Made by a program: the position numbers and the translations under genes. A stretch of 64,000 nt of DNA from Candidatus Saccharimonadia bacterium (GTDB taxonomy: Bacteria > Patescibacteriota > Saccharimonadia > UBA4664), in NCBI GenBank assembly GCA_041743505.1, contig JBGTMQ010000015.1:13531-77530 (forward strand). The letters are read 5' to 3'. The notes below the pieces were generated by a model, which saw only the letters and a list, made by a program, of their open reading frames with translations, did not search any database and was not told the origin of the DNA. How positions within the stretch are numbered: position 1 is the first letter of the stretch; each line of letters begins with the position of its first letter. This document shows positions 1-64,000 of this stretch, piece after piece.

Positions 1-17
1 AAATTAGCTCCAGTTTC

Positions 18-1775
18 ATGTTCGCCCTCATCGTATTAGAGCGCGCCTTCGACGGCATCATCCTCGGCGTCATAGGTCTAGCCCTCCTCCTGTATCCCGG
101 CCTATTACCAGACGAGATCCGCGATGCCGTCGCGCTCTTCTCCGGCCTGCTACTACTAGTCGCCGCCCTGCTGATCACGCTGCTGGTACTCCTTTACCGC
201 CAAGACGCCAAACTGCTCCGGTTCTGGCACCGCTTTACCAGCATCTTCAATAACCAACTCAAAAACAGCCTGCGCTTCAAGCTCTGGTCGGTCATCTACG
301 GCCTTCACAAAGTCATCAACCGCCGTGCCATCGCCCTCTATGCCATCCGTTCGGCTGCCATGTGGGCAGCCTATCTGGCAGCGTTGATGATCCTAGCCAG
401 CTACTTCTTCCCGTATCAACTGGGCAATAATTTCTTGCAGGCCTTTATTTCCTTCCTTGGCGTGTCAATTCCATCTGGCCCGGCCTACCTCGGCTCTTAC
501 CAGGCCGTGGCCGACCCGCTGTTCCAAATCCTCGCCCCCGGTGAAGGCGCCACCCATTGGCTCGTAGCTTCCTGGATGCTGCTCGCTATCCCATCCTCCA
601 TCCTCGGCGCCGCCCTATTGCTCCGCCACCGCACCGACTACGGCAAACTCCTAGCTTCCAAAGGCAAGGATAGCCTCCATGACAAACTGGCTCGCATTGA
701 AGATACCAGCCAGGAATTCACCGCGTTCCTGGACGCCTACTTCAGCCGAAACACCCTGTCGCATGTTCTCCACCGCCTGGAAATAAACGAGGACATTCGA
801 CTCATCCGCTATTTCAAGGGCGGCTCAGACGCGGTCACGCTACTGGCCCACCAAAACCAGGATTATCTGGTCAAAAAAATTGTCCCTATCCAGTACGCCC
901 ACAGGCTTAAGGCCCAATACGAATGGCTCAAGAAACATGCTCACTTGGAGAAGATAGTCAGCGTCACGGACGAGCGGGAAGGCAAAGATTTCTACTATAT
1001 CGACATCGAATACCATGCCGACCTCATCCCGTTCTTTGACTACATTCATGCCAACAGTCTTGACCGGAGCAAGGAGGTACTGTCGGGCATATTCCGGTAT
1101 TTATTCAACTATGTCTACGAGCTCGAACCTAAAAAACGACACATCGAAGACGTTGAAACCTACATAAGAAACAAAGTCATCCAAAAACTCGACGACGCCA
1201 GTCACCGCAATCTGGAACTGGCCCGGCTACGGGATTATGACAAACTCATAATCAATGGGGTAGAGTACGACAATATCCATGTGGTACTCAACAAAATCCA
1301 CCACACCCCGCATATCTGGAAAGACATCACCACTTACCGTCAGAGCCCAATTCACGGTGACACCCAGGTCGATAACATGCTGGTATCAACCACCGACCAC
1401 TCGTTCAAAATCATCGACCCCGTCGATCAAAACGAGGTCTCCAGCCCGGTTGTCGATTTTGGCCGCATGTTCCAATCGCTCAACTATGGTTATGAGTTCC
1501 TCTGCCGGGAAGACGCACCGGTCATCCCTGACGGTAATGTCATCAGCTTCGAAGACAGCACCTCCGCCGCCTACCGCGAGCTGTACGACCACTGCCGCCT
1601 GGTAGCCCAAGACCTGCTCGAACCCGAAGAATTCCGGTCCGTACTCTTCCACACCGCCGTCCACTACAGCCGCATGTCTACCCACCGGGTCCAGATCAAC
1701 CCCCGTAATGTCGCCAAATTCTACGGCACCTCAGTCCGCGCCTTCAATGATTTTCTGGCCCAGTACAAGGATTAG
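18..1775 (+). CDS. Membrane flippase-like domain (lysylphosphatidylglycerol-synthase-type TM region) fused to a C-terminal APH/choline-kinase-like phosphotransferase domain; 5' end may lie upstream of the window
   Basis: N-terminal about 200 aa polytopic hydrophobic region. C-terminal kinase motifs IHGDTQVDNML (HGDxxxxN) and IIDPVD. No in-frame stop between window start and the first ATG. Confidence 0.6.
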   Translation: MFALIVLERAFDGIILGVIGLALLLYPGLLPDEIRDAVALFSGLLLLVAALLITLLVLLYRQDAKLLRFWHRFTSIFNNQLKNSLRFKLWSVIYGLHKVINRRAIALYAIRSAAMWAAYLAALMILASYFFPYQLGNNFLQAFISFLGVSIPSGPAYLGSYQAVADPLFQILAPGEGATHWLVASWMLLAIPSSILGAALLLRHRTDYGKLLASKGKDSLHDKLARIEDTSQEFTAFLDAYFSRNTLSHVLHRLEINEDIRLIRYFKGGSDAVTLLAHQNQDYLVKKIVPIQYAHRLKAQYEWLKKHAHLEKIVSVTDEREGKDFYYIDIEYHADLIPFFDYIHANSLDRSKEVLSGIFRYLFNYVYELEPKKRHIEDVETYIRNKVIQKLDDASHRNLELARLRDYDKLIINGVEYDNIHVVLNKIHHTPHIWKDITTYRQSPIHGDTQVDNMLVSTTDHSFKIIDPVDQNEVSSPVVDFGRMFQSLNYGYEFLCREDAPVIPDGNVISFEDSTSAAYRELYDHCRLVAQDLLEPEEFRSVLFHTAVHYSRMSTHRVQINPRNVAKFYGTSVRAFNDFLAQYKD

Positions 1776-2194
1776 GCATTTTTTTTAGGGTCAAAGAAAA
1801 CATATTTTTTTCGGAACCAGAAGTTCCAGAAAAACGTCACACAAATCGCTATCAACTTGCCAATCAATGGTGCGCCTTTAACCACTTCCACCACGAAGGC
1901 AGTCACGGCCACCTGCAGGGCCAGCCCGATAACGCTCGCCACCACTACCAGCAAGAATTCCTTGTGCGCTGAGTGCGGACGGTGCTTAAACACAAACACC
2001 CGGCTCAGGTACCAGTTCAAAATAATCGCTATCACCATACTGACGGGCGTTGCGATCAGATATGAAATGCCACCCCAGATCATTGCCTGGAAAATAACAA
2101 TCTCTGAGCCTACCAATAAAATAGCAATACTAAGATAGCGCCAAAGCTCAGGCGTGAGACGGGCGGTGAATAAGGAGAAAAATTTCTTAAGCAT
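1772..2194 (-). CDS. GtrA-family polysaccharide biosynthesis membrane protein
   Basis: 140 aa, 4 TM helices, typical GtrA-like layout and conserved basic C-terminus. Converges on and overlaps the stop of the previous gene. Confidence 0.8.
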   Translation of the reverse strand: MLKKFFSLFTARLTPELWRYLSIAILLVGSEIVIFQAMIWGGISYLIATPVSMVIAIILNWYLSRVFVFKHRPHSAHKEFLLVVVASVIGLALQVAVTAFVVEVVKGAPLIGKLIAICVTFFWNFWFRKKYVFFDPKKNA

Positions 2195-2340
2195 ATAAGC
2201 GAGTATAAAGCTACAATTCTAAAAGTACCTAACAGCTGGCGTCATTGACATCTTGTCAGCCAATAATTACGCTCAAACGGAGCCAAGCTAATAAAAGGCT
2301 CCAGATACAAATTACTACCACTCTCCAGGAGGACACTCGC

Positions 2341-2715
2341 ATGCCACTGGTAACCGTTAACTATGATACGGCCAAAGTATCCGAAACCGTTATGGATCAG
2401 GTGGTAAAAATCCTGGTCGAAGGTTTAGCCAAAGCCCTTACCTCCTCCAATGACCAAGATGGCAAAGTTGTGCCAAAAGGCGTCAGAGTCTTCGTCAATG
2501 AACGAAGCCTTCTTGATTATTCAGCCTGGGACATCGACATCACAGTCATGACCAATGACCTTCCAGGGCGGCACAACCTCCAAGAACGGCTGTCACCCGT
2601 AAGTCAGTCGCTCCAGAGTCTCCTTGAGGAACAAGCTCCCGGAGTCACGCACTGCCTTTGGGCCAATCTGCATGGCCCCTTTGCCTTCTTCGATCCCACC
2701 GAAAGATTGTCATAG
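2341..2715 (+). CDS. Hypothetical protein, possibly tautomerase-superfamily-like (Met-Pro-Leu N-terminus)
   Basis: Start chosen at ATG 2341, preceded by AGGAGG SD (the ORF track started at 2245). MPLVTVNY N-terminus resembles Pro-1 tautomerases (MSAD/cis-CaaD); weak. Confidence 0.4.
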   Translation: MPLVTVNYDTAKVSETVMDQVVKILVEGLAKALTSSNDQDGKVVPKGVRVFVNERSLLDYSAWDIDITVMTNDLPGRHNLQERLSPVSQSLQSLLEEQAPGVTHCLWANLHGPFAFFDPTERLS

Positions 2716-2760
2716 GCTCGCGGTGCACCGGTGGTCGTAACGGTCACCGCCTAGTGAACA

Positions 2761-2794
2761 TTGACATAAAGTGAGATTTTTGTTATAATCTCAC
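2761..2794 (+). promoter_or_regulatory. Consensus sigma70-type promoter TTGACA-17-TATAAT with an 8-bp inverted repeat (GTGAGATT-N8-AATCTCAC) spanning the spacer and -10: candidate operator
   Basis: TTGACA at 2761-2766, TATAAT at 2784-2789, IR arms at 2771-2778 and 2787-2794. Sits upstream of the GTG-initiated DUF218 gene, which has a GAGAGGA SD. Confidence 0.55.
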
Positions 2795-2831
2795 AGTTTA
2801 GTACCTTCCCGCTCTACAGAGAGGATGCGTT

Positions 2832-3473
2832 GTGGACGCGTCAGATTTGGAGCTTTACCGCTGTATGTTCCGATATGTCTCATCGGACGTGGCACAGCCG
2901 CAGGATCAGTTCAAGACCACCAATGCGGCTTTCGTCTTCGGACGCCAAGACCGGCTGGTCGCTGAAGCAGCCGCACCACTGTGGCACAACGGCCGGGTCG
3001 AGCGAGTCTTGATCACCGGCGGCATCGGCAAAGACTCCGGCAACTTGTCCGCCGAGGCTGGCGACAGCGAAGCCGGTTGGCTCGCCGATCAGATGGTGTT
3101 GCTCGGGGTAAGCCGCGAGCACATCATCGTTGAGCCCAGGGCTTCCAACGGCGGCGAGAACTGCCGCTTCGGTCTCGATACCCTCGCAGCCGCCATTGGG
3201 CAGTTCGGATCTCTCATCGTGGTCGCCCACGCCACCTCGCTGCGCCGCCTGGGCGCCATGCTGTACGATGAGCTGAACCACCGCAACCTGAGTGTCACAC
3301 TCCAGCTCGTTCCCAGCGCCTACCGGTTTGACCCCGAGAATGCCACCGACCGCGACGAGGTGGTAGCCGAAATCAAGCGGCTCCACGAATGGCCACACAA
3401 GATCGGCGGCGATGGCCGGCCGTTCCTGTCCCCCCAGCCACCCGTTCCGGCTCAGTTCCTGCGCTTTCTGTAA
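2832..3473 (+). CDS. DUF218/YdcF(ElyC/SanA)-like protein
   Basis: 213 aa, GTG start, Rossmann-like DUF218 core (VLITGGIG, ...IVEPRASNGGEN). The antisense ORF 2880-3542 is rejected as a shadow ORF. Confidence 0.6.
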   Translation: MDASDLELYRCMFRYVSSDVAQPQDQFKTTNAAFVFGRQDRLVAEAAAPLWHNGRVERVLITGGIGKDSGNLSAEAGDSEAGWLADQMVLLGVSREHIIVEPRASNGGENCRFGLDTLAAAIGQFGSLIVVAHATSLRRLGAMLYDELNHRNLSVTLQLVPSAYRFDPENATDRDEVVAEIKRLHEWPHKIGGDGRPFLSPQPPVPAQFLRFL

Positions 3474-3498
3474 GCAGTCCCAACCGTTAACCCAACAG

Positions 3499-3540
3499 GC
3501 CCGGCGAGTCGTTCGACTCCGCCGGGCCCTATTTCGTCTC
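3499..3540 (+). terminator. GC-rich hairpin terminator between convergent genes
   Basis: ggcccggcgagtc / gactccgccgggcc stem followed by ctatttcgtctc. Confidence 0.45.
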
Positions 3541-3556
3541 ATGCTACTTAAAGAGC

Positions 3557-4309
3557 TTAACTCGGCTCAACAGTGTGCCCGACGTACTCCTCCAGCTCCT
3601 CAGGAGTGCCAAACGAGTGGAATTCATCAACCGGCGCGGTCAACACTTTACCACCATCTCTCAGGATGATGTTGTACACAAATGAAATATAGTACTCCTT
3701 CATCACATCCGACAGCGGCTGCTTCAGGAGCTCCTCGGTGCCCTTAGCAAACGTCTCGGCCTTAGCAAAAAAATAAGCTCCCCAGATAGCATTATTAGAA
3801 ATAACCTGCTTCTCAGCTGTCCGGATCACGTATCCGTCCTCATCAGTCTCGGCGTAACTGTAGCGGGGGTTGTCGGAGTTAAACGTCAACAGACCGGCCG
3901 CAATATCGCTCTGTCCGGATAAGACATCCGTAGCCATTTTATTGTAACCCTCGCTCGAAAACCAAAAATCACAGTCCATAATAACCACCGGATCTCCCGG
4001 TGTTAGCTGCGAATAGGCCATCAGGGCGGTTTCGGCTGCCCCACGGGTCAACTCGGGAATAATCACCACGTTAGCCACCGGCAGCGCATCCGTTATCAGC
4101 TTATCGAGCTCATAAGCGTCCACGTGCTCCTGACGAATCACAAATGTAAACGTCTTGTCGGCCTCAATGTGGTCAAAGCTACTAATAGCCTTCAAAAACA
4201 TCGCCTGACCGTCAATCGGAATTAATGGCTTAGGAGTAGTGAATCCGGCTTTAGTAAATCGTGAACCAAGTCCGCCCATGGGCATAAGGATTTGAAGTTT
4301 CTTTGACAT
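3557..4309 (-). CDS. Sugar-phosphate or head-group nucleotidyltransferase (NTP_transferase / LicC-like)
   Basis: N-terminal MPMGGLGSRF nucleotide-binding motif, 250 aa. Confidence 0.75.
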   Translation of the reverse strand: MSKKLQILMPMGGLGSRFTKAGFTTPKPLIPIDGQAMFLKAISSFDHIEADKTFTFVIRQEHVDAYELDKLITDALPVANVVIIPELTRGAAETALMAYSQLTPGDPVVIMDCDFWFSSEGYNKMATDVLSGQSDIAAGLLTFNSDNPRYSYAETDEDGYVIRTAEKQVISNNAIWGAYFFAKAETFAKGTEELLKQPLSDVMKEYYISFVYNIILRDGGKVLTAPVDEFHSFGTPEELEEYVGHTVEPS

Positions 4310-4312
4310 AGT

Positions 4313-5086
4313 TTAAGTCGCCTTTGTTGAAGTATATTGTTCTGGTGTGCGCGTGGGATAGCTTAACAGGCCAAACCGCCATTTGAGTAGCTGTAACCCG
4401 GCCGTCTTCCCGATTTTAAAGTTACGGGCGTTGCTGACTTGGTCTTCCTCGCTCCAGGTAATAGGCAGGTAAACCAGCTTTGCGTGCTTAGTGTAGAACC
4501 CAAGCAGAAGGTCAAAGTTAAAGGTCAAAGCGTCCGCGTATCCCAGATAGGCGTGGTCAGACAAGGCACTGAGTTTAAACAGGTTCAAGCCAGAGCCAAG
4601 GTCACGTACCCGTTGGCCAATGAGCACGGTGTAGAAAATATTCAGCGCCTGATTGCCCAAAATCCGCTTCTGGTCATACCCAACCAGCTTGGAGCCTTCC
4701 ATAAACCGCGTACCCAAAAACGCATCAACCGTTGGGTCCTTCTCGGCCGCATCAAGCAAATTATTCAACTCACTGGTCTCAGCCTGGTCATCACCATGTA
4801 AAATGGCCACATAATCCATACCCAGCCGTTCTCCGGACAAAAAAGCCACTTTATGAGTCCCGCCGAGGTTATAATTGGCATCATTACGCCAAACCTCAAC
4901 CTTAGGACTATTCAACTGCTTAGCAGCAGCCTGAGCAGCCTCAACTGTACCGTCTTTGCTGCCGTTATCTATAACGACAACTTTCTCCACCCGGTCCAAT
5001 AATGCCTTATCAAAACCGGCGAGCACCCGGCCAATCTGCTTTGCGCAATTATACGCGGGAATAGCAACCAGCACTTTCATATCCAT
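4313..5086 (-). CDS. Family 2 glycosyltransferase
   Basis: VAIPAYNCAKQI...VVIDNGSKDGT, HGDD motif; 257 aa. Tandem with the nucleotidyltransferase. Confidence 0.8.
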   Translation of the reverse strand: MDMKVLVAIPAYNCAKQIGRVLAGFDKALLDRVEKVVVIDNGSKDGTVEAAQAAAKQLNSPKVEVWRNDANYNLGGTHKVAFLSGERLGMDYVAILHGDDQAETSELNNLLDAAEKDPTVDAFLGTRFMEGSKLVGYDQKRILGNQALNIFYTVLIGQRVRDLGSGLNLFKLSALSDHAYLGYADALTFNFDLLLGFYTKHAKLVYLPITWSEEDQVSNARNFKIGKTAGLQLLKWRFGLLSYPTRTPEQYTSTKAT

Positions 5087-5117
5087 CTCCTTTGCTCACA
5101 TCTTAATATAACCCCTT

Positions 5118-5154
5118 GCAAAGCAAAAGCCCGCTCCCTTCTCAGGGAGCGGGC
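5118..5154 (-). terminator. Intrinsic terminator for the IMPase gene
   Basis: 11-bp stem gcccgctccct/agggagcgggc, followed on the minus strand by TTTTGCTTTGC. Confidence 0.6.
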
Positions 5155-5179
5155 ATTCGGCAAACTGGCGCCGGTTATC

Positions 5180-6124
5180 TCAGACAAAACTGTTCATGAT
5201 CATCCTATGGAGCCAGTCAAGCGACTCTGGGCTATTCGCCGTCAGGAGCATGTCATAGCTATGCGTGTCCAGAGGATCACACCGGCGAAGCGTCCGGTCC
5301 GGGTTGACGTGTAGTCCAACAGCCGCACCGCCTGCCCGGATCACGTGCAGCGCCGCCGCACAGTCAAACGAACCACCCATGGCCGCCGTCAGCGAGCCTA
5401 CGATCCCCTTGGGGCTGTTGCGCTGCTGCATACCATCGGCCACCAGCGACTGGTGCAGGCCATTCGAAGCCAGGCTGTTGATGCCGATCCGGCCCTGTAG
5501 GGCTTCGAACAGCCGGTTCAGTCCCTCGCGCGACCAAACATCCTTGGTGCCGCCATGAGCGCTAAACGGCCGTAGCAGGTCAATCAGGAAAACGCCCTTC
5601 GAAGGGTCGATTTTGCCATTCCAAACCTGGCATGGCCGGGTCAGTAGCGGCGAATCGCCGAGCCTAGGCCCGAAAGCCAGGAGCTCGCAACCGACGTCGT
5701 CTGCCACCCGGATCTTGCCGGTCAGCGGATCACCCGTTACCGCACAAACCACCCGGTTCACCTTGCGGTCGTACAGGACCAGAATTACCACCGAACCCGG
5801 CGCGCCGATACCAAGTAGCAACGTGCCGTCGACTGGGTCAAGCTCAGCCATGAACCGCGCATTCGGATCAATTCGCGTCCAACCACCCTCCTCGCGGAGG
5901 ATTGGCAGGTCGCCGAGATGTCGGCGCAGCACACCTGTAGCCGCTGCTTCACTCTCCCGGTCAACGACCGTCACCAATGTCTGGTCGGCCTCCTTGATCT
6001 CCGAATTATCGATCGTCCGCAGCCCACATTGGTATGGCTGCATCACCCTCATCGAGGCCAGGGCCGCTTCAATTGCGGCCGACCTAAACTCCCGGATCAT
6101 CAGAGCTCCAATTGCCAGGTACAT
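5180..6124 (-). CDS. Inositol-monophosphatase-family phosphatase (IMPase/CysQ/HisN-like)
   Basis: ELDPVDGT and WDCAAALHVIRAGG motifs; 314 aa. Confidence 0.7.
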   Translation of the reverse strand: MYLAIGALMIREFRSAAIEAALASMRVMQPYQCGLRTIDNSEIKEADQTLVTVVDRESEAAATGVLRRHLGDLPILREEGGWTRIDPNARFMAELDPVDGTLLLGIGAPGSVVILVLYDRKVNRVVCAVTGDPLTGKIRVADDVGCELLAFGPRLGDSPLLTRPCQVWNGKIDPSKGVFLIDLLRPFSAHGGTKDVWSREGLNRLFEALQGRIGINSLASNGLHQSLVADGMQQRNSPKGIVGSLTAAMGGSFDCAAALHVIRAGGAAVGLHVNPDRTLRRCDPLDTHSYDMLLTANSPESLDWLHRMIMNSFV

Positions 6125-6227
6125 CAGAATAAGACCAATAAAATATACACGAAGATATCAAAAATGCCAAGGCGTTAAAGAAGCCCACCTCTCTCAGAGG
6201 CGGGCCCAATCAGCCGATAGGTCAAAG

Positions 6228-7088
6228 CTAAACAGCGTATGCTAGCGCCGTAGTTAGCTCCTCAAGTGCCGCCCTACTTTTGGCCACAATCATCAGATCG
6301 TGCTTAAGCACGTCGAGCGGGTCGTGCTCGGTCAGGCGGCCGTCTTTGTCCATCGCAAAGCCACAGGCGGCGCCACCGGCTTCGAGAACAAGCAATACCC
6401 CGCCACAATCCCAGGCACCACCTACGGCGGTCGTTACCGCCCCTGCCACATCGGGGCTTCCGTTGGCGACCAGTGCGTGGTGTAAGCCATTAGAGCCATA
6501 GCTCTTTATACTCGCCTGGGTATGCAACTGGCAAAAGAGCCTGGCATAGTTATCATCGGTCAGGATAGTGCGCCCATTGCGAGTGAAAGCACTGAAACGG
6601 TCAATCATCAGAGTGCTAGACGGCCGCATATCGCCGTCCCAGACCCGGCATGACTGCTCAGTTTGTCCAATAGTCAATGTGCAGCCATGTCCGCGAACCG
6701 CACTCCAGATACGGCCGGTAGCGGGTGCGGCTATAACTACCGCCACCACCTGGCAGAATTCCCGGTCATAGAGGGAGGCAATAATGGTACTAGTGGCAGC
6801 TCCAGCTACCAGTGACCTTGTGCCGTCCACCGGGTCAATCAATATAACGTAGCGGCCATCATGACCGGCCAGTAAACCGGCCTCTTCCCGCAAAATCGGG
6901 ACGTCCGGAAATTCCTCCCGCAGATGCTCAGTGATGATCCTCTCCGACTCACTGTCAACAGGGGTTAGCAACGAGCCGTCATCTTTTATTACAACCCGGC
7001 CTCTCCAGACATCGTGTTGATGAGCTACCACCATTCTGGAGGCCAGCTTAAGAGCACCTCCAGCTATCGCCACAAACCTTTGCTCCAC
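6228..7088 (-). CDS. Inositol-monophosphatase-family phosphatase, paralog of the adjacent gene
   Basis: ILIDPVDGT and AWDCGGVLLVLEAGGA motifs; 286 aa. Confidence 0.75.
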   Translation of the reverse strand: MEQRFVAIAGGALKLASRMVVAHQHDVWRGRVVIKDDGSLLTPVDSESERIITEHLREEFPDVPILREEAGLLAGHDGRYVILIDPVDGTRSLVAGAATSTIIASLYDREFCQVVAVVIAAPATGRIWSAVRGHGCTLTIGQTEQSCRVWDGDMRPSSTLMIDRFSAFTRNGRTILTDDNYARLFCQLHTQASIKSYGSNGLHHALVANGSPDVAGAVTTAVGGAWDCGGVLLVLEAGGAACGFAMDKDGRLTEHDPLDVLKHDLMIVAKSRAALEELTTALAYAV

Positions 7089-7182
7089 AGTGCGCTCCCT
7101 TGCGTCGGAGTTTGAGGTGTCAAATCGCTACCTGCGTATTTGAGCATAAAAAACGAATAAAAGCGAATAGTCGTGCCTGGAG

Positions 7183-7671
7183 TTAATTCCAGCCTCGATG
7201 CGGTTCGGCCCGTATCTGCTCGGTTTCGTTACCCCGGGCATAATCGTCTGCCAAACGCCAAGTAGTACCTGACTCAGGTGTGGATGATTCAAAAATATCG
7301 CAGTCAGTTATACCAATCAGCCGGTGCCTCTGCCCAAGCCTGGTAGTATAGCCGGTACCTGGTTGCAGCTCGACCTGAACCAGCTCACCATCCTTATTCT
7401 CAATCAACAGAGCACCCCGCCCGCGCAATATGGTGTATGTCTCGGTCTTGCCGTCGTGGATCTGCATGCTCTGGCGGCAGCCCGCGTTTATGTGCATGAT
7501 CTTGGACATATAGAACCAGCCTTCAGGCACAAGCAGAAGCTCATAGCCCCAGGGCTTGTTCACCCGGGTCTGGTGGCCGTCAATGCTAAACTTTGAGCTA
7601 TCAATGCCAGCCAAAAATTTTTTGAGATCTGAATCTGATGTTTTAGTGTCTGACATTATGGGAACCTCCAC
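7183..7671 (-). CDS. Cupin-domain protein (type II mannose-6-phosphate isomerase-like cupin)
   Basis: KPWGYELLL...MQIHDGKTETYTILRG cupin motifs; 162 aa. Not convincingly RmlC. Confidence 0.55.
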   Translation of the reverse strand: MEVPIMSDTKTSDSDLKKFLAGIDSSKFSIDGHQTRVNKPWGYELLLVPEGWFYMSKIMHINAGCRQSMQIHDGKTETYTILRGRGALLIENKDGELVQVELQPGTGYTTRLGQRHRLIGITDCDIFESSTPESGTTWRLADDYARGNETEQIRAEPHRGWN

Positions 7672-7726
7672 TGAAGCTGTCTTCTGGTAACCTAGCTTAC
7701 TATCTGGTTTGGGTCAAGCATAAACT

Positions 7727-9466
7727 CTAGTAAACCGGATTGTACCCGCCACCGTATGCCCGGCTGTTGCCACGGTAGAAGTCGCTTACCTTCTGTGGTT
7801 GCCCGCCATCAACCGACACCACGTACAAGGCATTCTCGCCCGACTTAGTAGAGCTAAATACTATGTACTTATTGCTATACCACTGCACAAACTGGTTCAC
7901 CGAGCCAAGGTTGGTCAACCGGCGCTCGTTATCGCCATCGTGATCCGTCACGTAGAGCTCGGAGCGCCCGTCACGCTCGTCCACAAACACCGCTAGCTTC
8001 TCGTTCAATGATTCATTGTACGCCCGGTTTGAGATCGTGCTGGGGCCGCTATCTAGCTTGCTAACCACCAGGTTGCCCAGGTTAAGATTCTGCCACACCT
8101 GTGGCTTAGGCAGGTTGTGATTATAATAAACCAGCTGAATCGTTTCCTTGGCTTTCCGCGACACCTGCGAAGCCGGCGTCTCACTCATCCGTCGCTTACC
8201 GGCCCCGTCAGCCTTAATCGCGTACAGGCCGTCGCTATCAGAGTTCGTGCCACTCACCGAGTACAACACCACGTCATCGTAAACCGTATTGATAGTGGGG
8301 CAGACTGCTCCCGAGCCCGCAGCCACCGTCGATCCCCGCGCCCCGGCCACATAGTAAGCCTTGATACTATTGCAGCTCTGCGCATTCGGCTTCTGATAAA
8401 CCAAATAATCCTTGACCCAAGTTCGGTAATTCCCAAACTCAAACCCGTCCTCAACTTTGGTCAGCTTCTTGGTATCACCATTGAATATAAACAAGTCCTG
8501 AATCGGGTTGCCGTACTTATCCCGCCGGCCCTCCCGGCTCGATACAATGGCCACTAAGTCGGGCTGCTCAATACTGGGCAAAATACCGGTCTGCTCATCT
8601 TCCTTGCCGGTGCCGGCCAAAACTACCTGTGACTCCGTCCCATCCAGTCGGCTGGAATACATATCAATCCGGCCGCTGCGGTTAGACAAAAAGTAAACAT
8701 TACCGCTCGGCACCAACGCGACCTTATATGGCTTGGCGGTATCCTTAACCTCGATATCCACCGTCGCGTCGTGGTAGCCTTCTTTTGCCAACTTAGCCTT
8801 GACCCTCAAATCACCCCCCGGCAATAGAGCCAGCCGCAACTGACCGCCCTTACTCACCGCCTGACTGTCACCCGCCTCAACCGTCGCATCATCCAGCTTC
8901 TTGCCGCTGATCTTGTCCGTCACTTCAAAGCTAATATTAATCCCAGCGCTCACCAAACTAACCGGCTCAAACTTCGGCCGCCCAATCGGCACCAGCACCT
9001 GTTGAGTACTCGTCTTGTAAGCCTTCTTCGAAATAGTCAGGGTGCTTTTGCCCAGCTTTAGCCCGTTAAACTCGGCCGTACCGTGGTTATCCGTCGTCGT
9101 GCTTTGACCGGCCAGGGATACCGCAGCATTCGACAGCGGCTGCTTCGTCACCGAATCAATCACCTTTATATCGGCGCTGTTTTTATACACCAAGCCCACC
9201 ACCGGATACCGCAAACCAGTAGCCGCGATCACGCCGGTTACCAGCACCAATAGCCCAACTCCAATAGCAATCGTCTTGCCCTTGGTCGTACCCAACCAGG
9301 ACTTAAACCGTTCCCATCGCCCGCTTTTCACCTCACCATCAGACTCATCGGCCTCTTCCGCCTTCGCATCAGCCACTGTTTCCGGCTCAACTTCAGCTAC
9401 CTTCTCAGGCTCCGCCGCTACCGCATCTTGATCATCAGACGTCTGGGACTCTTCTTGGTTCTTCAT
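7727..9466 (-). CDS. Membrane-anchored surface protein with PD40/TolB-like beta-propeller repeats
   Basis: Acidic N-terminus, one TM helix, carboxypeptidase-regulatory-like region, C-terminal repeats (RSELYVTDHDGDNERRLTNLG; GENALYVVSVDGGQPQKVS). Confidence 0.55.
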   Translation of the reverse strand: MKNQEESQTSDDQDAVAAEPEKVAEVEPETVADAKAEEADESDGEVKSGRWERFKSWLGTTKGKTIAIGVGLLVLVTGVIAATGLRYPVVGLVYKNSADIKVIDSVTKQPLSNAAVSLAGQSTTTDNHGTAEFNGLKLGKSTLTISKKAYKTSTQQVLVPIGRPKFEPVSLVSAGINISFEVTDKISGKKLDDATVEAGDSQAVSKGGQLRLALLPGGDLRVKAKLAKEGYHDATVDIEVKDTAKPYKVALVPSGNVYFLSNRSGRIDMYSSRLDGTESQVVLAGTGKEDEQTGILPSIEQPDLVAIVSSREGRRDKYGNPIQDLFIFNGDTKKLTKVEDGFEFGNYRTWVKDYLVYQKPNAQSCNSIKAYYVAGARGSTVAAGSGAVCPTINTVYDDVVLYSVSGTNSDSDGLYAIKADGAGKRRMSETPASQVSRKAKETIQLVYYNHNLPKPQVWQNLNLGNLVVSKLDSGPSTISNRAYNESLNEKLAVFVDERDGRSELYVTDHDGDNERRLTNLGSVNQFVQWYSNKYIVFSSTKSGENALYVVSVDGGQPQKVSDFYRGNSRAYGGGYNPVY

Positions 9467-9511
9467 AGTCCTAAGAGTAACAAACCCGGACCACAGCCAA
9501 CAAGCTTATGC

Positions 9512-10378
9512 TTAGTCCTCTTCCAGTAGTCCCAACAAATATTGCCCGTAGCCGCTTTTCTTCAGCGGGTGAGCGAGTGCTTCGAGCTGTTCGTCTGTAA
9601 TAAATCCTTCATGCCAAGCAATCTCCTCAATGCAACCAATCTTCAACCCCTGTCGCTCTTCGATGACCTGGATGAAGTGGGCCGCCTGCAGCACATCATT
9701 GAAGTTGCCCGGATCCATCCATGCCGTACCACGGTCCATCACGTGCACCTTTAGTCTGCCTCGTTTGAGGTAGCCGTTATGAATCTCGGTAATCTCCAGT
9801 TCACCACGAGCGCTTGGCTTGGCTTCCTTGGCGATCTCAACCACCTCGTTATCGTAAAAATAAAGCCCAGGTATACCATAGTTGGATTTAGGCTTCGGCG
9901 GCTTTTCCTCGATAGAAATAGCTTTCATATTCTTGTCGAACTCCACCACGCCTAAACGCTCCGGTGTAGCAGTGTGATAGGCAAAGATGATGCCCCCATC
10001 CGGGTCGGTGTTCTTCTTTAAGCTATCGCCAAAGCCTGTCCCGTAAAAGATGTTGTCACCCAGGACCATACAAACCTTGTCATCGCCAATAAAATCCGCG
10101 CCTACAATAAACGCATCAGCCAAACCGCGAGGGTAGTCCTGAATAGCATATTCAAACTGGCAGCCAATCCGCGAACCATCACCCAGAAGATTCTTAAATC
10201 GTGGCTGGTCTTCAGGAGTGGTAATAAAAAGAATCTCGCGTATACCAGCCAGTAGCAGCGTGGAAAGGGGATAGTAAACCAGCGGTTTATCGTAAATCGG
10301 CATTAACTGCTTACAAATGCCGTGAGTGATGGGGTAGAGACGGGTGCCGGAACCGCCTGCCAGGATAATACCTTTCAT
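9512..10378 (-). CDS. rmlA: Glucose-1-phosphate thymidylyltransferase
   Basis: MKGIILAGGSGTRLYPIT...full-length RmlA-like, 288 aa. Confidence 0.9.
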   Translation of the reverse strand: MKGIILAGGSGTRLYPITHGICKQLMPIYDKPLVYYPLSTLLLAGIREILFITTPEDQPRFKNLLGDGSRIGCQFEYAIQDYPRGLADAFIVGADFIGDDKVCMVLGDNIFYGTGFGDSLKKNTDPDGGIIFAYHTATPERLGVVEFDKNMKAISIEEKPPKPKSNYGIPGLYFYDNEVVEIAKEAKPSARGELEITEIHNGYLKRGRLKVHVMDRGTAWMDPGNFNDVLQAAHFIQVIEERQGLKIGCIEEIAWHEGFITDEQLEALAHPLKKSGYGQYLLGLLEED

Positions 10379-10385
10379 AACAAGA

Positions 10386-10430
10386 AACCTGCCTATCTAT
10401 TATGCGCTTATGATAACAGATAGGCAGGTT
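10386..10430 (-). promoter_or_regulatory. Intercistronic 13-bp perfect stem-loop between a NUDIX gene and rmlA
   Basis: aacctgcctatct ... agataggcaggtt with a 19-nt loop. Confidence 0.4.
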
Positions 10431-10447
10431 AGTGGGGTAGAAGTGGT

Positions 10448-10990
10448 CTAGATGCCGTGAACGTGTAGCAGATACAAGGTGGCAAGCGTCTTTGTATCCG
10501 GCAACTCCCCGGCCACCGCCATGGCATTCAGTTCCCTCAAGCTCAACCATCGTTGCTTTAGAATACCATCGGCCAGGTCACGCCGGTGTTCAGCTTCACT
10601 CATATGGTCAGCTAGTAATACGATGCCGCGTTGGTTACTATTACTGACCGCCTCATAGATATCACCCAAAACGCGCCATGTGCCGGCCTTTAGGCCAGTT
10701 TCTTCACCGAGCTCGCGCTGGGCAGCGTCTTCAAGCGATTCACCGGCATCGATCAATCCGGCTGGAAACTCCCAAAATTGTCGCGCAGTCGGATAGCGAA
10801 ATTGCCGGATGAGGAGAAGCGCGCCGTCGGCATTGCGGGCCACAATGACGACGAAACCATCCGTTGTTACATAGGTGTATTTACCAGGCTTGCCAGTCGG
10901 CGTGGTAACCTCATCCTCAGTCAGTGTAAACCAGGGCGTCTGGTGAACCAGCCGTGATGATACCTGCTTCCAGGGGCTTTCTTCCGTCAT
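10448..10990 (-). CDS. NUDIX hydrolase
   Basis: Nudix box GLIDAGESLEDAAQRELGEETG; 180 aa; inside the rml operon. Confidence 0.8.
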   Translation of the reverse strand: MTEESPWKQVSSRLVHQTPWFTLTEDEVTTPTGKPGKYTYVTTDGFVVIVARNADGALLLIRQFRYPTARQFWEFPAGLIDAGESLEDAAQRELGEETGLKAGTWRVLGDIYEAVSNSNQRGIVLLADHMSEAEHRRDLADGILKQRWLSLRELNAMAVAGELPDTKTLATLYLLHVHGI

Positions 10991-10992
10991 AT

Positions 10993-11844
10993 CTACTCCT
11001 TAGTTGATCTGAGTTTGAGGTACTCTTTCAAATCATCTCGCCAGTCCCGCACCCTCAAGCCAGTAGCCTTGATCTTAGACAGGTCCATCGTGCTTTGCAA
11101 CGGACGGGGAGCCGCCTCAGGCTTCTTCTTAAAGTACTCCTCGGTAGTAGTCCCCGTCACTGTCAGGTCATCCCGGCCGATATTGGTAAGAATCGTTTGG
11201 GTAACCTCGGCCCATGACGCCGGCTCTCCATCGTTCGTCAGGTTGTAGAGACCGTACGGCGCCCCGATTTTCAAGAGGTGCTCGATCCCATCCACCAATT
11301 GTCCGGTAAACGTCAGCCGCCCGATCTGGTCGTCCACTACTGATGGCGAAATATTCTTAGCGGCCACGCCCACCATGGTCCGCACAAAATTCGGCCCATC
11401 ACCAATCAGCCACGTGCCGCGCAAGTTGTAATGCTTGGGCACAATACTAGCAGCAAAGTCACCAGCCGCTTTACTTTGCCCATACACGCCCAGCGGCGTC
11501 ACCGGCTCATCTTCTGTGTGGAGCGCCTGCCGGCCGTCAAAAACGTAATCGGTGGATCCTTGCACCAGCGTGAGATCATGCTTGATTGCGATCCTGGTCA
11601 GCCAGGAGACTGCTTGAGCGTTGATCTTCCATGCTTGTTCCCGGCCTTCAGCGGTCTGAGCGCCATCTACATTCGTATAGGCGGAGGCATTCAGAATCGT
11701 GTCGATCTGACCCCAGTCAAAGGCCTCTAACACCACCAAATCTGTGACATCAAGCTGCTCACGGGTATAAGCCAACGAATCAGGAAACCGCTTCCGCAAC
11801 GCCCTTCCAAGCTGCCCATTGGCGCCCAATATCAAAGCCTTCAT
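10993..11844 (-). CDS. rmlD: dTDP-4-dehydrorhamnose reductase
   Basis: MKALILGANGQLGRAL...RmlD-like throughout, 283 aa. Confidence 0.85.
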   Translation of the reverse strand: MKALILGANGQLGRALRKRFPDSLAYTREQLDVTDLVVLEAFDWGQIDTILNASAYTNVDGAQTAEGREQAWKINAQAVSWLTRIAIKHDLTLVQGSTDYVFDGRQALHTEDEPVTPLGVYGQSKAAGDFAASIVPKHYNLRGTWLIGDGPNFVRTMVGVAAKNISPSVVDDQIGRLTFTGQLVDGIEHLLKIGAPYGLYNLTNDGEPASWAEVTQTILTNIGRDDLTVTGTTTEEYFKKKPEAAPRPLQSTMDLSKIKATGLRVRDWRDDLKEYLKLRSTKE

Positions 11845-11874
11845 CGCGTTACCTCCATCGGCTTGAGATGCTTA

Positions 11875-12831
11875 TTAAGCGCGAGTGGTCTCCGAGTAGA
11901 GTGACTCGTATACCTTATTCAGGACAGTCCGTTGACGCGAGGCCTCGGCTGTCTTCTCAAGCTCCCGGCGCAAGGTATCCTTGTCCGTGGCCTTGATATT
12001 CTCACCCAACTCTTTCACGATCTCGCGCAACCGCTCTTCGTAGGGCTTTACCTTAATCCCGAGCGCCTCAAACTTTGTCACATCCAGCACCGTATCCACG
12101 CGAGTGTTCGGTGTCATCTTATCAAGCTCAGCCTTAGCGATCTTCTCTGGCTCCAGATCTGGCAGGATGAATTCTTTGATCATCAGGCCAATCTGGTAAG
12201 GAGTAGTGTAACCGGCGTTAGAGACATGGTAAATACCGGTCGCGTCCCTAGCGATCAGCTCATCCGTCCAACCCATCAAATCCTCAATAACTGTACCCGA
12301 GTTAGCCGTATCAACAAACTTCGAGAACGTTAACATCTTCACCAGCATATTCTTGCTGTTAACCCGGGCTGATACAGGCTGACGCGGCCGCAAAATCAAA
12401 TACTTAAAGTCGGCCGAGCGCTCAAATGTAACCATTTCCTCGCTCCAGACCTTGGTCCACCCATAATAAGACGATGGGTTCGGAATGGATTCCTCGGTCT
12501 TAGCGTCCTTGCCGTCAACACTCGAGAAGATACAGCCGCTGGAGTAATGAACAAAGTAAACCTTACGCTGGTCACAGACCTTGGCTATAACACCAGCCCC
12601 GAGCACGTTGGCATTAAATGCCTCAAGCCGATTGTTACCACACCATTCAAGGTTTGTCTTAGCAGCCGTGTTTATCACTACGTCTGGCGCAAATTCCTCC
12701 ACCGCTTCATCAACCTGCTCAAAATCAGTAATGTCAGAACCAGCGGCTATTTTAGCTTCGACATCAGTGTTTTTATAGTGGTCAAGGTAAAAATTGGCGA
12801 TCTGACCGTTACCGAAAATTAAGATCTTCAT
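11875..12831 (-). CDS. SDR-family sugar-nucleotide reductase/epimerase (RmlD-like paralog) with a coiled-coil C-terminal extension
   Basis: Start placed at MKILIFGNG (ATG 12831, AGGAG SD). YGWTK catalytic motif. Confidence 0.6.
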   Translation of the reverse strand: MKILIFGNGQIANFYLDHYKNTDVEAKIAAGSDITDFEQVDEAVEEFAPDVVINTAAKTNLEWCGNNRLEAFNANVLGAGVIAKVCDQRKVYFVHYSSGCIFSSVDGKDAKTEESIPNPSSYYGWTKVWSEEMVTFERSADFKYLILRPRQPVSARVNSKNMLVKMLTFSKFVDTANSGTVIEDLMGWTDELIARDATGIYHVSNAGYTTPYQIGLMIKEFILPDLEPEKIAKAELDKMTPNTRVDTVLDVTKFEALGIKVKPYEERLREIVKELGENIKATDKDTLRRELEKTAEASRQRTVLNKVYESLYSETTRA

Positions 12832-12879
12832 ACTCACTCCTAAATTAATTTCATCATAACGCACTATCTGGCGGGTATA

Positions 12880-13902
<1,023 letters not shown>

Positions 13903-13917
13903 TCAAGGGTAATGAAT

Positions 13918-14433
13918 CTAAATGATATCTAGCTCGCGCAAGCGCCTTAAGGACGTAACAGCTGATTCAAACTGAAATTTATCAAAATCCATGTCTTCGT
14001 ACCGCATAAATATTGCCTCAGCCACATCATCAGCCGCCTTAACCACGGCATCAGGTTTAATACGGGCCCAATACATGAGCGAAAGAACCGGAATCGTCTC
14101 GCCTTTATAATCGTATTGGTCAACGTAGGTCAAAATGTACTGAGGCGGGTCATAATTCTGTGGCGAAAGTCCAAGCTCCTCCAGCATTTCACGCTCGCAA
14201 GCAGACTCGGCGGTTTCCATATGATCAGTAAAGCCGCCTGGTATATCAAAATTTCCTTTACCAGGCTCCATTCCCCGAACGGCAAGAAGCGCCTCTTTTT
14301 TATCATTAACGAAAATTACGCTAGAGGCTGGTGAGGCATTGGCAAAAATTACGTGCCCATCCTTACAAATGTATACATGGTCCCGGTCGTTAGTGAGTGG
14401 CTGGCCGCAACGGCGGCAAAAATTCATTTCCAT
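13918..14433 (-). CDS. NUDIX hydrolase with N-terminal zinc ribbon (NADH-pyrophosphatase-like)
   Basis: CRRCG...C zinc-ribbon and Nudix box GGFTDHMETAESACEREMLEELG; first gene of the rml operon. Confidence 0.75.
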   Translation of the reverse strand: MEMNFCRRCGQPLTNDRDHVYICKDGHVIFANASPASSVIFVNDKKEALLAVRGMEPGKGNFDIPGGFTDHMETAESACEREMLEELGLSPQNYDPPQYILTYVDQYDYKGETIPVLSLMYWARIKPDAVVKAADDVAEAIFMRYEDMDFDKFQFESAVTSLRRLRELDII

Positions 14434-14508
14434 ACATAACAGGATAACAGATGAATGGGCGTTTTTATGGGCATCTCGCGGGGGACAATACTCTATTCCC
14501 GAGTTCCT

Positions 14509-14525
14509 ACTCTCCTCAGGAGAGT
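14509..14525. promoter_or_regulatory. 17-bp perfect palindrome ACTCTCCTCAGGAGAGT (copy 1) in the rml/glmS divergent region
   Basis: 8-bp arms around a single central base; about 76 bp upstream of the operon start. Confidence 0.5.
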
Positions 14526-14589
14526 AACAGCTGTAAGGTTACATCATTATTACTTCCTTAAGCCATAAATCCATACCCTCATAAACCCG

Positions 14590-14606
14590 ACTCTCCCCAG
14601 GAGAGT
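14590..14606. promoter_or_regulatory. 17-bp near-palindrome ACTCTCCCCAGGAGAGT (copy 2)
   Basis: 16/17 identical to copy 1, centers 81 bp apart. Confidence 0.5.
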
Positions 14607-14919
14607 GCTCACCGCAACAAACAACAAAGTACCCGCCAACAAATCCAGCGCCAAACCCGCACACCCTTTGCATCTATGGTATCAACGCCGCCGGAACCGC
14701 CGGAGCCAATGCCAATCTCGGCTGCAAAACGGTCACGGTCGGGTGGTCAGCTTAATACCACGGGTTCCATCAAACGCCCGCCGAGAGCGATATCTCGGCA
14801 TCTAACTTGAGCGCTCAAGCAAGCCTTGAGCTTTCAAATATAGACTTAACTCTAGACAAAACCATATTTTGGTTGTACAGTGCCACAGTATTAAGCATTA
14901 TAAAACGGGAACTCAGAGT

Positions 14920-16743
14920 ATGTGTGGCATAGTTGGATATATTGGCCAGAAAGACGCGTCAGCGGTATTAATGAACGGTTTGCGCCGGATGGAATACCGC
15001 GGCTACGATTCCGCCGGCATCGCCCTCATGAACGGCAAGCCCACTGTGCTGAAGCGCCAGGGCAAGATCAGTGTATTGGCTGAGGCCGTCGACAAGGCCA
15101 AGCTAAAGGGCCACACCGGTATCGGCCACACCCGCTGGGCCACTCACGGCGCCCCCAGCGAGCTCAACGCCCACCCGCACCAGGCCGGCCCGGTCACCAT
15201 CGTACATAACGGCATCATCGAAAACTACGCTGAGCTCAAGACCGAGCTAGCGGCCAAAGGCGCCAAATTCCAGAGCGAAACCGACACCGAAGTCCTGGCC
15301 CATCTCATCGCCCAGGAGCGCGAAACCGCCGAATCACTAGAGGCCGCCGTGCTGGCCGCGCTCCTCCAGGTCAAAGGTACCTTTGGCTTGTTAGTGTTAT
15401 GCGAACGCGAACCTGGCAAGATCGTCGCCGCCCGCCGCGGTAGCCCCTTGCTGCTGGGTATCGGCCAAAACGAACTGTATCTGGCCAGCGACGCCACCGC
15501 CATTGTCGGCTACACCGACCGCGTGATCTACCTGGAAGACGATGAAATCGCCGTCTGCACCGCCGACGGCTACCGCATCATCGACTTTGAGGCCAAAGAC
15601 CGCCAGCACGAGGAACACGAAATCAAACTCAAGCTCGAGGCCATCGAAAAAAACGGCCACGATCATTTCTTGCTCAAAGAAATCATGGAGCAGCCCCGCA
15701 CCATTACCGATATCCTGCGTGGCCGGCTTGACCAGAAAGACGGCACCAGCCATTTGGGTGGCCTTAATTTCGACCCTGAATTTATGCAGAACCTGAACGG
15801 CTTTTTAACAATTGCTTGCGGAACTTCTTATTATGCCGGTTTACATGGCCGGTACTTGCTGGAGCGTATGACCGGTCTGCCGGTAAATGTCGAATTTGCC
15901 GACGAATTCCGCTACCGTGACCCAATTGTGTCGCCCGATAACCTGGGTATTATCATTACCCAGTCCGGCGAAACAGCCGATACACTGGCCGGCCTGAGGG
16001 AGCTCAAGCGCCGCAATATCCGCACTCTGGGTCTCGTGAACGTTGTGGGTTCAAGCGTCGCTCGCGAGGTGGACGGCGGCGTATATCTGCATGCCGGTCC
16101 AGAAATATCAGTGGCCTCAACAAAGGCCTTCAGTGCCCAGGTTATTGCTCAACTCCTGGTGGGGCTGTCGGTTGCCCGCTCTAGGTCTATGGGCGTAACC
16201 CAAGGCCAGGAAATCGTAAAAGCGCTAGAAATATTACCACAACAGGTCCAGTCCCTACTGGACCGTCGCGAAGAGATCAAGCAGTTAGCCAAAAAGCTAG
16301 CCCATTTCAACAACGTCATATTCCTCGGCCGTGATTCGTTGTATCCGGTAGGGCTCGAAGGCTCACATAAGCTCAAGGAAGTATCATATATCCATGCCGA
16401 GGCCTACGCGGCCGGCCAAATGAAGCACGGTGCCGGCGCTCTCATCGATGAAAACATGTTGCTAGTGTTCTTAAACCCGCGCAATGAATTGTATGACAAA
16501 TCGCGTTCCAATCTAGAAGAAGTCCGGGCTCGCCATGGCCGGTTGTTAGTGCTCGGCACCGAAGGCGACCATAGTTTACGTGAATTCAGCGAGGATATCC
16601 TTACAATCCCAGAATGCTCTCCCTGGACACAAGGGTTATTGGCCAACATTCCGCTGCAATTATTCGCCTACTACATGGCGGTGGAGCGCGGCACAGACGT
16701 CGACCAACCCCGGAATCTAGCCAAAAGCGTCACAGTAGAGTAA
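14920..16743 (+). CDS. glmS: Glutamine--fructose-6-phosphate aminotransferase
   Basis: MCGIVGYIG N-terminal Cys nucleophile, GATase-2 plus two SIS domains. Start trimmed to ATG 14920. Confidence 0.95.
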   Translation: MCGIVGYIGQKDASAVLMNGLRRMEYRGYDSAGIALMNGKPTVLKRQGKISVLAEAVDKAKLKGHTGIGHTRWATHGAPSELNAHPHQAGPVTIVHNGIIENYAELKTELAAKGAKFQSETDTEVLAHLIAQERETAESLEAAVLAALLQVKGTFGLLVLCEREPGKIVAARRGSPLLLGIGQNELYLASDATAIVGYTDRVIYLEDDEIAVCTADGYRIIDFEAKDRQHEEHEIKLKLEAIEKNGHDHFLLKEIMEQPRTITDILRGRLDQKDGTSHLGGLNFDPEFMQNLNGFLTIACGTSYYAGLHGRYLLERMTGLPVNVEFADEFRYRDPIVSPDNLGIIITQSGETADTLAGLRELKRRNIRTLGLVNVVGSSVAREVDGGVYLHAGPEISVASTKAFSAQVIAQLLVGLSVARSRSMGVTQGQEIVKALEILPQQVQSLLDRREEIKQLAKKLAHFNNVIFLGRDSLYPVGLEGSHKLKEVSYIHAEAYAAGQMKHGAGALIDENMLLVFLNPRNELYDKSRSNLEEVRARHGRLLVLGTEGDHSLREFSEDILTIPECSPWTQGLLANIPLQLFAYYMAVERGTDVDQPRNLAKSVTVE

Positions 16744-16801
16744 AACCTATTCTCCTAAATAGCCACTGTCACAAAATCACCACAATTTCTGGTACCAGTT
16801 G

Positions 16802-16810
16802 TGTCATAAT
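16802..16810 (+). promoter_or_regulatory. Extended -10 (TGtCATAAT) 7 nt upstream of the vanW-like ATG: leaderless transcript
   Basis: TG at 16802-16803, CATAAT at 16805-16810, ATG at 16818. Confidence 0.45.
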
Positions 16811-16817
16811 GACATAG

Positions 16818-18605
16818 ATGGCTCAATCCGAAGAGCAGTTTGATGACACCCAAGAAACGTCTCCGGTAGACCTGCTCCGGTGGCCTTGGTATTGGCGTTG
16901 GTCAGGTGGCCTGGTACTGTTGGCCCTACTACTTTATGGCAGTTTCCAGTTTGCCTACGCTGGCAAAGTCTTCCCCGGCGTCAGCGCTGCCGGCGCCGAT
17001 CTGGGCGGCTCTACCAAGGCTCAAGCCACCGAGAAGCTAGCCTCACATGTCAGGGATTTCTCCATTCACACGCTTTCTATCAAATACAACGACACATCTC
17101 TCAACATGCCCATCCGAAACCTGGAGACCGAATACGACACCGGTAAAGCCGTCGACCTCGCCTATAATTATGGCCGTCAAGGTGGTTTGTTGCGGCGGCT
17201 GCACGAGCAATTACGGGCCTTAGTCGGCCGGCCCACCAACTTTGCCGCCTACTCCTACAGCGATGAGCAACTAGCCTCATATCTGGGACAGATCGAAGAC
17301 GACGTTGTAACGCCGGTCCGCGATGCCAGCCTGACTTTCAACGACAACCACGCCCAAGTATCACCGGCCAAAGCCGGCAACCGGCTGGACCGGGCCCGGC
17401 TGGTCGCACTCATCGAAGATCATCTGGCCCGCGCCGACACCGAGTCCATAACCGCGCCGGTCTACCAATTGAAGCCGGTAGTAGATACCGCCGTGCTCGA
17501 TCGCGCGGCCGGTCAAGCCGATCAGTACATCTCGGCGCCGGTCACGCTAGCCAATGACAACGAGCCCATCAAGGCCATCGACCAGCCCACTATCATTAGC
17601 TGGCTCAAAACCAAGCACCAAACCGGCGGCGAGTTCCTGGACACCCTCGACCTTAAGGACATCTATCCAGGCGCCACCGTGGCCAGCTTCTCGCTCGACA
17701 AATCGGCCGTGACAGCCTACGTGGCCAGCCTGGCCCGCCAAACCGACCAGAAGCCCAAAAATGCCGCACTTTCAATGAAAGATAACCAGCTTGCCGTCAC
17801 TGCACCCAGCCGCGACGGCGTCACCCTCGACCAGCCCAGCGCGGTTGACAGCATCCTGAGGGCACTATCCAAACCCGCCGACGACCGCAGCGTCCCGCTG
17901 GATATCCAGACCGTCAAGGCCGACGTCAACGAAACCAACCTCGACAGCCTCGGTATCAAGGAGCAGATCTCTCAAGGCCAAACATTCTTCCCGGGCTCAC
18001 CCTCCACCCGCATGACCAATGTCCGGACGGGCGCCGCCAGGTTCAACGGTATATTACTCAAGCCCGACGAGGTCTTCTCGTTTGGCGGCTTGCTGGGTGA
18101 AGTAAATGCTTCCACAGGGTATGTGCCCGAGCTGGTAATCCTGGCTGATCACGAAGAAAAACAGTACGGCGGAGGCTTGTGCCAGGTTTCATCCACCGCC
18201 TTCCGGGCGGCCCTCTTGGCCGGCTTGCCCATCTTGCAGCGCAGCAATCATGCCTTTGCCATTAACTATTACACTGCGCCGTTTGGCGTTCCCGGTGTGG
18301 ATGCCACCATTTACTACCCACAAGTCGATTTTAAGTTCAAAAACGATACCGGCCACTACATCTTGATGCAAACTACCATGCAGGGCACTACACTCAAATT
18401 CGACTTTTTCGGCACCAAAACCAAGACCGGCACCATTCGCGGACCTGAGTTTGTTACCGGCAATAGTGATCATACCAAGCCGTCCCACACTGTCTTTTAC
18501 CGGGACATCCTGGACCCAGAAGGCAAGGTTCACAAGACCGACACCTTCCACACTCGCTACAAGTCTAGCCTCGATTATCCCATCGAAACCACCGGCTACA
18601 ACTAA
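16818..18605 (+). CDS. VanW-family protein (N-terminal TM, G5/PG-binding-like region, VanW domain)
   Basis: GGGLCQVSSTAFRAALLAGLPI VanW signature, 595 aa. Confidence 0.8.
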   Translation: MAQSEEQFDDTQETSPVDLLRWPWYWRWSGGLVLLALLLYGSFQFAYAGKVFPGVSAAGADLGGSTKAQATEKLASHVRDFSIHTLSIKYNDTSLNMPIRNLETEYDTGKAVDLAYNYGRQGGLLRRLHEQLRALVGRPTNFAAYSYSDEQLASYLGQIEDDVVTPVRDASLTFNDNHAQVSPAKAGNRLDRARLVALIEDHLARADTESITAPVYQLKPVVDTAVLDRAAGQADQYISAPVTLANDNEPIKAIDQPTIISWLKTKHQTGGEFLDTLDLKDIYPGATVASFSLDKSAVTAYVASLARQTDQKPKNAALSMKDNQLAVTAPSRDGVTLDQPSAVDSILRALSKPADDRSVPLDIQTVKADVNETNLDSLGIKEQISQGQTFFPGSPSTRMTNVRTGAARFNGILLKPDEVFSFGGLLGEVNASTGYVPELVILADHEEKQYGGGLCQVSSTAFRAALLAGLPILQRSNHAFAINYYTAPFGVPGVDATIYYPQVDFKFKNDTGHYILMQTTMQGTTLKFDFFGTKTKTGTIRGPEFVTGNSDHTKPSHTVFYRDILDPEGKVHKTDTFHTRYKSSLDYPIETTGYN

Positions 18606-18701
18606 AATCCGGGCAGACAAGCCACCGGCAAATTGACACGCCGACTGCTTTCCGGATAAACTCCTAGAGCTTCTGTGTACCTTGAATATAGAGGAGTGTC
18701 T

Positions 18702-20129
18702 ATGATGCCCTACAGACAGTCCCTGGTCGGCAGCGAGTCCGAATTTGGCTTGTCGGTCCGTAAGGGCGACTACGATGACACACTGCGCCTATTAGCGAAT
18801 CTTCTGACCACGACCGTGCCTATATTGCCCGACAGTATAGTCGCCGGGAAGCGGCGCTGGTACCGTGCCGGTAGTGGTATGTATGTTGATCTCGGCGGCC
18901 ATTTTGAATTCACGAGCGCCGAATGTGCCAATCCGGCTCAGCTAGCCGCTCACGAGTGGTCTGGACCTTTTCTGATGCGCTGCCTGTACAATGCGGCCAT
19001 TCAGCAACATACACTCCCGGCCGACATTTGGCTGTTCAAAAACAACACCGACAAAACCGACGTCATTACGTATGGCAACCATCTGAACCTTTTGATGCCC
19101 CAGATGTGGAATCCCGAAGACGATATTTGCAGCTTTGCTTCCGTCGCTATGGCAATGGTGGTAACGTTACCACTCCTCACCGGAGCCGGGACAGTGTTTA
19201 ACCTCGATGAGCAGCAGCCGGCTTTTCTGGGGGGTAAAGATTACGCTTACCGGATCAGCGCCCGCAGTGAGTTTATGTGTAAAGAAATTGGCAATGACTC
19301 AACTCGCCAGCGGGCTATATTTCTCAACCGGAACGACCATCATGTTGGCAACAACCCGTACTGGCGGCTCCAGATCCTTTCACTCGACGCCAATATCTTG
19401 CCCATACCCATCGGCATCAAAGCCGGCCTGCTGGCAAACCTAGTGATGATGTGGGCGTCCGGCGAGATCGAGCCATTAACGCTGCTTGACCCGGTCGCGG
19501 CACTGCGCCAAGTCAGTCTTGACTGGCGAGTCCCGCTGGAGGTCAAAAGCCACCGCTCCATGACCGCCGTACAAATACAGCAGTACTACTTGTCTCAAAT
19601 CGAGCAATTTGTCATCCGGCATCATTTGTGGTCCTTCATGGTCACAATCAACGAAGCCAAGCGGCAATTAGCGGCTTTTGCAGCCACCGGGGGCGTACCT
19701 GAACAACTCTTTGGGTCTAACGATTGGGTGACTAAATGGATGTACCTGCAACGCCAAGCTGCCAAAGGCAAGAAAGGCTACTGGCGGGCCGCCGAAGTCA
19801 ATCTCAAGTACCACGGCTTGCCGCTTGACAGCCGCTTTCACACCAGCATACCTATGATGCTATTACGGCGGTTTGGCGGTCCCTGCTTCCTCCAGCAGGC
19901 CCAGCTCGCTACCTGGGTGCCGCCTACCGGCTCAAGAGCTATCGTACGGGGCGCTTTCATCGATACGCTACTGGCCCACCCACCTAAAATACCCAGGCCC
20001 GTCGCTATCGACTGGGCCACCGCCCGGTACAACGGCTACCACCTTAATCTGAGCGATCCGTTCTCCACCAACACTCGGTGGCTGAACAAGCTTGCTCAAC
20101 TGCTAGCATCCGATAAACACAGAGCCTAG
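18702..20129 (+). CDS. Pup-ligase/deamidase-family protein (PafA/Dop-like carboxylate-amine ligase homolog)
   Basis: GSESEFG, YVDLGGHFEFTSAEC, IWLFKNNTDKTDVITYGNHLNLL and C-terminal DW..Y.L.LSDPF align with PafA motifs. Start at ATG 18702 after GAGGAG SD. Own promoter TTGACA-17-ATAAAC. Confidence 0.75.
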   Translation: MMPYRQSLVGSESEFGLSVRKGDYDDTLRLLANLLTTTVPILPDSIVAGKRRWYRAGSGMYVDLGGHFEFTSAECANPAQLAAHEWSGPFLMRCLYNAAIQQHTLPADIWLFKNNTDKTDVITYGNHLNLLMPQMWNPEDDICSFASVAMAMVVTLPLLTGAGTVFNLDEQQPAFLGGKDYAYRISARSEFMCKEIGNDSTRQRAIFLNRNDHHVGNNPYWRLQILSLDANILPIPIGIKAGLLANLVMMWASGEIEPLTLLDPVAALRQVSLDWRVPLEVKSHRSMTAVQIQQYYLSQIEQFVIRHHLWSFMVTINEAKRQLAAFAATGGVPEQLFGSNDWVTKWMYLQRQAAKGKKGYWRAAEVNLKYHGLPLDSRFHTSIPMMLLRRFGGPCFLQQAQLATWVPPTGSRAIVRGAFIDTLLAHPPKIPRPVAIDWATARYNGYHLNLSDPFSTNTRWLNKLAQLLASDKHRA

Positions 20130-20172
20130 CAGCCCGAGGCCTCCGGTATGACCGGGGGCCTCATTAACATCT

Positions 20173-20201
20173 TGACACTTCGGGTTTTGTTCGGTAACAT
20201 G
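20173..20201 (+). promoter_or_regulatory. lexA promoter TTGACA-17-TAACAT; region GTTCGGTAACATGAAAAC overlaps the -10 (possible LexA operator, unresolved)
   Basis: Hexamers at 20173-20178 and 20196-20201. Confidence 0.45.
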
Positions 20202-20232
20202 AAAACAACATAACCTTAGGAGGGTTGCAACC

Positions 20233-20853
20233 ATGGCCGAACCATTAACCAAACGTCAGAAAGAGGTGTTAGACTACGTCACGCAGTTCATTGAGCTGCA
20301 TGGGTACGCACCGAGCTACCGCGAGATCGCTTCGCACTTTCATTACGGTTCAGTAGCAACGGTTGCCGAGCACATTGAGTCTCTCGTAGCTAAAGGTATG
20401 CTCCAAAAAGGCGACAACGAAGCCCGGTCCATTCAGCTCGTCCGCGCCGACAACATTGATGTCACCCCTAGCATCGGCCTGCCCATCCTGGGCCTCGTAG
20501 CTGCCGGCCAGCCGATCGAGACACTTGGCACCCACGCCGAGACCCTCGAGGTACCGCCCTTCATGGTTGGGCGCCGCAACTCCTACGTCCTGCAGGTCAA
20601 AGGCCAGTCCATGATCGATGAGGGCATCAACGATGGCGACTATGTCGTGGTGCAAGAAAAAGACGTGCCATCAAACGGTGAGATGGTCATCGCCCTCATC
20701 AACGGCGGTGAAGCAACGCTCAAGCGCTACTTCAAGGAAAAAGGCCACATCCGCCTCCAACCCTCCAACGCCGCCATGGAGCCTATCATCATCAAGCCGG
20801 GTACGCCTATCGAAATTCAAGGCACTGTAATCGGCCTCATCCGGAAGTACTAG
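20233..20853 (+). CDS. lexA: LexA repressor
   Basis: N-terminal wHTH, AAGQP cleavage-site region, S24 peptidase Ser (GQSM) and Lys (LKRY). Confidence 0.9.
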   Translation: MAEPLTKRQKEVLDYVTQFIELHGYAPSYREIASHFHYGSVATVAEHIESLVAKGMLQKGDNEARSIQLVRADNIDVTPSIGLPILGLVAAGQPIETLGTHAETLEVPPFMVGRRNSYVLQVKGQSMIDEGINDGDYVVVQEKDVPSNGEMVIALINGGEATLKRYFKEKGHIRLQPSNAAMEPIIIKPGTPIEIQGTVIGLIRKY

Positions 20854-20855
20854 TC

Positions 20856-21059
20856 ATGAACGAACCCATAATGTTCGACTGCCGGTTATATGTCTCAACG
20901 CTAGGACCAATCCGCCCGGTCCTTACACAAGAAACTGGCCCATATAAATCCATTGAGTTTGCTCCCATTGAGTACAACAAACTAGTAGATCCGAGTTTCC
21001 GCCAGTTAATCGAAGCCTTCGAAACATTGCCGCAACCCCTCCAAATTGTGCAGGTCTAA
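20856..21059 (+). CDS. Small hypothetical protein co-transcribed with lexA
   Basis: ATG 2 nt after the lexA stop; 67 aa; no recognizable domain. Confidence 0.4.
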   Translation: MNEPIMFDCRLYVSTLGPIRPVLTQETGPYKSIEFAPIEYNKLVDPSFRQLIEAFETLPQPLQIVQV

Positions 21060-21162
21060 GAGGGGTGGAGCGAAGGTTTTCGTCCTGCGAAGAGAAAGTG
21101 CGGTCACCCGTTCGCTTTCGAGTGAGCAGGACAAAGCCGAAGCAATAACTGAAGTCTGAACA

Positions 21163-21897
21163 CTAGTCCCGCCGACGCAGCGTAGCGGCACCAGCAGCCA
21201 GTGCTACGAGCGCAAAAGCACCGATGATAAGCAAATCGAAGACGAGATCACTCGTCCAGCCGGAATGCTCGGTGATATTTTTCATCGCATCGACACTGTA
21301 GGTAAGTGGCAATACACTTGATATCCACTGTAAAACTTCTGCCATCTTTTCACGGTCGATAAACAGCCCGCATATCAAAATCTGGGGTAGCGCAAAAGCC
21401 GGCAGGAACTGAACCGCCTGGAATTCATTACGGGCAAAGGCGCTCACGAATAATCCGAGCGCCATCCCCAATAACCCGGTAATCACCGCCGTCACAAACA
21501 CCGGCAAGGCTCCAGCCTCTACGGTTACCTCAAGTAGGCCGAGCGTAACCCAGCTGGCTAGCATGCTTTGAATTAGCGCCAAAAAAGTAAAAGCCAGTGC
21601 ATACCCGAGCAGCAAATCAAGACGCGACATCGGCAAAGTCATCAGCCGCTCAAGCGTGCCGGCCGTCCGCTCCCGAAGCGTAGCCACCGACGACACTACG
21701 AACATGACCACGAAGGGGAATATGCCAAGCAGCATCGGCGCCAAGTTATTAAATGCGGCCGGCGCATCATTAAAAACGTACTTAAACAGCGTAATAAGAA
21801 CGCAGGGCACTACCAGCACCAACGCCAAAGTCCGCGGATCATGGCGCAATTGCAACAGCACCCGGGCAGCAGTAGCAAAAATCCTTCTCAGACTCAT
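21163..21897 (-). CDS. ABC-2 type exporter permease
   Basis: 6 TM, 244 aa, overlaps the upstream ATPase gene by 4 nt. Confidence 0.8.
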   Translation of the reverse strand: MSLRRIFATAARVLLQLRHDPRTLALVLVVPCVLITLFKYVFNDAPAAFNNLAPMLLGIFPFVVMFVVSSVATLRERTAGTLERLMTLPMSRLDLLLGYALAFTFLALIQSMLASWVTLGLLEVTVEAGALPVFVTAVITGLLGMALGLFVSAFARNEFQAVQFLPAFALPQILICGLFIDREKMAEVLQWISSVLPLTYSVDAMKNITEHSGWTSDLVFDLLIIGAFALVALAAGAATLRRRD

Positions 21898-22604
21898 TTG
21901 GCTGCTCCCACAAGTTTAATAAACGCAGCCTCAATTGAGGCGGTTTGTGTTCTAACCTGTAGCTCCTTCGGCGTACCCAGGGCCAACAGCCGCCCATCAC
22001 GCAGCAGCATCAGTTGGTCGCAATGGTCAGCTTCATCCATCGCATGGCTCGAAACCAGGATAGTGATGCCGGCCTTCGTCAGCGCCCGGAACTGACCCCA
22101 GAGCTGGGCCCGCAAGATAGGGTCCACCCCAACGGTCGGCTCATCCAGCACCAATAGCTTGGGGTGACCGAGCAAGGCTACAGCCAGCGACGCCCGCGAC
22201 CGCTGGCCGCCGGATAGTTTACTAGCCAGCTGGCCCGCCTGCGCTGTCAGCCCCACATCAGCTAGCACGGCCTCAACCCGCGAGCCAGGCACCCCGGACA
22301 TGGCAGCGAAGTAACGCAGGTTTTCCGCCACCGTTAAGTCACCATACACCGAAGGGGCTTGGGTAACGTAGCCGATTTCCCGGCGAAGCGCAGACGACCC
22401 GGCCGGCTGGCCCAACACCGTCACACTGCCGGGCTTAATGCGCTGCAGCCCCACAATCGCCCGCATCAGCGTGGTTTTGCCCGCGCCGGACGGCCCTAGC
22501 AGTCCGATAACCTGCCCGGTCGGCAGTTCGGCCGTAATATTCTCCAAAATCGGCTGCTTGTCGCGGGCTACTGACAGCGAATTAAGCTTAATGGCCGCAT
22601 TCAT
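21894..22604 (-). CDS. ABC transporter ATP-binding protein
   Basis: Walker A GPSGAGKTT, signature LSGGQRSR, Walker B LLVLDEPT. Confidence 0.9.
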   Translation of the reverse strand: MNAAIKLNSLSVARDKQPILENITAELPTGQVIGLLGPSGAGKTTLMRAIVGLQRIKPGSVTVLGQPAGSSALRREIGYVTQAPSVYGDLTVAENLRYFAAMSGVPGSRVEAVLADVGLTAQAGQLASKLSGGQRSRASLAVALLGHPKLLVLDEPTVGVDPILRAQLWGQFRALTKAGITILVSSHAMDEADHCDQLMLLRDGRLLALGTPKELQVRTQTASIEAAFIKLVGAAK

Positions 22605-22622
22605 GCTATTATCATATCACGC

Positions 22623-23198
22623 TTATGCTTGACTTACCCGAGACAGTTCTCGCAACATTGCCTCCGCTCGCCGGTGCAAAGCTTCCCGCCCGGCATCGTT
22701 GCTAATGGTCACGTCCGCCATCGCCAGCACCTCTGCCATATTCGTTGCGTTAGGATTAGTGCTAGTGTCTTCAGCACTCACCTGAAGCTTAAACTCCTCA
22801 AATGTCACATGGTCTTTATCCCCGCTCCGCTCCTGTGCTCGCTTGTAGCGCAGCTCAAGGGGCAGATCCAGGGCTACAATCGTCCCGCCGTCCCGCTTAA
22901 CTACCTCAACCTCGTGAGGGTTACGCATGCCGCTAATAACCAAGTGCTTGGCGTCACTGCGCACAGCCAGCTCGGCCAAATAGCCAGGGCCATGCTCGGT
23001 GCGCAAGAAGTTACCAACCTGCTGCAGCAACGGGCGGGTCGCCTCACCCAAATTATTTTCCAAAATATAAAACCGCAAAAAATCGCCTGTCGATACATGT
23101 ACAAATCCATACTGCTCTACGAGGTATGCGGCCAAGGTGTCTTTGCCGGTCAATGGTTTACCGACCAGGCCGATCTTCATCGGGGGTAGTTTTGTCAT
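22623..23198 (-). CDS. P-loop nucleotide/nucleoside kinase-like protein (adenylate-kinase-like NMP-binding motif)
   Basis: GLVGKPLTGKDT P-loop and HVSTGDFLR motif; 191 aa. Confidence 0.5.
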   Translation of the reverse strand: MTKLPPMKIGLVGKPLTGKDTLAAYLVEQYGFVHVSTGDFLRFYILENNLGEATRPLLQQVGNFLRTEHGPGYLAELAVRSDAKHLVISGMRNPHEVEVVKRDGGTIVALDLPLELRYKRAQERSGDKDHVTFEEFKLQVSAEDTSTNPNATNMAEVLAMADVTISNDAGREALHRRAEAMLRELSRVSQA

Positions 23199-23285
23199 GG
23201 CCCCATTCTAACCTGGTAATTGTGGCTATGTCCAAGGTTATTACGGGTGGGTACGCTATAATCGCTAGTGAAACAGGAGACGCCT

Positions 23286-24017
23286 ATGCCTGCCTCAGCA
23301 GAAAAAACGCTCAGCCCAACCACCGGCAACATCCAGCGTGAAAATCACAGATCCCACCGGTCGGCCTGGCTGCGGGCGGCGGTTCTTGGCGCCGACGACG
23401 GTATCGTATCTACGGCCAGTCTAATGCTGGGTGTGGCCGGCGCCCTCGCGGACAAACCGGCCATCCTAACCGCCGGCCTGGCCGGCCTTATCGCCGGCGC
23501 CCTGTCCATGGCCGTAGGCGAGTACGTGTCGGTGGGCTCCCAGCGCGACTCCGAGAACGCCGACCTGGTCATCGAGGCGCGGGAGCTCAAAGCCTTCGCC
23601 GGCGAGGAACTAGAGGAGCTCAAACAAATCTACGTCGATCGCGGCCTCACTCCCGAGCTGGCTCACCAGGTCGCCACCCAGCTCCACGAGCGGGACGCTC
23701 TGACCGCCCACGCCCGCGACGAGCTTGGCATTGACCATGAAGACCTGTCCAACCCAACTCAGGCCGCCGTCAGCTCGGCCCTGTCCTTCGCGGGTGGCGC
23801 CGCCCTGCCCCTCATTGCCGCCATGCTGTTCACGGGTGCAGCCAGCTCCTGGGCTATCGTCATCACCGCCTTAATTGCGCTCGGTATCCTTGGCGCACTC
23901 GGCGCGGTGGTCGGCGGCGGCAACAAGGTCCGGGCCGCCCTGCGCGTTTTGGTGGGCGGCAGCGTCGCCATGGCCGTCACCTATCTGGTTGGGAGCCTGG
24001 TGGGTACCCACCTCTAA
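23286..24017 (+). CDS. VIT1/CCC1-family iron/manganese transporter
   Basis: RAAVLGADDGIVSTASLMLGVAGA signature. ATG 23286 with AGGAG SD (the track started at GTG 23268). Confidence 0.8.
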   Translation: MPASAEKTLSPTTGNIQRENHRSHRSAWLRAAVLGADDGIVSTASLMLGVAGALADKPAILTAGLAGLIAGALSMAVGEYVSVGSQRDSENADLVIEARELKAFAGEELEELKQIYVDRGLTPELAHQVATQLHERDALTAHARDELGIDHEDLSNPTQAAVSSALSFAGGAALPLIAAMLFTGAASSWAIVITALIALGILGALGAVVGGGNKVRAALRVLVGGSVAMAVTYLVGSLVGTHL

Positions 24018-24209
24018 AAAGAGCCGGGCCGGCTTATGACGCGGCGAAGGCTGCCGCCCGCTCCATCCCATCCCATGGGCGTATGGTAGTCTTCTGCTTG
24101 GCATTGGGCAAAAGCTTGAGTTGACTAAATAGTCACTATATCGTACACTCATTATCGCATTCAGGTCTCTGCCATGTTCGTCCGGACACTACACCCTGGA
24201 GGCTTTCAC

Positions 24210-24629
24210 ATGGACTTCCTCAGCGGCGTTATGAAGCCGCTTGGCGAATTACCGCTCGATGAACGCCAGAAGCTGGCCCGGCTTTTGCAACTGCGCAACG
24301 AATATCTCGACGCCACCAGCAAACTCAACCAGCTCAAGATCAATCAGCTGCTCAATCCCACGCCCAGCGGTGACCAGGACATCGTCGACTTCACCAGGAT
24401 CACGGTCGCACCCGTCCGCCATAGCATGAACGAGGCGCAGGCAGAGGTGTTCAAGACTAGCGTGAACCTCGACGAACTTATGGGATTTCTGCCAGTCGTC
24501 CTACTGGGGCTGCTCCAGCACGTAAATGTGAGCCTGATGCTTGCGACCATTGGCATCGATTCCGACCAAATCGCCGATGTAGTCGGAAAGATCAAAGAGT
24601 ACGTCACCGAACGGTTGGGCGACTCGTAA
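24210..24629 (+). CDS. Hypothetical protein
   Basis: ATG 24210 with GGAGG SD; promoter TTGACT-17-TACACT upstream. Confidence 0.4.
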   Translation: MDFLSGVMKPLGELPLDERQKLARLLQLRNEYLDATSKLNQLKINQLLNPTPSGDQDIVDFTRITVAPVRHSMNEAQAEVFKTSVNLDELMGFLPVVLLGLLQHVNVSLMLATIGIDSDQIADVVGKIKEYVTERLGDS

Positions 24630-24646
24630 CCCGCCCAAAGTTAAAT

Positions 24647-24677
24647 GCCCCCACGGAAGTTCCGTGGGGGCATCTTT
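24647..24677. terminator. Bidirectional intrinsic terminator
   Basis: Perfect 11-bp stem gcccccacgga/tccgtgggggc, 3-nt loop, then atcttt. Confidence 0.7.
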
Positions 24678-24693
24678 AGCTTCTGATTCTATG

Positions 24694-25596
24694 TCAGCTC
24701 ACCAGCATGGGGATCTGGTAAGGCTCGGCCGAGTCGAGGCTCGACCCCTTGGCCCGCAGCATGGTGGCCTTACGGGGGCCGTCAAACAGCCGCCGGAAAT
24801 CGACGAAGAAGTCGCCATTGGCCATCAGCACGCTAGCCAGCTCAACGCCGACCACCCGGTTTGGCAGCACTGCCGCCAGATCCGGGTGAATCAAGTCGAG
24901 CTCACTGTAGTGCACCCGTCCCCCAACATCGAACTCGTCGGTCCCGACAATCAGCCGGTGATTGACGTCGACGGGGTGGCGGAACTGCGGAATCTCGCCG
25001 TGAGCATCGATTGCAGGCATCCGCAAGACCTCATAATCCCGCGGATCGTAGCAAATCGCTACCGGCTCGGCTTTCTGGCCGCCGGTCTGGCCAGGGAAAC
25101 AACCAATGGCCAGTGCGTCGTCCGGGTGCTCCCGGAGGTAGTAGTCCAGCAACGCCGCCCCAATGTTCGGCCGCAGCTCCGGCTTGACCAGCTGGAAGGC
25201 GATGCTGATCTCCTGTGCAGTGGCCTGGTTGGCCACCACCCAGGTGTAGATACCCGACTGAAACACGCTGACGCCCTTGGTTATGGCGCCAAATGAGCGG
25301 GTGCCACGACTCAGCGTCGGCGGGTTATATGCCGGCACCGCCGCCCACATGTCGTCCAGCAGGTGCCCAAGCGAGTTGGTGCGCAGGAAGTTTTCCTGGG
25401 TCAAAGGACGGTCCTCAGCCACGGGAATGTGCAGAATGATGGCATTGGCTTCTGCGCGCCCGCCGGTGTAACGACTCTGGCGCCTCGGCTCGTTGCCATA
25501 GAGCACCAGGTGCTGCGGCCTACCATTTCGGGTGACACGGGCGCCGGCAATCGTTGTGGTACCAAAGCTGGTATCAGGCAATAATGCTACACACAT
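24694..25596 (-). CDS. Ntn-hydrolase-like protein with N-terminal Cys (choloylglycine-hydrolase / linear-amide C-N hydrolase-like)
   Basis: Starts MC...; spacing of C2...RN resembles the CBAH family; 300 aa; weak. Confidence 0.4.
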   Translation of the reverse strand: MCVALLPDTSFGTTTIAGARVTRNGRPQHLVLYGNEPRRQSRYTGGRAEANAIILHIPVAEDRPLTQENFLRTNSLGHLLDDMWAAVPAYNPPTLSRGTRSFGAITKGVSVFQSGIYTWVVANQATAQEISIAFQLVKPELRPNIGAALLDYYLREHPDDALAIGCFPGQTGGQKAEPVAICYDPRDYEVLRMPAIDAHGEIPQFRHPVDVNHRLIVGTDEFDVGGRVHYSELDLIHPDLAAVLPNRVVGVELASVLMANGDFFVDFRRLFDGPRKATMLRAKGSSLDSAEPYQIPMLVS

Positions 25597-25634
25597 CGGA
25601 GACTCCTAAAAGGTCTCGACAGTTGGACTGTAAT

Positions 25635-25663
25635 ATTATAACACGTTTAAAATATTTAATCAA
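25635..25663 (-). promoter_or_regulatory. Promoter TTGATT-17-TATAAT for the Ntn-hydrolase-like gene
   Basis: Reverse-strand hexamers at 25663-25658 and 25640-25635; AGGAG SD downstream. Confidence 0.5.
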
Positions 25664-25683
25664 TAGAAAAGGCCGGATAGATT

Positions 25684-26193
25684 TTAGCGGAGTAAACGAC
25701 GCTTCTCAGCCGCGTACTCAGCCTCGGTCAAGTGACCACGCTCCTTCAGCATTGCCAGTCGCTCCAATTCCTCCAGGTAACTCTCGGTTTGCTCACTCTC
25801 TGGGCTCGCAGCCTTAGTATGACCCGCCAGATGGCTTTGAATAATGCGATGTAGTTCCTGGACGCCCTCGAATGATCCAAGCAGCATTTTACTCGAGTCA
25901 TTACCGGTTGATATCACCAGCGAGCCGTGAGTAGCGCGGGCTCCTTTTGTCACCGAGACGTTATTAATCTTCGTGTACGGTATCTCAGTCACCGACTTAA
26001 TAAGCCAGCCCTTGTGCAGAATAATCGAAGTATCGGTCGCCACAACCTTTGTATTGAAGTAATACAGCAAACTGGCCAGGATGATGATCAGTCCCAAACC
26101 AAATACGGGTGTGAGCAAAACGCCAATAAAAATTCCCAAATAAAGATTGCTCTTCGCCGGCTTAAATACTTGTCCCTGTGTGGCTGGGTCCAT
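25684..26193 (-). CDS. Membrane protein with bacterial PH (bPH_2/YdbS-like) and C-terminal SHOCT domains
   Basis: 2 TM, then a PH-like core, then LERLAMLKERGHLTEAEYAAEKRRLL (SHOCT). Confidence 0.65.
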   Translation of the reverse strand: MDPATQGQVFKPAKSNLYLGIFIGVLLTPVFGLGLIIILASLLYYFNTKVVATDTSIILHKGWLIKSVTEIPYTKINNVSVTKGARATHGSLVISTGNDSSKMLLGSFEGVQELHRIIQSHLAGHTKAASPESEQTESYLEELERLAMLKERGHLTEAEYAAEKRRLLR

Positions 26194-26252
26194 TGGTGGC
26201 TCCTCATTGTGGTTAATTGTAGCCTAGCCACACCACTTTCGTCCATTTAGCT

Positions 26253-26289
26253 AAGGCCCGGGATAGGAGTAATCTCCTTCCCGGGCCTT
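26253..26289. other. Long near-perfect hairpin (16-bp stem, 1 bulge, loop TAAT) between two minus-strand genes
   Basis: aaggcccgggataggag taat ctccttcccgggcctt. Confidence 0.4.
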
Positions 26290-26298
26290 GTTCATCCC

Positions 26299-26868
26299 CT
26301 ATGGGTTCTCCCATGAATTCTCGGACTCACGCTGGTCCCGCAGACTCCGCACATACCGCTCTTGCCGCTTGATGCCGAACCCCAGAAGAGTCCCAATAAC
26401 TACCGCCGAGCCCACCGCAAGAAATGCCGCGAGCAAACCGTAGTCACCAATCCGGTAGGGCTCGCGGGGACCGTAGCGGTCGTAGCGGATATCGCCGGTC
26501 ACGTAGCTGTCACCGGTACGGGTGTTACGCCAGACATTTGCGGTATGCCGCTCGCTGTCCGTCTGGTACATCAAAACCTTGATAGTTGCGCCATATGAGT
26601 CGACCACCGTCACTTGCTGCACGGGTTCCGTGAAATTTCTGGGGACCAGACCACCCCGGTCTGTAATGAGGCTCACATGCGGCGTGCCCCATTCGGCCTT
26701 TGACGCTCGCAGTTCGTTGGCCTCCGTGGACAGGATCCAGTTGAAGCCCACCGCGGACATGATAGCTGCGATCACCAGCCCGGTCAGACCACCCCAGAGC
26801 ATGCCATAACGGCTGCCTGGGAGCTTCGCTGAACGCGGGAGCGTGGAGGGTTGAGTCAATGCGCTCAC
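26299..26868 (-). CDS. Hypothetical two-TM membrane protein
   Basis: GTG start; 189 aa; promoter TTGCAT-17-TGaTATTAT at 26946-26918. Confidence 0.5.
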   Translation of the reverse strand: MSALTQPSTLPRSAKLPGSRYGMLWGGLTGLVIAAIMSAVGFNWILSTEANELRASKAEWGTPHVSLITDRGGLVPRNFTEPVQQVTVVDSYGATIKVLMYQTDSERHTANVWRNTRTGDSYVTGDIRYDRYGPREPYRIGDYGLLAAFLAVGSAVVIGTLLGFGIKRQERYVRSLRDQRESENSWENP

Positions 26869-27109
26869 CTGCTTCTCATTTGGGGTACGCCCGGCATGTA
26901 TAGACGGGTATTACATAATAATATCATAAAATGCCGATTAATGCAATAAATATCGCGGCGGTGGGGTTTCCCTACCGCCGCTTCGTTCGTCTACTCTGAT
27001 GCCTCAGCCCCCTCAGGCCGTACTATGCTCAGCCCAACCGGCGTAATCTGGTACATCCGCCTTGGCATAGGGAGACATGGGCCCCTCCCTTGAGAAGTAG
27101 CAAATCGCA

Positions 27110-27451
27110 TCAAAGTGTACTATTCACCCGTGCCAAATCAGGATGCCGACGAGCCAGTTCCTGCCAGAGTGTCTGGTGAACGATATTAGCGAGAACATCG
27201 TCCCATGTAGTAGCCTCATTCGAATCAAACTCAAATCGCTCAGGCGGACGAATATATTGGCGCTTTAGTTCCTCCAGGAGTGCAGCCCGATGGGCAACTA
27301 ATGGCGCCCAAGCAGCGTATGCTTTGTGAAGCGCCTCCGTGAAATCTATAATCTGAGAGTCAAAATTCTTCCGCCACTCCTTGGCGCTATCCCGGCACCG
27401 TTCGGCCGCTTCCTGCAAAATACCGTCAATAACTTTAGCACCGCTTGTCAT
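27110..27451 (-). CDS. Hypothetical protein
   Basis: Start trimmed to MTSGAK (ATG 27451, GGAGC SD). Confidence 0.4.
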   Translation of the reverse strand: MTSGAKVIDGILQEAAERCRDSAKEWRKNFDSQIIDFTEALHKAYAAWAPLVAHRAALLEELKRQYIRPPERFEFDSNEATTWDDVLANIVHQTLWQELARRHPDLARVNSTL

Positions 27452-27540
27452 GGAATCCGCTCCAAACCTGGGGAATGAACTACAACAAGCGAAATTATAC
27501 TTCCTTATAGCCACTTTTTAAACAGTAAAAGCATCATATT

Positions 27541-27569
27541 TTGACAAAAAGTGAATAATAAAGTATAAT
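27541..27569 (+). promoter_or_regulatory. Perfect consensus promoter TTGACA-17-TATAAT
   Basis: Hexamers at 27541-27546 and 27564-27569; drives the 27626 gene. Confidence 0.55.
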
Positions 27570-27625
27570 AGTATAGTCCTACACCAACCTGTGGCCATAC
27601 AGGGCTGACTGGAAGCGAGTTTACC

Positions 27626-28057
27626 ATGCCCCTCCTCGTCTCGTTCACCGCTGGAAACTATCTCCACTCACATATCTTCGAGCAGCTGGAAGCACCTGGT
27701 ACAAAGCAGGCGGTTCTCGACCTTCAAGCAAGAGCTGCTGAGGAGTACAGTTTCTCGAATGTCATCATCGGCGGATGGGATGTACTGCCCGGTCATATGT
27801 CATTCCCGGCGAGACTCGGAGGTCGCTATGACTACTTCGTGACCTACCGCCTTGGCAAGCCGAATGACACGGGTCATGGCACCTCGCACCTATCGAGCGA
27901 TATGCTGATCACTTCCACCTTGGCCCTCCGGTCAGTTGAAGAGGGTCTTCGCTCAGAAGGCCGCTACAGCTGGCTGCGCTTGGTCAGCTGCAAGGCCTTG
28001 TTCGGATCGACCCCTGTGCCTTGGACACCCTACAAGAAGCACGAGGCTGCCGTCTAA
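27626..28057 (+). CDS. Hypothetical protein (MPLLVSF... N-terminus)
   Basis: 143 aa, followed by a strong terminator. Confidence 0.5.
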   Translation: MPLLVSFTAGNYLHSHIFEQLEAPGTKQAVLDLQARAAEEYSFSNVIIGGWDVLPGHMSFPARLGGRYDYFVTYRLGKPNDTGHGTSHLSSDMLITSTLALRSVEEGLRSEGRYSWLRLVSCKALFGSTPVPWTPYKKHEAAV

Positions 28058-28133
28058 CCGTTAACAACAGCAAGCCGTCGGGATTTATCAGTTACCCGTA
28101 ATCAAAACTGTTCGGTTGAGGCTCTGCCTCCAT

Positions 28134-28160
28134 CCCGCCACCGTAAGGGCGGGTTTTTTT
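28134..28160 (+). terminator. Rho-independent terminator
   Basis: cccgcc accgtaa gggcggg followed by TTTTTTT. Confidence 0.8.
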
Positions 28161-28161
28161 G

Positions 28162-28198
28162 TAAAAACGACAGCCGCTGGTTAGCGTTTCCGGCTGTC
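28162..28198 (-). terminator. Terminator for the CorC-family gene (hairpin overlaps its stop codon)
   Basis: gacagccg...cggctgtc stem, then GTTTTTAC on the minus strand. Confidence 0.55.
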
Positions 28199-29221
28199 GT
28201 CCCGAATTTCACCCACCAACTCCTCCAGTACATCCTCCAGCGCCACCACGCCGATCACCTGGTTGCCCCGCCCGGTAACCTGGGCCAGATGGGTATTCAG
28301 ACGCTGCATGTTCGTCAAAGTCGCCCGAAGCGACGCCCGTTGCTTCACTTCAATCAATGGACGAATAACTTCCTTTGGAATCCGCGCCTCATGCTTGCTC
28401 TCGGGTATGCTCAAAATATCCTTTAGGTGAACATAGCCGAGCAGCCCGTCCCGGTCATTGCGCATCGGAAAACGGGAATAGCCGGTGGCCGCGGCCAGCT
28501 CCTCTACCTCAGCCGGGGTAGTCTCGGGTGATATGGTCACCAGCCCGTCGTGAGGCAGCAGCACTGAGCTAACGGTTCGTTCATCAAACCGCAGCGCACC
28601 GGCTAGTAAGTTACCTTCATCCTCGCTCAATAAACCTTCGCGCTGCGACTCCTTTACAAAGCCGGCTACTTCATCCCGGGTGAATGTGCTGGTTATTTCG
28701 GGCTTAGGCTTGATGCCTAGTAGCCGCAAGCCGCCGTTCGCCAGGGCGTTCATTACCAGCACTACCGGCTTGATAACCCGCACAATAAACGCCAAAGCCG
28801 GCGTCAGCATCAGCGCTGTCCGGTCCGGATTGGCCAATGCCAGGTTCTTAGGCACCATTTCACCAATAACCACGTGCAGATAAACCATTACCACCAATGC
28901 CACTACCAGTGAAGTTGGGTGCAGCAGCGCCTCAGGCACATTGAGGGCATGGAACGGCCCCTCCAACAAATGAGCAAACACCGGTTCGCCCACCGCGCCT
29001 AAGATCAGCGAGCACAGGGTTACGCCTAGCTGCGCCCCCGCTAGCATCAGCGAAACATGCTCCATTGCATCCAACGTAATCTTGGCCGCCCGGGATCCAC
29101 TCAAAGCCATCAGCTCAATGCTACTGCGCCGGGCCGACACCAGGCCAAACTCAGCTCCCACGAAGAAGGCGTTTCCCAGCAACATCAAAACGGCTATCAG
29201 AAGGGATAATTCAAAACTCAT
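28181..29221 (-). CDS. HlyC/CorC-family transporter (CNNM/DUF21 TM domain, CBS pair, CorC_HlyC)
   Basis: 346 aa, domain order typical of TlyC/CorC. Confidence 0.85.
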   Translation of the reverse strand: MSFELSLLIAVLMLLGNAFFVGAEFGLVSARRSSIELMALSGSRAAKITLDAMEHVSLMLAGAQLGVTLCSLILGAVGEPVFAHLLEGPFHALNVPEALLHPTSLVVALVVMVYLHVVIGEMVPKNLALANPDRTALMLTPALAFIVRVIKPVVLVMNALANGGLRLLGIKPKPEITSTFTRDEVAGFVKESQREGLLSEDEGNLLAGALRFDERTVSSVLLPHDGLVTISPETTPAEVEELAAATGYSRFPMRNDRDGLLGYVHLKDILSIPESKHEARIPKEVIRPLIEVKQRASLRATLTNMQRLNTHLAQVTGRGNQVIGVVALEDVLEELVGEIRDDSRKR

Positions 29222-30573
29222 CGCTGATACCCGCCTAGTTGGGCCTGGTCACGCACCGAGGACTTCATGAGCAGGCGGTCCACCCGTCGCCCGTCCATCC
29301 GCTCAACTTGGAGATGAATCTGAACCTTCTTGCCCTCACGATCCACCGCCACAATTTCCGCCACGTCACCTACCGAAGGTATCCGTTCCAGCCGGTCGCT
29401 TACTAAGCCGGCAATCGTCTCAAACTCTTCTTCGTCCGGCAGGAATATGCCCAGCTCTTCACCAATCTCATCCGGCCGCAACAGCCCGGACACCATCCAG
29501 CCGCCGCCTTCCCGCACACGAATGGCCGACCCAAGCCGGTCATGTTCATCCTGGACTTCGCCCACCAGCTCCTCAATCAAATCCTCAATCGTCACCACGC
29601 CGTCCGTGCCCCCGAATTCATCAATCACAATAGCCATCTGGAGGCCACCTTGGCGCAATCTCTCCAGCAGCGGGTCAAGCTGGATGCTGGAAGGCACAGC
29701 AATTGGGGTACGCATAATCCGTTCCACCGTAACCTGCGAGCGCTGGTCTTTGGGTATGCCCACCGCGTGCTTGATATGCACGATGCCCACAACATCGTCG
29801 AGATTCTTACGGATAACCGGAAAACGCGACAAGCCACTGTCGCGGGCCAGCGATAATACTTTCGCCACCGGGTCATCGGCTTGAAGGACGCGCATGCGTA
29901 CCCTGGGCGTCATAATATCAAGCGCCGTCAGCTCGCCAAACGCCAATGACCGCTCGAGCATCAGCGCCGTCTCCTTGGGTAGCGTGCCTTTCTCGGCCGA
30001 ACGGCGTACCAGCGAAGACAGCTCATCAGCTGAGCGGGCTGAGGCTAGCTCTTCAAGTGGCTCCACGCCGAAGCGCCGGAGCAAAAAATTAGCACTCTCA
30101 TTCAAAAACCAGATAGGGTACCGCATAATCCGGCTAAAGGTCCGCTGGAAACCTTGGACCCGCCGGGCGGTTCCCATTGGCTTGGCAATAGCCAGGTTCT
30201 TCGGTATGAGTTCACCAAACAACATGGTCGCGATCGTGGCCACGGCCACCCCAAGCATTATGGCCAGCGGCGTCACAGCCGATTCGGCCACACCCGCCAG
30301 CCGCAGCGGCGGCTCAATCAGCGACGCCACCGCCGGCTCAGCCAATAAACCAATCGCCAGGTTGGTAATCGTAATCCCGACCTGCGCTCCTGATAGCTGC
30401 GTTGACAGCGTTCTCAGCGCTGCCACCACTCCCTGTGCCTTAACATCTCCTTGAGTCGCCAGGCGGTCTATAGCCGACCGGTTTACCGTAATAAAAGAAA
30501 ATTCTGCCGCCACGAACACTCCGCAGGCGGCCATAAGCAATAACGCGATCAGCAGCAAAAATAGTTCTAGCAT
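29218..30573 (-). CDS. HlyC/CorC-family transporter, tandem paralog
   Basis: 451 aa, same architecture, 4-nt overlap with the downstream paralog. Confidence 0.85.
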   Translation of the reverse strand: MLELFLLLIALLLMAACGVFVAAEFSFITVNRSAIDRLATQGDVKAQGVVAALRTLSTQLSGAQVGITITNLAIGLLAEPAVASLIEPPLRLAGVAESAVTPLAIMLGVAVATIATMLFGELIPKNLAIAKPMGTARRVQGFQRTFSRIMRYPIWFLNESANFLLRRFGVEPLEELASARSADELSSLVRRSAEKGTLPKETALMLERSLAFGELTALDIMTPRVRMRVLQADDPVAKVLSLARDSGLSRFPVIRKNLDDVVGIVHIKHAVGIPKDQRSQVTVERIMRTPIAVPSSIQLDPLLERLRQGGLQMAIVIDEFGGTDGVVTIEDLIEELVGEVQDEHDRLGSAIRVREGGGWMVSGLLRPDEIGEELGIFLPDEEEFETIAGLVSDRLERIPSVGDVAEIVAVDREGKKVQIHLQVERMDGRRVDRLLMKSSVRDQAQLGGYQR

Positions 30574-30857
30574 CGGTTATATCTTAAGCGGGGAAGTGAA
30601 TCATATATACCAATCATACCACTGGGTAATCCGTCATCTTCAACCCGCAGCTTATCTGCCACCCGAAGCACTCGAGATCATCTTGCGAGCGCTGTTGCCT
30701 GGCTTCCTGACAGTCTTTGCACTTGGCATAGTGCTGCTACTCGCCGCCGCTATCGGCAAAACCATCATCAGGCGTCGAACTGGTCAAAGCGCACAATTAA
30801 AGCCGGAGAACTAGGAGTTTACCCCTGGCTCTCCGGCCGGTATCACAACTTTTCGGT

Positions 30858-31331
30858 TCATCCAACTGGATGGTTGCCCTTGCAGAACCTGTCTTCTTGC
30901 TCGCTCAGGCTGTTCGCGGCCGTTGGAACATTTTGTCCATGGACCCAGCCCACATACTGGCCGTTCTCGACGCGGCCGGGGACGTTCCCCTGGGTAGTGT
31001 TGTAGCGCTCGTTGAGACCGTTCCACCGGCCCAATAGTGGGTCGTTGCCACTAATACTTCCGCTCGTGCGCAATTGCTGGACCTGCTGAGCATCAACCAG
31101 GCAGGCCTGTTGCGCCAGGATATCCAAACGCGCAGCATCATCAGGCGCTGCCGTCAACTTGGCCTCTATTTCCGGCGAAATCGGCAGGAAGTAAGCCTGT
31201 CCCGTAGCCGGATCACTTGGAGGCTCGGCGGCGCTTGGAGCAAAAATGCGGCCACCCGTCACTACAACGAAAACCACAGCACCCAAAACGATCAGCACCA
31301 GAAATGCAGTAAACACTCGGCGACGCTTCAC
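30858..31331 (-). CDS. Hypothetical N-terminally anchored or secreted protein
   Basis: AGGTG SD; N-terminal TM VFTAFLVLIVLGAVVFVVV. Confidence 0.5.
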   Translation of the reverse strand: MKRRRVFTAFLVLIVLGAVVFVVVTGGRIFAPSAAEPPSDPATGQAYFLPISPEIEAKLTAAPDDAARLDILAQQACLVDAQQVQQLRTSGSISGNDPLLGRWNGLNERYNTTQGNVPGRVENGQYVGWVHGQNVPTAANSLSEQEDRFCKGNHPVG

Positions 31332-31343
31332 TTCAATCTCACC

Positions 31344-31589
31344 TCAATCTTGATGGGGGGTTGCAAATCCATGCTCCACTGCCCATTCGCGGCCGGCTGG
31401 AGGGCATTCTTCGACTTTGCAGCCACACCCGGTACAGCCGAGAACCTCGGCATGATGGTCCCCACTACCCGCACCGGGCTTGTAACGATGCCCGCAAGGA
31501 CACCAGATATCTGGCCGGATCTCTGCATGCGTTCGCCCACTCGACTTGCCTGACATCTCATCCTCGTTCTCTTGGGACGGCCAAAGCAT
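31344..31589 (-). CDS. Small Cys/His-rich hypothetical protein
   Basis: CPCGH...HH...CTGCGCKVEECP. Frame choice is uncertain against the alternative 31328-31561 frame. Confidence 0.3.
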   Translation of the reverse strand: MLWPSQENEDEMSGKSSGRTHAEIRPDIWCPCGHRYKPGAGSGDHHAEVLGCTGCGCKVEECPPAGREWAVEHGFATPHQD

Positions 31590-31650
31590 TGAACTAAGCG
31601 CAGCTTAGTAATAACACATTAGTTGTATATAATCAACTCGACAAGAGGCT

Positions 31651-32823
31651 CTACCGCGGCCACAGCTCTCGCAAACTCAATTTGCGGTTATACTCCAGGG
31701 TGCCATAACTAAACGCCCGTGTCGCAATTGCCAGCGCCACAACACTGCTTACCACCAGCACACCAACCCCCACGAGCATCTCAGTGCCGCTCAAGTTACC
31801 AACCGCATTACGCAGCATTAATGTGATCGGCGCTGTCAGCGGAAAAAAGCTAAAGAATTTCACAATCAATTGGTCAGGATCGTCAATAATAGGGAAGAGG
31901 GCATAGAGCGGCACGAGCATCCCAAACAGCGCCGTACCAAAGAAGTTATTCGCCTCCTTAGCTGTCGGTACAGCCGCCCCGATAGCTACCAGCAGTCCGG
32001 TAAACAGCAAGAACGAACACACAAACAAAATAGCTGCCACAAGCATCTGCAACGGATCTACTTGCAACGCCGACAAATTAATCACCGGCAGCTTGAGTTG
32101 CTTGCCAAAGAAGGCAAAGACCACCAAAAATGGCAGCACTATTATAGCTATCTGCAATGCCCCGAGCAGCACCAAAGTAATGATCTTGCCGATTATCAGC
32201 GTCCGTGCCTTTACAGCGGTCAAAATCATCTCGATCACCCGGTTCTCTTTTTCCTCCGTAGTACTAGCGAGCATTTGGTTCCCGAGCAAAACGATAATCA
32301 GGAAAAACAGGACCAGCAATGCTCCGGGCGCGATCATCCGCTTGGCCCGGTCAGTCTCCTGGCCGCCGATATATGTCGTGACCTTCGAGCTGACCGGCCC
32401 TTGAATAATAGCCACGGCTTGCTCCGAGCCCACGCCGCTCACCACGCTTGATTTCAGCAGTTGCTCCGCCACCGCCGAATACTTGCCGTTCTTGGTCAGT
32501 CCGACGTCTTTCGCATAAATCTCTATCGGCTGCTTGGCGGGATTAGTTGGATAATAAATAAACGCCTCCACCCGGCCCTCCCGAGCTTGCCGTATGCCGG
32601 CTGCCTTGTCTCTGGCCACCCCGGCCTTCATCTCGGCCAGCGCAGCCGGCAAAACCAATTTGGAATCGTCCAGTACCGCCATACTAAAACGTTCCTGACC
32701 AGCCTTCTCTTCCGCCTGTTCCGCCGACTGGCCGGAAAAATACGACAATCCAAATACGAATGCCATAAGTACCGGAACCGCCAACACACTCAACCAAAAT
32801 GTTTTCTTCTTTACCGTCCGCAT
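31651..32823 (-). CDS. ABC-2 family exporter permease with large extracytoplasmic loop
   Basis: Start placed at MRTVKKK (the track extended to TTG 32895, overlapping the ATPase gene). Confidence 0.7.
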   Translation of the reverse strand: MRTVKKKTFWLSVLAVPVLMAFVFGLSYFSGQSAEQAEEKAGQERFSMAVLDDSKLVLPAALAEMKAGVARDKAAGIRQAREGRVEAFIYYPTNPAKQPIEIYAKDVGLTKNGKYSAVAEQLLKSSVVSGVGSEQAVAIIQGPVSSKVTTYIGGQETDRAKRMIAPGALLVLFFLIIVLLGNQMLASTTEEKENRVIEMILTAVKARTLIIGKIITLVLLGALQIAIIVLPFLVVFAFFGKQLKLPVINLSALQVDPLQMLVAAILFVCSFLLFTGLLVAIGAAVPTAKEANNFFGTALFGMLVPLYALFPIIDDPDQLIVKFFSFFPLTAPITLMLRNAVGNLSGTEMLVGVGVLVVSSVVALAIATRAFSYGTLEYNRKLSLRELWPR

Positions 32824-32851
32824 AAACTCAAACGCAATGACTGTTCCCAGG

Positions 32852-33781
32852 TTATGCACGGCCACCCTCCTCGCCTTCGCCATAAATCTGCACAAAAATA
32901 TCGTCCAATGAGGCTTGCTTTTCCTCGAACCGGCTAATCTTTAATGACGGCTGCTTGACCAGATCAGCCAGCACCTCCTGCGCGCTCACGCCATCTTTCG
33001 GCGCCAGCATTGCCATCCCCGACGAGCTCGTTAGTATCGTAAACAACCTGTTATGCGGCTTTAGCACTCCATCATGCCTCAACTCAATCTGGTTTGACCC
33101 ATATTGCTGCTTGATCTCGTCCACCGCCCCGTACAGCCGCCTTCGTCCGTCCTTGAGCAAGACGATCCGGTCACATAGCCGCTCCACCTCTTCCATCTGG
33201 TGAGTCACCAAAATGATCGTCGCACCCTCACGCTGGCGCTCCTCGATAATCTCCATCATCAAGCGCCGGTTCACCGGGTCAAAACCTTTGGTCGGCTCGT
33301 CCAAGATCAGTAGCTCCGGCTGGTTCATAATCGTTACCCCCAGCTGCACCTTCTGCTGCTGCCCACCCGATAACTTGTCCAGCCGCTCTCCCGCCTTATC
33401 AGCCAGCTCGACCCTCTTCAAAAATTCCAGCGACCACTCCCGCGCCTGCGCTGCCGGCATGTTCTTGAGCCGCCCGAAGTACACCATGGTATCCAGCACC
33501 CGCTCTTTTTTGTACAACCCCCGTTCTTCCGGCAGGTAGCCCAAAAAGCTACTCATTTCCGGCGAATACGGCCGCCCGTTTATCAAAAGCTCACCACTCG
33601 TAGCCGAATAAATCCCCAATAATACTCGCAACGTCGTCGTCTTGCCAGATCCGTTCGAGCCCAAAAACCCGAACACCTCGCCGCGCTTAACCTCAAACGA
33701 TAAATCCTCAATGACCGTCCGGTCCCCAAATCGCATTTGAAAATTCCGCACGGTAACAAGGTTGGCCTCGCTCATGGTCAC
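32852..33781 (-). CDS. ABC transporter ATP-binding protein with C-terminal domain
   Basis: GSNGSGKTT, LSGGQQQKV, LLILDEPT. Confidence 0.9.
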   Translation of the reverse strand: MTMSEANLVTVRNFQMRFGDRTVIEDLSFEVKRGEVFGFLGSNGSGKTTTLRVLLGIYSATSGELLINGRPYSPEMSSFLGYLPEERGLYKKERVLDTMVYFGRLKNMPAAQAREWSLEFLKRVELADKAGERLDKLSGGQQQKVQLGVTIMNQPELLILDEPTKGFDPVNRRLMMEIIEERQREGATIILVTHQMEEVERLCDRIVLLKDGRRRLYGAVDEIKQQYGSNQIELRHDGVLKPHNRLFTILTSSSGMAMLAPKDGVSAQEVLADLVKQPSLKISRFEEKQASLDDIFVQIYGEGEEGGRA

Positions 33782-35397
33782 TGCGGCGCCTGCCAGGCCA
33801 CGCCTTCAAGCACCCAACCGCCCCGGCCATTTATCGAGTTAATCTCCGCCTGGCTGGTCGTATACAGCCGCTCACGGCTTAGAGAGTTTGCCATTCTATA
33901 CACCGGCAACGCCCCGCCGCCAGAGCCCACCCCGTAAAAAGCCACACCATCCACGACCCAGCCGTTATGACCATTCAGCGCATCCCGCTCCGCAGCACTG
34001 GCGGTAAATAATCGCTCTTTTGAAATAAAGTTAGCCAACCGGTAAACTGGCACGGCCCCGGTCGCACTACTCTTAGCCGCCATAAATCCGAACCCTTCCC
34101 AGACCCAACCACCCCGGCCATGAATCAGGTCACGCTCATTCACGCTCTGAGTAAACAGCCGCTCCTTCGTGGCATAATTCACCAGCCGGTACACCCGGAA
34201 CGTGTCAGGGTTAGTGTTCTCCTGTACCCGGTAAACCGTGCCGTTCGACACATCGGCGGCAAACATCTCGCCGTCCACGCTCTCGCCAAACGTCGACACG
34301 TTGCGCCCGGTCAACGTGGTCTGCAGCTGCTGTTCCCAGATACCATTTGGCTGTGACGTCAGCGTGTACAGGTGCCCGCTGCAATAATCGGCAAATAAAT
34401 AATGACCGTTCATCAACGGATAACTATTACCGCGGTAAGCATAGCCACCCGTCACCGAGCAGCGTCCGCTCGCATGGTTATAGGCGCCAATCGGCCCGTC
34501 ATACGCGCCCGCTGCCGCACAGCCGGCGGTGTTATAGCCCGCCGTGCCCTCAAAGCATCGCCAGCCATAATTCTTGCCACCCAAGCTTTCCGCCGGTTCC
34601 AGGTTAACCTCCTCCTGAGCACCTTGCCCCACATCCCCAATAAACTGGTTATGAGTCACCCGGTCAAACCCAAACCGCCACGGGTTCCTCAGCCCCAGCG
34701 ACCAAATCTCGTCCTCGCCGGCCTTACCTACAAACGGGTTATCACCCGGAATCACATAATTTCGCGCCCCGTCACCCGGAAACGCGTCACCGTTCAGGCT
34801 CAGCCGCAGTATCTTACCTAAAAACGAATTCTTGTTCTGGGCGTTATTAGCCGTATCACCGCCACCGCCGCCATCACCCGTGGCGATGTACAAATGCCCG
34901 TCCCGCGGCCCGAAGTTCATGTCGCCGCCGTTATGGTTGCCGTTCACCGGATGACCGATCATAATCGTTGGCTGCTCACTCCCCGGGTCAGCCAAATTTT
35001 GGTTTCCCGGGTCCCGCCTAAACCGCGACACCACAATATCACCGGCATTATTGTTGTAATACACATAAAACATGCCGTTAGAGGCATAATTGGGGTGAAA
35101 TACCAGCCCCAGCAGTCCTTCTTCGCCGCCACCGTCCTTCACCCGCCCGTTAATGTCCAAAAACGGCGTCCCCAAGACCGTGCCGTTCGATTGCACGATC
35201 TTAATTACCCCGGCCCGCTCCACCACAAACAACCTTCCGTCACCGGGAGTGCCGCTATTGGCAATATCCACCGGCGCACTCAAGCCAGTCGCAAAGCTCA
35301 CCAGGCTAATATCAAGCGTCAATGCTTGCGCCGGCCGGGAGGGAATTGCCACCCCCGCCATCACTATCGCCACCAAGACCAAAACCATGCGTTTCAT
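33778..35397 (-). CDS. Secreted glucose/sorbosone-dehydrogenase-like (PQQ-type) beta-propeller protein with three C-terminal about 45-aa tandem repeats
   Basis: Signal peptide MKRMVLVLVAIVMAGVA...AQA; GLLGLVFHPNYASNG GSDH motif; repeats VYRLxN...ERL[FY]T.S..E.....G.GWV.EGV. Leaderless start (TACAAT 7 nt upstream of ATG 35397). Confidence 0.6.
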   Translation of the reverse strand: MKRMVLVLVAIVMAGVAIPSRPAQALTLDISLVSFATGLSAPVDIANSGTPGDGRLFVVERAGVIKIVQSNGTVLGTPFLDINGRVKDGGGEEGLLGLVFHPNYASNGMFYVYYNNNAGDIVVSRFRRDPGNQNLADPGSEQPTIMIGHPVNGNHNGGDMNFGPRDGHLYIATGDGGGGGDTANNAQNKNSFLGKILRLSLNGDAFPGDGARNYVIPGDNPFVGKAGEDEIWSLGLRNPWRFGFDRVTHNQFIGDVGQGAQEEVNLEPAESLGGKNYGWRCFEGTAGYNTAGCAAAGAYDGPIGAYNHASGRCSVTGGYAYRGNSYPLMNGHYLFADYCSGHLYTLTSQPNGIWEQQLQTTLTGRNVSTFGESVDGEMFAADVSNGTVYRVQENTNPDTFRVYRLVNYATKERLFTQSVNERDLIHGRGGWVWEGFGFMAAKSSATGAVPVYRLANFISKERLFTASAAERDALNGHNGWVVDGVAFYGVGSGGGALPVYRMANSLSRERLYTTSQAEINSINGRGGWVLEGVAWQAPQ

Positions 35398-35430
35398 AAC
35401 ATCATTGTAGCAATAATCCGGGACCCGCAA

Positions 35431-35457
35431 ATTAAAAACCCAGGCAATAGCCCGGGT
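35431..35457 (-). terminator. Terminator after the padR-like gene
   Basis: acccggg ctattg cctgggt followed by TTTTAATTT on the minus strand. Confidence 0.5.
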
Positions 35458-35521
35458 TCGCAGTCATGGTTATGGCCCCAGAAAACTCCGGGGCCATAAC
35501 GCACCTCTGTGCAGCTCTTAC

Positions 35522-35812
35522 TCAATCTTCCCAGTCATCCAGCCCAAATTGAAGCGCCAGTACTCCGTCGGGCGTAATTTGGTATAACCGGCGCCGGGTA
35601 ACAAAGTCCTCGCGCTCCCGCCACTCCGACTGAACAAGTCCCCGATTTTCCAACCTTATAATCGAGGGGTAGATACGGCCAAGAGGGACCTCAGCCGCCC
35701 GGGCCATCTCGAGGCCTCCCCACCATAGCTCCGGCTCTCGTGCCAGTACCCTAAGCAGCTTCTCCCGGAGGTCGGCCGGACCAAACAGCTTCTTGAAAAG
35801 CCACCTGAACAT
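35522..35812 (-). CDS. PadR-family transcriptional regulator
   Basis: Winged-helix region RIYPSIIRLENRGLV; 96 aa. Confidence 0.75.
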   Translation of the reverse strand: MFRWLFKKLFGPADLREKLLRVLAREPELWWGGLEMARAAEVPLGRIYPSIIRLENRGLVQSEWREREDFVTRRRLYQITPDGVLALQFGLDDWED

Positions 35813-35825
35813 AGGACCAGTGCCC

Positions 35826-36440
35826 CTACCTAATCGCCTGGATCCGGAACTGTTCCCGGCACACGCCCCGAATCGACGAGACCAACGCGTTGCCGATCAA
35901 AACGCGGGTCTCATCGGCCCGGTCTTCACAGTCATAGAACTCGCGGTACGCCACGCCAGTCTGTGAGTAAGCCGTATACATCACGCCTGCGCCCTCGAAA
36001 GCATTGATGTCCATGGTCATTTTACGTATTGCCTCATGCACCATCAGTATTGGCAAATAGTATACCGTTTCATCAGTCAGGGGGACTAAAAGCCGCGGGT
36101 AAAACTGTTCGATGACCCAGTCGCGCCACCCCGGCCGGCCGGCCCTTAAAGCCTCCATATCCATCAGCACAACTCGGGTAACCTGCACGCCTGCCCGAAT
36201 ACGCGCGGCCGCCAAGTCGGCGTAGTCCCGCCGGATGCGGCTATAATTTGGCTCGCGAAACAGCATCTCGGTACTTTCATCAAGCCGGCCGTCACACCAT
36301 GCCTGGCACGACTCCGAGTCGGCGAATAGCCCAGGGTAGTCATTGGCTGCCAATACCTTGGTCACCTTATGACCCCGCTGCTGCCTGCGCCACCACGCTT
36401 CCATTTCCGCCTGGGCCTCTAGGCCCGTCAACGTTTTCAT
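35826..36440 (-). CDS. Hypothetical protein
   Basis: Start at MKTLTGLE (AGGAGC SD); promoter TTGCAT-16-TATAGT. Confidence 0.45.
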   Translation of the reverse strand: MKTLTGLEAQAEMEAWWRRQQRGHKVTKVLAANDYPGLFADSESCQAWCDGRLDESTEMLFREPNYSRIRRDYADLAAARIRAGVQVTRVVLMDMEALRAGRPGWRDWVIEQFYPRLLVPLTDETVYYLPILMVHEAIRKMTMDINAFEGAGVMYTAYSQTGVAYREFYDCEDRADETRVLIGNALVSSIRGVCREQFRIQAIR

Positions 36441-36536
36441 TGTGCTCCTGTCTCGAGGCTTGGGATAGGTACGTACGATGCGTAATAACCTACTATAGAA
36501 CATAAGCTAAAGAATGCAAATAACACCAGTCATGCC

Positions 36537-36575
36537 CACACAAAACTAAGAACCCGGACAAACGTCCGGGTTCTT
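36537..36575 (-). terminator. Terminator of the small-peptide gene
   Basis: Perfect 11-bp stem aagaacccgga/tccgggttctt, then AGTTTTGTGTG on the minus strand. Confidence 0.6.
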
Positions 36576-36594
36576 AAAGTGTTTGGCAAAAAAC

Positions 36595-36660
36595 CTAGCC
36601 TAGCAGGCCGCCTAGTCCAACAGAAATGGCCACGGCTACTACAGCTGCAATCTCCAGCAT
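36595..36660 (-). CDS. Candidate 21-aa hydrophobic peptide MLEIAAVVAVAISVGLGGLLG
   Basis: GAGGAG SD 5 nt upstream; own promoter TTGATT-16-TACAAT (36792-36765); own terminator; not in the ORF track (shorter than 60 aa). Confidence 0.35.
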   Translation of the reverse strand: MLEIAAVVAVAISVGLGGLLG

Positions 36661-36903
36661 AGTTACTCCTCACATTATTTGATGTAGCTTCCGCATCGTA
36701 CAACGCTACTGGAGTCCTCCAGAAGAACAATGACACCAATAACACACCCAAGCATAGCCGCTATATTGTACGTTTTAGCCAAGGACAATCAAAGACCGTT
36801 AAGGGCAAGCGGAATAAAGCCAATGCATACCTGATTATCATTCTTGTTAATAAAGAAAGACCCACCAGCTAGCGTGCTGGTAGGTCATAAAAAACTCATT
36901 GGG

Positions 36904-37530
36904 CTAGAGACCAAGCAATTTGCGGGCCACCTCAGGGCCGCCAAGCCACTCGTTCACAAACCGTTGTCGGATAGTGGCCATTTGCCGGTCCACCAGCGCC
37001 AGCGATCTCTTCGGCACTCCTGGTGGTAGATCCACGATCAGCAGCTTGGTTTTCAGGTACACCTGCTGCTCCCAGCGGACACAAGCTATCGACGCATATC
37101 CGCCATCCACCGTCGGATCATATAGCCAGAGAGGGGAATTATCCGCTACCCCCTCAAAACTCCAACCCGTGTTGTCGAAGTGAATCTGATGACTCAAACT
37201 TCGCCGTCTGACGTTCTCTGCTAAAAACGGCAGATTGAGCCGGCTGCGTGCAATCAAGGAGGTCATCTGGGTAAGCACCAGAATCTCGGCATGACCCTCT
37301 TGATAAGCTTGAATAAGCCGCTCATCTAACGGCACATAGAGCTGGTACGGATGGCTCGGGTGGTCACCAGGCCACTGACAAATCGCTGACTCGATAAAAG
37401 GGTACCGTTCGTTTTTCCTGGTTGGCCTGGGATGAGCAAACCCGACTCGCGTACGCGTACGGACGTTTGTCTCGTGCCTCAGCTGCCCCACCGTAGTGGC
37501 GGCAAAACCGGCGGCCTCCGTCGGTGACAT
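36904..37530 (-). CDS. Hypothetical protein
   Basis: 208 aa, weak hairpin/T-rich tail downstream; no recognizable motifs. Confidence 0.5.
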   Translation of the reverse strand: MSPTEAAGFAATTVGQLRHETNVRTRTRVGFAHPRPTRKNERYPFIESAICQWPGDHPSHPYQLYVPLDERLIQAYQEGHAEILVLTQMTSLIARSRLNLPFLAENVRRRSLSHQIHFDNTGWSFEGVADNSPLWLYDPTVDGGYASIACVRWEQQVYLKTKLLIVDLPPGVPKRSLALVDRQMATIRQRFVNEWLGGPEVARKLLGL

Positions 37531-37633
37531 GAGTGCTCCGTTCTTAGGGTGGGGAAGTAATACAATAACATGTAAATCAAAAATAGTAAAGCACCATCAG
37601 CATCATTTCGAAAGTCGCTTTATAATGTAAACA

Positions 37634-38665
37634 ATGAAGAAACCAATCCTCGTCACCCTAGCCGCCATCGGCCTGATCGCCGCCGCCATTGGCTTTATTC
37701 AATTCCAGCCGTCCTCATCTCCACAAGCTTCGCCTCAATCCCGGTCCCAGGATGAAGGTTCTGCCCCCTTCCACCCCCTAATGGTCGAAGCCATACAAAA
37801 ACGGCCGTACACGGCCGGCCCCATCACCACCGAGCGGGAAGTCAGCGCATTCACTGGCTACCGTAGCCAGGTAGTATCCTATCGCTCCGACGGCTTCAAA
37901 GTTTACGCCCTCATGAACACACCCACCGACCCCGCACCCACCTCTGGTTGGCCCGTATTAATACTCAGCCATGGCTATATCCAGCCACAGGCCTACCAGA
38001 CCCTCGGCGGTGACTACCAGTATTGGATCGAAGGGCTCACCCGCGCCGGCTTTGTAGTCATCAAGCCCGATTATCGGGGCCATGGCCAGTCCGAAGGCAC
38101 CGCCGAGGGTGGCCACTGGTCGCCAGTCTATACGTATGACGTACTCAACCTCACTGAGTCCCTCAAGCGCCACCCTGGCGTAGACGCCAGAAACATTGGC
38201 CTCATCGGTCACAGCATGGGTGGCAATGTCGTCCTCCGGGCAGTCGTAGCCTCCAAAGACATCAAGGCCTCAGCCATCCTGGCCGGTGTCGTAGCCTCAG
38301 CCCCCGATCTGTACAACACCTGGCGCGGCCGCAACTGGTCTCCGCCACCCGGCGCCCCAACAACCCGCCAGAAAATCGTCGATGCCCTGGGCGAACCCAA
38401 GGCAAATCCCGACTTCTGGCATAAAATCTCCGCCATCAACTACGTCAAAGCCGCCACCGGCCCGGTCCAGATCCATCACGGCACCAACGATGATACCGTT
38501 CCCAAAGCCTACAGCGACAGCCTGCAAACCGCCCTCCAACAAGCCGGCCGCCGGTCCGAATACTTCGTCTACGACGGCGGTGACCACCAGTTCAGCTCCA
38601 CCAGCGACTTGGCCCTCCAGCGCATGATCGCCCTCTTCAATGCCGAGCTAAAATCCGGCAGTTAG
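37634..38665 (+). CDS. Secreted alpha/beta hydrolase (S9 peptidase / dienelactone-hydrolase-like)
   Basis: Signal peptide; GHSMGG nucleophile elbow; leaderless (TATAAT 37621-37626, 7 nt before the ATG). Confidence 0.75.
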   Translation: MKKPILVTLAAIGLIAAAIGFIQFQPSSSPQASPQSRSQDEGSAPFHPLMVEAIQKRPYTAGPITTEREVSAFTGYRSQVVSYRSDGFKVYALMNTPTDPAPTSGWPVLILSHGYIQPQAYQTLGGDYQYWIEGLTRAGFVVIKPDYRGHGQSEGTAEGGHWSPVYTYDVLNLTESLKRHPGVDARNIGLIGHSMGGNVVLRAVVASKDIKASAILAGVVASAPDLYNTWRGRNWSPPPGAPTTRQKIVDALGEPKANPDFWHKISAINYVKAATGPVQIHHGTNDDTVPKAYSDSLQTALQQAGRRSEYFVYDGGDHQFSSTSDLALQRMIALFNAELKSGS

Positions 38666-38701
38666 CCGCCTGCGAGTAACGAGGATGGTATAATTTTAAG
38701 C

Positions 38702-38875
38702 ATGAAATTTAGAAATCTGCTGCTATACATCGGACTAGCCATACTTGGATTTTGGTTGCTAGGATTTGCCCTTAACCTTGCCAAGTGGGCTATTGATATA
38801 GCTTTAATCGTCGGCTTGGTTCTGGTCATTCTCTCGCTCATAAACCAGTACACGGAAAACAAAAAGAAGCCGTAG
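38702..38875 (+). CDS. Small (57 aa) two-TM membrane protein
   Basis: MKFRNLLLYIGLAILGFWLLGF...; extended -10 TGgTATAAT 7 nt upstream (leaderless). Preferred over the antisense 80-aa ORF. Confidence 0.45.
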   Translation: MKFRNLLLYIGLAILGFWLLGFALNLAKWAIDIALIVGLVLVILSLINQYTENKKKP

Positions 38876-38932
38876 CGGATATTAGAACTATTCTTGCAGA
38901 ACATTCTTAGCTAAATAAAGTATGATTAGTGC

Positions 38933-39403
38933 ATGGCAAATCCAGACACCGGTATACCGGAAGAAGTTCTTCGCTCGGAACAAAAACCGGCCTCTCCTTC
39001 CCAAAATGATAAACCAAGCATATTAGGCCTACCCGGGTTGCCACCCGCAATATTAGACTTGGCCGTACAATACGGCCCCGTTCTGGTGTTGGCAGCCGCC
39101 GTACTCAGCGGGTTTAGTGCTGTGAGTATACTCACAGGGAGTGCAGCTGACCCCTCAGCCACTGGACTCCTGCCGCTAAGCGCCTTTTTTAGCCTGGCCG
39201 CTTCCGCCGCCATGGTTTTAGCCTATGTCTGGCTAACCCAAAAGCGCCGCATCGGCTGGAACACATTAGCGCTTGCATTAATAATCCAGTTTCTTGGCCA
39301 AATCTTAGTCACAGGTGTTAGCTCGGTACTGTATACCGGCATCGCAATACTGATCACGACGTATGTGATGCTACAATTACGCGACTTATATCCTAACGAT
39401 TAA
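38933..39403 (+). CDS. Hypothetical polytopic membrane protein
   Basis: 156 aa, 4 predicted TM helices. Confidence 0.5.
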   Translation: MANPDTGIPEEVLRSEQKPASPSQNDKPSILGLPGLPPAILDLAVQYGPVLVLAAAVLSGFSAVSILTGSAADPSATGLLPLSAFFSLAASAAMVLAYVWLTQKRRIGWNTLALALIIQFLGQILVTGVSSVLYTGIAILITTYVMLQLRDLYPND

Positions 39404-39427
39404 AGCGGCCCCAGGTAGCAAAGCAAG

Positions 39428-39769
39428 CTAGAACTTCAGTAGCTTGTCATCAACCTCAACATTAAACAGGCCTAGCATGCCCTTTACCGGAAACGGCTCT
39501 TTCAGAACCCTCCGGTTACGTAGCTCCCAAGCCTGCGCCTTAGGATAGAGCTCAACGCAAGCCGCTGCCTCATCAAGTTCCGTCATGGGCCGCACGTCTA
39601 CCACTTCAACAACACACAGGGCAACACCTATCGGCTCCCCGTTTCCGGTAGTTGAAGCGCAAATAAGAATATCACCTCGATAGCTTGTGGACCACTTCCT
39701 GGTTTCAAGAGTTTTTCTCCCGCTTGCGACCCAGTTAGCATAGGGCTGCTTCAGCGACAGTGCTTTCAT
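39428..39769 (-). CDS. ASCH-domain protein
   Basis: MKALSLKQPYANWVASGRKTLETRKW... Confidence 0.75.
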   Translation of the reverse strand: MKALSLKQPYANWVASGRKTLETRKWSTSYRGDILICASTTGNGEPIGVALCVVEVVDVRPMTELDEAAACVELYPKAQAWELRNRRVLKEPFPVKGMLGLFNVEVDDKLLKF

Positions 39770-40377
39770 TCCGTCTTCAACCCCTTGGCCAACCGCTCAA
39801 AAAACCGCCAAGCGTATTCGTAATCATCCTTCACCAAATCCCGGGCTTCGTGAGTGGTAATTGCCTCCCACTTGCGCTTCAAATGCCCGCCAGTATAAAA
39901 GTCGGCGATAATATCGTCGAGCGTGTCGCCCTTGAGCGTCCGCACCATAATAATGCGCGCTACACCGACGGGCCCGAACACATCCAGCTTGTCGGCATCG
40001 CGCAATAGCGTGATCTCAATCGGCTCCTCAGCCTTCTTGTATTTAGGGTCTGAGCCATGATTGGCAATTGCTTCCAGGACGGCCTGGAGCTTCTCGGCCG
40101 GGAAGTCGCTCTCGCGCAAGACTTCCTCGGCAATCTTGTGGTCAAAATCGTGATAATCTTCGCCCGTTCGCTCTGGGTAATAGGCGGCCATATCGTGCAG
40201 AAGCGCTGCACCAGCCAGAACTTCTGCATCGTAGGTAACGCCAAGTTTGTCGGCCAGCTTAACGGCATACTGGTAAACCCGCCAATGATGATCGGGTCCG
40301 TGGCTTTTCAGTGGATTTACGGCTTCATTGTAGCGCCGCTCATTTGCTTCAAGCAGGGATCGCTCAAGGTCATTCAT
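39766..40377 (-). CDS. HD-domain phosphohydrolase
   Basis: H...HD motif (LLHDMA); overlaps the ASCH gene by 4 nt (operon). Confidence 0.8.
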   Translation of the reverse strand: MNDLERSLLEANERRYNEAVNPLKSHGPDHHWRVYQYAVKLADKLGVTYDAEVLAGAALLHDMAAYYPERTGEDYHDFDHKIAEEVLRESDFPAEKLQAVLEAIANHGSDPKYKKAEEPIEITLLRDADKLDVFGPVGVARIIMVRTLKGDTLDDIIADFYTGGHLKRKWEAITTHEARDLVKDDYEYAWRFFERLAKGLKTE

Positions 40378-40400
40378 ATGGATAAATGTCGGTCGCCAAA

Positions 40401-40814
40401 CTATTCGGTATATTTCTTGAAATTATCAAGAATAGTTTGCCAACCTGACCGCTGAACCTCTTCCGAATTTTCATTTTCAGGGTCGAAAGTCTGTGTAATT
40501 CTTACGCCCTCCGGAAGCTCTTCAAACTCGATTTTCACATGCCGGCCGTCGTCCATGTCGTACTCAATCAACTCGTGGTTTATTACAACCGTATAAACTC
40601 CGGCAAAATCAAAGCTGGTACTTTTGTCCTTTGCCGCCATGACAGTTTTAAATCTTCCACCAACGCGCACGTCGTTTTCAGCCTCAGGCGCCTCCCAATC
40701 ATCCGAAGCGAAAGCCCAGTTCACAATGTGCTCCGGCTTGGTCCAAGAGGCCCAGACCTTCTCGATTGGGGCCTTGACAATGCTTTCTACGATGATAGAT
40801 TCTTTCTGTTCCAT
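40401..40814 (-). CDS. SRPBCC-superfamily protein (AHSA1/activator-of-Hsp90-ATPase-like)
   Basis: 137 aa. Leaderless (TAAAAT 6 nt upstream); 14-bp perfect palindrome ACTAAAGCTTTAGT at 40843-40856 over the -35 region. Confidence 0.8.
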   Translation of the reverse strand: MEQKESIIVESIVKAPIEKVWASWTKPEHIVNWAFASDDWEAPEAENDVRVGGRFKTVMAAKDKSTSFDFAGVYTVVINHELIEYDMDDGRHVKIEFEELPEGVRITQTFDPENENSEEVQRSGWQTILDNFKKYTE

Positions 40815-40866
40815 AGCTCTATTTTATCAAGATTTTGTCACAACTAAAGCTTTAGTAAAATAAAAT

Positions 40867-41804
40867 CTAGTTTCGAGTGGTATCAGATAGCAAATCTTGC
40901 TTAACGATCTCCTTGCGCAGCCACGTGCGGTCGGCCTTTGCCACATCACCCTCAAACTCCACGCCCAGCAAATTAGCTACCCAGGATTGAACGGTTGGGT
41001 CATTGCATACAAAGTAGCTGCTACCTTCGTTGACACTCACCAAATTCATGAACCACTCAGGCTTCACCGCCGCTAGCTCCTGCTCAATAGTAGCCTGATG
41101 CTGGCGCACGACTTCGGCTGCATCCCATACCGCGAGCGGCCGACACTGAGCGGACGCGGAAAAGTTTTGAAAGCCAGAAGCTTGGAGTCGTTACGAATAG
41201 ACATTTCGGCATCTGCCAAAATCGCTTCCTGGCACTCGGTGAAATATTGCTCAGTCCATCCATCGGGAATCTTGGCATGTGCGACCAGTGCCTCATAAGC
41301 AACCTTATCGCGCTCTGTTGTTACTCGCGCCTTAAAGTTAAGCGTGTTATCCAAAATGCCCGACACCAACAACTTTGCGCTCGTCTCGCTCATCTTATCT
41401 GCAACCCCCGCTGCCACCCAACGCTCGTAAACCAACGTACAGGCAGCCCCGATAAACTCGATATGAGCTCGCTCGCCAATCCGCTCCTGCCAATAGTCCT
41501 CAAAGCCGAGATGATGGTCGATAACCTCATCAACCTTTTCAAGATCCACGGCTTTATCAAAATGCTCGGGATCAGATACATCGATGAGCGTAAATGTATC
41601 TTTGCCGTTAGGCTCGTAATCGGTTTTTAACGGGGCCTGCCACGACCGCACCGTTTTACTAATACTTTCGTTCCACACGGCCGTACTAAGCGCCTGGGAC
41701 TGCATGCCTTGGGTCCGCAGCAGTTCAGCATAGGCGACTACTCCCGCATAAGCGTCGATATCAACATATCTGGAGCCGGATGTAATTATCTTCATAAGAA
41801 TCAA
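40867..41804 (-). pseudogene. DHH-family phosphoesterase (PpaC/family-II-PPase-like) split by a frameshift
   Basis: DHH domain (IDHHLG) in ORF 41073-41804, then nonsense tail. Continuation (..SSYFVCNDPTV...) is in another frame as ORF 40867-41109. Shift is near the homopolymer run AAAACTTTT at about 41160-41175. Confidence 0.55.
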
Positions 41805-41818
41805 TTATACAAAATTGG

Positions 41819-41858
41819 GACCGGAACAGCACTTAGCTACTCCGGTCCCATAAATCAC
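41819..41858 (-). terminator. Terminator after a NUDIX gene, immediately followed by the leaderless promoter of the DHH gene
   Basis: gggaccgga...tccggtccc 9-bp stem, then AATTTTG; TATAAT sits 8 nt before the ATG. Confidence 0.5.
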
Positions 41859-41897
41859 TAAACATTGCTTAGAAAGCGGGGTAGCGACGAAGGGATT

Positions 41898-42470
41898 CTA
41901 TAACTCTTGAAGCGCCAACCTGGCCTCAATCATGAATGCCAAGTCACGACGTCTCATAAATTTAGCGCCGTAGCTTTCGGCGGTGTCCGCCTCCATAGCC
42001 CCAATTGCAGCGTCGATATTATCAAACCAGACGACCTGAAAGCCATCGTTGAGTTCCTCTTCGGTAAACGCAGGCTCATGCTGCTCGCCCATTTTAAGCG
42101 CGAGGTAGCAATAGGATGTTTGGATTTGCTCCCATTGGTCACGATACTCGGTAATCTCTCCGACTTCGCCAAGTATTTTGACTTTACAGCCTATTTCTTC
42201 GAGTAGCTCTCGGGTTAAGGCCTGAGTTTTGTCTTCACCGGGTTCTAGCCCGCCACCCGGAAGCTTGTGATAACCCTTTTTCGTAACGGCGAGCATCGCT
42301 ATTGCCCCTGTATCATCCACTACAATGGCGCGTGCGGCCTCGCGATGGCTGAAGCCCGCCCGGTTTACCTCGGGTGCGCCCGGTACAATGTCCTGTTCGT
42401 GGATAGCTGGCAACTTCTTCACTGGGTGAGTATACCAAAAAAGAGGCCTGTTAAGGCTCGGTTTGATCAA
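41898..42470 (-). CDS. NUDIX hydrolase
   Basis: LPGGGLEPGEDKTQALTRELLEEIGC. Confidence 0.8.
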   Translation of the reverse strand: MIKPSLNRPLFWYTHPVKKLPAIHEQDIVPGAPEVNRAGFSHREAARAIVVDDTGAIAMLAVTKKGYHKLPGGGLEPGEDKTQALTRELLEEIGCKVKILGEVGEITEYRDQWEQIQTSYCYLALKMGEQHEPAFTEEELNDGFQVVWFDNIDAAIGAMEADTAESYGAKFMRRRDLAFMIEARLALQEL

Positions 42471-42481
42471 ATAATTCCCGG

Positions 42482-42991
42482 CTAATCGGCGTAGAACATT
42501 TCATGCCAGAAAGCTGCACTCGGCACGTACTTATTTGGCTGCTTCTCGTAGTCTCTAATCAATTCGTCCTTATCAACCCAAGCGAGTGCGTGGACCTCGC
42601 CGTCTTCGAGCGTAAACTCGTCTGCGTCCATGTCACACTGGGCTTTAAAATACTGATATATCGGACCGATTCGTCCGTCCTCCGTAACGTAAAGTCGCTT
42701 GCCAACTGGCTCTGGTGTAAAACCTTTGAAGCCAATCTCTTCGGCGGCCTCTCTCACGATTGCGTTTTCGTAGGTCTCTCCGGCTCTGACTCCGCCGGAA
42801 ACCGCTGATCCCCAAGCGCCCGGGTTAACCGGTTTAGACAATGAACGCTGTTGAGTTAGCACTTGTCCTCGCTGGTTTTCGACCCATAGTATAGCAGCCC
42901 TTGTAATGTCCTCTCTCGTCAGCTCGTCTCGAGGTTTAACCACGAGCACATTATCTTGCTCGTCTACAACATCCACCATTTCTTTATTCAT
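42482..42991 (-). CDS. NUDIX hydrolase (isopentenyl-diphosphate-isomerase-type-1-like fold)
   Basis: VSGGVRAGETYENAIVREAAEEIGF. Confidence 0.7.
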   Translation of the reverse strand: MNKEMVDVVDEQDNVLVVKPRDELTREDITRAAILWVENQRGQVLTQQRSLSKPVNPGAWGSAVSGGVRAGETYENAIVREAAEEIGFKGFTPEPVGKRLYVTEDGRIGPIYQYFKAQCDMDADEFTLEDGEVHALAWVDKDELIRDYEKQPNKYVPSAAFWHEMFYAD

Positions 42992-42997
42992 ATGCTT

Positions 42998-43516
42998 CTA
43001 TGCTTCAGTTAGGGTACATTGGGTACGGTTAAAACAACATGGCCTTCGCTTGCCGGCCTTGAGCATGTCGCATGCATTTGCTATCCGTCGCTTACGCGTT
43101 TCTAGTTGCTTGGTGGAACCTATCCAGCGGATCCAGTCCCAGCGGGCCATTGGCGTGATATCCATCCACAGAGTGTGTGCCCCTGGGTCGGCCGCGAGAG
43201 CGTCCTTCAAATCCGCTGGCGCCTTGGGCTCCGGCCATTCGCGAGAAGGCTCAATCGCCAACGTTACCGTGTCGCCTGCGTCTACCCCGGCGGCTTCGCG
43301 CATGGTTTCATTGACCCTAAACCAGTGGCTTCCCTTGCCGTCCGGTTCCAGCACAGCACGAAATTGGAAACCATTGATGGTCCCCTCGGCCATTGTCATG
43401 CCCCGCGATGGAAGTTGCGCACTTGCACTCTTGGGTAACGTGAGAAGAATCCCCGAGCCGATTTTCTCGGTCGCATCAGCCCTAAATAATGTAGCTTTAA
43501 AACGGATTATTGACAT
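42998..43516 (-). CDS. DUF1905/YdeI-like protein
   Basis: Start trimmed to MSIIRFKATLF (AAGGA SD); the track's N-terminal extension is rejected. Confidence 0.55.
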   Translation of the reverse strand: MSIIRFKATLFRADATEKIGSGILLTLPKSASAQLPSRGMTMAEGTINGFQFRAVLEPDGKGSHWFRVNETMREAAGVDAGDTVTLAIEPSREWPEPKAPADLKDALAADPGAHTLWMDITPMARWDWIRWIGSTKQLETRKRRIANACDMLKAGKRRPCCFNRTQCTLTEA

Positions 43517-43622
43517 ACTTTCCTTTGAATTTATCTTGGAAATTAGGTTAATTATATAATAGCTGTCTCCCCATCCATGATGAGGCCATTCCACTCGCCA
43601 GCTTTTGAGGTAAGCTAAAAAT

Positions 43623-44219
43623 ATGCCAAAGCAAACAGCTTCAAAAATCTATGCCTGGTTCTTAGTCATCGGCGGCACCATTGGACTGGCCGCTTCATTC
43701 GTTATCACTCTCGAAAAACTCAACTTGCTCATAAACCCAAGCTACGTCCCATCGTGCAGCATCAACCCCATCCTCAGTTGCGGGTCTGTTATGAAAACGG
43801 CCCAGGCTTCAGTCTTCGGTTTTCCCAATTCCTGGCTTGGTCTTATAGGGTTTGCTGCTGTGATCGTCGTGGGCGTCAGCCTACTGGCGGGAGCAAATTT
43901 CAAAGCCTGGTATTGGCGGCTCTTCAACATCGGCACCCTCTTTGGGGTCGTTTTTATTCACTGGCTAGCGTTCCAGTCTATCTTTGTCATCCATGCCCTT
44001 TGCCCTTGGTGCATGGTGGTTTGGTCGGTCACGATTCCCATATTCTGGTATACGACACTGCGCAATTTCCAGGCAGGTGTCTGGCCGGCCCCCAGACCGC
44101 TCGCCCGCGCCCTAAACTTCCTGCAAGACTACAAGAACCTTGTTCTGGTTTTGTGGTATTTGGCCATTCTCGGCATCATAATCCACCAATTCTGGTATTA
44201 CTGGCGCACGCTGCTCTAG
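43623..44219 (+). CDS. Vitamin K epoxide reductase (VKOR) family protein
   Basis: Loop Cys pair (SCSINPILSC) and CPWC active site in TM4. Confidence 0.85.
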   Translation: MPKQTASKIYAWFLVIGGTIGLAASFVITLEKLNLLINPSYVPSCSINPILSCGSVMKTAQASVFGFPNSWLGLIGFAAVIVVGVSLLAGANFKAWYWRLFNIGTLFGVVFIHWLAFQSIFVIHALCPWCMVVWSVTIPIFWYTTLRNFQAGVWPAPRPLARALNFLQDYKNLVLVLWYLAILGIIIHQFWYYWRTLL

Positions 44220-44320
44220 GCAGAGCGTTTACGGCGCAGGCCGACGAAGAGTATTATCTGACCGTATCCTATCTAATGGAAATTGCCGCACGCGGCAGCG
44301 AGCTAATTAAGGTCGCCGAA

Positions 44321-44364
44321 CCAAACGAAAAGCGAGAGTTGATCGGTTTGCGATGCTCTCGCTT
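44321..44364 (-). terminator. Terminator downstream of tRNA-Asn
   Basis: aagcgagag...ctctcgctt stem, then TTTCGTTTGG on the minus strand. Confidence 0.5.
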
Positions 44365-44384
44365 CGTGTCTTGATGATAATTCC

Positions 44385-44459
44385 TGGCTCCGGAGGTCGG
44401 GCTCGAACCGACGACCAATTCGTTAACAGCGAACTGCTCTACCACTGAGCTACTCCGGA
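44385..44459 (-). tRNA. tRNA-Asn (anticodon GTT), CCA encoded
   Basis: Cloverleaf built by hand: acceptor TCCGGAG/CTCCGGA, anticodon loop CTGTTAA, T-loop TTCGAGC, 3' GCCA. Confidence 0.9.
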
Positions 44460-44477
44460 TCATTTTTGTACCAGGCG

Positions 44478-44506
44478 ATTATAGCCAGAGATGGCCGCCC
44501 GGTCAA
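44478..44506 (-). promoter_or_regulatory. tRNA-Asn promoter TTGACC-17-TATAAT
   Basis: Reverse-strand hexamers at 44506-44501 and 44483-44478. Confidence 0.6.
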
Positions 44507-44534
44507 TGGATAATGGAGCTCAAACGGCCCAAAC

Positions 44535-44690
44535 TGGTCAAAAAGGCAGGCTTATGATATAGTCGTAGCATGTTACGCCGAAATAACGTGTTTTATGCCT
44601 GGTTCTTTACGACCCTCTCACGGAGGCAGGCTTAACACGTTCGACCAACAAGTCCCTAGCAGAAGCCTCCTCTAAAGGAGGCATTTTTCG
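44535..44690 (+). promoter_or_regulatory. Leader-peptide transcription attenuator: promoter TGGTCA-17-TGaTATAGT, leaderless 21-codon ORF rich in aromatic codons, alternative 1:2 / 2:3 / 3:4 helices, intrinsic terminator
   Basis: Helix 585-592/634-641 plus 597-601/627-631 (region 1:2). GGAGGC 622-627 can pair with GCCUCC 665-670 (antiterminator). Terminator 665-671/676-682 plus UUUUU. Confidence 0.6.
44570..44635 (+). CDS. Leader peptide MLRRNNVFYAWFFTTLSRRQA
   Basis: ATG at the predicted transcription start (leaderless); FYAWFF aromatic cluster; stop codon overlaps region 2. Confidence 0.5.
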   Translation: MLRRNNVFYAWFFTTLSRRQA

Positions 44691-44706
44691 TTTCTGGAGG
44701 CCAATA

Positions 44707-45189
44707 GTGAGTACTCTTGATGATCTGAAGGCCAGAATCAACCATAACGGCCGGGCTACAACTGCACCGACAACCCAGGCGCCGCCCATGAAGTACTGCC
44801 GCCCACTGTCCGGACGCAGCGATGTCTGGCTCATGCCCTGTCACGAGCAGCCGGCCTGCTCCCCCGACGAGGTCAGCCGGGCTATCACAACCAAGCGCGG
44901 CGCCTCGGTGCTCGTGGTCTGTGCAGCCGGCAGTCATTGGGCCGCAGGACTTAACCGGGCGGCCAAGGATTCCCCGGGCCTTGCGCTGCACACCGTTCAC
45001 GCCGCCGGTCAGCCGGCAAACGACGGCGCCATCACCGTCACCGAGGACCAGATTCGCCGAGCCACCCAGGTCAGCCAGACCTCCGGTATCTCGCCAGGAC
45101 GCACCAATGCAATGCTCGTTGCGGCCCTCCTGGGACCTCTGGAGACCCTCACCTGGCAGCGCACGTCCATCGTGCTCATCCTCGGGTAA
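44707..45189 (+). CDS. Hypothetical protein regulated by the attenuator
   Basis: GTG start with GGAGG SD 6 nt upstream; strong C bias at codon third positions supports this frame. The overlapping frames (44822-45211, 44656-45000) are P/S/R-rich shadows. Confidence 0.45.
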   Translation: MSTLDDLKARINHNGRATTAPTTQAPPMKYCRPLSGRSDVWLMPCHEQPACSPDEVSRAITTKRGASVLVVCAAGSHWAAGLNRAAKDSPGLALHTVHAAGQPANDGAITVTEDQIRRATQVSQTSGISPGRTNAMLVAALLGPLETLTWQRTSIVLILG

Positions 45190-45218
45190 GGATCACGCCT
45201 TGGCAGCATAAATCACAC

Positions 45219-45266
45219 CGGCCGGCTAATAGGAGACGCCTCTTGTTAGCCGGCCGTTTTACGTTT
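45219..45266. terminator. Bidirectional terminator hairpin
   Basis: cggccggctaa...ttagccggccg 11-bp stem, then TTTTACGTTT. Confidence 0.55.
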
Positions 45267-45462
45267 CGGGCGTTTCGGGAGCCTTTTTCTTACCAAACCG
45301 GTCTTTAATAGGCTGGATCAGCCGCTTTGCCCAATGGTACTCCCGGCCCAGTACTGCCAGTCCGGCTAAGATCAGTAATATTCCGGGGCCCGGCAACACC
45401 AATAGCAAAATGCCGGCAATAATCAGCAAGAAACCCAGAATAGTGGTCAGAATCTTCTTCAT
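45259..45462 (-). CDS. PGPGW-motif small transmembrane protein
   Basis: LLLVLPGPGILLILAGLAVLG. Confidence 0.7.
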   Translation of the reverse strand: MKKILTTILGFLLIIAGILLLVLPGPGILLILAGLAVLGREYHWAKRLIQPIKDRFGKKKAPETPET

Positions 45463-45505
45463 GTAGTAACTTTACACCCTTTGCTATACCGGCTACGATT
45501 CAGAT

Positions 45506-46033
45506 ATGCTAAAGAAACTTCTCATTGCCGCCACCTTACTGCTGACGGCCAGCGGCTTTGTCTTGGCTCATCGTAGCAACCAGGAGGCGGGGAAGCAAGC
45601 AAAAGCTATTTTGGCTGCCGATGTGTCCTCTCAGAACGTTACGCCCCTACTGAATACCTTGCAGGGCTTTGTCGCCGCCCATATGGGCTCCGGCGCCACT
45701 ATCACACTCACGGGCTCGCACGACCGGGCGATGGCGGCGGCAAAGGCTGCCGCTCAGGCCCAAAGCGCCAATTCACAGATTTACGCTCAGGCACAAGCCG
45801 CCTGCGGCGGCAAAAACGATTCTGTCTCAGCCGCCAAGTGCAACCAGGACTTCCTAGCCAAGCACTTGGTCAATGTACCGGTACCCGCTCCGGTGGTTGA
45901 GCCCAAGCTAGCCGATTATCAGCACCAATTCCGGGCGCCCCCATGGACCCCCGACCTGGCTGGAGCATTGTTCTTGGGAGCGGCCGGAGCGCTGGCTATC
46001 TTATTGTTGAGCTTGATTAAGCGGAGGTCATGA
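45506..46033 (+). CDS. Hypothetical secreted protein with C-terminal TM anchor
   Basis: Signal peptide; Ala/Gln-rich; 175 aa. Confidence 0.5.
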   Translation: MLKKLLIAATLLLTASGFVLAHRSNQEAGKQAKAILAADVSSQNVTPLLNTLQGFVAAHMGSGATITLTGSHDRAMAAAKAAAQAQSANSQIYAQAQAACGGKNDSVSAAKCNQDFLAKHLVNVPVPAPVVEPKLADYQHQFRAPPWTPDLAGALFLGAAGALAILLLSLIKRRS

Positions 46034-46638
46034 TGGAAGCGGCAGCCGGCATTTGGCGGGGATTTGTAAAGGAACTGATTCCCACGCCCCTACAATCCCT
46101 AGCCTCTGTATTTGTGGCCGCCTGCATGCTTACCGCCATGCAAAGCCAACAAATCTTGTCTGGCCTCGGCATCAGCCAGTCGGCAGTCGATTCTACCAAA
46201 GGCGAGCTTGCCAGCCGGTTTGATGTAGTTTTGCAATCAAACATCACGTCAAATATAGCCTTGGTGACATTTTGGGCCGCCGTTGGACTCGTAGCCTATC
46301 TAGTGTGCTGGGGCCTCTACAATGCACTCATTGCTGCCCGTAACGAGGTCACCATCGAGACGCAGTATACTAACCGGGGCCACTGGCGCGGTGTCTGGGA
46401 AACGCTGGCGCTCAAATCTACCGCTGCTCTGGGCCTTATCTTTTGTATCGCCATGTTTAAATATGGTTTTTCCCTGTGGGTAGCCTTAACATTGCCTCTA
46501 TTGGCCGAACCGGGCATCAAGGGCTTCATCTTCGCTATCGGCGCCGTATTAGGCTTGGCGGTGCAACTATATGTGCTGCTACTTTTTGTCCAACTGACCA
46601 TTTCTCCCTGGTATAAACCAAGGGCATTTACAGAGTAA
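46030..46638 (+). CDS. Hypothetical polytopic membrane protein
   Basis: 4-nt overlap with the upstream gene; 202 aa. Confidence 0.5.
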   Translation: MMEAAAGIWRGFVKELIPTPLQSLASVFVAACMLTAMQSQQILSGLGISQSAVDSTKGELASRFDVVLQSNITSNIALVTFWAAVGLVAYLVCWGLYNALIAARNEVTIETQYTNRGHWRGVWETLALKSTAALGLIFCIAMFKYGFSLWVALTLPLLAEPGIKGFIFAIGAVLGLAVQLYVLLLFVQLTISPWYKPRAFTE

Positions 46639-46741
46639 CGAATTTATGCTACACTTACGCCCGTAAGTATTAATCGTCCCGAAGACGTAAAAAATCGCTT
46701 CAAGCCACAAGCTTGGCGATTGATAAGCGGAGCCCAGTTAA

Positions 46742-47002
46742 GTGGCCAAGAAACTATTCGTCGGCAACCTGCCGTATACAACAACTAATGAAACCCTCGG
46801 TGAATTCTTCGCCCAGTATGGCGAAGTTGAGAGCGCCGCAGTCATTATGGACCGCGGCACCGGTCGTTCGAAAGGTTTCGGCTTTGTCGAAATGATCAAC
46901 GACGCCGAGGCTGACACGGCAATTGCCCAGGGCGATGGCGCTGAGCTCGAAGGCCGCAAGCTGACCGTAAGTGAAGCTCGTCCTAAGGTTGACGCCCGTT
47001 AG
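46742..47002 (+). CDS. RRM-type RNA-binding protein
   Basis: RNP-2 LFVGNL and RNP-1 KGFGFVEM. Confidence 0.85.
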   Translation: MAKKLFVGNLPYTTTNETLGEFFAQYGEVESAAVIMDRGTGRSKGFGFVEMINDAEADTAIAQGDGAELEGRKLTVSEARPKVDAR

Positions 47003-47031
47003 TTAATACCAGCCTCTAAGGCTAGCAAAAA

Positions 47032-47060
47032 AGACCCGTCAAAGGGTCTTTTTTGTTTTT
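47032..47060 (+). terminator. Rho-independent terminator
   Basis: agaccc gtcaaa gggtct followed by TTTTTTGTTTTT. Confidence 0.8.
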
Positions 47061-47188
47061 GCACCGCCCAACCCCGCTCACCTTGTACCCATCAGCCCGC
47101 CAAAGGCACTGTACCGAGGGCAGTCGACAAAAGCTAAGGGTTATATTAGGGCTTTGCCAAGTAATAATATCATTATCATAATCCACGG

Positions 47189-47316
47189 ACTGCCCTCAGT
47201 TCAGTACCCCGTAGCATAAAGCGCCACATATTCTGCTCCAAGAGTTCAGGACCAGCCGGCGCGGACATACCGGCCTCACCCGCAATCAAAAAGAGACCCG
47301 CGACGGGTCTCTTTTT
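47189..47316 (+). ncRNA. Candidate about 125-nt small RNA (no ORF) with own promoter and terminator
   Basis: Promoter TTGCCA(47154-47159)-17-CATAAT(47177-47182). Terminator agagacccg cga cgggtctct + TTTTT (47292-47316). No ATG in the transcript. Imperfect long-range IR 47107-47125 / 47188-47207 brackets the promoter. Confidence 0.3.
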
Positions 47317-47332
47317 CGGAAGCCTCAGCCTA

Positions 47333-57589: not shown

Positions 57590-58704
57590 TGGTCCCAACT
57601 TCCCGCCAGCGCCAATTGGCCGCCCTCCGCGGGCTCACCGTAGCGTCTCTCAAGATGTACTTCCGCAACCGCTCAGCCATGTTCTTCTCGTTGTTTTTCC
57701 CCATCATGTTCATCGTCATCTTCGGGCTGCTTTTCCAAAACACTACCAGCTCATTCAAGATCGACATCACCAACCGCTCCAATACCGAGCTCAGCAAGCA
57801 GTTCGAATCTGCCCTCAAGAAAATCCCGGCCTTCAAGGTCAAGTCCGTATCCGAGGAACAAGCCGCCAAGGACCTGAATAAAAACGATACCGACCTGGCC
57901 GTAACCATCCCGCCGGAATTTGGCCAAATCCGGGACGGCCGGCCTGCGCCCACGGCCGTTATCGCCCGCTACAACGAAGCCCGGCCCCAAAACGGCCAGG
58001 CCGCCGGCCAGATCATCCAGCAGCTCGCCGGCCGCTTCAACGACCAGATCACCGGCGCGCCACAGATCGTCACCGTCGAGGCCAAGGGCGTCAAAACCAA
58101 GAATCTCAGCTACATCGACTTCCTGTTACCCGGCATGGTGGCGCTGTCGATCATGCAGCTTGGCATTTTCAGCGTGGCCTTTGGCTTTATCTCGTACAAA
58201 ACCACCGGCATGCTCCGGCGGTTGCAGGCCACGCCGATCCACCCGGGCAATTTCCTGGCCGCCCAAGGCATGACCCGCCTGGTTATGGCTGTGGTTCAAA
58301 CCATACTGCTGGCCGGCATCGGCGTCTGGTTCTTTGGCTTCCATCTGAGCCCGGCCAGCTGGCTACCGTTCCTGGTGCTGGCTCTCATTGGTAGTGCCGT
58401 CTTTATGGCCATCGGCTTTGCTATCGCCGGCTGGGCCAAGAACGAAGACCAGGCCGCCCCGGTAGCGCAAATCATCCAGTTTCCCATGATGTTCCTCTCG
58501 GGCACGTTCTTCCCCCGCGACAGCTTCCCGCCTACACTGCAATACATTACCGATTACCTGCCGCTAACCTACCTGGCCGACGCCCTGCGCCATGTCGCCA
58601 ATGACGGCGCTTCGCTCTGGGTCATCCGCGACGACCTGCTCGGTCTCATTGTCTGGGGAATCATCTCCAGCTATGCCGCTATCCGCCTGTTCCGCTGGGA
58701 GTAA
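57589..58704 (+). CDS. ABC-2 family exporter permease
   Basis: 371 aa; large N-terminal extracytoplasmic loop; 6 TM. Confidence 0.8.
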   Translation: MVPTSRQRQLAALRGLTVASLKMYFRNRSAMFFSLFFPIMFIVIFGLLFQNTTSSFKIDITNRSNTELSKQFESALKKIPAFKVKSVSEEQAAKDLNKNDTDLAVTIPPEFGQIRDGRPAPTAVIARYNEARPQNGQAAGQIIQQLAGRFNDQITGAPQIVTVEAKGVKTKNLSYIDFLLPGMVALSIMQLGIFSVAFGFISYKTTGMLRRLQATPIHPGNFLAAQGMTRLVMAVVQTILLAGIGVWFFGFHLSPASWLPFLVLALIGSAVFMAIGFAIAGWAKNEDQAAPVAQIIQFPMMFLSGTFFPRDSFPPTLQYITDYLPLTYLADALRHVANDGASLWVIRDDLLGLIVWGIISSYAAIRLFRWE

Positions 58705-58758
58705 GCGGCCACAATCATGCCAGTATGCGCCCGGTCGCCAATTCTTTCAGCCCACCTA

Positions 58759-58806
58759 GTGCGTTGAGTGCAGTAAGCCTATCTGGTGACACTGCATTCA
58801 ACGCAC
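58759..58806. other. 16-bp (15/16) inverted repeat stem-loop with 16-nt loop
   Basis: gtgcgttgagtgcagt ... actgcattcaacgcac; no T-tract. Confidence 0.4.
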
Positions 58807-58953
58807 ACCCCATTAGTAAAGAAAGCCACATACCGCATAAGTCACCCACCCAATACCTTGATCTCTTCGGATTTGTTACCATTCCGTTTTTAGGATTCGT
58901 AGCTTTTGCCGGAATTAATGTATGCTTATATCTATACTGGAAGGAGAACAAAC

Positions 58954-59613
58954 GTGTCACGTGAGGCAAAAATCTTAACTGCAATTTTAGTGGTCGTCGT
59001 TGGCGGCCTGATCGGCTTGTTCGTATTAACTAACCAAGGTAGCGATACTAGTCAGACCCAGGTAGTAGATGAGAAAACGCTCATCAATGAAAACACCCAT
59101 AAAGAAGGCAGTGGGTCAGTCCAGCTGGTGGAGTTCGGCGACTACCAATGCCCGTCTTGTGGCGCCGCCCATCCCTACCTCGAGAAAATCATGGAAGACT
59201 ACGAAGGCAAGGTTACGTTCCACTTCCGCAATTTCCCGCTAGCCAACATCCACCCCAACGCCCTGGCAGCAGCCAATGCGGCTGAGGAAGCGGCTGCCTT
59301 AGGAAAATTCTGGCAGATGCACGATTTGCTCTACGAAAAGCAGCAGGAGTGGGGCACATTGCCGCGTGACCCGGCTATCGCCAAGTTCGCCGACTACGCT
59401 ACCACTATTGGCGTTGACCCAGTCAAAATCCGTGAGGCCGCCACCAACCAAACCCACAAAGAAGCCATCGACAAAGACCGGGCCGACGGCACCACCCTCG
59501 CTGTAGATTCAACCCCAACCTTCTACGTTGACGGCCGCAAAGTCGAAGCCAGTGGCGAGCAAGGCCTGCGCGACGCCATCGACAGTGCTCTCAAAGCCAA
59601 GGACAAAAAGTAG
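58954..59613 (+). CDS. DsbA-like thiol:disulfide oxidoreductase, membrane-anchored
   Basis: GTG start with AAGGAG SD; CPSC active site in a thioredoxin fold. Confidence 0.8.
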   Translation: MSREAKILTAILVVVVGGLIGLFVLTNQGSDTSQTQVVDEKTLINENTHKEGSGSVQLVEFGDYQCPSCGAAHPYLEKIMEDYEGKVTFHFRNFPLANIHPNALAAANAAEEAAALGKFWQMHDLLYEKQQEWGTLPRDPAIAKFADYATTIGVDPVKIREAATNQTHKEAIDKDRADGTTLAVDSTPTFYVDGRKVEASGEQGLRDAIDSALKAKDKK

Positions 59614-59642
59614 CCGGACCACAACGCAGTCCCAGCCGCGTC

Positions 59643-60389
59643 CTAGTGCCCGTGACCGCCGTGGGCGAGCATGGACACCACAAACATCAGCGCCGCCCCA
59701 GCAACGGTCAGCGCCAAAGTCAGGCGTGATGGATGGTCGGCGTGTGCTTCCGGCAAAATATCGCTGGCCCCAATGTACAGCAGGAATCCGGCAAAGAAGC
59801 CCAAATAAAGCAGCAGTTGCGCCTCACCCAGCTGAAACAGCAGGGTAGAGGCAGCCCCCAGCATCGGCGCCACCGCCACTAGTGCCAAAAGCTTCAACGC
59901 TCTTTTAGGCGTGTTTCGATGGGTAAGCATCAGCGCCACGGTATTAAGGCCGTCCGAGAAGTTGTGAGCAATTACCGCTATGGCCACGGCGATACCGACG
60001 CCGGCGTTTATCTGAAACGCCAAGCCGATACCAACACCGTCCAGAAAAGCATGAGCGCCCAATGCCAGCGCCGAAACCAAGCCAATCTCAGGATGTTTGT
60101 GGCCGCGTTTGTATTCATCCTCGTGAGCGCTATGTATAACCGTTAGCTTCTCCACAATATGAAACACCAAAAAGCCCGCCACCAACGCAATCATCGGTAC
60201 GGTAAAGTCGGTTTTAGTTTCTTCGGCCAGGTGGACAACCTCGGGCAGCAAATCAAAGGCAACTACACCCAACAGCACACCGGCTGTAAAGCCCAGTATG
60301 CGGTGTAGCTGGTCACGGTTTTTCAGTGCGACTAATCCGCCGGCCATAGTTGATACAAAGGTACTGAGAGCAAAAATTGCAGCAAGCAT
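59643..60389 (-). CDS. ZIP-family metal (zinc) transporter
   Basis: HNFSDGL motif; 8 TM. Confidence 0.85.
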   Translation of the reverse strand: MLAAIFALSTFVSTMAGGLVALKNRDQLHRILGFTAGVLLGVVAFDLLPEVVHLAEETKTDFTVPMIALVAGFLVFHIVEKLTVIHSAHEDEYKRGHKHPEIGLVSALALGAHAFLDGVGIGLAFQINAGVGIAVAIAVIAHNFSDGLNTVALMLTHRNTPKRALKLLALVAVAPMLGAASTLLFQLGEAQLLLYLGFFAGFLLYIGASDILPEAHADHPSRLTLALTVAGAALMFVVSMLAHGGHGH

Positions 60390-60527
60390 ATATTGGTTTC
60401 GTTAAAATTCTGATAATAACCTTACCCTAAGCGGGCCTATTCCTGCAAATTATTTGCATAAGCAGCCTTAAATGCAAAAAAATCAGTATGCTATCATATA
60501 TAAGTACAAGCTTAACAACTAATTCAA

Positions 60528-60685
60528 ATATCACGAACGCGGCGAGGGACCTAGCCCTGCGACCCGCTAGCAACCCTGGTTTATTTACCAGAAGGTGCTT
60601 CGTCTAGCCCGCCTCAACGGGAGAGATATACCACACTGTTAAGCAGTTTGGCCTTTCTCCTCGTGTACTCGTGAGAAAGGTTTTT
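60528..60685 (+). promoter_or_regulatory. SAM-I riboswitch with terminator/SD-sequestering expression platform
   Basis: P1 AUAUC/GAUAU (60528-60532/60625-60629); GAGGGA, GCCC, GCAACC; P3 CUGG-UUUAUUUA-CCAG; AAGGUGC; P4 CCCG/CGGG. Terminator cctttctc...gagaaagg + TTTTT (60653-60685) contains the metK SD. Confidence 0.75.
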
Positions 60686-61819
60686 ATGTCACAGACCAAA
60701 CTCTTTACCTCAGAATCAGTCGCCGCCGGCCACCCCGATAAAATTTGCGACCAAATCAGCGATGCCATCCTGGACGCCATGCTGGCCCAGGACCCCTACT
60801 CCCACGGCGCCGTGGAAGCGGTAGTTGGCGGAGATCATGTCTTCCTCGTGGGCGAGGTCAACACCAAGGCCAAGGTCGATTTTGCGGAGGTCGCCCGCCA
60901 GGTTATTCGAGGCCTAGGCTACACCGAGCCAAAATGGGGCTTCTCAGACCAGTCAACCATCAAGAGCATCTTGCACCAGCAGTCACCCGAAATCGCCATG
61001 GGTGTCGACGCCGAAGGCGCCGGCGACCAGGGCATGATGTTTGGCTACGCCTGCCGCGAAACCCCCGAGCTAATGCCCCTGCCCATCACGCTGGCCCATC
61101 AGCTCACCCGGAAGCTCGACCAGGTCCGCGAAAACGGCGAATCGTCCTGGCTCCGGCCCGACGGCAAGTCCCAGGTAACCGTGCGCTACGAAAACGATCA
61201 GCCGGTGGCCGTAGAAACCGTCGTTATGGCCGTCGCCCACAGCGAGGATATGTCGGCCGAACAGGTCCGTGACCTCGTCATCGCCAAAGTTATCCGCCCC
61301 GTCCTGGAGCGCTACGGCTACGAGGTCAAAGACGGCCAGATCATCATCAACGGCACCGGCCTGTGGCACATCCCTGGTCCGGAGTCAGACGCCGGCCTGA
61401 CCGGCCGCAAGATCGTTGTGGACGGCTACGGCGGCTATGCCCGGGTCGGCGGCGGCGCCTTCAGTGGCAAGGAGCCCAGCAAAGTTGACCGCTCCGGCGC
61501 CTACGCCGCCCGCTACATCGCCAAAAACATCGTCGCCGCCGGCCTGGCCGACCGCTGCGAAATGGGCCTAGCCTACGTCATCGGCCGCCCGCGCCCCGTC
61601 ATGGAGCAAATCGAAACCTTTGGCACCGCCAAGGCCAGCCAAGACGAGCTCAACAAATTCACCGCCAACCTCATCGACACCTCGGTCACCGGCATCATTA
61701 AAGCCCTCGACCTGCGCCGGCCCATCTACCAAGCCACCGCTGCCTACGGCCACTTCGGCCGCGATGAATTCCCCTGGGAGCAAGTCGTAGAGGCCAAAGT
61801 CCCCGCCGCCAAAAAATGA
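60686..61819 (+). CDS. metK: S-adenosylmethionine synthetase
   Basis: MSQTKLFTSESVAAGHPDKICDQISDA...; start trimmed to ATG 60686. Confidence 0.95.
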   Translation: MSQTKLFTSESVAAGHPDKICDQISDAILDAMLAQDPYSHGAVEAVVGGDHVFLVGEVNTKAKVDFAEVARQVIRGLGYTEPKWGFSDQSTIKSILHQQSPEIAMGVDAEGAGDQGMMFGYACRETPELMPLPITLAHQLTRKLDQVRENGESSWLRPDGKSQVTVRYENDQPVAVETVVMAVAHSEDMSAEQVRDLVIAKVIRPVLERYGYEVKDGQIIINGTGLWHIPGPESDAGLTGRKIVVDGYGGYARVGGGAFSGKEPSKVDRSGAYAARYIAKNIVAAGLADRCEMGLAYVIGRPRPVMEQIETFGTAKASQDELNKFTANLIDTSVTGIIKALDLRRPIYQATAAYGHFGRDEFPWEQVVEAKVPAAKK

Positions 61820-61938
61820 CCGCCACAAATAACACCAAAAAGAAAAGGGCCCCGTTATCATCGACAGGGCCCCAGCGTGGTCCGAAAAGAACGGGATCCT
61901 CGCTATAGATATCCAAGGCGTCCGGTTAGAGCCAAGCC

Positions 61939-62193
61939 TTACCCGTGTGCTGCCGCCTTAATCCACGCACGCCGGCTTTTAAATGCCTGCTTTAACGCAC
62001 CAAAAAAACTCGACGCAGTGCCTTCGCAGGCGTGCTGGTGCTCCTCGTGCCAGGCCCATATCCATCGGCCAGCCTCAAGCTCCTTATTCCCGGGAGTAAA
62101 CCGAAAAGTAACGGGCACATTCCCGAGGCCCATGCGACGTCCCAGCCAGGTCGGCAAGGGGATTGTCAGGTCGTCGGCCGGTTGCTCAGCCAT
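61939..62193 (-). CDS. Hypothetical small protein
   Basis: 84 aa; preferred over the Arg-rich plus-strand ORF. Confidence 0.3.
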   Translation of the reverse strand: MAEQPADDLTIPLPTWLGRRMGLGNVPVTFRFTPGNKELEAGRWIWAWHEEHQHACEGTASSFFGALKQAFKSRRAWIKAAAHG

Positions 62194-62355
62194 GACAGCA
62201 TCACATCCTTTTGTATTGTTCAGGTCGCAGGCCGGTCCCGCAAACCGCGGACATAATTATAAGCATCAGACAGTAAAAGTCAAATCCTAAACATAGAAAA
62301 GGCCCCACCGACACCGGCAAGGCCTTGAACGACCGAAAAGACATTGACACACTGC

Positions 62356-62754
62356 TTAAAACGAAATGTTCTCAGCAAAAACCGGAGTAAGGTGATGTCG
62401 GTTCCCGTCAATCATCACCAAATAGCGGTTCTGGGACGGACTCGTAGCCCGAAGAATTGCTCCCTCGCGCCAGCCGCAGCCGGTATCATACTTGATAACC
62501 TGACCATCGCGGCTCTGGTCATACGGTACAAGCTGGGTGGCGGCCAGCGTCCTCGTACCCTCATGGTAACCTTCAAGAGCCACCTGGTATTCACAGTAGT
62601 TGAGCGCGGTCCGTCGAACAATGGTGCCGGTCGCCCAGCCATTGCTGGCAGTTCGATACCAGACTCTTTGACCAGTCTGGAACCGTTGCTCAATGCAGGG
62701 AAACGGTGTACCAATTAGCGCAGACATCGTTATCCAATCAGTCGAAGGACCCAT
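62356..62754 (-). CDS. Hypothetical protein with two SH3/Tudor-knot-like repeats
   Basis: Repeats RVWYRTASNGWATGTIVRR / QVIKYDTGCGWREGAILRA. Confidence 0.4.
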   Translation of the reverse strand: MGPSTDWITMSALIGTPFPCIEQRFQTGQRVWYRTASNGWATGTIVRRTALNYCEYQVALEGYHEGTRTLAATQLVPYDQSRDGQVIKYDTGCGWREGAILRATSPSQNRYLVMIDGNRHHLTPVFAENISF

Positions 62755-62867
62755 AAGGATGAAATGCTTAACCTTATAGATATAAATATTAATACCATGT
62801 CAACTTTGATAATTCAACAATAAAACACCCCACCGACCGCAAGGTCAGTGGGGTCAAGCCAAAAAGC

Positions 62868-63071
62868 CTACCAGTCGTCGAGAATATCGTGCAGACCCCA
62901 AAAGGCGAGGCCGATGACAATCGACACGACACCTAAGACGTAGAGGGCGATCTCGGCCGTCGAGTTAACCTGATGGTAGCCGCTATAGAGGCTCCACCCG
63001 CCTCCCGCAAGGAAAACCAATCCGGCGAGAAAGCGAAGAAAGAACTCAGAGCGTGTTACATGATGCTTCAT
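62868..63071 (-). CDS. Small two-TM membrane protein
   Basis: 67 aa. Confidence 0.4.
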   Translation of the reverse strand: MKHHVTRSEFFLRFLAGLVFLAGGGWSLYSGYHQVNSTAEIALYVLGVVSIVIGLAFWGLHDILDDW

Positions 63072-63104
63072 GCATACTCCTCAGGGTCGGGAAATTCAGC
63101 GGCT

Positions 63105-63989
63105 TTATACCTTACTGAGCGTGGAGCGCTCAAGTGTCACCCGGATCCGTGAGACGTAATCAACCACTTGGCCGTACCGCCAGGCATGAATATAGCCTGG
63201 CCCCTTGGTGTCCGTGATGTCATCAAACAACACAAGCAAATCCTCGTTGCTAGCCGGCCAACCGAGGTGAATAACCCGCTTGCGCCAACCAATCGTGAAA
63301 ATCCCGTCCGGCGTGCTGACCTCAAACCAAGGGCCACGATAGCAGTCGGAACCGTAACGGTTCGTCACCGGCTTTAAGACGATGCGATGCGGTTCGTAGC
63401 CGGCCAGTTGGAATAGAACCCGGAATGTCCGCTCCTGCTCCGCGGCCAGCAAATTGCGATGGCATACCGGGTGGTAGAAGCGCCAGATATTCAAAAATGT
63501 CTCGTCGCTCTCCCGAAGCACGTAGTCGTCGGTGACTCTACACCCGCTCACAGCTAGTTCCGGCTGAATCCGGTACAGTGCATCAGTGCGCTGACTCAAG
63601 CTCGCCGTGAACTCGCCAAACGTCCGCCCGGCAAATTCAGTCAGCGGAAAGGATTGGGTCGAATAAGCCGAAACGCATTCGTATGCCTCGGCCTGGTCCC
63701 AGCTCCGCTCACACAGAGCGCACGGAATGTTCGGCTCCGGAAGACTCGCCACCGCCGCCAGCGACCGGACGATGCTAATATTTTCATTCGAATGAGCATT
63801 CGCATAAGTCCAAAACTCGGCAGCGGTAAGAACGTCCGGCATATCGGGGAAAAGCTCTCTCAAGCTCACCCCGCCTCCATCGCCCATGATGCCCAACGAG
63901 CCAAACTCATCGAGCCAGTAGCGGCTTAACACAAAGAAGTCGTGCAAGCGCTCACCATGCTGGGCAGCTTCCCGGCGCGCCTCAAGCAA
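63105..63989 (-). CDS. Hypothetical protein, N-terminus possibly beyond the window end
   Basis: 294+ aa; several Cys pairs; no recognizable domain. Confidence 0.45.
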   Translation of the reverse strand: MLEARREAAQHGERLHDFFVLSRYWLDEFGSLGIMGDGGGVSLRELFPDMPDVLTAAEFWTYANAHSNENISIVRSLAAVASLPEPNIPCALCERSWDQAEAYECVSAYSTQSFPLTEFAGRTFGEFTASLSQRTDALYRIQPELAVSGCRVTDDYVLRESDETFLNIWRFYHPVCHRNLLAAEQERTFRVLFQLAGYEPHRIVLKPVTNRYGSDCYRGPWFEVSTPDGIFTIGWRKRVIHLGWPASNEDLLVLFDDITDTKGPGYIHAWRYGQVVDYVSRIRVTLERSTLSKV

Positions 63990-64000
63990 AGCCCGGAAGC

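Follow-up and report, generated by a model that had tools for sequence, protein, structure and literature searches.

A membrane domain-kinase fusion in a widespread gene cassette: a candidate hub for transmembrane glycosylation

The window analysed here, a stretch of 64,000 nucleotides from Candidatus Saccharimonadia bacterium (contig JBGTMQ010000015.1), opens inside a gene that joins a polytopic membrane domain to a kinase-like domain. Beside it lie genes for GtrA, a DUF218 protein, a nucleotidyltransferase (NTase) and a GT2 enzyme, all four named in the original prediction and recovered by Pfam (Table 1). The GtrA gene is convergent with the fusion gene, their 3' ends overlapping by 4 nt, and 3 nt separate the end of the GT2 gene from the NTase start. 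Just outside the window sits a HAD hydrolase gene that shares 11 nt with the beginning of the fusion gene, and large polytopic membrane proteins adjoin the cassette in this genome. These membrane proteins, the HAD partner and the truncation of the fusion gene at the window edge did not figure in the original prediction.

Table 1. Features of the cassette and its surroundings, in window coordinates
Feature	Position	Strand	Evidence
Fusion gene, membrane part: C-terminal two thirds of PF03706 (MprF flippase/PplT/UPF0104) domain	1..626	+	Pfam
Fusion-specific connecting segment (P0001 residues about 319-380)	627..812	+	conserved motifs, homologue comparison
DKLARIED of connecting segment	681-704	+
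Kinase-like core (APH/choline-kinase fold)	813..1775	+	fold and motifs
Gly-rich motif FKGGSDA	813-833	+
VKKI (Lys)	870-881	+
HGDTQVDN, catalytic loop	1353-1376	+
IIDPVD, metal-binding Asp	1410-1427	+
QSLNYGYEF of kinase	1473-1499	+
Stop codon of fusion gene	1773-1775	+
GtrA/DPMS-TM small membrane protein, 140 aa	1772..2194	-	PF04138, 70.6 bits
Small ORF, 124 aa	2341..2715	+	no family match
Putative sigma-70-type promoter with inverted repeat, ahead of DUF218 gene	2761..2794	+	sequence match
DUF218 (YdcF/SanA/ElyC-type) protein	2832..3473	+	PF02698, 43.3 bits
Sugar-1-phosphate-type NTase, 250 aa, MPMGGLGSRF loop	3557..4309	-	PF00483 NTP_transferase, 33.1 bits
Soluble GT2, polyprenyl-phosphate sugar synthase type, 257 aa	4313..5086	-	PF00535, 56.8 bits
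Strong intrinsic-terminator-like hairpin, 11 pairs (9 GC), then T run	5129..5154	-	sequence
Two inositol-monophosphatase-family genes	5180-6124, 6228-7088	-	PF00459, 33.7 and 96.2 bits

The frame of the fusion gene is open from nt 3. Since nt 1-17 hold no in-frame stop and the Pfam match on the window fragment begins at profile position 110 (PF03706 LPG_synthase_TM, 43.8 bits), the ORF at 18..1775 is incomplete. The full protein has 700 aa (P0001, 100% identical to the window ORF), of which about 110-115 residues are encoded upstream of the window, and it matches PF03706 at 91.1 bits over profile positions 2-283 of 302. The homology of the N-terminal region to a flippase-like family, and its fusion to a kinase, were thus borne out by the domain search and by the kinase evidence given below. 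In the AF2 model of the full-length protein (pTM 0.78) the helical bundle ends at residue 318. The membrane domain has basic residues on either side, and in one relative (P0028) a HAD domain is fused to the N-terminus of the fusion protein, so the kinase should be cytoplasmic. The segment between the two domains carries the motifs NKLxRxEDIS and FLDxYF, with K338, L339, R341, D344, F352 and L353 invariant among 43 relatives; AF2 confidence is lower here (block means 59-88). Stand-alone homologues of the kinase lack this segment and start about 14 residues before the KGGS loop. It presumably docks the kinase against the membrane domain.

The Pfam APH model fell below its cut-off on this kinase (12.1 bits against 23.2, E 0.17) and matched 28 of the 43 relatives, with a best value of 1.3e-8; the identity of the domain is based on these matches together with its fold and invariant motifs. 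The AF2 model of the kinase alone has a pLDDT of 88.5, and the top Foldseek matches were LicA (4r7b; E 9.5e-7, TM 0.60), APH(2'')-Ia and fructosamine-3-kinase. Among the 43 relatives, which share 33-72% identity, residues K402, H561, G562, D563, N568, D582 and P583 vary little or not at all. The HGDxxxxN and IDxxD motifs of the original prediction are present as HGDTQVDN and IIDPVD. From the retained Lys, HGDxxxxN and IDP motifs the kinase looks active, and with strongly conserved neighbours it is neither degenerate nor an orphan. As comparison with solved kinases gave no significant match in sequence, we read it as a sugar kinase from its context. Characterised APH-fold sugar kinases (NahK, AmgK, Mak, MtnK) phosphorylate at the anomeric position.

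The HAD hydrolase best matched the sugar phosphatase TM_1254 and the beta-PGM family; the exact beta-PGM cap motifs are absent from it, though it might still act as a mutase. The NTase, whose protein begins MSKKLQILMPMGGLGSRF, is the second gene of the GT2-NTase operon, and its top PDB match is 4evw (E 4.5e-17), an NDP-sugar pyrophosphorylase that is itself uncharacterised; the GlmU N-terminal domain, long RmlA and HddC match it weakly. The description of this enzyme as LicC-like therefore holds at the level of the fold and not as a closest relationship, LicC being absent from the PDB matches at E <= 0.01. For the GT2 the best NCBIfam models were AglJ (45.7 bits), PpgS and dolichyl-P-hexose transferase, and dolichol monophosphate mannose synthase (5mlz) matched over residues 2-212; the GT2 domain of chondroitin synthase scored slightly higher, but only over residues 5-120. 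GtrA is proposed to serve the soluble GT2 as its partner in the membrane, to flip polyprenyl-P-sugar, or to do both.

The fusion architecture predominates in a family of 589 representatives at 50% identity, which occurs in Patescibacteria, Actinomycetota, Myxococcota, Spirochaeta, Clostridium and human-gut metagenomes; Clostridium butyricum, Leifsonia, Modestobacter and Myxococcus eversor are among the carriers of the cassette. The fusion had been considered unusual; it is instead standard in this family, and PF03706 domains joined to phosphotransferases or to HAD hydrolases had received passing mention before (Hauser et al., bioRxiv 10.1101/2022.03.11.483950). No experimental study of a family member was found in the searchable literature. 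We counted the genes lying at most 4 kb from the fusion gene in 50 non-redundant loci and found an NTase in 48, a GT2 in 47, a beta-PGM-type HAD hydrolase in 45 and GtrA in 32; NTase, GT2 and HAD occurred together in 42, and the HAD gene was adjacent on the same strand in 42/50. Two gene orders were seen, differing between two subfamilies. The phosphatase, fusion, NTase, GT2 and usually GtrA genes thus form a widespread, uncharacterised cassette, of which the NTase and GT2 are core members. One Modestobacter operon reads YfhO-GtrA-HAD-fusion-GT2-NTase (YfhO-like gene, 31.7 bits), and other Actinomycetota loci carry homologous large membrane proteins in the position of its YfhO-like gene.

Other elements are more restricted. 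The DUF218 gene occurs near the fusion gene in 6/50 non-redundant loci and, among the first 58 loci, in candidate-phyla-radiation (Patescibacteria-type) loci only; within the cassette it is an accessory specific to the Patescibacteria lineage. Ahead of it, as had been predicted, lies a putative consensus promoter (2761-2789), a perfect 12/12 match to TTGACA-17-TATAAT with a TG extension (TGnTATAAT) and the sole perfect site in 1700-5300. An inverted repeat (GTGAGATT..AATCTCAC, arms of 8 bp) overlaps it at 2771-2794. The small ORF yielded no Pfam or NCBIfam match, was found beside the cassette only in the near-identical contigs L001 and L002, and probably lies outside it. The terminator-like hairpin separates the GT2-NTase operon from the two upstream IMPase-like genes, which are possibly accessory sugar-phosphate phosphatases; such genes recur in Patescibacteria-type loci (L005/L009, L006, L012, L013, L027, L036, L056) and in a metagenome locus (L060), and are absent from the Actinomycetota and Myxococcota loci.

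We lean, by a little, towards a self-contained cassette for transmembrane glycosylation that brings its own activated sugar to a surface polymer and has the fusion protein as its membrane hub. In the cytoplasm, the beta-PGM/YqaB-type HAD, the APH-fold kinase and the NTase would make a private NDP-sugar from a common sugar phosphate or a scavenged sugar. The soluble DPMS/AglJ-like GT2, with GtrA, would transfer this sugar to polyprenyl phosphate; the PF03706 domain, with the kinase rigidly docked, would carry the lipid-linked sugar to the outer leaflet; and a large polytopic transferase (YfhO-like in Actinomycetota) would hand it to a wall or surface glycopolymer. The acceptor in this genome is probably the rhamnose-containing polymer encoded on both flanks of the cassette. 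Some observations count against such a hub. In this genome the cassette's large membrane neighbours have no GT-C family match and no detectable relation to the YfhO-like proteins, and with GtrA, another proposed flippase, in the cassette, PF03706 would be redundant in that role.

The kinase, and perhaps the HAD, could instead have a lipid substrate, bound in the cytoplasmic cavity of PF03706, with the NTase and GT2 using an ordinary sugar-1-phosphate. The candidate reactions are (de)phosphorylation of a polyprenyl-P-sugar or glycolipid head group, or phosphorylation of polyprenol, prior to translocation. Characterised PF03706 fusion partners are lipid-modifying enzymes whose specificity is thought to be due to local concentration (PMC11980842, PMC5898192), and if this is the norm (PMC11980842), a GT2 rather than a soluble-sugar kinase would be the partner expected of the hub. 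The conserved, fusion-only connecting segment and the pTM of the predicted model also suggest a fixed geometry rather than a loose tether, and the HAD domain of P0028 occupies the other cytoplasmic end. However, soluble stand-alone kinase homologues (318-337 aa) keep the same motifs and lie directly upstream of an NTase gene (e.g. L069), with no PF03706 gene called nearby. These pairs argue for a soluble substrate and for an NTase that uses what the kinase makes; phosphorylating and dephosphorylating one lipid would moreover be futile unless the two enzymes target different positions, and we know of no lipid kinase with this fold and context. We consider a lipid substrate unlikely. It is also quite improbable that the GT2 glycosylates a phospholipid or diacylglycerol instead of polyprenyl phosphate, the donor still coming from HAD, kinase and NTase, and that PF03706 flips the resulting glycolipid, along the lines suggested for GpgSDF and HexSDF. 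Experimental work on stand-alone PF03706 partners has dealt with GpgF and HexF, both members of glycolipid operons (PMC12713373; PMC10128005). The Myxococcota cassettes consist of HAD, fusion, NTase and GT2 only, with neither GtrA nor a large membrane partner detected nearby, which favours a glycolipid and weighs against the hub. The cassette GT2, however, is DPMS/AglJ/PpgS-like, whereas GpgS is a GT4 enzyme (PMC12713373); the cassette has no deacetylase partner, and the frequency of GtrA and the YfhO-like protein of the Actinomycetota operon fit a glycolipid poorly.

Uptake could also be coupled to activation, PF03706 importing an external sugar, or docking its importer, and the kinase trapping it by phosphorylation, as a functional analogue of LicB plus LicA. 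The kinase-to-NTase logic of LicA/LicC and AmgK/MurU would suit this, as would the many carriers that are reduced-genome episymbionts (Patescibacteria) dependent on scavenging, but transport of a soluble substrate is not known for any PF03706 protein, the obligatory phosphatase fits a pure uptake-and-trap scheme poorly, and free-living Actinomycetota and Myxococcota have the same cassette. Such salvage seems very unlikely to us. Least credible is a LicA/LicC-type scheme in which the head group activated for a glycopolymer is not a sugar but, for example, phosphocholine. The original prediction had a kinase and an NTase activating a head group destined for a surface glycopolymer, and this part is in line with the conserved neighbourhood and the stand-alone kinase-NTase pairs; its phosphocholine-type head group is not supported. 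Pneumococcal choline kinase LicA is the top structural match of the kinase, and an NTP_transferase-family enzyme is linked to its gene, but APH(2'') and fructosamine-3-kinase fit the fold equally well, LicC is missing from the PDB matches of the NTase at E <= 0.01, and the NTase resembles sugar-1-phosphate nucleotidyltransferases. The Pfam families listed for the annotated neighbourhoods include no LicD-type phosphotransferase and no LicB permease, the conserved transferase is a GT2, a type that moves glycosyl groups from NDP-sugars, and the near-obligatory HAD partner is of the sugar-phosphatase type.

The glycosylation hub that we favour has precedents for its parts. In archaeal glycosylation, PF03706 domains are fused to, or lie beside, GT2 and STT3/PMT-like enzymes (PMC5898192), and the transport domain of MprF scrambles lipids promiscuously, its specificity being set by the attached enzyme (PMC11980842). 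The three phospho-handling steps might run from kinase to phosphatase to NTase, as in HddA/HldE-GmhB-HddC, or from phosphatase to anomeric kinase to NTase, as in MupP-AmgK-MurU (PMC5371407, PMC5371409), a pathway to which the HAD, kinase and NTase of the cassette are proposed to be similar in logic.

The first open reading frame of the window is truncated by the window edge. No in-frame stop occurs in nt 1-17 upstream of it, and its PF03706 alignment begins at profile position 110. Public contigs carry a 700-aa protein, P0001, that is 100% identical to the window ORF, and 115 residues of the fusion protein therefore lie upstream of the window. The original prediction of a flippase-like membrane region joined to a kinase thus described a real fusion, but overlooked both the truncation and a HAD hydrolase gene that partners the fusion gene just outside the window. 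Homology of the N-terminal region to the flippase-like family was confirmed, with 43.8 bits for the fragment and 91.1 bits for full-length P0001 (profile positions 2-283 of 302). Every one of the 43 aligned relatives of P0001 matches PF03706 as well. Members of this family are expected to form a polytopic bundle of ~8 transmembrane helices with both ends cytoplasmic. In the AlphaFold2 (AF2) model, residues 2-318 form 11 helices of at least 11 residues plus one short helix at high pLDDT, a count that does not fix the exact number or topology of transmembrane segments, and clusters of basic residues flank the membrane domain, at the N-terminus and behind its last helix. The whole-protein model, generated from the family alignment, has a pLDDT of 89.5 and a pTM of 0.78. 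We regard the PF03706 domain as a homologue of the MprF-type translocator, with translocation itself a predicted activity.

Conservation in the C-terminal kinase domain was assessed in the 43 full-length relatives, which are 33-72% identical to P0001 (residue numbers after P0001). G562, D563 and N568 of the catalytic loop are invariant and H561 is at least 90% conserved, with a consensus of IHGDxTVDN. Invariant or nearly so are the Gly-rich FKGGS, the N-lobe lysine K402 (VKK), D582-P583 (IIDP) and a family-specific motif, QSLxxGYEFL. The kinase-only AF2 model has a pLDDT of 88.5, and Foldseek searches of the PDB returned only protein-kinase-like folds for this part of the protein. The best match of the isolated domain was pneumococcal choline kinase LicA (4r7b; E 9.5e-7, TM 0.60), and other top matches included APH(2'')-Ia (TM 0.57) and fructosamine-3-kinase (3jr1; TM 0.60). 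The models place a bilobal kinase fold in the fusion protein. LicA, APH(2'') and FN3K match equally well, and the predicted fold does not distinguish among substrates.

The phosphotransferase domain of the original prediction is upheld by this APH/choline-kinase fold and its conserved motifs, but not by a PF01636 (APH) call above cut-off: the window protein scored 12.1 vs 23.2 bits (E 0.17), over the catalytic loop only. PF01636 was matched at E <= 0.1 in 28 of the 43 relatives (best 1.3e-8). Neither the kinase domain nor the 43-sequence family profile gave more than insignificant catalytic-loop matches against all PDB chains, and the fusion protein is not covered by any NCBIfam model. The domain represents a divergent sister family, as opposed to a typical APH. 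A pseudokinase reading was rejected; the catalytic motifs are kept, the fold is confident and relatives match APH, and therefore the domain is intact. It falls, as a divergent member with an intact catalytic site, into the fold class of APH/choline-kinase small-molecule kinases, with kinase activity as the prediction.

The fusion had been called unusual, a description that does not hold. When only the kinase domain was used as query, an exhaustive search gave 589 representatives of 50%-identity clusters at E <= 1e-3, of which 161 reach E <= 1e-30. Most of the 589 are 620-740 aa in length with a C-terminal kinase. Fusions of PF03706 with 'phosphotransferases' and 'dehalogenase-like hydrolases' are also listed, without being studied, among the rarer architectures in a preprint on the 'PplT' domain (bioRxiv 10.1101/2022.03.11.483950). 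Thus, the fusion is neither rare nor previously unseen. Scans of genomes and metagenomes found the family in Patescibacteria (Saccharibacteria, Gracili-, Doudna-, Roizman- and Moranbacteria), Actinomycetota (Geodermatophilaceae, Pseudokineococcus, Leifsonia and Naasia) and Myxococcota (Myxococcus eversor, M. dinghuensis and Pyxidicoccus). Further carriers are Spirochaeta aurantia (SpaG), Clostridium butyricum and its relatives, and many human-gut metagenome contigs. No functional study of the family was found in literature on SpaG and S. aurantia, PF03706/TIGR00374 or Saccharibacteria glycan loci. A second fusion subfamily of about 620-730 aa, marked by a SAGSNATTML loop (loci L113, L121, L125 and similar; P0266 of C. 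butyricum), is common in human-gut metagenomes with GC contents between 26% and 62%; its genes run GT2, NTase, fusion, HAD. In the relative P0028 (897 aa), HAD, PF03706 and kinase form a single polypeptide with the HAD at its N-terminus, a Rosetta-stone fusion that speaks for the phosphatase acting at this membrane hub too.

In order to survey the neighborhood, profiles of the window genes and the HAD were compared with six-frame ORFs of 138 fetched loci. After kinases of >80% identity were collapsed and at least 4 kb was required on both sides, 50 loci remained, every one with a fusion. Within 4 kb of the fusion gene, the nucleotidyltransferase (NTase) occurs in 48/50 loci, the family 2 glycosyltransferase (GT2) in 47/50, the HAD in 45/50 (directly adjacent on the same strand in 42), and all three jointly in 42/50. 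GtrA is found in 32/50 and a large polytopic membrane protein in 23/50. Gene order varies: YfhO-like, GtrA, HAD, fusion, GT2, NTase in Actinomycetota; GT2, NTase, fusion, HAD, then often GtrA in the ~640-aa gut/Clostridium subfamily; and HAD, fusion, NTase and GT2 only in Myxococcota. Because linkage survives rearrangement across phyla, there is strong evidence that the genes of this cassette share a function. The conserved neighbors and the invariant motifs of the 43 relatives count against a degenerate pseudokinase, the case that would have refuted the original prediction. We judge the observation to be genuine and beyond chance. The DUF218 gene, two inositol-monophosphatase (IMPase)-family genes and a cupin gene of the window adjoin the cassette only in Patescibacteria or nowhere else, and are accessories. 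Around the cassette, in this genome and its relatives, are genes for dTDP-rhamnose and for glycosyltransferases of the WsaF-like and GT2 types, joined in some of them by a Wzm/Wzt ABC exporter; this is a wall-polysaccharide region. A conserved gene pair also lies near the cassette in most Patescibacteria loci and two Blastococcus loci (L001:2787-5698, upstream of the window on the longer contig; L006, L007, L013-L015, L018 and others). One member encodes a secreted or anchored protein of about 400-770 aa (773 aa in L001) with no family match, and the other a ~190-aa single-pass membrane protein with a weak Cei-like match.

Features of the fusion gene and its neighbors, in window coordinates
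Feature	Position (nt)	Strand	Description
Fusion gene	18..1775	+	LPG_synthase_TM PF03706 in N-terminal part, 43.8 bits (Pfam; cut-off 33.4)
HGDTQVDN motif	1353-1376	+	Catalytic loop of fusion-gene kinase domain
IIDPVD motif	1410-1427	+	Metal-binding Asp of fusion-gene kinase domain
GtrA/DPMS_TM PF04138	1772..2194	-	Pfam 70.6 bits
Promoter before DUF218 gene	2761-2789	+	Perfect extended sigma-70 consensus TTGACA-17-TGnTATAAT
Inverted repeat GTGAGATT/AATCTCAC	2771-2794		8-bp arms; overlaps spacer and -10 box of DUF218 promoter
DUF218	2832..3473	+	Pfam 43.3 bits
NTP_transferase	3557..4309	-	Pfam 33.1 bits; MPMGGLGSRF at N-terminus
Glycos_transf_2	4313..5086	-	Pfam 56.8 bits
Terminator-like hairpin	5154-5129	-	11 pairs, 9 GC, then T run; very strong

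The predicted GtrA, DUF218, NTP_transferase and GT2 genes were all recovered by Pfam, and the HGDTQVDN, IIDPVD and MPMGGLGSRF motifs are present, as are the promoter and operator-like inverted repeat before the DUF218 gene (2761-2794); the repeat is possibly an operator. The hairpin stands between the upstream IMPase-family genes and the GT2-NTase operon and is strong and terminator-like; therefore, these are separate transcription units. The IMPase-family genes are two tandem, divergent paralogues (window 5180-7088, minus strand), both with DPxDGT; in the first, FD replaces WD in the second motif, and the pair adjoins the cassette in Patescibacteria only. Elsewhere in the window, a SAM (S-box) riboswitch (60525-60632, plus strand; 53.4 bits) lies directly upstream of ORF 60671-61819.

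The HAD gene, found on the longer contig, encodes a 189-aa hydrolase and shares 11 nt with the beginning of the fusion gene. The hydrolase belongs to the beta-phosphoglucomutase/YqaB subfamily; among solved structures its best relative is TM_1254, a sugar-phosphate phosphatase (E 1.9e-21), with beta-PGMs next. Compared with the L. lactis beta-PGM, for which an approximate reference sequence was used, the KGVSR and SASKN cap motifs are not conserved in register. This leans, not decisively, towards a phosphatase rather than a beta-phosphomutase. The GT2 is soluble and its best models are AglJ (45.7 bits), PpgS (32.9 bits) and a halobacterial dolichyl-P-hexose transferase, far below every equivalog cut-off; a full-length PDB match is Pyrococcus DPMS (5mlz). 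These enzymes load sugars onto polyprenyl phosphates, and the Pfam name of the GtrA family indicates a fold shared with the membrane domain of DPMS. The NTase is similar to sugar-1-phosphate nucleotidyltransferases (4evw, E 4.5e-17) and weakly matches long RmlA, HddC and the N-terminal domain of GlmU. Among PDB sequences it matched only 4evw and one ADP-glucose pyrophosphorylase-family protein, and not LicC. In the Modestobacter operon, a YfhO match of 31.7 bits covers only the C-terminal part of the protein. Two polytopic proteins of 638 and 569 aa, upstream of this genome's cassette and outside the window, were examined as candidate GT-C enzymes. Neither Pfam nor NCBIfam assigns them to a family, and hhalign detected no relation to YfhO-like proteins (probability 0.3%).

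From homology and linkage we infer a four-step scheme. The HAD, kinase and NTase would turn a sugar phosphate or free sugar into an NDP-sugar with the phosphomutase bypassed, by the logic of MupP-AmgK-MurU or of the kinase-GmhB-HddC heptose route. GT2 and GtrA would then make a polyprenyl-phosphate sugar, the PF03706 domain would move it across the membrane, and a polytopic transferase would join the sugar to a surface polymer. The characterized APH-fold sugar kinases AmgK, NahK, Mak and MtnK are anomeric kinases. Phosphomutase bypass has a precedent in MupP-AmgK-MurU (PMC5371407, PMC5371409), and the third step in archaeal AglD GT2-UPF0104 fusions, which adjoin STT3/PMT-like enzymes (PMC5898192). 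A further precedent for the third step is the MprF transport domain, a promiscuous scramblase for which a reconstitution assay with PaMprF exists (PMC11980842).

In the main rival reading, the substrate of the kinase would be a lipid within the cavity of the PF03706 translocator. PF03706 partners are normally lipid-modifying enzymes, and the connecting (docking) segment of the fusions is conserved, but soluble stand-alone homologues speak against a lipid-directed kinase, and we consider it unlikely. Such homologues, of 318-337 aa, were confirmed (318-335 aa at L139:8001-9008, L140:8001-8957 and L141:8001-8957) and are devoid of the connecting segment (NKLxRxEDIS...FLDxYF). Their clusters contain four to eight radical-SAM/B12-radical-SAM genes and a DegT aminotransferase, and suggest a route to a heavily modified amino sugar. 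Directly behind the kinase gene comes the NTase in L140 and L141 (4-nt overlap), as well as in L069, and GT2 in L139. The kinase-NTase couple thus persists where the membrane domain is missing, which favors a soluble substrate and a kinase product that is used by the NTase. A metagenome scan seeded with the stand-alone kinases returned mostly fusions, and most seeming 'kinase-only' matches were cut by contig ends. In a further reading, which we likewise hold to be improbable, the kinase and the HAD, which flanks or is fused to the opposite cytoplasmic end, would act on a substrate in the cavity (a lipid-linked sugar, a polyprenol or the moving molecule), with phosphoryl transfer coupled to transbilayer movement. 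If true, no kinase-gated lipid translocator would precede it; in an import version it would be a non-PTS group translocation. Episymbiotic Patescibacteria and gut Clostridia alike would then have conserved the coupled system.

Less likely still than a lipid-directed kinase are a GpgSDF/HexSDF-like glycolipid route, a transport-coupled salvage role of the membrane domain, and activation of a phosphocholine head group of the LicA/LicC type. The last was rejected as a LicABCD system: LicD and LicB were absent among the Pfam-annotated neighbors in eight fetched loci (six distinct genomic regions) and among window ORFs to nt 9466, the NTase is not LicC-specific, and the kinase is LicA-like in fold only. 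A surface-glycan decoration locus in which the kinase feeds the NTase was right in outline, but its phosphocholine analogy is unsupported.

In the preferred four-step scheme, the cassette, with its four to six genes, is a compact and portable module that appears to generate a nucleotide-sugar pool of its own and to bring it to the surface. It occurs in Saccharibacteria and further candidate-phyla-radiation bacteria, in which surface glycans mediate host attachment, as well as in soil Actinomycetota, Myxococcota, C. butyricum and uncultured human-gut bacteria. In three-component systems, GtrA is assumed to be the flippase of polyprenyl-phosphate sugars; the cassette sets an MprF-type translocator domain beside GtrA, so that two flippase candidates are separable genetically. 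Naming the sugar would provide annotation for several hundred proteins misnamed 'lysylphosphatidylglycerol synthase domain-containing'.

Like LicA/LicC, the cassette has the kinase fold and the logic of a kinase followed by a nucleotidyltransferase; unlike it, GT2 and a sugar-type HAD stand in place of LicB and LicD, and sequence similarity is insignificant. With MprF and stand-alone PF03706 proteins (PplT/YbhN, GpgF, HexF and the AglD C-terminal domain) it shares a homologous membrane domain (91 bits), fused to or near an enzyme that modifies surface lipid or glycan, and the nearest analogue is archaeal AglD, a GT2 plus PF03706 beside an STT3/PMT-like enzyme (PMC5898192). Unlike in MprF and AglD, the fused enzyme is a protein-kinase-fold phosphotransferase and not an aminoacyl-PG synthase or glycosyltransferase, and unlike in AglD, the glycosyltransferase is a separate soluble protein.

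The enzyme-class trio of HAD phosphatase, small-molecule kinase and NTP_transferase-fold NTase is the same as in MupP-AmgK-MurU and HddA/HldE-GmhB-HddC. AmgK has the APH fold, and both of these known trios bypass a phosphomutase to an NDP-sugar. Orthology to MupP, AmgK or MurU is absent by profile (32.8 bits vs a cut-off of 359 for the MupP model); the MurU model matched only the Modestobacter NTase (E 9e-4), and HddC matched at E about 1e-3. The resemblance is one of enzyme classes and logic only. Unlike in MupP-AmgK-MurU, the kinase is membrane-anchored and its product would feed lipid-linked glycosylation, not peptidoglycan or LPS-core.

The cassette is a variant of multi-component transmembrane glycosylation systems, widespread and so far without functional study. 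These systems include GtrA/GtrB/GtrV of enterobacterial phages, CsbB/GtcA/YfhO and GtlA/GtlB of Bacillus and Listeria, PpgS/Rv3632 of mycobacteria and GacI/J/K/L of streptococci; we know of no characterized one with a donor-supply trio or a PF03706-kinase fusion. Like them, the cassette pairs a DPMS-like GT2 with a GtrA-family membrane protein and, in Actinomycetota, has a YfhO-like polytopic protein in its operon, and its setting within a cell-wall polysaccharide region (rhamnose genes, WsaF-like glycosyltransferase, ABC exporter) is akin to theirs. Unlike them, it has its own donor-supply trio of HAD, kinase and NTase, and a PF03706 translocator fused to the kinase.

Follow-up and report, generated by a model that had tools for sequence, protein, structure and literature searches.

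A PafA/Dop-family enzyme without an adjacent Pup gene at the variable VanW-lexA junction of Candidatus Saccharimonadia

Results and Discussion

The gene and its expression signals

The stretch of Candidatus Saccharimonadia (TM7) DNA analysed in this study, in the following called the window, comprises 64 kb. At position 18702..20129 (+) it contains an ORF coding for a protein of 475 amino acids that belongs to the PafA/Dop (Pup_ligase) family. The start codon ATG at 18702 is also the start of an identical database protein (P0001) and agrees with the N-termini of the homologs. Upstream lies a gene encoding a VanW/PG_binding_4 protein (16818..18605, +; Pfam), which belongs to the backbone flank and not to the unit itself. 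The downstream backbone flank begins with lexA (20233..20853, +), whose product carries the Pfam domains LexA_DNA_bind and Peptidase_S24.

The Pup_ligase-like gene is preceded by a putative sigma-70-type promoter, TTGACA-18-TAAACT (18633..18662, +; 10 of 12 positions matching in the promoter scan). The initial annotation of this DNA had proposed a promoter at the same site, but its reading TTGACA-17-ATAAAC was shifted by one base. An ATTGACA -35 box was found at the corresponding place in 8 homologous loci. The Shine-Dalgarno sequence GAGGAG, likewise annotated before, can be read directly at 18691..18696 (+), 5 nt in front of the ATG. Promoter and Shine-Dalgarno sequence are conserved among the homologous loci, and the gene is evidently transcribed from this predicted promoter of its own. 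Right after the stop codon there is a GC-rich hairpin of 12 bp without a T-tract (20136..20162, +; dG -25 kcal/mol, z = -3.06). It was not called by the consensus terminator scan. Similar hairpins are located at the corresponding site in L006, L088, L089 and L090, and the structure is a candidate for a terminator-like or insulating element between the Pup_ligase-like gene and the lexA promoter.

The VanW-lexA junction

The gap separating the Pup_ligase-like gene from lexA is short, as annotated before, with a length of 103 nt rather than 104. It holds the lexA promoter TTGACA-17-TAACAT, which the promoter scan recovered at 20172..20200 (+) just as originally described. Inside this promoter we detected a candidate LexA operator, CTTCGGGTTTTGTTCGG (20178-20194, +). 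This direct-repeat operator, CTTCGGNNTTTGTTCGG, is conserved upstream of lexA in 9 loci; in the window it has only one exact match, the one at lexA, where it may be bound by LexA. The operator is absent upstream of the Pup_ligase gene, and the other matches in the window, allowing up to 3 mismatches, are no more than expected by chance.

Beginning 2 nt past the lexA stop codon, as noted previously, a conserved protein of 67 amino acids is encoded (20856..21059, +; comparison of loci), translationally coupled to lexA. It has no family match, and a model calculated from two sequences reached a pLDDT of only 59.5. Its core is conserved and its C-terminus varies (VQV, TGS, LTA, LPA and others), never ending in G[EQ]. 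Because it is present with or without the Pup_ligase gene, it belongs to lexA. The small ORF was considered as a Pup analogue and rejected on account of its variable C-terminus and its occurrence with lexA where the Pup_ligase gene is absent.

Within the lineage LexA is 86-94% identical. Eight or more close relatives with a LexA identity of 83% or above (L095, L096, L097, L099, L102, L105, L112 and L139) lack the Pup_ligase gene, and VanW directly abuts lexA in them. Elsewhere the junction contains one or two Pup_ligase paralogs, or else IS, ImmA/IrrE or antitoxin genes. Two deep Pup_ligase subfamilies occupy this same junction, and tandem duplicates have been retained in L089 and L162. The Pup_ligase-like gene is thus an accessory gene at a variable junction.

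The initial annotation had tentatively linked the gene to the DNA-damage response. Such a link could mean that the enzyme modifies LexA, RecA or the 67-aa protein, with the pafA-pafBC arrangement of Actinobacteria as a parallel. The gene does lie directly upstream of lexA wherever it is present, across two deeply diverged subfamilies, one clade member adjoins ruvC, and the ImmA/IrrE-type peptidases sometimes found at the junction in relatives are a family cleaving repressors after DNA damage. The gene has, however, a separate promoter and hairpin and lacks the conserved lexA operator, and the 67-aa protein has no conserved C-terminal Glu/Gln. Moreover, lexA and the small ORF remain 83-94% conserved and intact in the relatives without the gene. 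Judging from promoter, hairpin, operator scan and the distribution among relatives, we reject membership in the lexA operon or regulon and consider an SOS-linked modifier very unlikely. The tie to lexA is positional only; it reflects inherited synteny and not a component of the SOS circuit.

Family membership and fold

The protein matches the Pfam profile Pup_ligase (PF03136) with 181.8 bits (threshold 25; E 3e-53; residues 52-440), and there is no Pfam GCS2 match; a comparison of these two profiles had been suggested at the outset. The AF2 model was obtained with very high confidence (pLDDT 93.8, pTM 0.93). In Foldseek searches it matches the PafA-Pup structure 4bjr (TM 0.82) and the Dop structure 5lrt (TM 0.80) over the full length, whereas the YbdK/GCS2 structures 1tt4 and 1r8g gave weak matches only (TM 0.46-0.47). 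The predicted structure shows the complete two-domain PafA/Dop fold, and we could exclude a placement in GCS2/YbdK, the non-Pup family that had been raised as an alternative.

The protein is neither a canonical PafA nor a canonical Dop. It scores 157.1 bits with the PafA equivalog TIGR03686 and 108.4 bits with the Dop equivalog TIGR03688, reaching the cutoff of neither (551.3 and 492.3 bits, respectively). Only 9 of 1421 family matches attain E<=1e-30. The protein belongs to a distinct clade with 100% NJ bootstrap support which branches deep, outside canonical PafA and Dop. A profile of the clade gives 624-665 bits for its members and 246 bits for the best canonical PafA; a homolog search with this profile, limited by its word index, revealed no further members. 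Among reference genomes the clade occurs only in Saccharimonadales/Saccharimonadia MAGs. It is a separate PafA/Dop subfamily, found so far only in Candidatus Saccharimonadia, here designated the Saccharimonadia HxN/RLQ clade on the basis of PF03136, AF2, Foldseek and clade alignments. The MAGs carrying it come from soil and rhizosphere.

Catalytic core

Every diagnostic PafA/Dop motif quoted in the initial annotation was located in the protein: GSESEFG at residues 10-16, YVDLGGHFEFTSAEC at residues 61-75, FKNNTD...YGNHLNL at residues 112-130, and the DW...LSDPF block at the C-terminus. The motifs of the superfamily, namely GhExE, the strand-2/3 acids, [HQ]x[NH], [QH]x4D and the arginine fingers, have been defined before (PMC2588565), and we drew the roles of single residues from PMC8599861, PMC7947786, PMC12053664 and PMC2588565. 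The GhExE ATP/Mg motif of strand 1 corresponds to G10-S-E12-S-E14, with E12 and E14 invariant in all 80 aligned family members. The YxD...E motif of strands 2/3 consists of Y61, D63 and E69, equivalent to Y92, D94 and E99 of Dop; by sequence comparison D63 would be the catalytic Asp and E69 the acidic Mg ligand. H127-L128-N129 satisfies the [HQ]x[NH] motif of strand 4 and Q224-ILSL-D229 the [QH]x4D motif of strand 6, and the arginine fingers R204/R210 and R222 are conserved. R412 and W438, both invariant, are the equivalents of the adenine/ribose contacts R418 and W440 (PMC12053664). They are part of the C-terminal domain unique to PafA/Dop, which is present according to the structure matches with 4bjr and 5lrt. 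The core residues named here were identified in the clade alignments.

The canonical HEN, found in 63 of 67 sampled family representatives outside the clade, is HLN in the protein, as had been noted. Twelve of 13 aligned clade members have H-[LIMVT]-N and the remaining one (P0075) has Q-V-N; the substitution is therefore real and not a private mutation. Its interpretation as an active-site change was overstated, though, since the E of HEN is the undefined x of the published motif (PMC2588565) and the exchange covaries with R156->L. This covariation of E128->L and R156->L, seen throughout the clade, suggests the swap of a structural pair, possibly with a direct contact between L128 and L156.

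Some ligands have changed as well. R90 of Dop, a published alpha-phosphate contact, corresponds to G59 at a position that is variable in the clade, and the Mg ligand H241 of Dop is replaced by Gln. Deeper clade members have additionally lost H67. Because the equivalents of R90 and H241 are replaced, the activity could be altered or weak. On the other hand, 43 columns are invariant within the clade, including catalytic and nucleotide-contact residues, at otherwise 28-44% identity, which indicates purifying selection on catalysis. Judged by its sequence, the catalytic and nucleotide-binding core is intact.

Search for Pup, proteasome and unfoldase genes

Iyer et al. found Pup next to a PafA homolog in every lineage that they studied (PMC2588565). 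A six-frame scan of the 64 kb window detected no ORF ending in GGQ or GGE, in line with the initial annotation, and no Pup gene (50-90 aa with C-terminal G[EQ]) adjoins the Pup_ligase-like gene in the window. With phmmer, no Pup-like peptide was found in the window and about 30 Saccharimonadia loci, nor was there a Pup-like ORF beside the about 20 Pup_ligase genes contained in these loci. At the canonical locus L165, which served as positive control, we detected a 63-aa ORF ending in ...FVQKGGQ that closely precedes the PafA/Dop homolog. When practically all window ORFs of at least 120 aa were annotated with Pfam, no proteasome or AAA Mpa/ARC gene came to light, so that the reported lack of Pup, Mpa/ARC and proteasome genes in the window holds. 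The same annotation gave no mpa/arc, prcB/prcA or pafBC neighbours in the window and the flanks of 12 homologous loci. Full-text literature searches yielded no paper that connects pupylation with Saccharibacteria or Patescibacteria.

One might assume that a canonical system is split, with Pup or a UBact-like tag, possibly together with Dop, Mpa and the proteasome, encoded at another locus and with our protein as a divergent ligase. The full PafA-type architecture without a Dop loop and the better score of the PafA model compared to the Dop model (157 vs 108 bits) would fit, and the examined DNA of the source genome amounts to 64 kb. But in the lineages of Iyer et al. Pup stands invariably next to a PafA homolog and does so at none of the loci studied here, a proteasome or AAA unfoldase gene is not seen in the annotated stretches, and the equivalog score is far under its cutoff. 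Furthermore, a proteostasis pathway would not be expected to have its only ligase present in some close relatives and absent from others. We regard a split system as quite improbable.

Evolution, origin and mobility

The Pup_ligase-like gene is the fastest-evolving gene of the cassette. It changes at 2-3 times the rate of its neighbours, with an invariant catalytic core. This rate, the frequent loss in close relatives and the missing equivalents of R90, H241 and, in part, H67 are features that a decaying relic or pseudoenzyme, its partners lost in a reduced genome, could show as well. Decay is nevertheless hardly credible for a gene whose ORF has stayed intact (460-504 aa) in more than 15 lineages only 28-44% identical to each other, with its catalytic and nucleotide residues invariant. 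Conserved promoter and Shine-Dalgarno sequences, retained tandem duplicates and a fold predicted at very high confidence point in the same direction. The enzyme is apparently still active, as far as its sequence can tell, and fast-evolving, and its repeated loss in close relatives implies that it is dispensable.

The GC3 value of the gene is 0.655 and the divergence of its codon usage is among the lowest in the window, i.e. its composition is native. Together with the two deep subfamilies at the same junction this indicates a long residence. A recent horizontal transfer from an actinobacterial host was rejected because of this native GC3 and codon usage and of the deep branch outside canonical PafA/Dop. 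Further candidates were dismissed as well. Neither the window protein nor the L100 paralogs have a PADLOC match, which excludes a known anti-phage defence system. A single scaffold labelled 'unverified phage' (MT835496.1) has a canonical Pup right next to the homolog and falls outside the TM7 clade, and plasmid collections gave matches to actinobacterial records, including one of 11.85 Mb, and none in the TM7 clade.

Saccharibacteria are epibionts, typically on Actinobacteria, the main phylum using Pup. An enzyme from the lineage Saccharimonadia might ligate, remove or recycle the tag, with Pup or pupylated proteins of a host as its target, either on imported host material or after delivery into the host. 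It has kept the Pup-type fold and the C-terminal domain with no Pup in cis, and an accessory gene at a hotspot that combines a fast surface with a conserved core follows a pattern typical of inter-organism conflict genes. It has no signal peptide, however, as the N-terminus leads directly into the GhExE strand, and no secretion-associated neighbour; the clade is, moreover, ancient and compositionally native and not recently acquired from hosts. Such a cross-organism role is rather doubtful. In a broader form, TM7 bacteria would possess a private, diversifying set of Pup-less PafA/Dop-like enzymes that either edits or hijacks the Pup tags of actinobacterial hosts or conjugates a new modifier, an idea we consider speculative and on the whole unlikely.

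Possible function

VanW and Pup_ligase genes adjoin each other in 14 loci and are frequently preceded by glmS or rml genes, and there is no Pup-like ORF. This could hint at a ligase linked to VanW and glmS which forms amides of the gamma-glutamyl type, either on a metabolite or on a substrate related to peptidoglycan. Iyer et al. placed other Pup-less ligase families in peptide or metabolite synthesis by the same logic (PMC2588565). Nonetheless, VanW and glmS are unchanged where the Pup_ligase gene is absent, VanW staying beside lexA. The protein has also kept the PafA/Dop C-terminal domain and the non-catalytic motifs DWVTK, YH, PPxTRA and DPF, its fold is far nearer to PafA/Dop than to GCS2/YbdK, and metabolic enzymes do not usually evolve so rapidly at their surface. 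A ligase for small molecules or cell wall precursors is conceivable yet unlikely.

The initial annotation had offered a choice between pupylation in a split or atypical form and a ligase acting on some other substrate, and these are still the right options. Based on 64 kb of the source genome plus about 30 related loci, our tentative preference, with a probability of about 0.45, is a catalytically competent orphan PafA/Dop enzyme outside the SOS circuit whose partner is something other than a cis-encoded canonical Pup. ATP-Mg would be bound as in PafA and Dop, and the substrate, a peptide or protein, would occupy the groove next to the beta-sheet cradle. The terminal Glu/Gln of this substrate would be phosphorylated on the carboxylate (or amide) of its side chain, and the acyl group would then be transferred to an amine, as by the ligase PafA, or be hydrolysed, as by the amidase Dop. 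The partner may well be lineage-specific and fast-evolving like the enzyme surface.

A Pup-less form of this known enzyme family is new. Pupylation enzymes have hitherto been regarded as inseparable from Pup, and the Saccharimonadia subfamily has none in sight. It is a well-supported and, by sequence, apparently active subfamily of a genome-reduced episymbiont lineage that is gained and lost, duplicated in place and equipped with a fast-changing surface. If host Pup was edited, this would be inter-bacterial manipulation of a ubiquitin-like system and a new mode of interference between symbiont and host. A new tag would amount to a new system of protein tagging within the Candidate Phyla Radiation (CPR), extending ubiquitin-like signalling to this group, and small-molecule chemistry would be a natural case of functional reversal within the PafA/Dop fold. 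The labels 'Pup-protein ligase' and 'proteasome accessory factor A' are unsafe for such CPR genes.

Comparison with known systems

PafA of C. glutamicum (PDB 4B0T/4BJR) can be aligned over the full length (residues 7-466, E 6e-29). Both proteins have all carboxylate-amine ligase motifs and the DxGxH insertion behind the catalytic Asp, and neither has a Dop loop. E14 and D63 are 49 residues apart. Canonical PafA has a spacing of 46 and sequences with a Dop loop have one of 63-86, which indicates that the loop is missing from the protein. The initial annotation, which had described a PafA-like spacing and architecture in a stand-alone member of the family, is upheld by this and by the DxGxH insertion. 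R201 of PafA, the contact to the Pup C-terminal carboxylate, is kept as R204. Identity is only 23-29%, however, and of the 61 positions conserved in the canonical proteins 19 are different; E128L, Y130L, R156L, H224Q and G228L are among the exchanges shared by the whole clade. A37, F41, S50, S51 and F54, specific to PafA and near the Pup groove, are not conserved. Unlike PafA, the Saccharimonadia protein has no Pup, pafBC or proteasome context.

Dop of Acidothermus cellulolyticus (PDB 4B0R/5LRT/7OY3) has in common with the protein the fold (TM 0.80), the catalytic Asp, 5 of 6 Mg ligands and R227. Several positions of the alpha-loop resemble Dop, with F, E and G at Hecht positions 25, 28 and 29 and an acidic residue at position 31. 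In contrast to Dop, the Saccharimonadia protein lacks the roughly 40-residue Dop loop before strand 2, has Gln and Gly in place of H241 and R90, and its sequence match with Dop is limited to residues 57-419. At the sites listed as discriminating PafA from Dop (Hecht et al. 2020, PMC7947786, Table 1) the residues are mixed. PafA-like features are Gly at position 11, R at position 32 and the extra residues that follow the catalytic Asp. V62 and the alpha-loop F/E/G/D are Dop-like, and A37->L, F41->T and S50/S51->G/K resemble neither.

Single-copy homologs outside Actinobacteria and Nitrospirae, of which those from Planctomycetes served Hecht et al. as outgroup (PMC7947786), are similar in their about 30% identity to PafA and Dop, their branching outside both and their sporadic occurrence. 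In their lineages Pup was reported adjacent to the enzyme gene (PMC2588565), whereas the Saccharimonadia clade has no adjacent Pup. The clade differs further by a signature of its own (H-hydrophobic-N, RLQ and L156) and by its fixed genomic address between VanW and lexA. Pupylation without a proteasome is known from Corynebacterium and Bifidobacterium. Plesiocystis and Rhodopirellula are cases, too (PMC2588565). These systems likewise show that PafA-family enzymes can work without a proteasome, but they encode Pup, usually with Dop and ARC, beside the enzyme, which the Saccharimonadia clade does not. The enzymes of the GCS2/YbdK type, finally, possess the common superfamily core with GhExE and the beta-sheet cradle; unlike the Saccharimonadia protein, they are devoid of the C-terminal PafA/Dop domain.

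Family assignment and fold

The 475-aa product of the Pup_ligase-like ORF at 18702-20129 (+ strand) is a member of the Pup_ligase family PF03136 (181.8 bits, cutoff 25) and carries all tested defining motifs. Every motif quoted in the initial annotation is present as well. The ORF is real, and an identical database protein (P0001) is present on two independent assemblies, L001 and L002, with the same neighbours. An AlphaFold2 model calculated from 80 sequences (pLDDT 93.8, pTM 0.93) superposes over its full length with PafA-Pup (4bjr, TM 0.82) and Dop (5lrt, TM 0.80), whereas the next-best folds, YbdK/GCS2, reach just 0.46-0.47. Its architecture is thus that of PafA/Dop, with two domains, among them the C-terminal one that is exclusive to pupylation enzymes, and its description as a stand-alone PafA/Dop-family member, as opposed to a YbdK/GCS2-type enzyme, stands.

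It qualifies, at the same time, as an equivalog of neither PafA nor Dop. The NCBI equivalog cutoffs are missed for both PafA (157 vs 551) and Dop (108 vs 492), and the positions by which Hecht et al. 2020 discriminate the two (alpha-loop and others) are a mix of PafA-like, Dop-like and neither. The Dop loop is absent: E14 and D63 lie 49 residues apart, and the corresponding spacing is 46 in PafA and 63-86 where the loop occurs. The catalytic Asp is followed by a PafA-like insertion (D-L-G-G-H), and no Pup is encoded adjacently.

When 1.84 billion representatives were searched exhaustively with phmmer, 1421 family matches were obtained, just 9 of them at E<=1e-30. Together with P0068-P0075, P0002, P0076, P0078, P0097 and a paralog on L089, the window protein forms a clade (HxN/RLQ clade) that came out as monophyletic in each of the 60 bootstrap replicates of a neighbour-joining tree of 84 sequences. 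In this tree, comparison with the PafA and Dop clades ended in favour of neither affiliation, the clade being placed outside both the canonical PafA group and the Dop-loop group. A clade profile gives 624-665 bits for members and 246 bits for the best canonical PafA. The species-representative genomes encoding such proteins are solely MAGs named Candidatus Saccharimonadales and Candidatus Saccharimonadia. The genes carried by the window are compatible with this lineage, although they are no proof of it. The protein is a newly recognised form of a known family of enzymes, Pup-less and so far restricted to Saccharimonadia.

Active site

The Mg ligands of Dop (E8, E10, Y92, E99, H155, H241), its catalytic D94 as well as R227 and R90 (PMC8599861), PafA R201, and the adenine- and ribose-contacting R418 and W440 (PMC12053664) were mapped onto the window protein. 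E12, E14, Y61, D63, E69, H127, R204, R210, R222, R412 and W438 are kept, while the equivalents of R90 and H241 are altered to G59 and Q224. All family motifs described by Iyer et al. 2008 (GhExE, the strand-2/3 acidic residues, [HQ]x[NH], [QH]x4D and two arginine fingers; PMC2588565) are present, with Q224-ILSL-D229 matching [QH]x4D. The initial annotation had drawn attention to HLNL in place of the otherwise invariant HENY. This substitution is present, but H127-L-N129 satisfies [HQ]x[NH], so that the change sits at the undefined x and its reading as an active-site alteration goes too far. The replacement is very probably structural: clade-wide replacements include E128 to L/I/V alongside R156 to L, which, judged from sequence, may represent a buried salt bridge that was swapped, on the sheet's convex face, for two hydrophobic residues. 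Among 13 aligned clade members, 12 show H-[LIMVT]-N at this site and P0075 shows Q-V-N; the canonical RLH is RLQ in 10 and has Q in third position in 11.

Across 63 canonical PafA/Dop sequences, 61 alignment columns show conservation of 90% or more, and the window protein retains 42 of them. Clade members are 28-44% identical to each other, and nonetheless the catalytic and nucleotide-contact residues are among the invariant columns, which speaks for selection on catalysis. The surface evolves fast and the core is conserved. Rapid divergence might also be expected of a decaying relic, an explanation that we regard as highly improbable in view of this core.

Search for Pup and proteasome partners

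The absence of Pup, Mpa/ARC and proteasome genes from the window was confirmed. In none of the frames of the window does a stop-to-stop peptide of 25 aa or more end in GGQ or GGE, phmmer detected no Pup-like peptide either here or in some 30 related loci, and Pfam annotation of essentially all window ORFs of at least 120 aa revealed no proteasome or AAA unfoldase gene. The two Pup sequences that served as phmmer queries were afterwards validated against the real Pup of a control locus, L165 (MT835496.1, "UNVERIFIED: Bacteriophage sp.", human faeces). There, the canonical picture is seen, with a 63-aa ORF ending in FVQKGGQ (5808-5999) directly 5' of a PafA/Dop homolog (6004-7407). The 159-kb scaffold, deposited as phage, has a second family match elsewhere on the record and stems either from an actinobacterial chromosome or from a phage with pupylation genes.

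In every lineage covered by PMC2588565, Pup "invariably" adjoins a PafA gene. Were a canonical pup locus present at another place in the genome, the empty window would be accounted for; we regard this as unlikely, as the related loci also yielded no Pup. Action on Pup or pupylated proteins of an actinobacterial host would fit a Pup-less enzyme with a conserved catalytic core, and we give it a similarly small chance. Full-text literature searches found no paper tying Saccharibacteria or Patescibacteria to pupylation.

The junction between VanW and lexA

Wherever the flanks are visible, the clade gene is located between a VanW/PG_binding_4 gene (16818-18605 in the window) and lexA (20233-20853), which is followed by a small ORF. 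This order was seen in L003, L006, L007, L009, L088-L090, L091-L094 and L162; on the short contig L005 the VanW side alone is visible. The gene for P0076, a deep clade member, lies at 91-1602 (+) of the short contig L161 beside ruvC (1690-2172, -), with no visible VanW/lexA context. L089 contains a recent tandem duplicate (69% identical), and L162 two copies. A second Saccharimonadia subfamily occupies the identical junction in L163, L164 and L100, and its member P0100 retains the canonical HENY and RLH. In L100 two translationally coupled genes (1017-2399 and 2400-3851, both +) that are mutually 30% identical, one with HENY and the other with HRNY, may form a ligase/hydrolase-like pair; no Pup ORF was seen there either. 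In L003 a divergent second paralog, an uncalled Pup_ligase-family ORF (11553-12716, +; HVN variant), groups with the second subfamily by neighbour-joining; it extends into masked N's, and the source annotation has a 137-aa antisense ORF there. Two deep subfamilies at one address suggest that the gene was duplicated in situ long ago and that copies were then lost differentially, as opposed to repeated insertion.

The Pup_ligase-like gene is by far the fastest-evolving of the cassette, with 30-39% identity to the window compared to 86-89% for LexA, 70-77% for glmS, 55-60% for VanW and 33-56% for the small ORF. Its native GC3 and codon usage indicate a long-term resident as opposed to a recent import. 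With VanW and glmS nearby, the enzyme might have returned to a chemistry of small molecules or of the cell wall in connection with these genes; given its pupylation-type fold, we consider this rather unlikely.

We surveyed the junction in 70 metagenome LexA loci and restricted counts to LexA at least 83% identical. VanW directly abuts lexA without a Pup_ligase gene in L095, L096, L097, L099, L102, L105, L112 and L139, five loci (L091-L094, L100) contain the gene, and five (L098, L103, L104, L106, L126) have other content. The gene is thus accessory. The alternative content (L103 3392-3928, -; L104 4027-4560, +, and 4868-5785, -; L126 1649-2503, +; L098 1088-1624, +, and 2235-2840, -) comprises IS1595 transposases in L098, L104 and L126, ImmA/IrrE (Peptidase_M78, CapP-like) metallopeptidases by lexA in L103 and L104 (PADLOC CapP, E 9.5e-29) and a SocA/Panacea antitoxin in L098. 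L106 has a weak PadR-like ORF.

Independence from lexA

The initial annotation had suggested a tie to the DNA-damage response. The region 5' of lexA, near-identical in 9 loci, contains TTGACA, CTTCGG-N5-TGTTCGG and TAACAT in this order. The direct, non-palindromic repeat (20178-20194, +; [CG]TTC-N7-GTTC) between -35 and -10 of lexA's own promoter (20172-20200, +) is a candidate LexA operator and resembles the GTTC-N7-GTTC boxes of Alphaproteobacteria. Its one exact copy in the window is that at lexA; none was found 5' of the Pup_ligase-like gene, and further matches in the window, allowing for 3 mismatches or fewer, do not exceed chance expectation.

The Pup_ligase-like gene has its own sigma-70-type promoter (TTGACA-18-TAAACT, 18633-18662, +), with an ATTGACA conserved among homologous loci, and GAGGAG 5 nt ahead of its ATG. 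A GC-rich hairpin of 12 bp (dG -25 kcal/mol, z = -3.06), with analogues in other loci, closes the gene, and 103 nt separate its stop codon from lexA. A conserved leader box, G[CT]AC[CT]TCGACA, lies between -10 and Shine-Dalgarno of the Pup_ligase genes in L003, L004, L005, L006 and L091; the window leader (18663-18690) holds a degenerate copy, GTACCTTGAATA.

The 67-aa small ORF (20856-21059, +) starts 2 nt after lexA. It trails lexA in most surveyed loci with visible downstream flank, with or without the Pup_ligase gene, and its unconserved C-terminus is never G[EQ] in the compared loci; it therefore belongs to lexA and not to the enzyme. Proteins of 57-74 aa, translationally coupled to lexA (gap 0-20 nt), are conserved throughout this lineage (L003 13487-13687, L006 12179-12367, L088 6732-6935, L089 5683-5907, L090 12214-12402, L164 2809-3000 and most LexA loci L091-L105). 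They share the motif F[DE]CxxYV..G....LP.E.GP.[RK]....P..Y..L[IV]DP.FRRLLAAFE, many with a VQV end, match nothing in Pfam, NCBIfam or PADLOC and may be an uncharacterised SOS-module component.

Thus operator scan, promoter and hairpin, presence/absence pattern and small ORF all spoke against the tie, and the adjacency is inherited synteny at a variable junction. An SOS-linked modifier, for which this adjacency would speak, is very improbable.

Other features of the window

A SAM riboswitch (RF00162, 53.4 bits; 60525-60632, +) lies directly 5' of metK (60671-61819, +). The F-type ATP synthase operon (44707-53625, +) has clear alpha, gamma and beta subunits and divergent upstream ORFs, five without Pfam match (45506-46638 and 48000-49432 among them); a delta/OSCP match is below threshold. 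Four NUDIX hydrolase genes (10448-10990, 13918-14433, 41898-42470 and 42482-42991, all -) occur in these 64 kb of a reduced genome; two of them adjoin the rml dTDP-sugar genes. A 579-aa Tricorn_N/CarboxypepD_reg protein is encoded at 7727-9466.

Proposed function and comparison with known systems

The alternatives of the initial annotation, an atypical system or a different substrate, stand. At a probability of roughly 0.45, we tentatively favour an accessory, lineage-specific, catalytically competent PafA/Dop-type enzyme acting on a peptide or protein partner other than a cis-encoded canonical Pup. As we infer from fold and motifs, this partner would sit in the groove beside the cradle and have a terminal Glu or Gln whose side chain is activated with ATP-Mg; the activated group would then be ligated to an amine or hydrolysed. 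Activity on host Pup or on a new modifier would, if confirmed, raise the significance substantially. Unlike the lineages of PMC2588565, in which Pup adjoins the PafA gene, the window protein has none adjacent. It is similar to the single-copy outgroup homologs reported in Planctomycetes (PMC7947786).

Follow-up and report, generated by a model that had tools for sequence, protein, structure and literature searches.

The locus described here lies in a 64-kb window (the whole stretch of DNA that was analysed) from a Candidatus Saccharimonadia bacterium with an ultra-small genome, in which a candidate attenuator and the gene that follows it occupy positions 44535-45189 of the + strand. In order along the locus, there is a promoter, an AUG placed at the predicted +1, an open reading frame (ORF) of 21 codons, a terminator, a Shine-Dalgarno sequence and a gene, ORF160. 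When the coordinates were re-examined, each of the features described in the original prediction was found where it had been claimed. The features, including those added by the present analysis, are the following:

44535..44540, + strand: -35-like hexamer TGGTCA (promoter scan and sequence)
44555..44563, + strand: extended -10 TGaTATAGT, with TG at 44555-44556 and TATAGT at 44558-44563; the predicted start is A44570, 6 nt past the hexamer
44570..44635, + strand: putatively leaderless 21-codon leader ORF MLRRNNVFYAWFFTTLSRRQA and its stop codon, from the ORF list (ATG 44570, TAA 44633-44635)
44585..44606, + strand: region 1, which supplies the 5′ strand of the anti-antiterminator (helix 1:2; minimum free energy, MFE, folds)
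44591..44608, + strand: putative regulatory codons 8-13, UUU UAU GCC UGG UUC UUU (F Y A W F F; ORF translation)
44622..44641, + strand: region 2, containing the leader stop codon; its partner is region 1 or, for 44622-44633, region 3
44663..44673, + strand: region 3, AAGCCUCCUCU, which serves as 3′ strand in the antiterminator and as 5′ arm in the terminator (constrained folds)
44665..44693, + strand: intrinsic terminator GCCUCCU-CUAA-AGGAGGC followed by AUUUUUCGUUU (terminator scan)
44677..44704, + strand: 28-nt block (3′ arm of the terminator, U tract and Shine-Dalgarno sequence), 100% identical to positions 1-28 of the orthologous locus L076
44697..44701, + strand: Shine-Dalgarno sequence GGAGG of ORF160, seen in the sequence and at the matching position in L076, where it precedes an ATG
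44707..45189, + strand: ORF160, 160 aa, with a GTG start and GGAGG 6 nt upstream; an orphan with one known homologue
45219..45256, + strand: strong hairpin terminator of 17 bp (terminator scan), which ends the single-gene unit and is convergent with the PGPGW gene

The promoter that had been proposed next to the ATG, TGGTCA-17-TGaTATAGT, is indeed present: a 17-nt spacer separates TGGTCA from TATAGT, and the promoter scores 9/12 in addition to its extended -10. Its -35 is weak (4/6 match), and the transcription start is a consensus prediction. The AUG that opens the predicted 21-codon ORF falls exactly on this +1, and by sequence reading no Shine-Dalgarno sequence precedes AUG 44570. There is no longer form of the leader ORF, because an in-frame TGA lies at 44555. 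Leaderless translation is plausible here, since the same geometry between -10 and start codon recurs in the window, where -10-like hexamers peak 6-7 nt before the first ATG or GTG in 7 of the 70 long ORFs (as against 0-2 at other spacings). Leaderless starts look common in the host genome, to judge from its sequence. Additionally, at the neighbouring gene p175, the arrangement of promoter and ATG is kept in L076.

Codons 8-13 of the leader contain the cluster of codons for the amino acids presumably sensed, and the claim that five of these six are aromatic (FYAWFF) is correct. A point against the proposal is that mixed runs of Phe, Tyr and Trp codons are less common in regulatory leaders than runs for a single amino acid. 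In the six frames of the 64 kb, four windows with at least 5/6 aromatic codons were observed, while about 1.1 would be expected at random. No other mini-ORF combining a -10, an AUG, an aromatic cluster and a terminator was found in about 0.97 Mb (the window and the fetched loci), and no further leaderless mini-ORF attenuator was detected in the window or in any fetched locus.

Folding of the RNA recovered all three of the mutually exclusive helices that had been proposed. Helix 1:2 (44585-44592/44634-44641 plus 44597-44601/44627-44631) pairs perfectly, has a free energy of -15.8 kcal/mol and forms part of the MFE structure. Helix 3:4, the terminator, lies between the leader ORF and ORF160 and was found by the terminator scan; its hairpin (44665-44682) has 7 bp, five of them GC, and a tetraloop, with a free energy of -12.7 kcal/mol, and is followed by the U tract. 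For the antiterminator, helix 2:3, the original prediction was right in part: the 6-bp pairing that it gave does exist (-9.5 kcal/mol), but constrained folds reveal a stronger register in which GGAGG-C-AGGCUU (44622-44633) pairs with AAGCCU-CCUCU (44663-44673) through 11 bp and a bulge. The working antiterminator is most likely this 11-bp register rather than the 6-bp one, as far as the folding models go. The Shine-Dalgarno sequence of ORF160 is free of pairing in either RNA state.

The complementarity among these three helices is non-random. In 2000 dinucleotide shuffles of positions 44570-44662, duplexes of equal strength appeared in 3/2000 cases for 2:3, in 1/2000 for 1:2 and in 0/2000 for both jointly; the fold of the whole leader has a z-score of -2.5. 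When Rfam was searched at gathering and at permissive thresholds (E up to 10), the only matches were tRNA-Asn, a distant SAM riboswitch and a sub-threshold Phe_leader (RF01859). The latter scores 18.2 bits on the leader (E 0.69-3.8), its alignment is carried by the terminator hairpin, and the leader is not a member of RF01859, because this score is below the gathering threshold of 55 bits. The leader belongs to no curated Rfam family. Elsewhere in the window, a SAM-I aptamer lies at 60525-60632, so the host genome does use riboswitches.

The position of the ribosome was introduced in a partition-function model that includes its footprint and gives the probability of the terminator, P(terminator), for each codon in the A site. 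With no ribosome, or with an initiating one, P(terminator) is 1.00. It is 0.82-1.00 when the A site holds codons 2-6 (about 1.0 at codons 2-3), falls to 0.02 or less at codons 7-12 and returns to 0.83-1.00 from codon 13 to the stop. This bears out both parts of the proposal, namely that a ribosome stalled at the aromatic codons would favour the antiterminator (P(terminator) no higher than 0.02 for codons 7-12) and that a ribosome reaching the stop codon would favour termination (about 1.0 from codon 15 to the stop). The modelled antitermination window, codons 7-12, nearly matches the aromatic codons 8-13, and alternative footprint models move it by one codon. Thus, the shuffles and the footprint model together reveal mutually exclusive helices and regulatory codons that lie where a stall would bring about the antiterminator. 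The parts, the non-random complementarity and the position-specific switch are established by computation, and each computational test able to contradict the reading as a leader-peptide attenuator came out in its favour.

Conservation can be followed in a single orthologous locus, L076, whose synteny is that of the window. The contig of L076 begins inside the terminator, and the comparison of leaders spans the last 28 nt of the leader. All 28 of these nucleotides upstream of the ORF160 start are identical, as compared with about 67% DNA identity in the flanking genes and 35% protein identity in ORF160; given the flanking identity, the chance of a 28/28 match is about 1e-5. Since strong conservation between the two genomes extends to further intergenic control regions, the identity shows function but not attenuation specifically. 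The 17-bp terminator downstream of ORF160 is likewise found in L076, with one compensatory change (C-G to U-A). Exact and degenerate DNA scans for the conserved 24-nt block gave no match in metagenome contigs and none in viral contigs. Among 73 loci of GTDB genomes compared by synteny of the VKOR neighbour, VKOR is kept with tRNA-Asn in L037 only, where a two-component system takes the place of the leader after VKOR/tRNA-Asn. In more distant loci, L077-L083, found by synteny of the p175 neighbour, the order PGPGW-p175-p202-RRM or p175-p202-RRM is retained, and both ORF160 and the leader are absent. Insertion of the unit as an island at tRNA-Asn is unsupported: the unit lies 5′ of the tRNA gene, on its promoter side. 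When other copies of the terminator sequence were sought, none turned up.

The gene following the attenuator has the GTG start at 44707, the GGAGG Shine-Dalgarno sequence, the 160 codons and the strong GC3 bias originally described (GC by codon position, 0.65/0.57/0.75). Its being a spurious ORF in a GC-rich non-coding RNA was rejected, because both genomes keep frame 0 open whereas 3-4 stops interrupt the other frames, identity by codon position between the two genomes is 0.53/0.55/0.43, and the positions of the start codon and the Shine-Dalgarno sequence are conserved. A word-indexed homologue search for ORF160 returned only the protein itself, and an exhaustive phmmer search of 1.84 billion representatives added one homologue, P0002, of 165 residues and 35% identity; a profile of the two proteins retrieved no further relatives, nor did a metagenome scan with the same profile. 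ORF160 is a fast-evolving protein.

The description of ORF160 as having no recognizable family holds insofar as it falls below every Pfam and NCBIfam threshold, but PLP fold-type II enzymes resemble it faintly, below threshold, in their C-terminal part. For instance, P0002 matches PF00291 (PALP) with 17.6 bits (E 0.0026), below the 35-bit threshold and over only part of the domain (profile positions 214-276 of 295), and ORF160 itself has no match to PF00291, so that it is not assigned to this family. The profile of both proteins aligns with threonine dehydratase 2gn0 (E 0.23) over its C-terminal residues 272-325, and an hhalign comparison with a hand-entered sequence of E. coli CysK is colinear with residues 184-300 (E 0.029, but a probability of 1.7%). 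ORF160, with its 160 aa, leaves no room for the N-terminal half of the PALP domain. It is this N-terminal region of PALP proteins that carries the PLP-binding lysine. A PLP fold-type II enzyme is a possible ancestor of ORF160, through its C-terminal part. AlphaFold models of ORF160 alone and with its homologue reached pLDDT of 44 and 41, respectively, and are unusable. No tie of ORF160 to aromatic amino-acid metabolism could be demonstrated, which counts against the attenuator reading.

The link between ORF160 and the amino acids presumably sensed is only compositional, and consists of the near absence of Phe and Tyr in both members of the family. ORF160 has no Phe and one Tyr in 160 residues, and its homologue one Phe and no Tyr in 165. 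Against an average F+Y content of 6.9% in the window, ORF160 has the lowest value among 70 ORFs, with a binomial P of about 1e-4 per protein. Such scarcity would be the low content of cognate amino acids expected of a protein made under Phe and Tyr starvation, although it could partly stem from the high GC of the gene (65%). Trp, with 3 residues in 160, is not depleted, which tells against the attenuator reading.

The same RNA rearrangements might be run not by a translating ribosome but by an RNA-binding protein, an uncharged tRNA or hairpin 1:2 acting as an aptamer for a small molecule, in which case the ORF would be incidental. In fact, the statistics of the three helices hold regardless of whether the ORF is translated, and hairpin 44585-44641, whose 57 nt include an internal loop and an apical loop of 15 nt, might serve as a small aptamer in a genome whose SAM-I aptamer shows the use of riboswitches. 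We nonetheless consider this explanation unlikely, as Rfam offers nothing up to E 10 beyond the sub-threshold Phe_leader and several coincidences would be demanded: an AUG at the predicted +1, a frame that ends inside region 2, a 5/6 aromatic run (local chance of about 1e-4) on the sole stall positions that antiterminate, and a target protein nearly free of Phe and Tyr.

It is rather improbable that the unit is instead an independent gene for a trans-acting small RNA (sRNA) of about 120 nt, with ORF160 expressed by incidental read-through or from another start. A promoter and a terminator about 120 nt apart are standard sRNA anatomy, the terminator end is strongly conserved, and RNAs derived from attenuators, such as rnTrpL of Sinorhizobium, can act in trans (PMC6614838). 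By contrast, the only element in the 16-nt gap between terminator and ORF160 is the Shine-Dalgarno sequence, a promoter of its own for ORF160 was not found there, and an sRNA would have no need for a built-in antiterminator; moreover, an sRNA role is compatible with attenuation.

An arrest peptide would induce ORF160 through an identical RNA geometry, if a drug or a free metabolite made the nascent …VFYAWFFTTL… stall its ribosome, as happens with the Erm/Cat leaders or TnaC. Leaders of that kind also precede single inducible genes, and Saccharibacteria live on antibiotic-producing Actinobacteria. The leader peptide is not known to contain an arrest motif, and family and profile searches found no resemblance of ORF160 to known resistance or catabolic proteins; its near lack of Phe and Tyr, unexplained by drug sensing, fits control by tRNA charging, and we regard an arrest peptide as rather improbable too. 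Finally, a chance combination of an ordinary 5′ UTR hairpin, a terminator-like sequence and a fortuitous small ORF is the least probable explanation of all, for although the feature was picked after reading 64 kb, with some post-hoc selection, and the z-score of the whole-leader fold is only -2.5, the joint shuffle result, the 28 identical nucleotides and the uniqueness of the feature set in the sequence scanned all argue against it.

We regard the locus as probably a leader-peptide attenuator of transcription, mediated by the ribosome and of the leaderless kind that Actinobacteria have. For instance, Streptomyces lividans is reported to have leaderless leader peptides followed by Rho-independent terminators, some of them in front of tRNA ligase and transporter genes (PMC8079986), and the ilvB leader peptide of Corynebacterium diphtheriae is reported to be leaderless (PMC5784534). 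In such attenuators (S. lividans trpL1, leuL2 and ilvL, C. diphtheriae ilvB, and those of C. glutamicum in Neshat 2014, as cited in PMC11802643), as is predicted here, a 5′-terminal AUG without a Shine-Dalgarno sequence opens a leader of 12-29 codons, among them a run of regulatory ones, and the RNA has competing hairpins and a Rho-independent terminator; the gene is often monocistronic, and the targets include non-biosynthetic genes (tRNA ligases and a transporter). The present locus, known from sequence alone, differs in its host, a Saccharibacterium of the candidate phyla radiation, in its mixed Phe/Tyr/Trp run and in its orphan target. In C. glutamicum, stalling at the Phe or Tyr codons of the AroR leader (Phe-Tyr-Phe) reportedly raises transcription of the downstream operon (PMC11802643). 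The aroR-aroF leader shares with ours the mixed aromatic regulatory codons, but it controls a DAHP synthase of aromatic biosynthesis, while the leader described here adds Trp and would control an orphan that does not resemble an enzyme.

The logic of four regions (1:2 anti-antiterminator, 2:3 antiterminator and 3:4 terminator), with regulatory codons falling in region 1 and a stop codon that reaches or lies within region 2, is that of the E. coli pheA and pheST leaders (RF01859) and of the trp attenuator, and the terminator, GCCUCC…GGAGGC-UUUUU, resembles the RF01859 consensus. The E. coli leaders differ in that their translation is led by a Shine-Dalgarno sequence and their targets are biosynthetic or synthetase genes. 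The leaderless polycysteine short ORFs of the mycobacterial “Cys ribulon” (bioRxiv 10.1101/834739) are leaderless sensory ORFs in which a ribosome paused on a run of codons of one class remodels the downstream RNA and induces the next gene. There, however, the structure hides a ribosome-binding site, and control is translational, whereas here the competing structure is an intrinsic transcription terminator. In our literature search, no report of a leader-peptide attenuator in Saccharibacteria or the candidate phyla radiation was found.

Four elements of our model of the attenuator are inferred: where transcription starts, that the leader is translated, that aromatic amino acids are sensed, and what ORF160 does. 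In this model, the A of AUG 44570 would be the first nucleotide of the transcript, and the 21-codon leader would be translated directly by a 70S ribosome. When charged Phe-, Tyr- and Trp-tRNAs are available, the ribosome would reach the stop codon in region 2 and leave region 3 free; if no ribosome is engaged, helix 1:2 would form, and region 3 would likewise be free to pair with region 4. In both cases, regions 3 and 4 would form the terminator, and a transcript of about 120 nt would end near 44688-44692. With scarce aromatic aminoacyl-tRNA, the ribosome would stall with its A site in codons 8-12, covering region 1, so that 44622-44633 could pair with 44663-44673 and block the terminator. RNA polymerase would then continue into ORF160, which would be translated from its own GGAGG site after read-through. 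Thus, ORF160 would be made when the supply of Phe or Tyr fails.

The host Saccharibacterium is presumed to be unable to make aromatic amino acids. More generally, a very limited biosynthetic capacity is attributed to Saccharibacteria (PMC7427843), and this, too, counts against the attenuator reading. A more specific reading, which we put forward tentatively and hold with somewhat less than even confidence, is that the candidate phyla radiation would have here its first reported ribosome-mediated attenuator that senses amino acids, one in which the charging of Phe and Tyr (and Trp) tRNAs reads the supply that comes from the host and, when this supply fails, switches on a lineage-specific protein almost devoid of Phe and Tyr, a degenerate fragment of a PLP-enzyme fold, as a dedicated starvation-response factor of an epibiont, and not as a biosynthetic enzyme. 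As the mechanism itself is textbook, the value of the finding lies in the organism and the target, and no new principle is involved. Gene regulation in Saccharibacteria and in other bacteria of the candidate phyla radiation is almost unexplored, and, if it works as modelled, the switch is a compact and experimentally tractable sensor. If the proposal is true, an orphan protein would be singled out as part of the response to a shortage of aromatic amino acids, and reduced epibionts would monitor the charging of aminoacyl-tRNA for amino acids that are presumably derived from their hosts.

All elements of the proposed leader were found where the original prediction had placed them. A promoter scan recovered TGGTCA-17-TATAGT with a TG extended -10, and six bases past the -10 hexamer, ATG 44570 opens a leader ORF of 21 codons (MLRRNNVFYAWFFTTLSRRQA) that ends at TAA 44633-44635. 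Because there is an in-frame TGA at 44555 and a Shine-Dalgarno is absent before this ORF, it is translatable only as a leaderless message. Further downstream, a terminator scan returned GCCUCCU-CUAA-AGGAGGC followed by AUUUUUCGUUU (44665-44693, -12.7 kcal/mol), and the controlled gene, ORF160 (160 codons), starts at GTG 44707, 6 nt after GGAGG at 44697-44701. The locus has the following surroundings.

Features of the region (window coordinates)
43623-44219, + strand: VKOR gene
44385-44459, - strand: tRNA-Asn, with its own strong promoter TTGACC-17-TATAAT (44506..44478)
44535-45189, + strand: leader and ORF160
45219-45256: 17-bp hairpin terminator, 3′ of ORF160
Beyond that hairpin, convergent with ORF160: PGPGW gene
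After the PGPGW gene: p175 and p202, two lineage-specific membrane or secreted proteins
After p202 in the local order: RRM protein

The host is a member of the Saccharibacteria (Candidatus Saccharimonadales, candidate phyla radiation) with a genome of ~55% GC, and the neighbouring VKOR is 63-79% identical to that of Saccharimonadales metagenome-assembled genomes. Across loci L008-L019, the similarity of VKOR was 53-56% to Actinobacteria (Lentzea, Streptosporangium, Pseudonocardiales) and 42-55% to many Saccharibacteria, and this near-equal similarity may point to gene exchange of Saccharibacteria with their actinobacterial hosts.

A leaderless start would not be exceptional here. Across the 70 long ORFs of the window, the distance from -10-like hexamers (5/6 or more matches to TATAAT) to the first ATG/GTG has a sharp peak at 6-7 nt (7 ORFs, with 0-2 at other spacings up to 40 nt), which suggests that leaderless mRNAs are common in this genome. 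For instance, the p175 gene starts with TTTACA-17-TACGAT-6 nt-ATG (45471-45508), and the whole intergenic region is ~93% conserved in L076, a related 1.6-kb ENA contig. The TATAGT-6 nt-ATG of the leader thus fits a start type that the genome appears to use routinely. The long ORFs behind this peak have no Shine-Dalgarno; examples are at 37634, 38933 and 45506 (+) and at 22604 and 40814 (-).

Codons 8-13 of the leader form the aromatic cluster FYAWFF. Runs with at least five aromatic residues in six occur four times in the whole window (six frames), against ~1.1 expected in random sequence, and one of the other three is a genuine membrane-protein segment within VKOR. In ~0.97 Mb (the window and all fetched loci), no other mini-ORF combines a -10-proximal AUG with both an aromatic cluster and a terminator downstream.

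Three competing helices had been proposed: an anti-antiterminator (1:2), an antiterminator (2:3) and the terminator (3:4). Folding agrees with this scheme: without constraints, helix 1:2 (44585-44606 with 44622-44641) and the terminator form in the same structure. The 6-bp antiterminator originally described does exist (-9.5 kcal/mol), but it is not the best register: when region 1 is unavailable, the minimum free energy fold pairs GGAGG-C-AGGCUU (44622-44633) with AAGCCU-CCUCU (44663-44673). This 11-bp helix has one bulge and occurs in folds between -14.8 and -17.2 kcal/mol that are available before the terminator 3′ arm is transcribed. A further pairing in the stalled-state fold, of CCUCU 44614-44618 with GGAGG 44677-44681, sequesters region 4 as well. 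In 2000 dinucleotide-preserving shuffles of 44570-44662, a region-3 duplex of the real strength appeared 3 times, a sequestering duplex as strong as helix 1:2 once, and both jointly never; consequently, the three-way competition is not a chance property, and pure chance is a very unlikely explanation of the locus.

The switch is also position-specific. Base-pair probabilities were calculated for the transcript that exists once the polymerase has reached the U tract, with a ribosome footprint masked at successive A-site codons.

Probability of the terminator by ribosome position
No ribosome or initiating ribosome: 1.00
A site at codons 2-6: 0.82-1.00
A site at codons 7-12: 0.001-0.018
A site at codon 13 to stop: 0.83-1.00

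Other footprint definitions move the antitermination window by one codon, and the antiterminating stall positions are essentially only the aromatic codons 8-13. Region 2 contains the leader stop codon, a requirement of the classical attenuation model.

From these parts, we infer that transcription would start at A44570 and that a 70S ribosome would translate the leader. If the aromatic tRNAs are charged, this ribosome would reach the stop codon in region 2 and helix 3:4 would terminate transcription near 44690; with no ribosome engaged, helix 1:2 would form and 3:4 would likewise terminate there. The presumed physiological signal, a shortage, would stall the ribosome on codons 8-12 and mask region 1, helix 2:3 would pre-empt the terminator, and ORF160 would be transcribed and translated from its own Shine-Dalgarno, which the folds predict to be sequestered in neither state.

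Composition is the most informative feature of the controlled gene and offers a link to this signal. ORF160 contains no Phe and one Tyr in 160 residues, and its homologue P0002, encoded on L076, one Phe and no Tyr in 165 (binomial P ~1e-4 per protein). Phe and Tyr together average 6.9% in the long ORFs of the window, where ORF160 is the lowest of 70 (the next has 2.4%); its Trp is not depleted. High GC accounts for only part of this depletion. A protein induced upon Phe- or Tyr-tRNA shortage would be expected to avoid those residues, an idea described as 'low cognate bias' for amino-acid biosynthetic enzymes. The terminated 120-nt RNA could act in trans as well, which is compatible with attenuation and not an exclusive alternative. 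The leader peptide could instead be a drug- or metabolite-dependent arrest peptide, but this leaves the Phe/Tyr-free target unexplained, and if a ligand, protein or tRNA were to operate the switch and the ORF were incidental, several independent coincidences would be needed.

ORF160 is a real, fast-evolving protein-coding gene and close to an orphan. A word-indexed search of 5.8 billion proteins returned only itself, and exhaustive phmmer (1.84 billion representatives) found one homologue, P0002 (35% identity, E 3e-7); neither a profile of the two proteins nor a metagenome scan yielded others. Both genomes keep frame 0 open, against 3-4 stops in the remaining frames, identity per codon position is 0.53/0.55/0.43, and the start position is kept (GTG in the window, ATG in L076). 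Both proteins are Ala/Thr/Ser/Pro-rich. GC content is 65% in ORF160 (window, 55%) and 61% in the homologue (its contig, 57%), whether through foreign origin or amino-acid composition. ORF160 had been described as having no recognizable family, and indeed no Pfam/NCBIfam threshold was reached, but there is a faint PLP fold-type II resemblance. Pfam PALP matched P0002 with E 0.0026 (17.6 bits, under the 35-bit threshold), the two-sequence profile matched the catabolic threonine dehydratase 2gn0 with E 0.23, and hhalign gave an alignment colinear with E. coli CysK 184-300 (E 0.029, probability only 1.7%). These mutually consistent but weak signals point to the C-terminal third of such enzymes. 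The PLP-binding lysine sits in the N-terminal half of the PALP domain, and ORF160, being too short to hold that half, is not filed as a PALP member. AlphaFold models of ORF160, and of ORF160 with its homologue, were unusable.

Conservation of the leader is partial. L076 has the same downstream synteny (PGPGW, p175, p202; 63-71% protein and ~67% DNA identity) and begins exactly at a 28-nt block, to which the leader comparison is confined. All 28 bases, which precede the P0002 start, are identical to window 44677-44704 (terminator 3′ arm, U tract, spacer and Shine-Dalgarno), with a chance of ~1e-5 at 67% background. As another control region is likewise very well conserved between these genomes, the identity shows function, not specifically attenuation. 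In the terminator downstream of ORF160 (45219-45256; L076 556-592), most of the conservation lies in the stem, where one C-G pair is replaced by U-A as a compensatory change; this fits a terminator, which may be bidirectional, kept by selection on structure. Unlike this, the perfect identity of the leader block suggests an extra constraint. Among more distant relatives, L037 keeps tRNA-Asn and L077 and L078 keep the PGPGW-p175-p202-RRM block, and in all three both ORF160 and the leader are absent; thus, they come and go together as one lineage-specific unit. In L037, the tRNA-Asn (814-888) is near-identical with conserved -35/-10 hexamers, an OmpR-type two-component system follows it in place of leader and ORF160, and VKOR is separated from the tRNA by an inserted 161-aa gene. 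The tRNA thus marks a synteny break point. Logan contigs L001 (SRR28170471) and L002 (SRR28170470) carry the same locus (251/251 identical over 44460-44710) and differ by at least one base elsewhere (window 38082, L001 2099; Leu/Pro in a spurious small ORF); as near-identical strains, they are uninformative for covariation.

The closest systems in kind are the actinobacterial attenuators with leaderless leader peptides. TrpL1 (MFAHSTRNWWWTAHPAAH) and other leader peptides of Streptomyces lividans are encoded by leaderless transcripts, with hairpins and a U-rich stretch downstream, and such leaders also lie ahead of tRNA ligase and transporter genes (PMC8079986). The ilvB leader of Corynebacterium diphtheriae is also leaderless (PMC5784534), and the AroR leader of C. 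glutamicum, with Phe-Tyr-Phe, responds to Phe limitation (PMC11802643). Mycobacterial leaderless polycysteine ORFs share the sensing principle, although its target there is the ribosome-binding site (bioRxiv 10.1101/834739). The same logic and a similar terminator occur in the E. coli Phe leader family (RF01859), but a covariance-model score of 18.2 vs 55 bits means that the present leader is not a member. Elsewhere in the window, a SAM-I riboswitch aptamer (RF00162, 53.4 bits, above threshold) lies at 60525-60632 (+), upstream of a 383-aa ORF (60671-61819) and followed by a weak terminator-like hairpin (60660-60675), so that this Saccharibacterium has at least one further cis-acting RNA leader.

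As far as sequence analysis reaches, the switch model, the shuffles and the Phe/Tyr composition support the attenuator interpretation. It is highly likely that the region is some form of terminator/antiterminator leader, and probable that it is a leaderless leader-peptide transcription attenuator responsive to aromatic amino acids. The papers searched contained no description of leader-peptide attenuation in Saccharibacteria, and both the host phylum and the orphan, Phe/Tyr-free target would make such an attenuator noteworthy.
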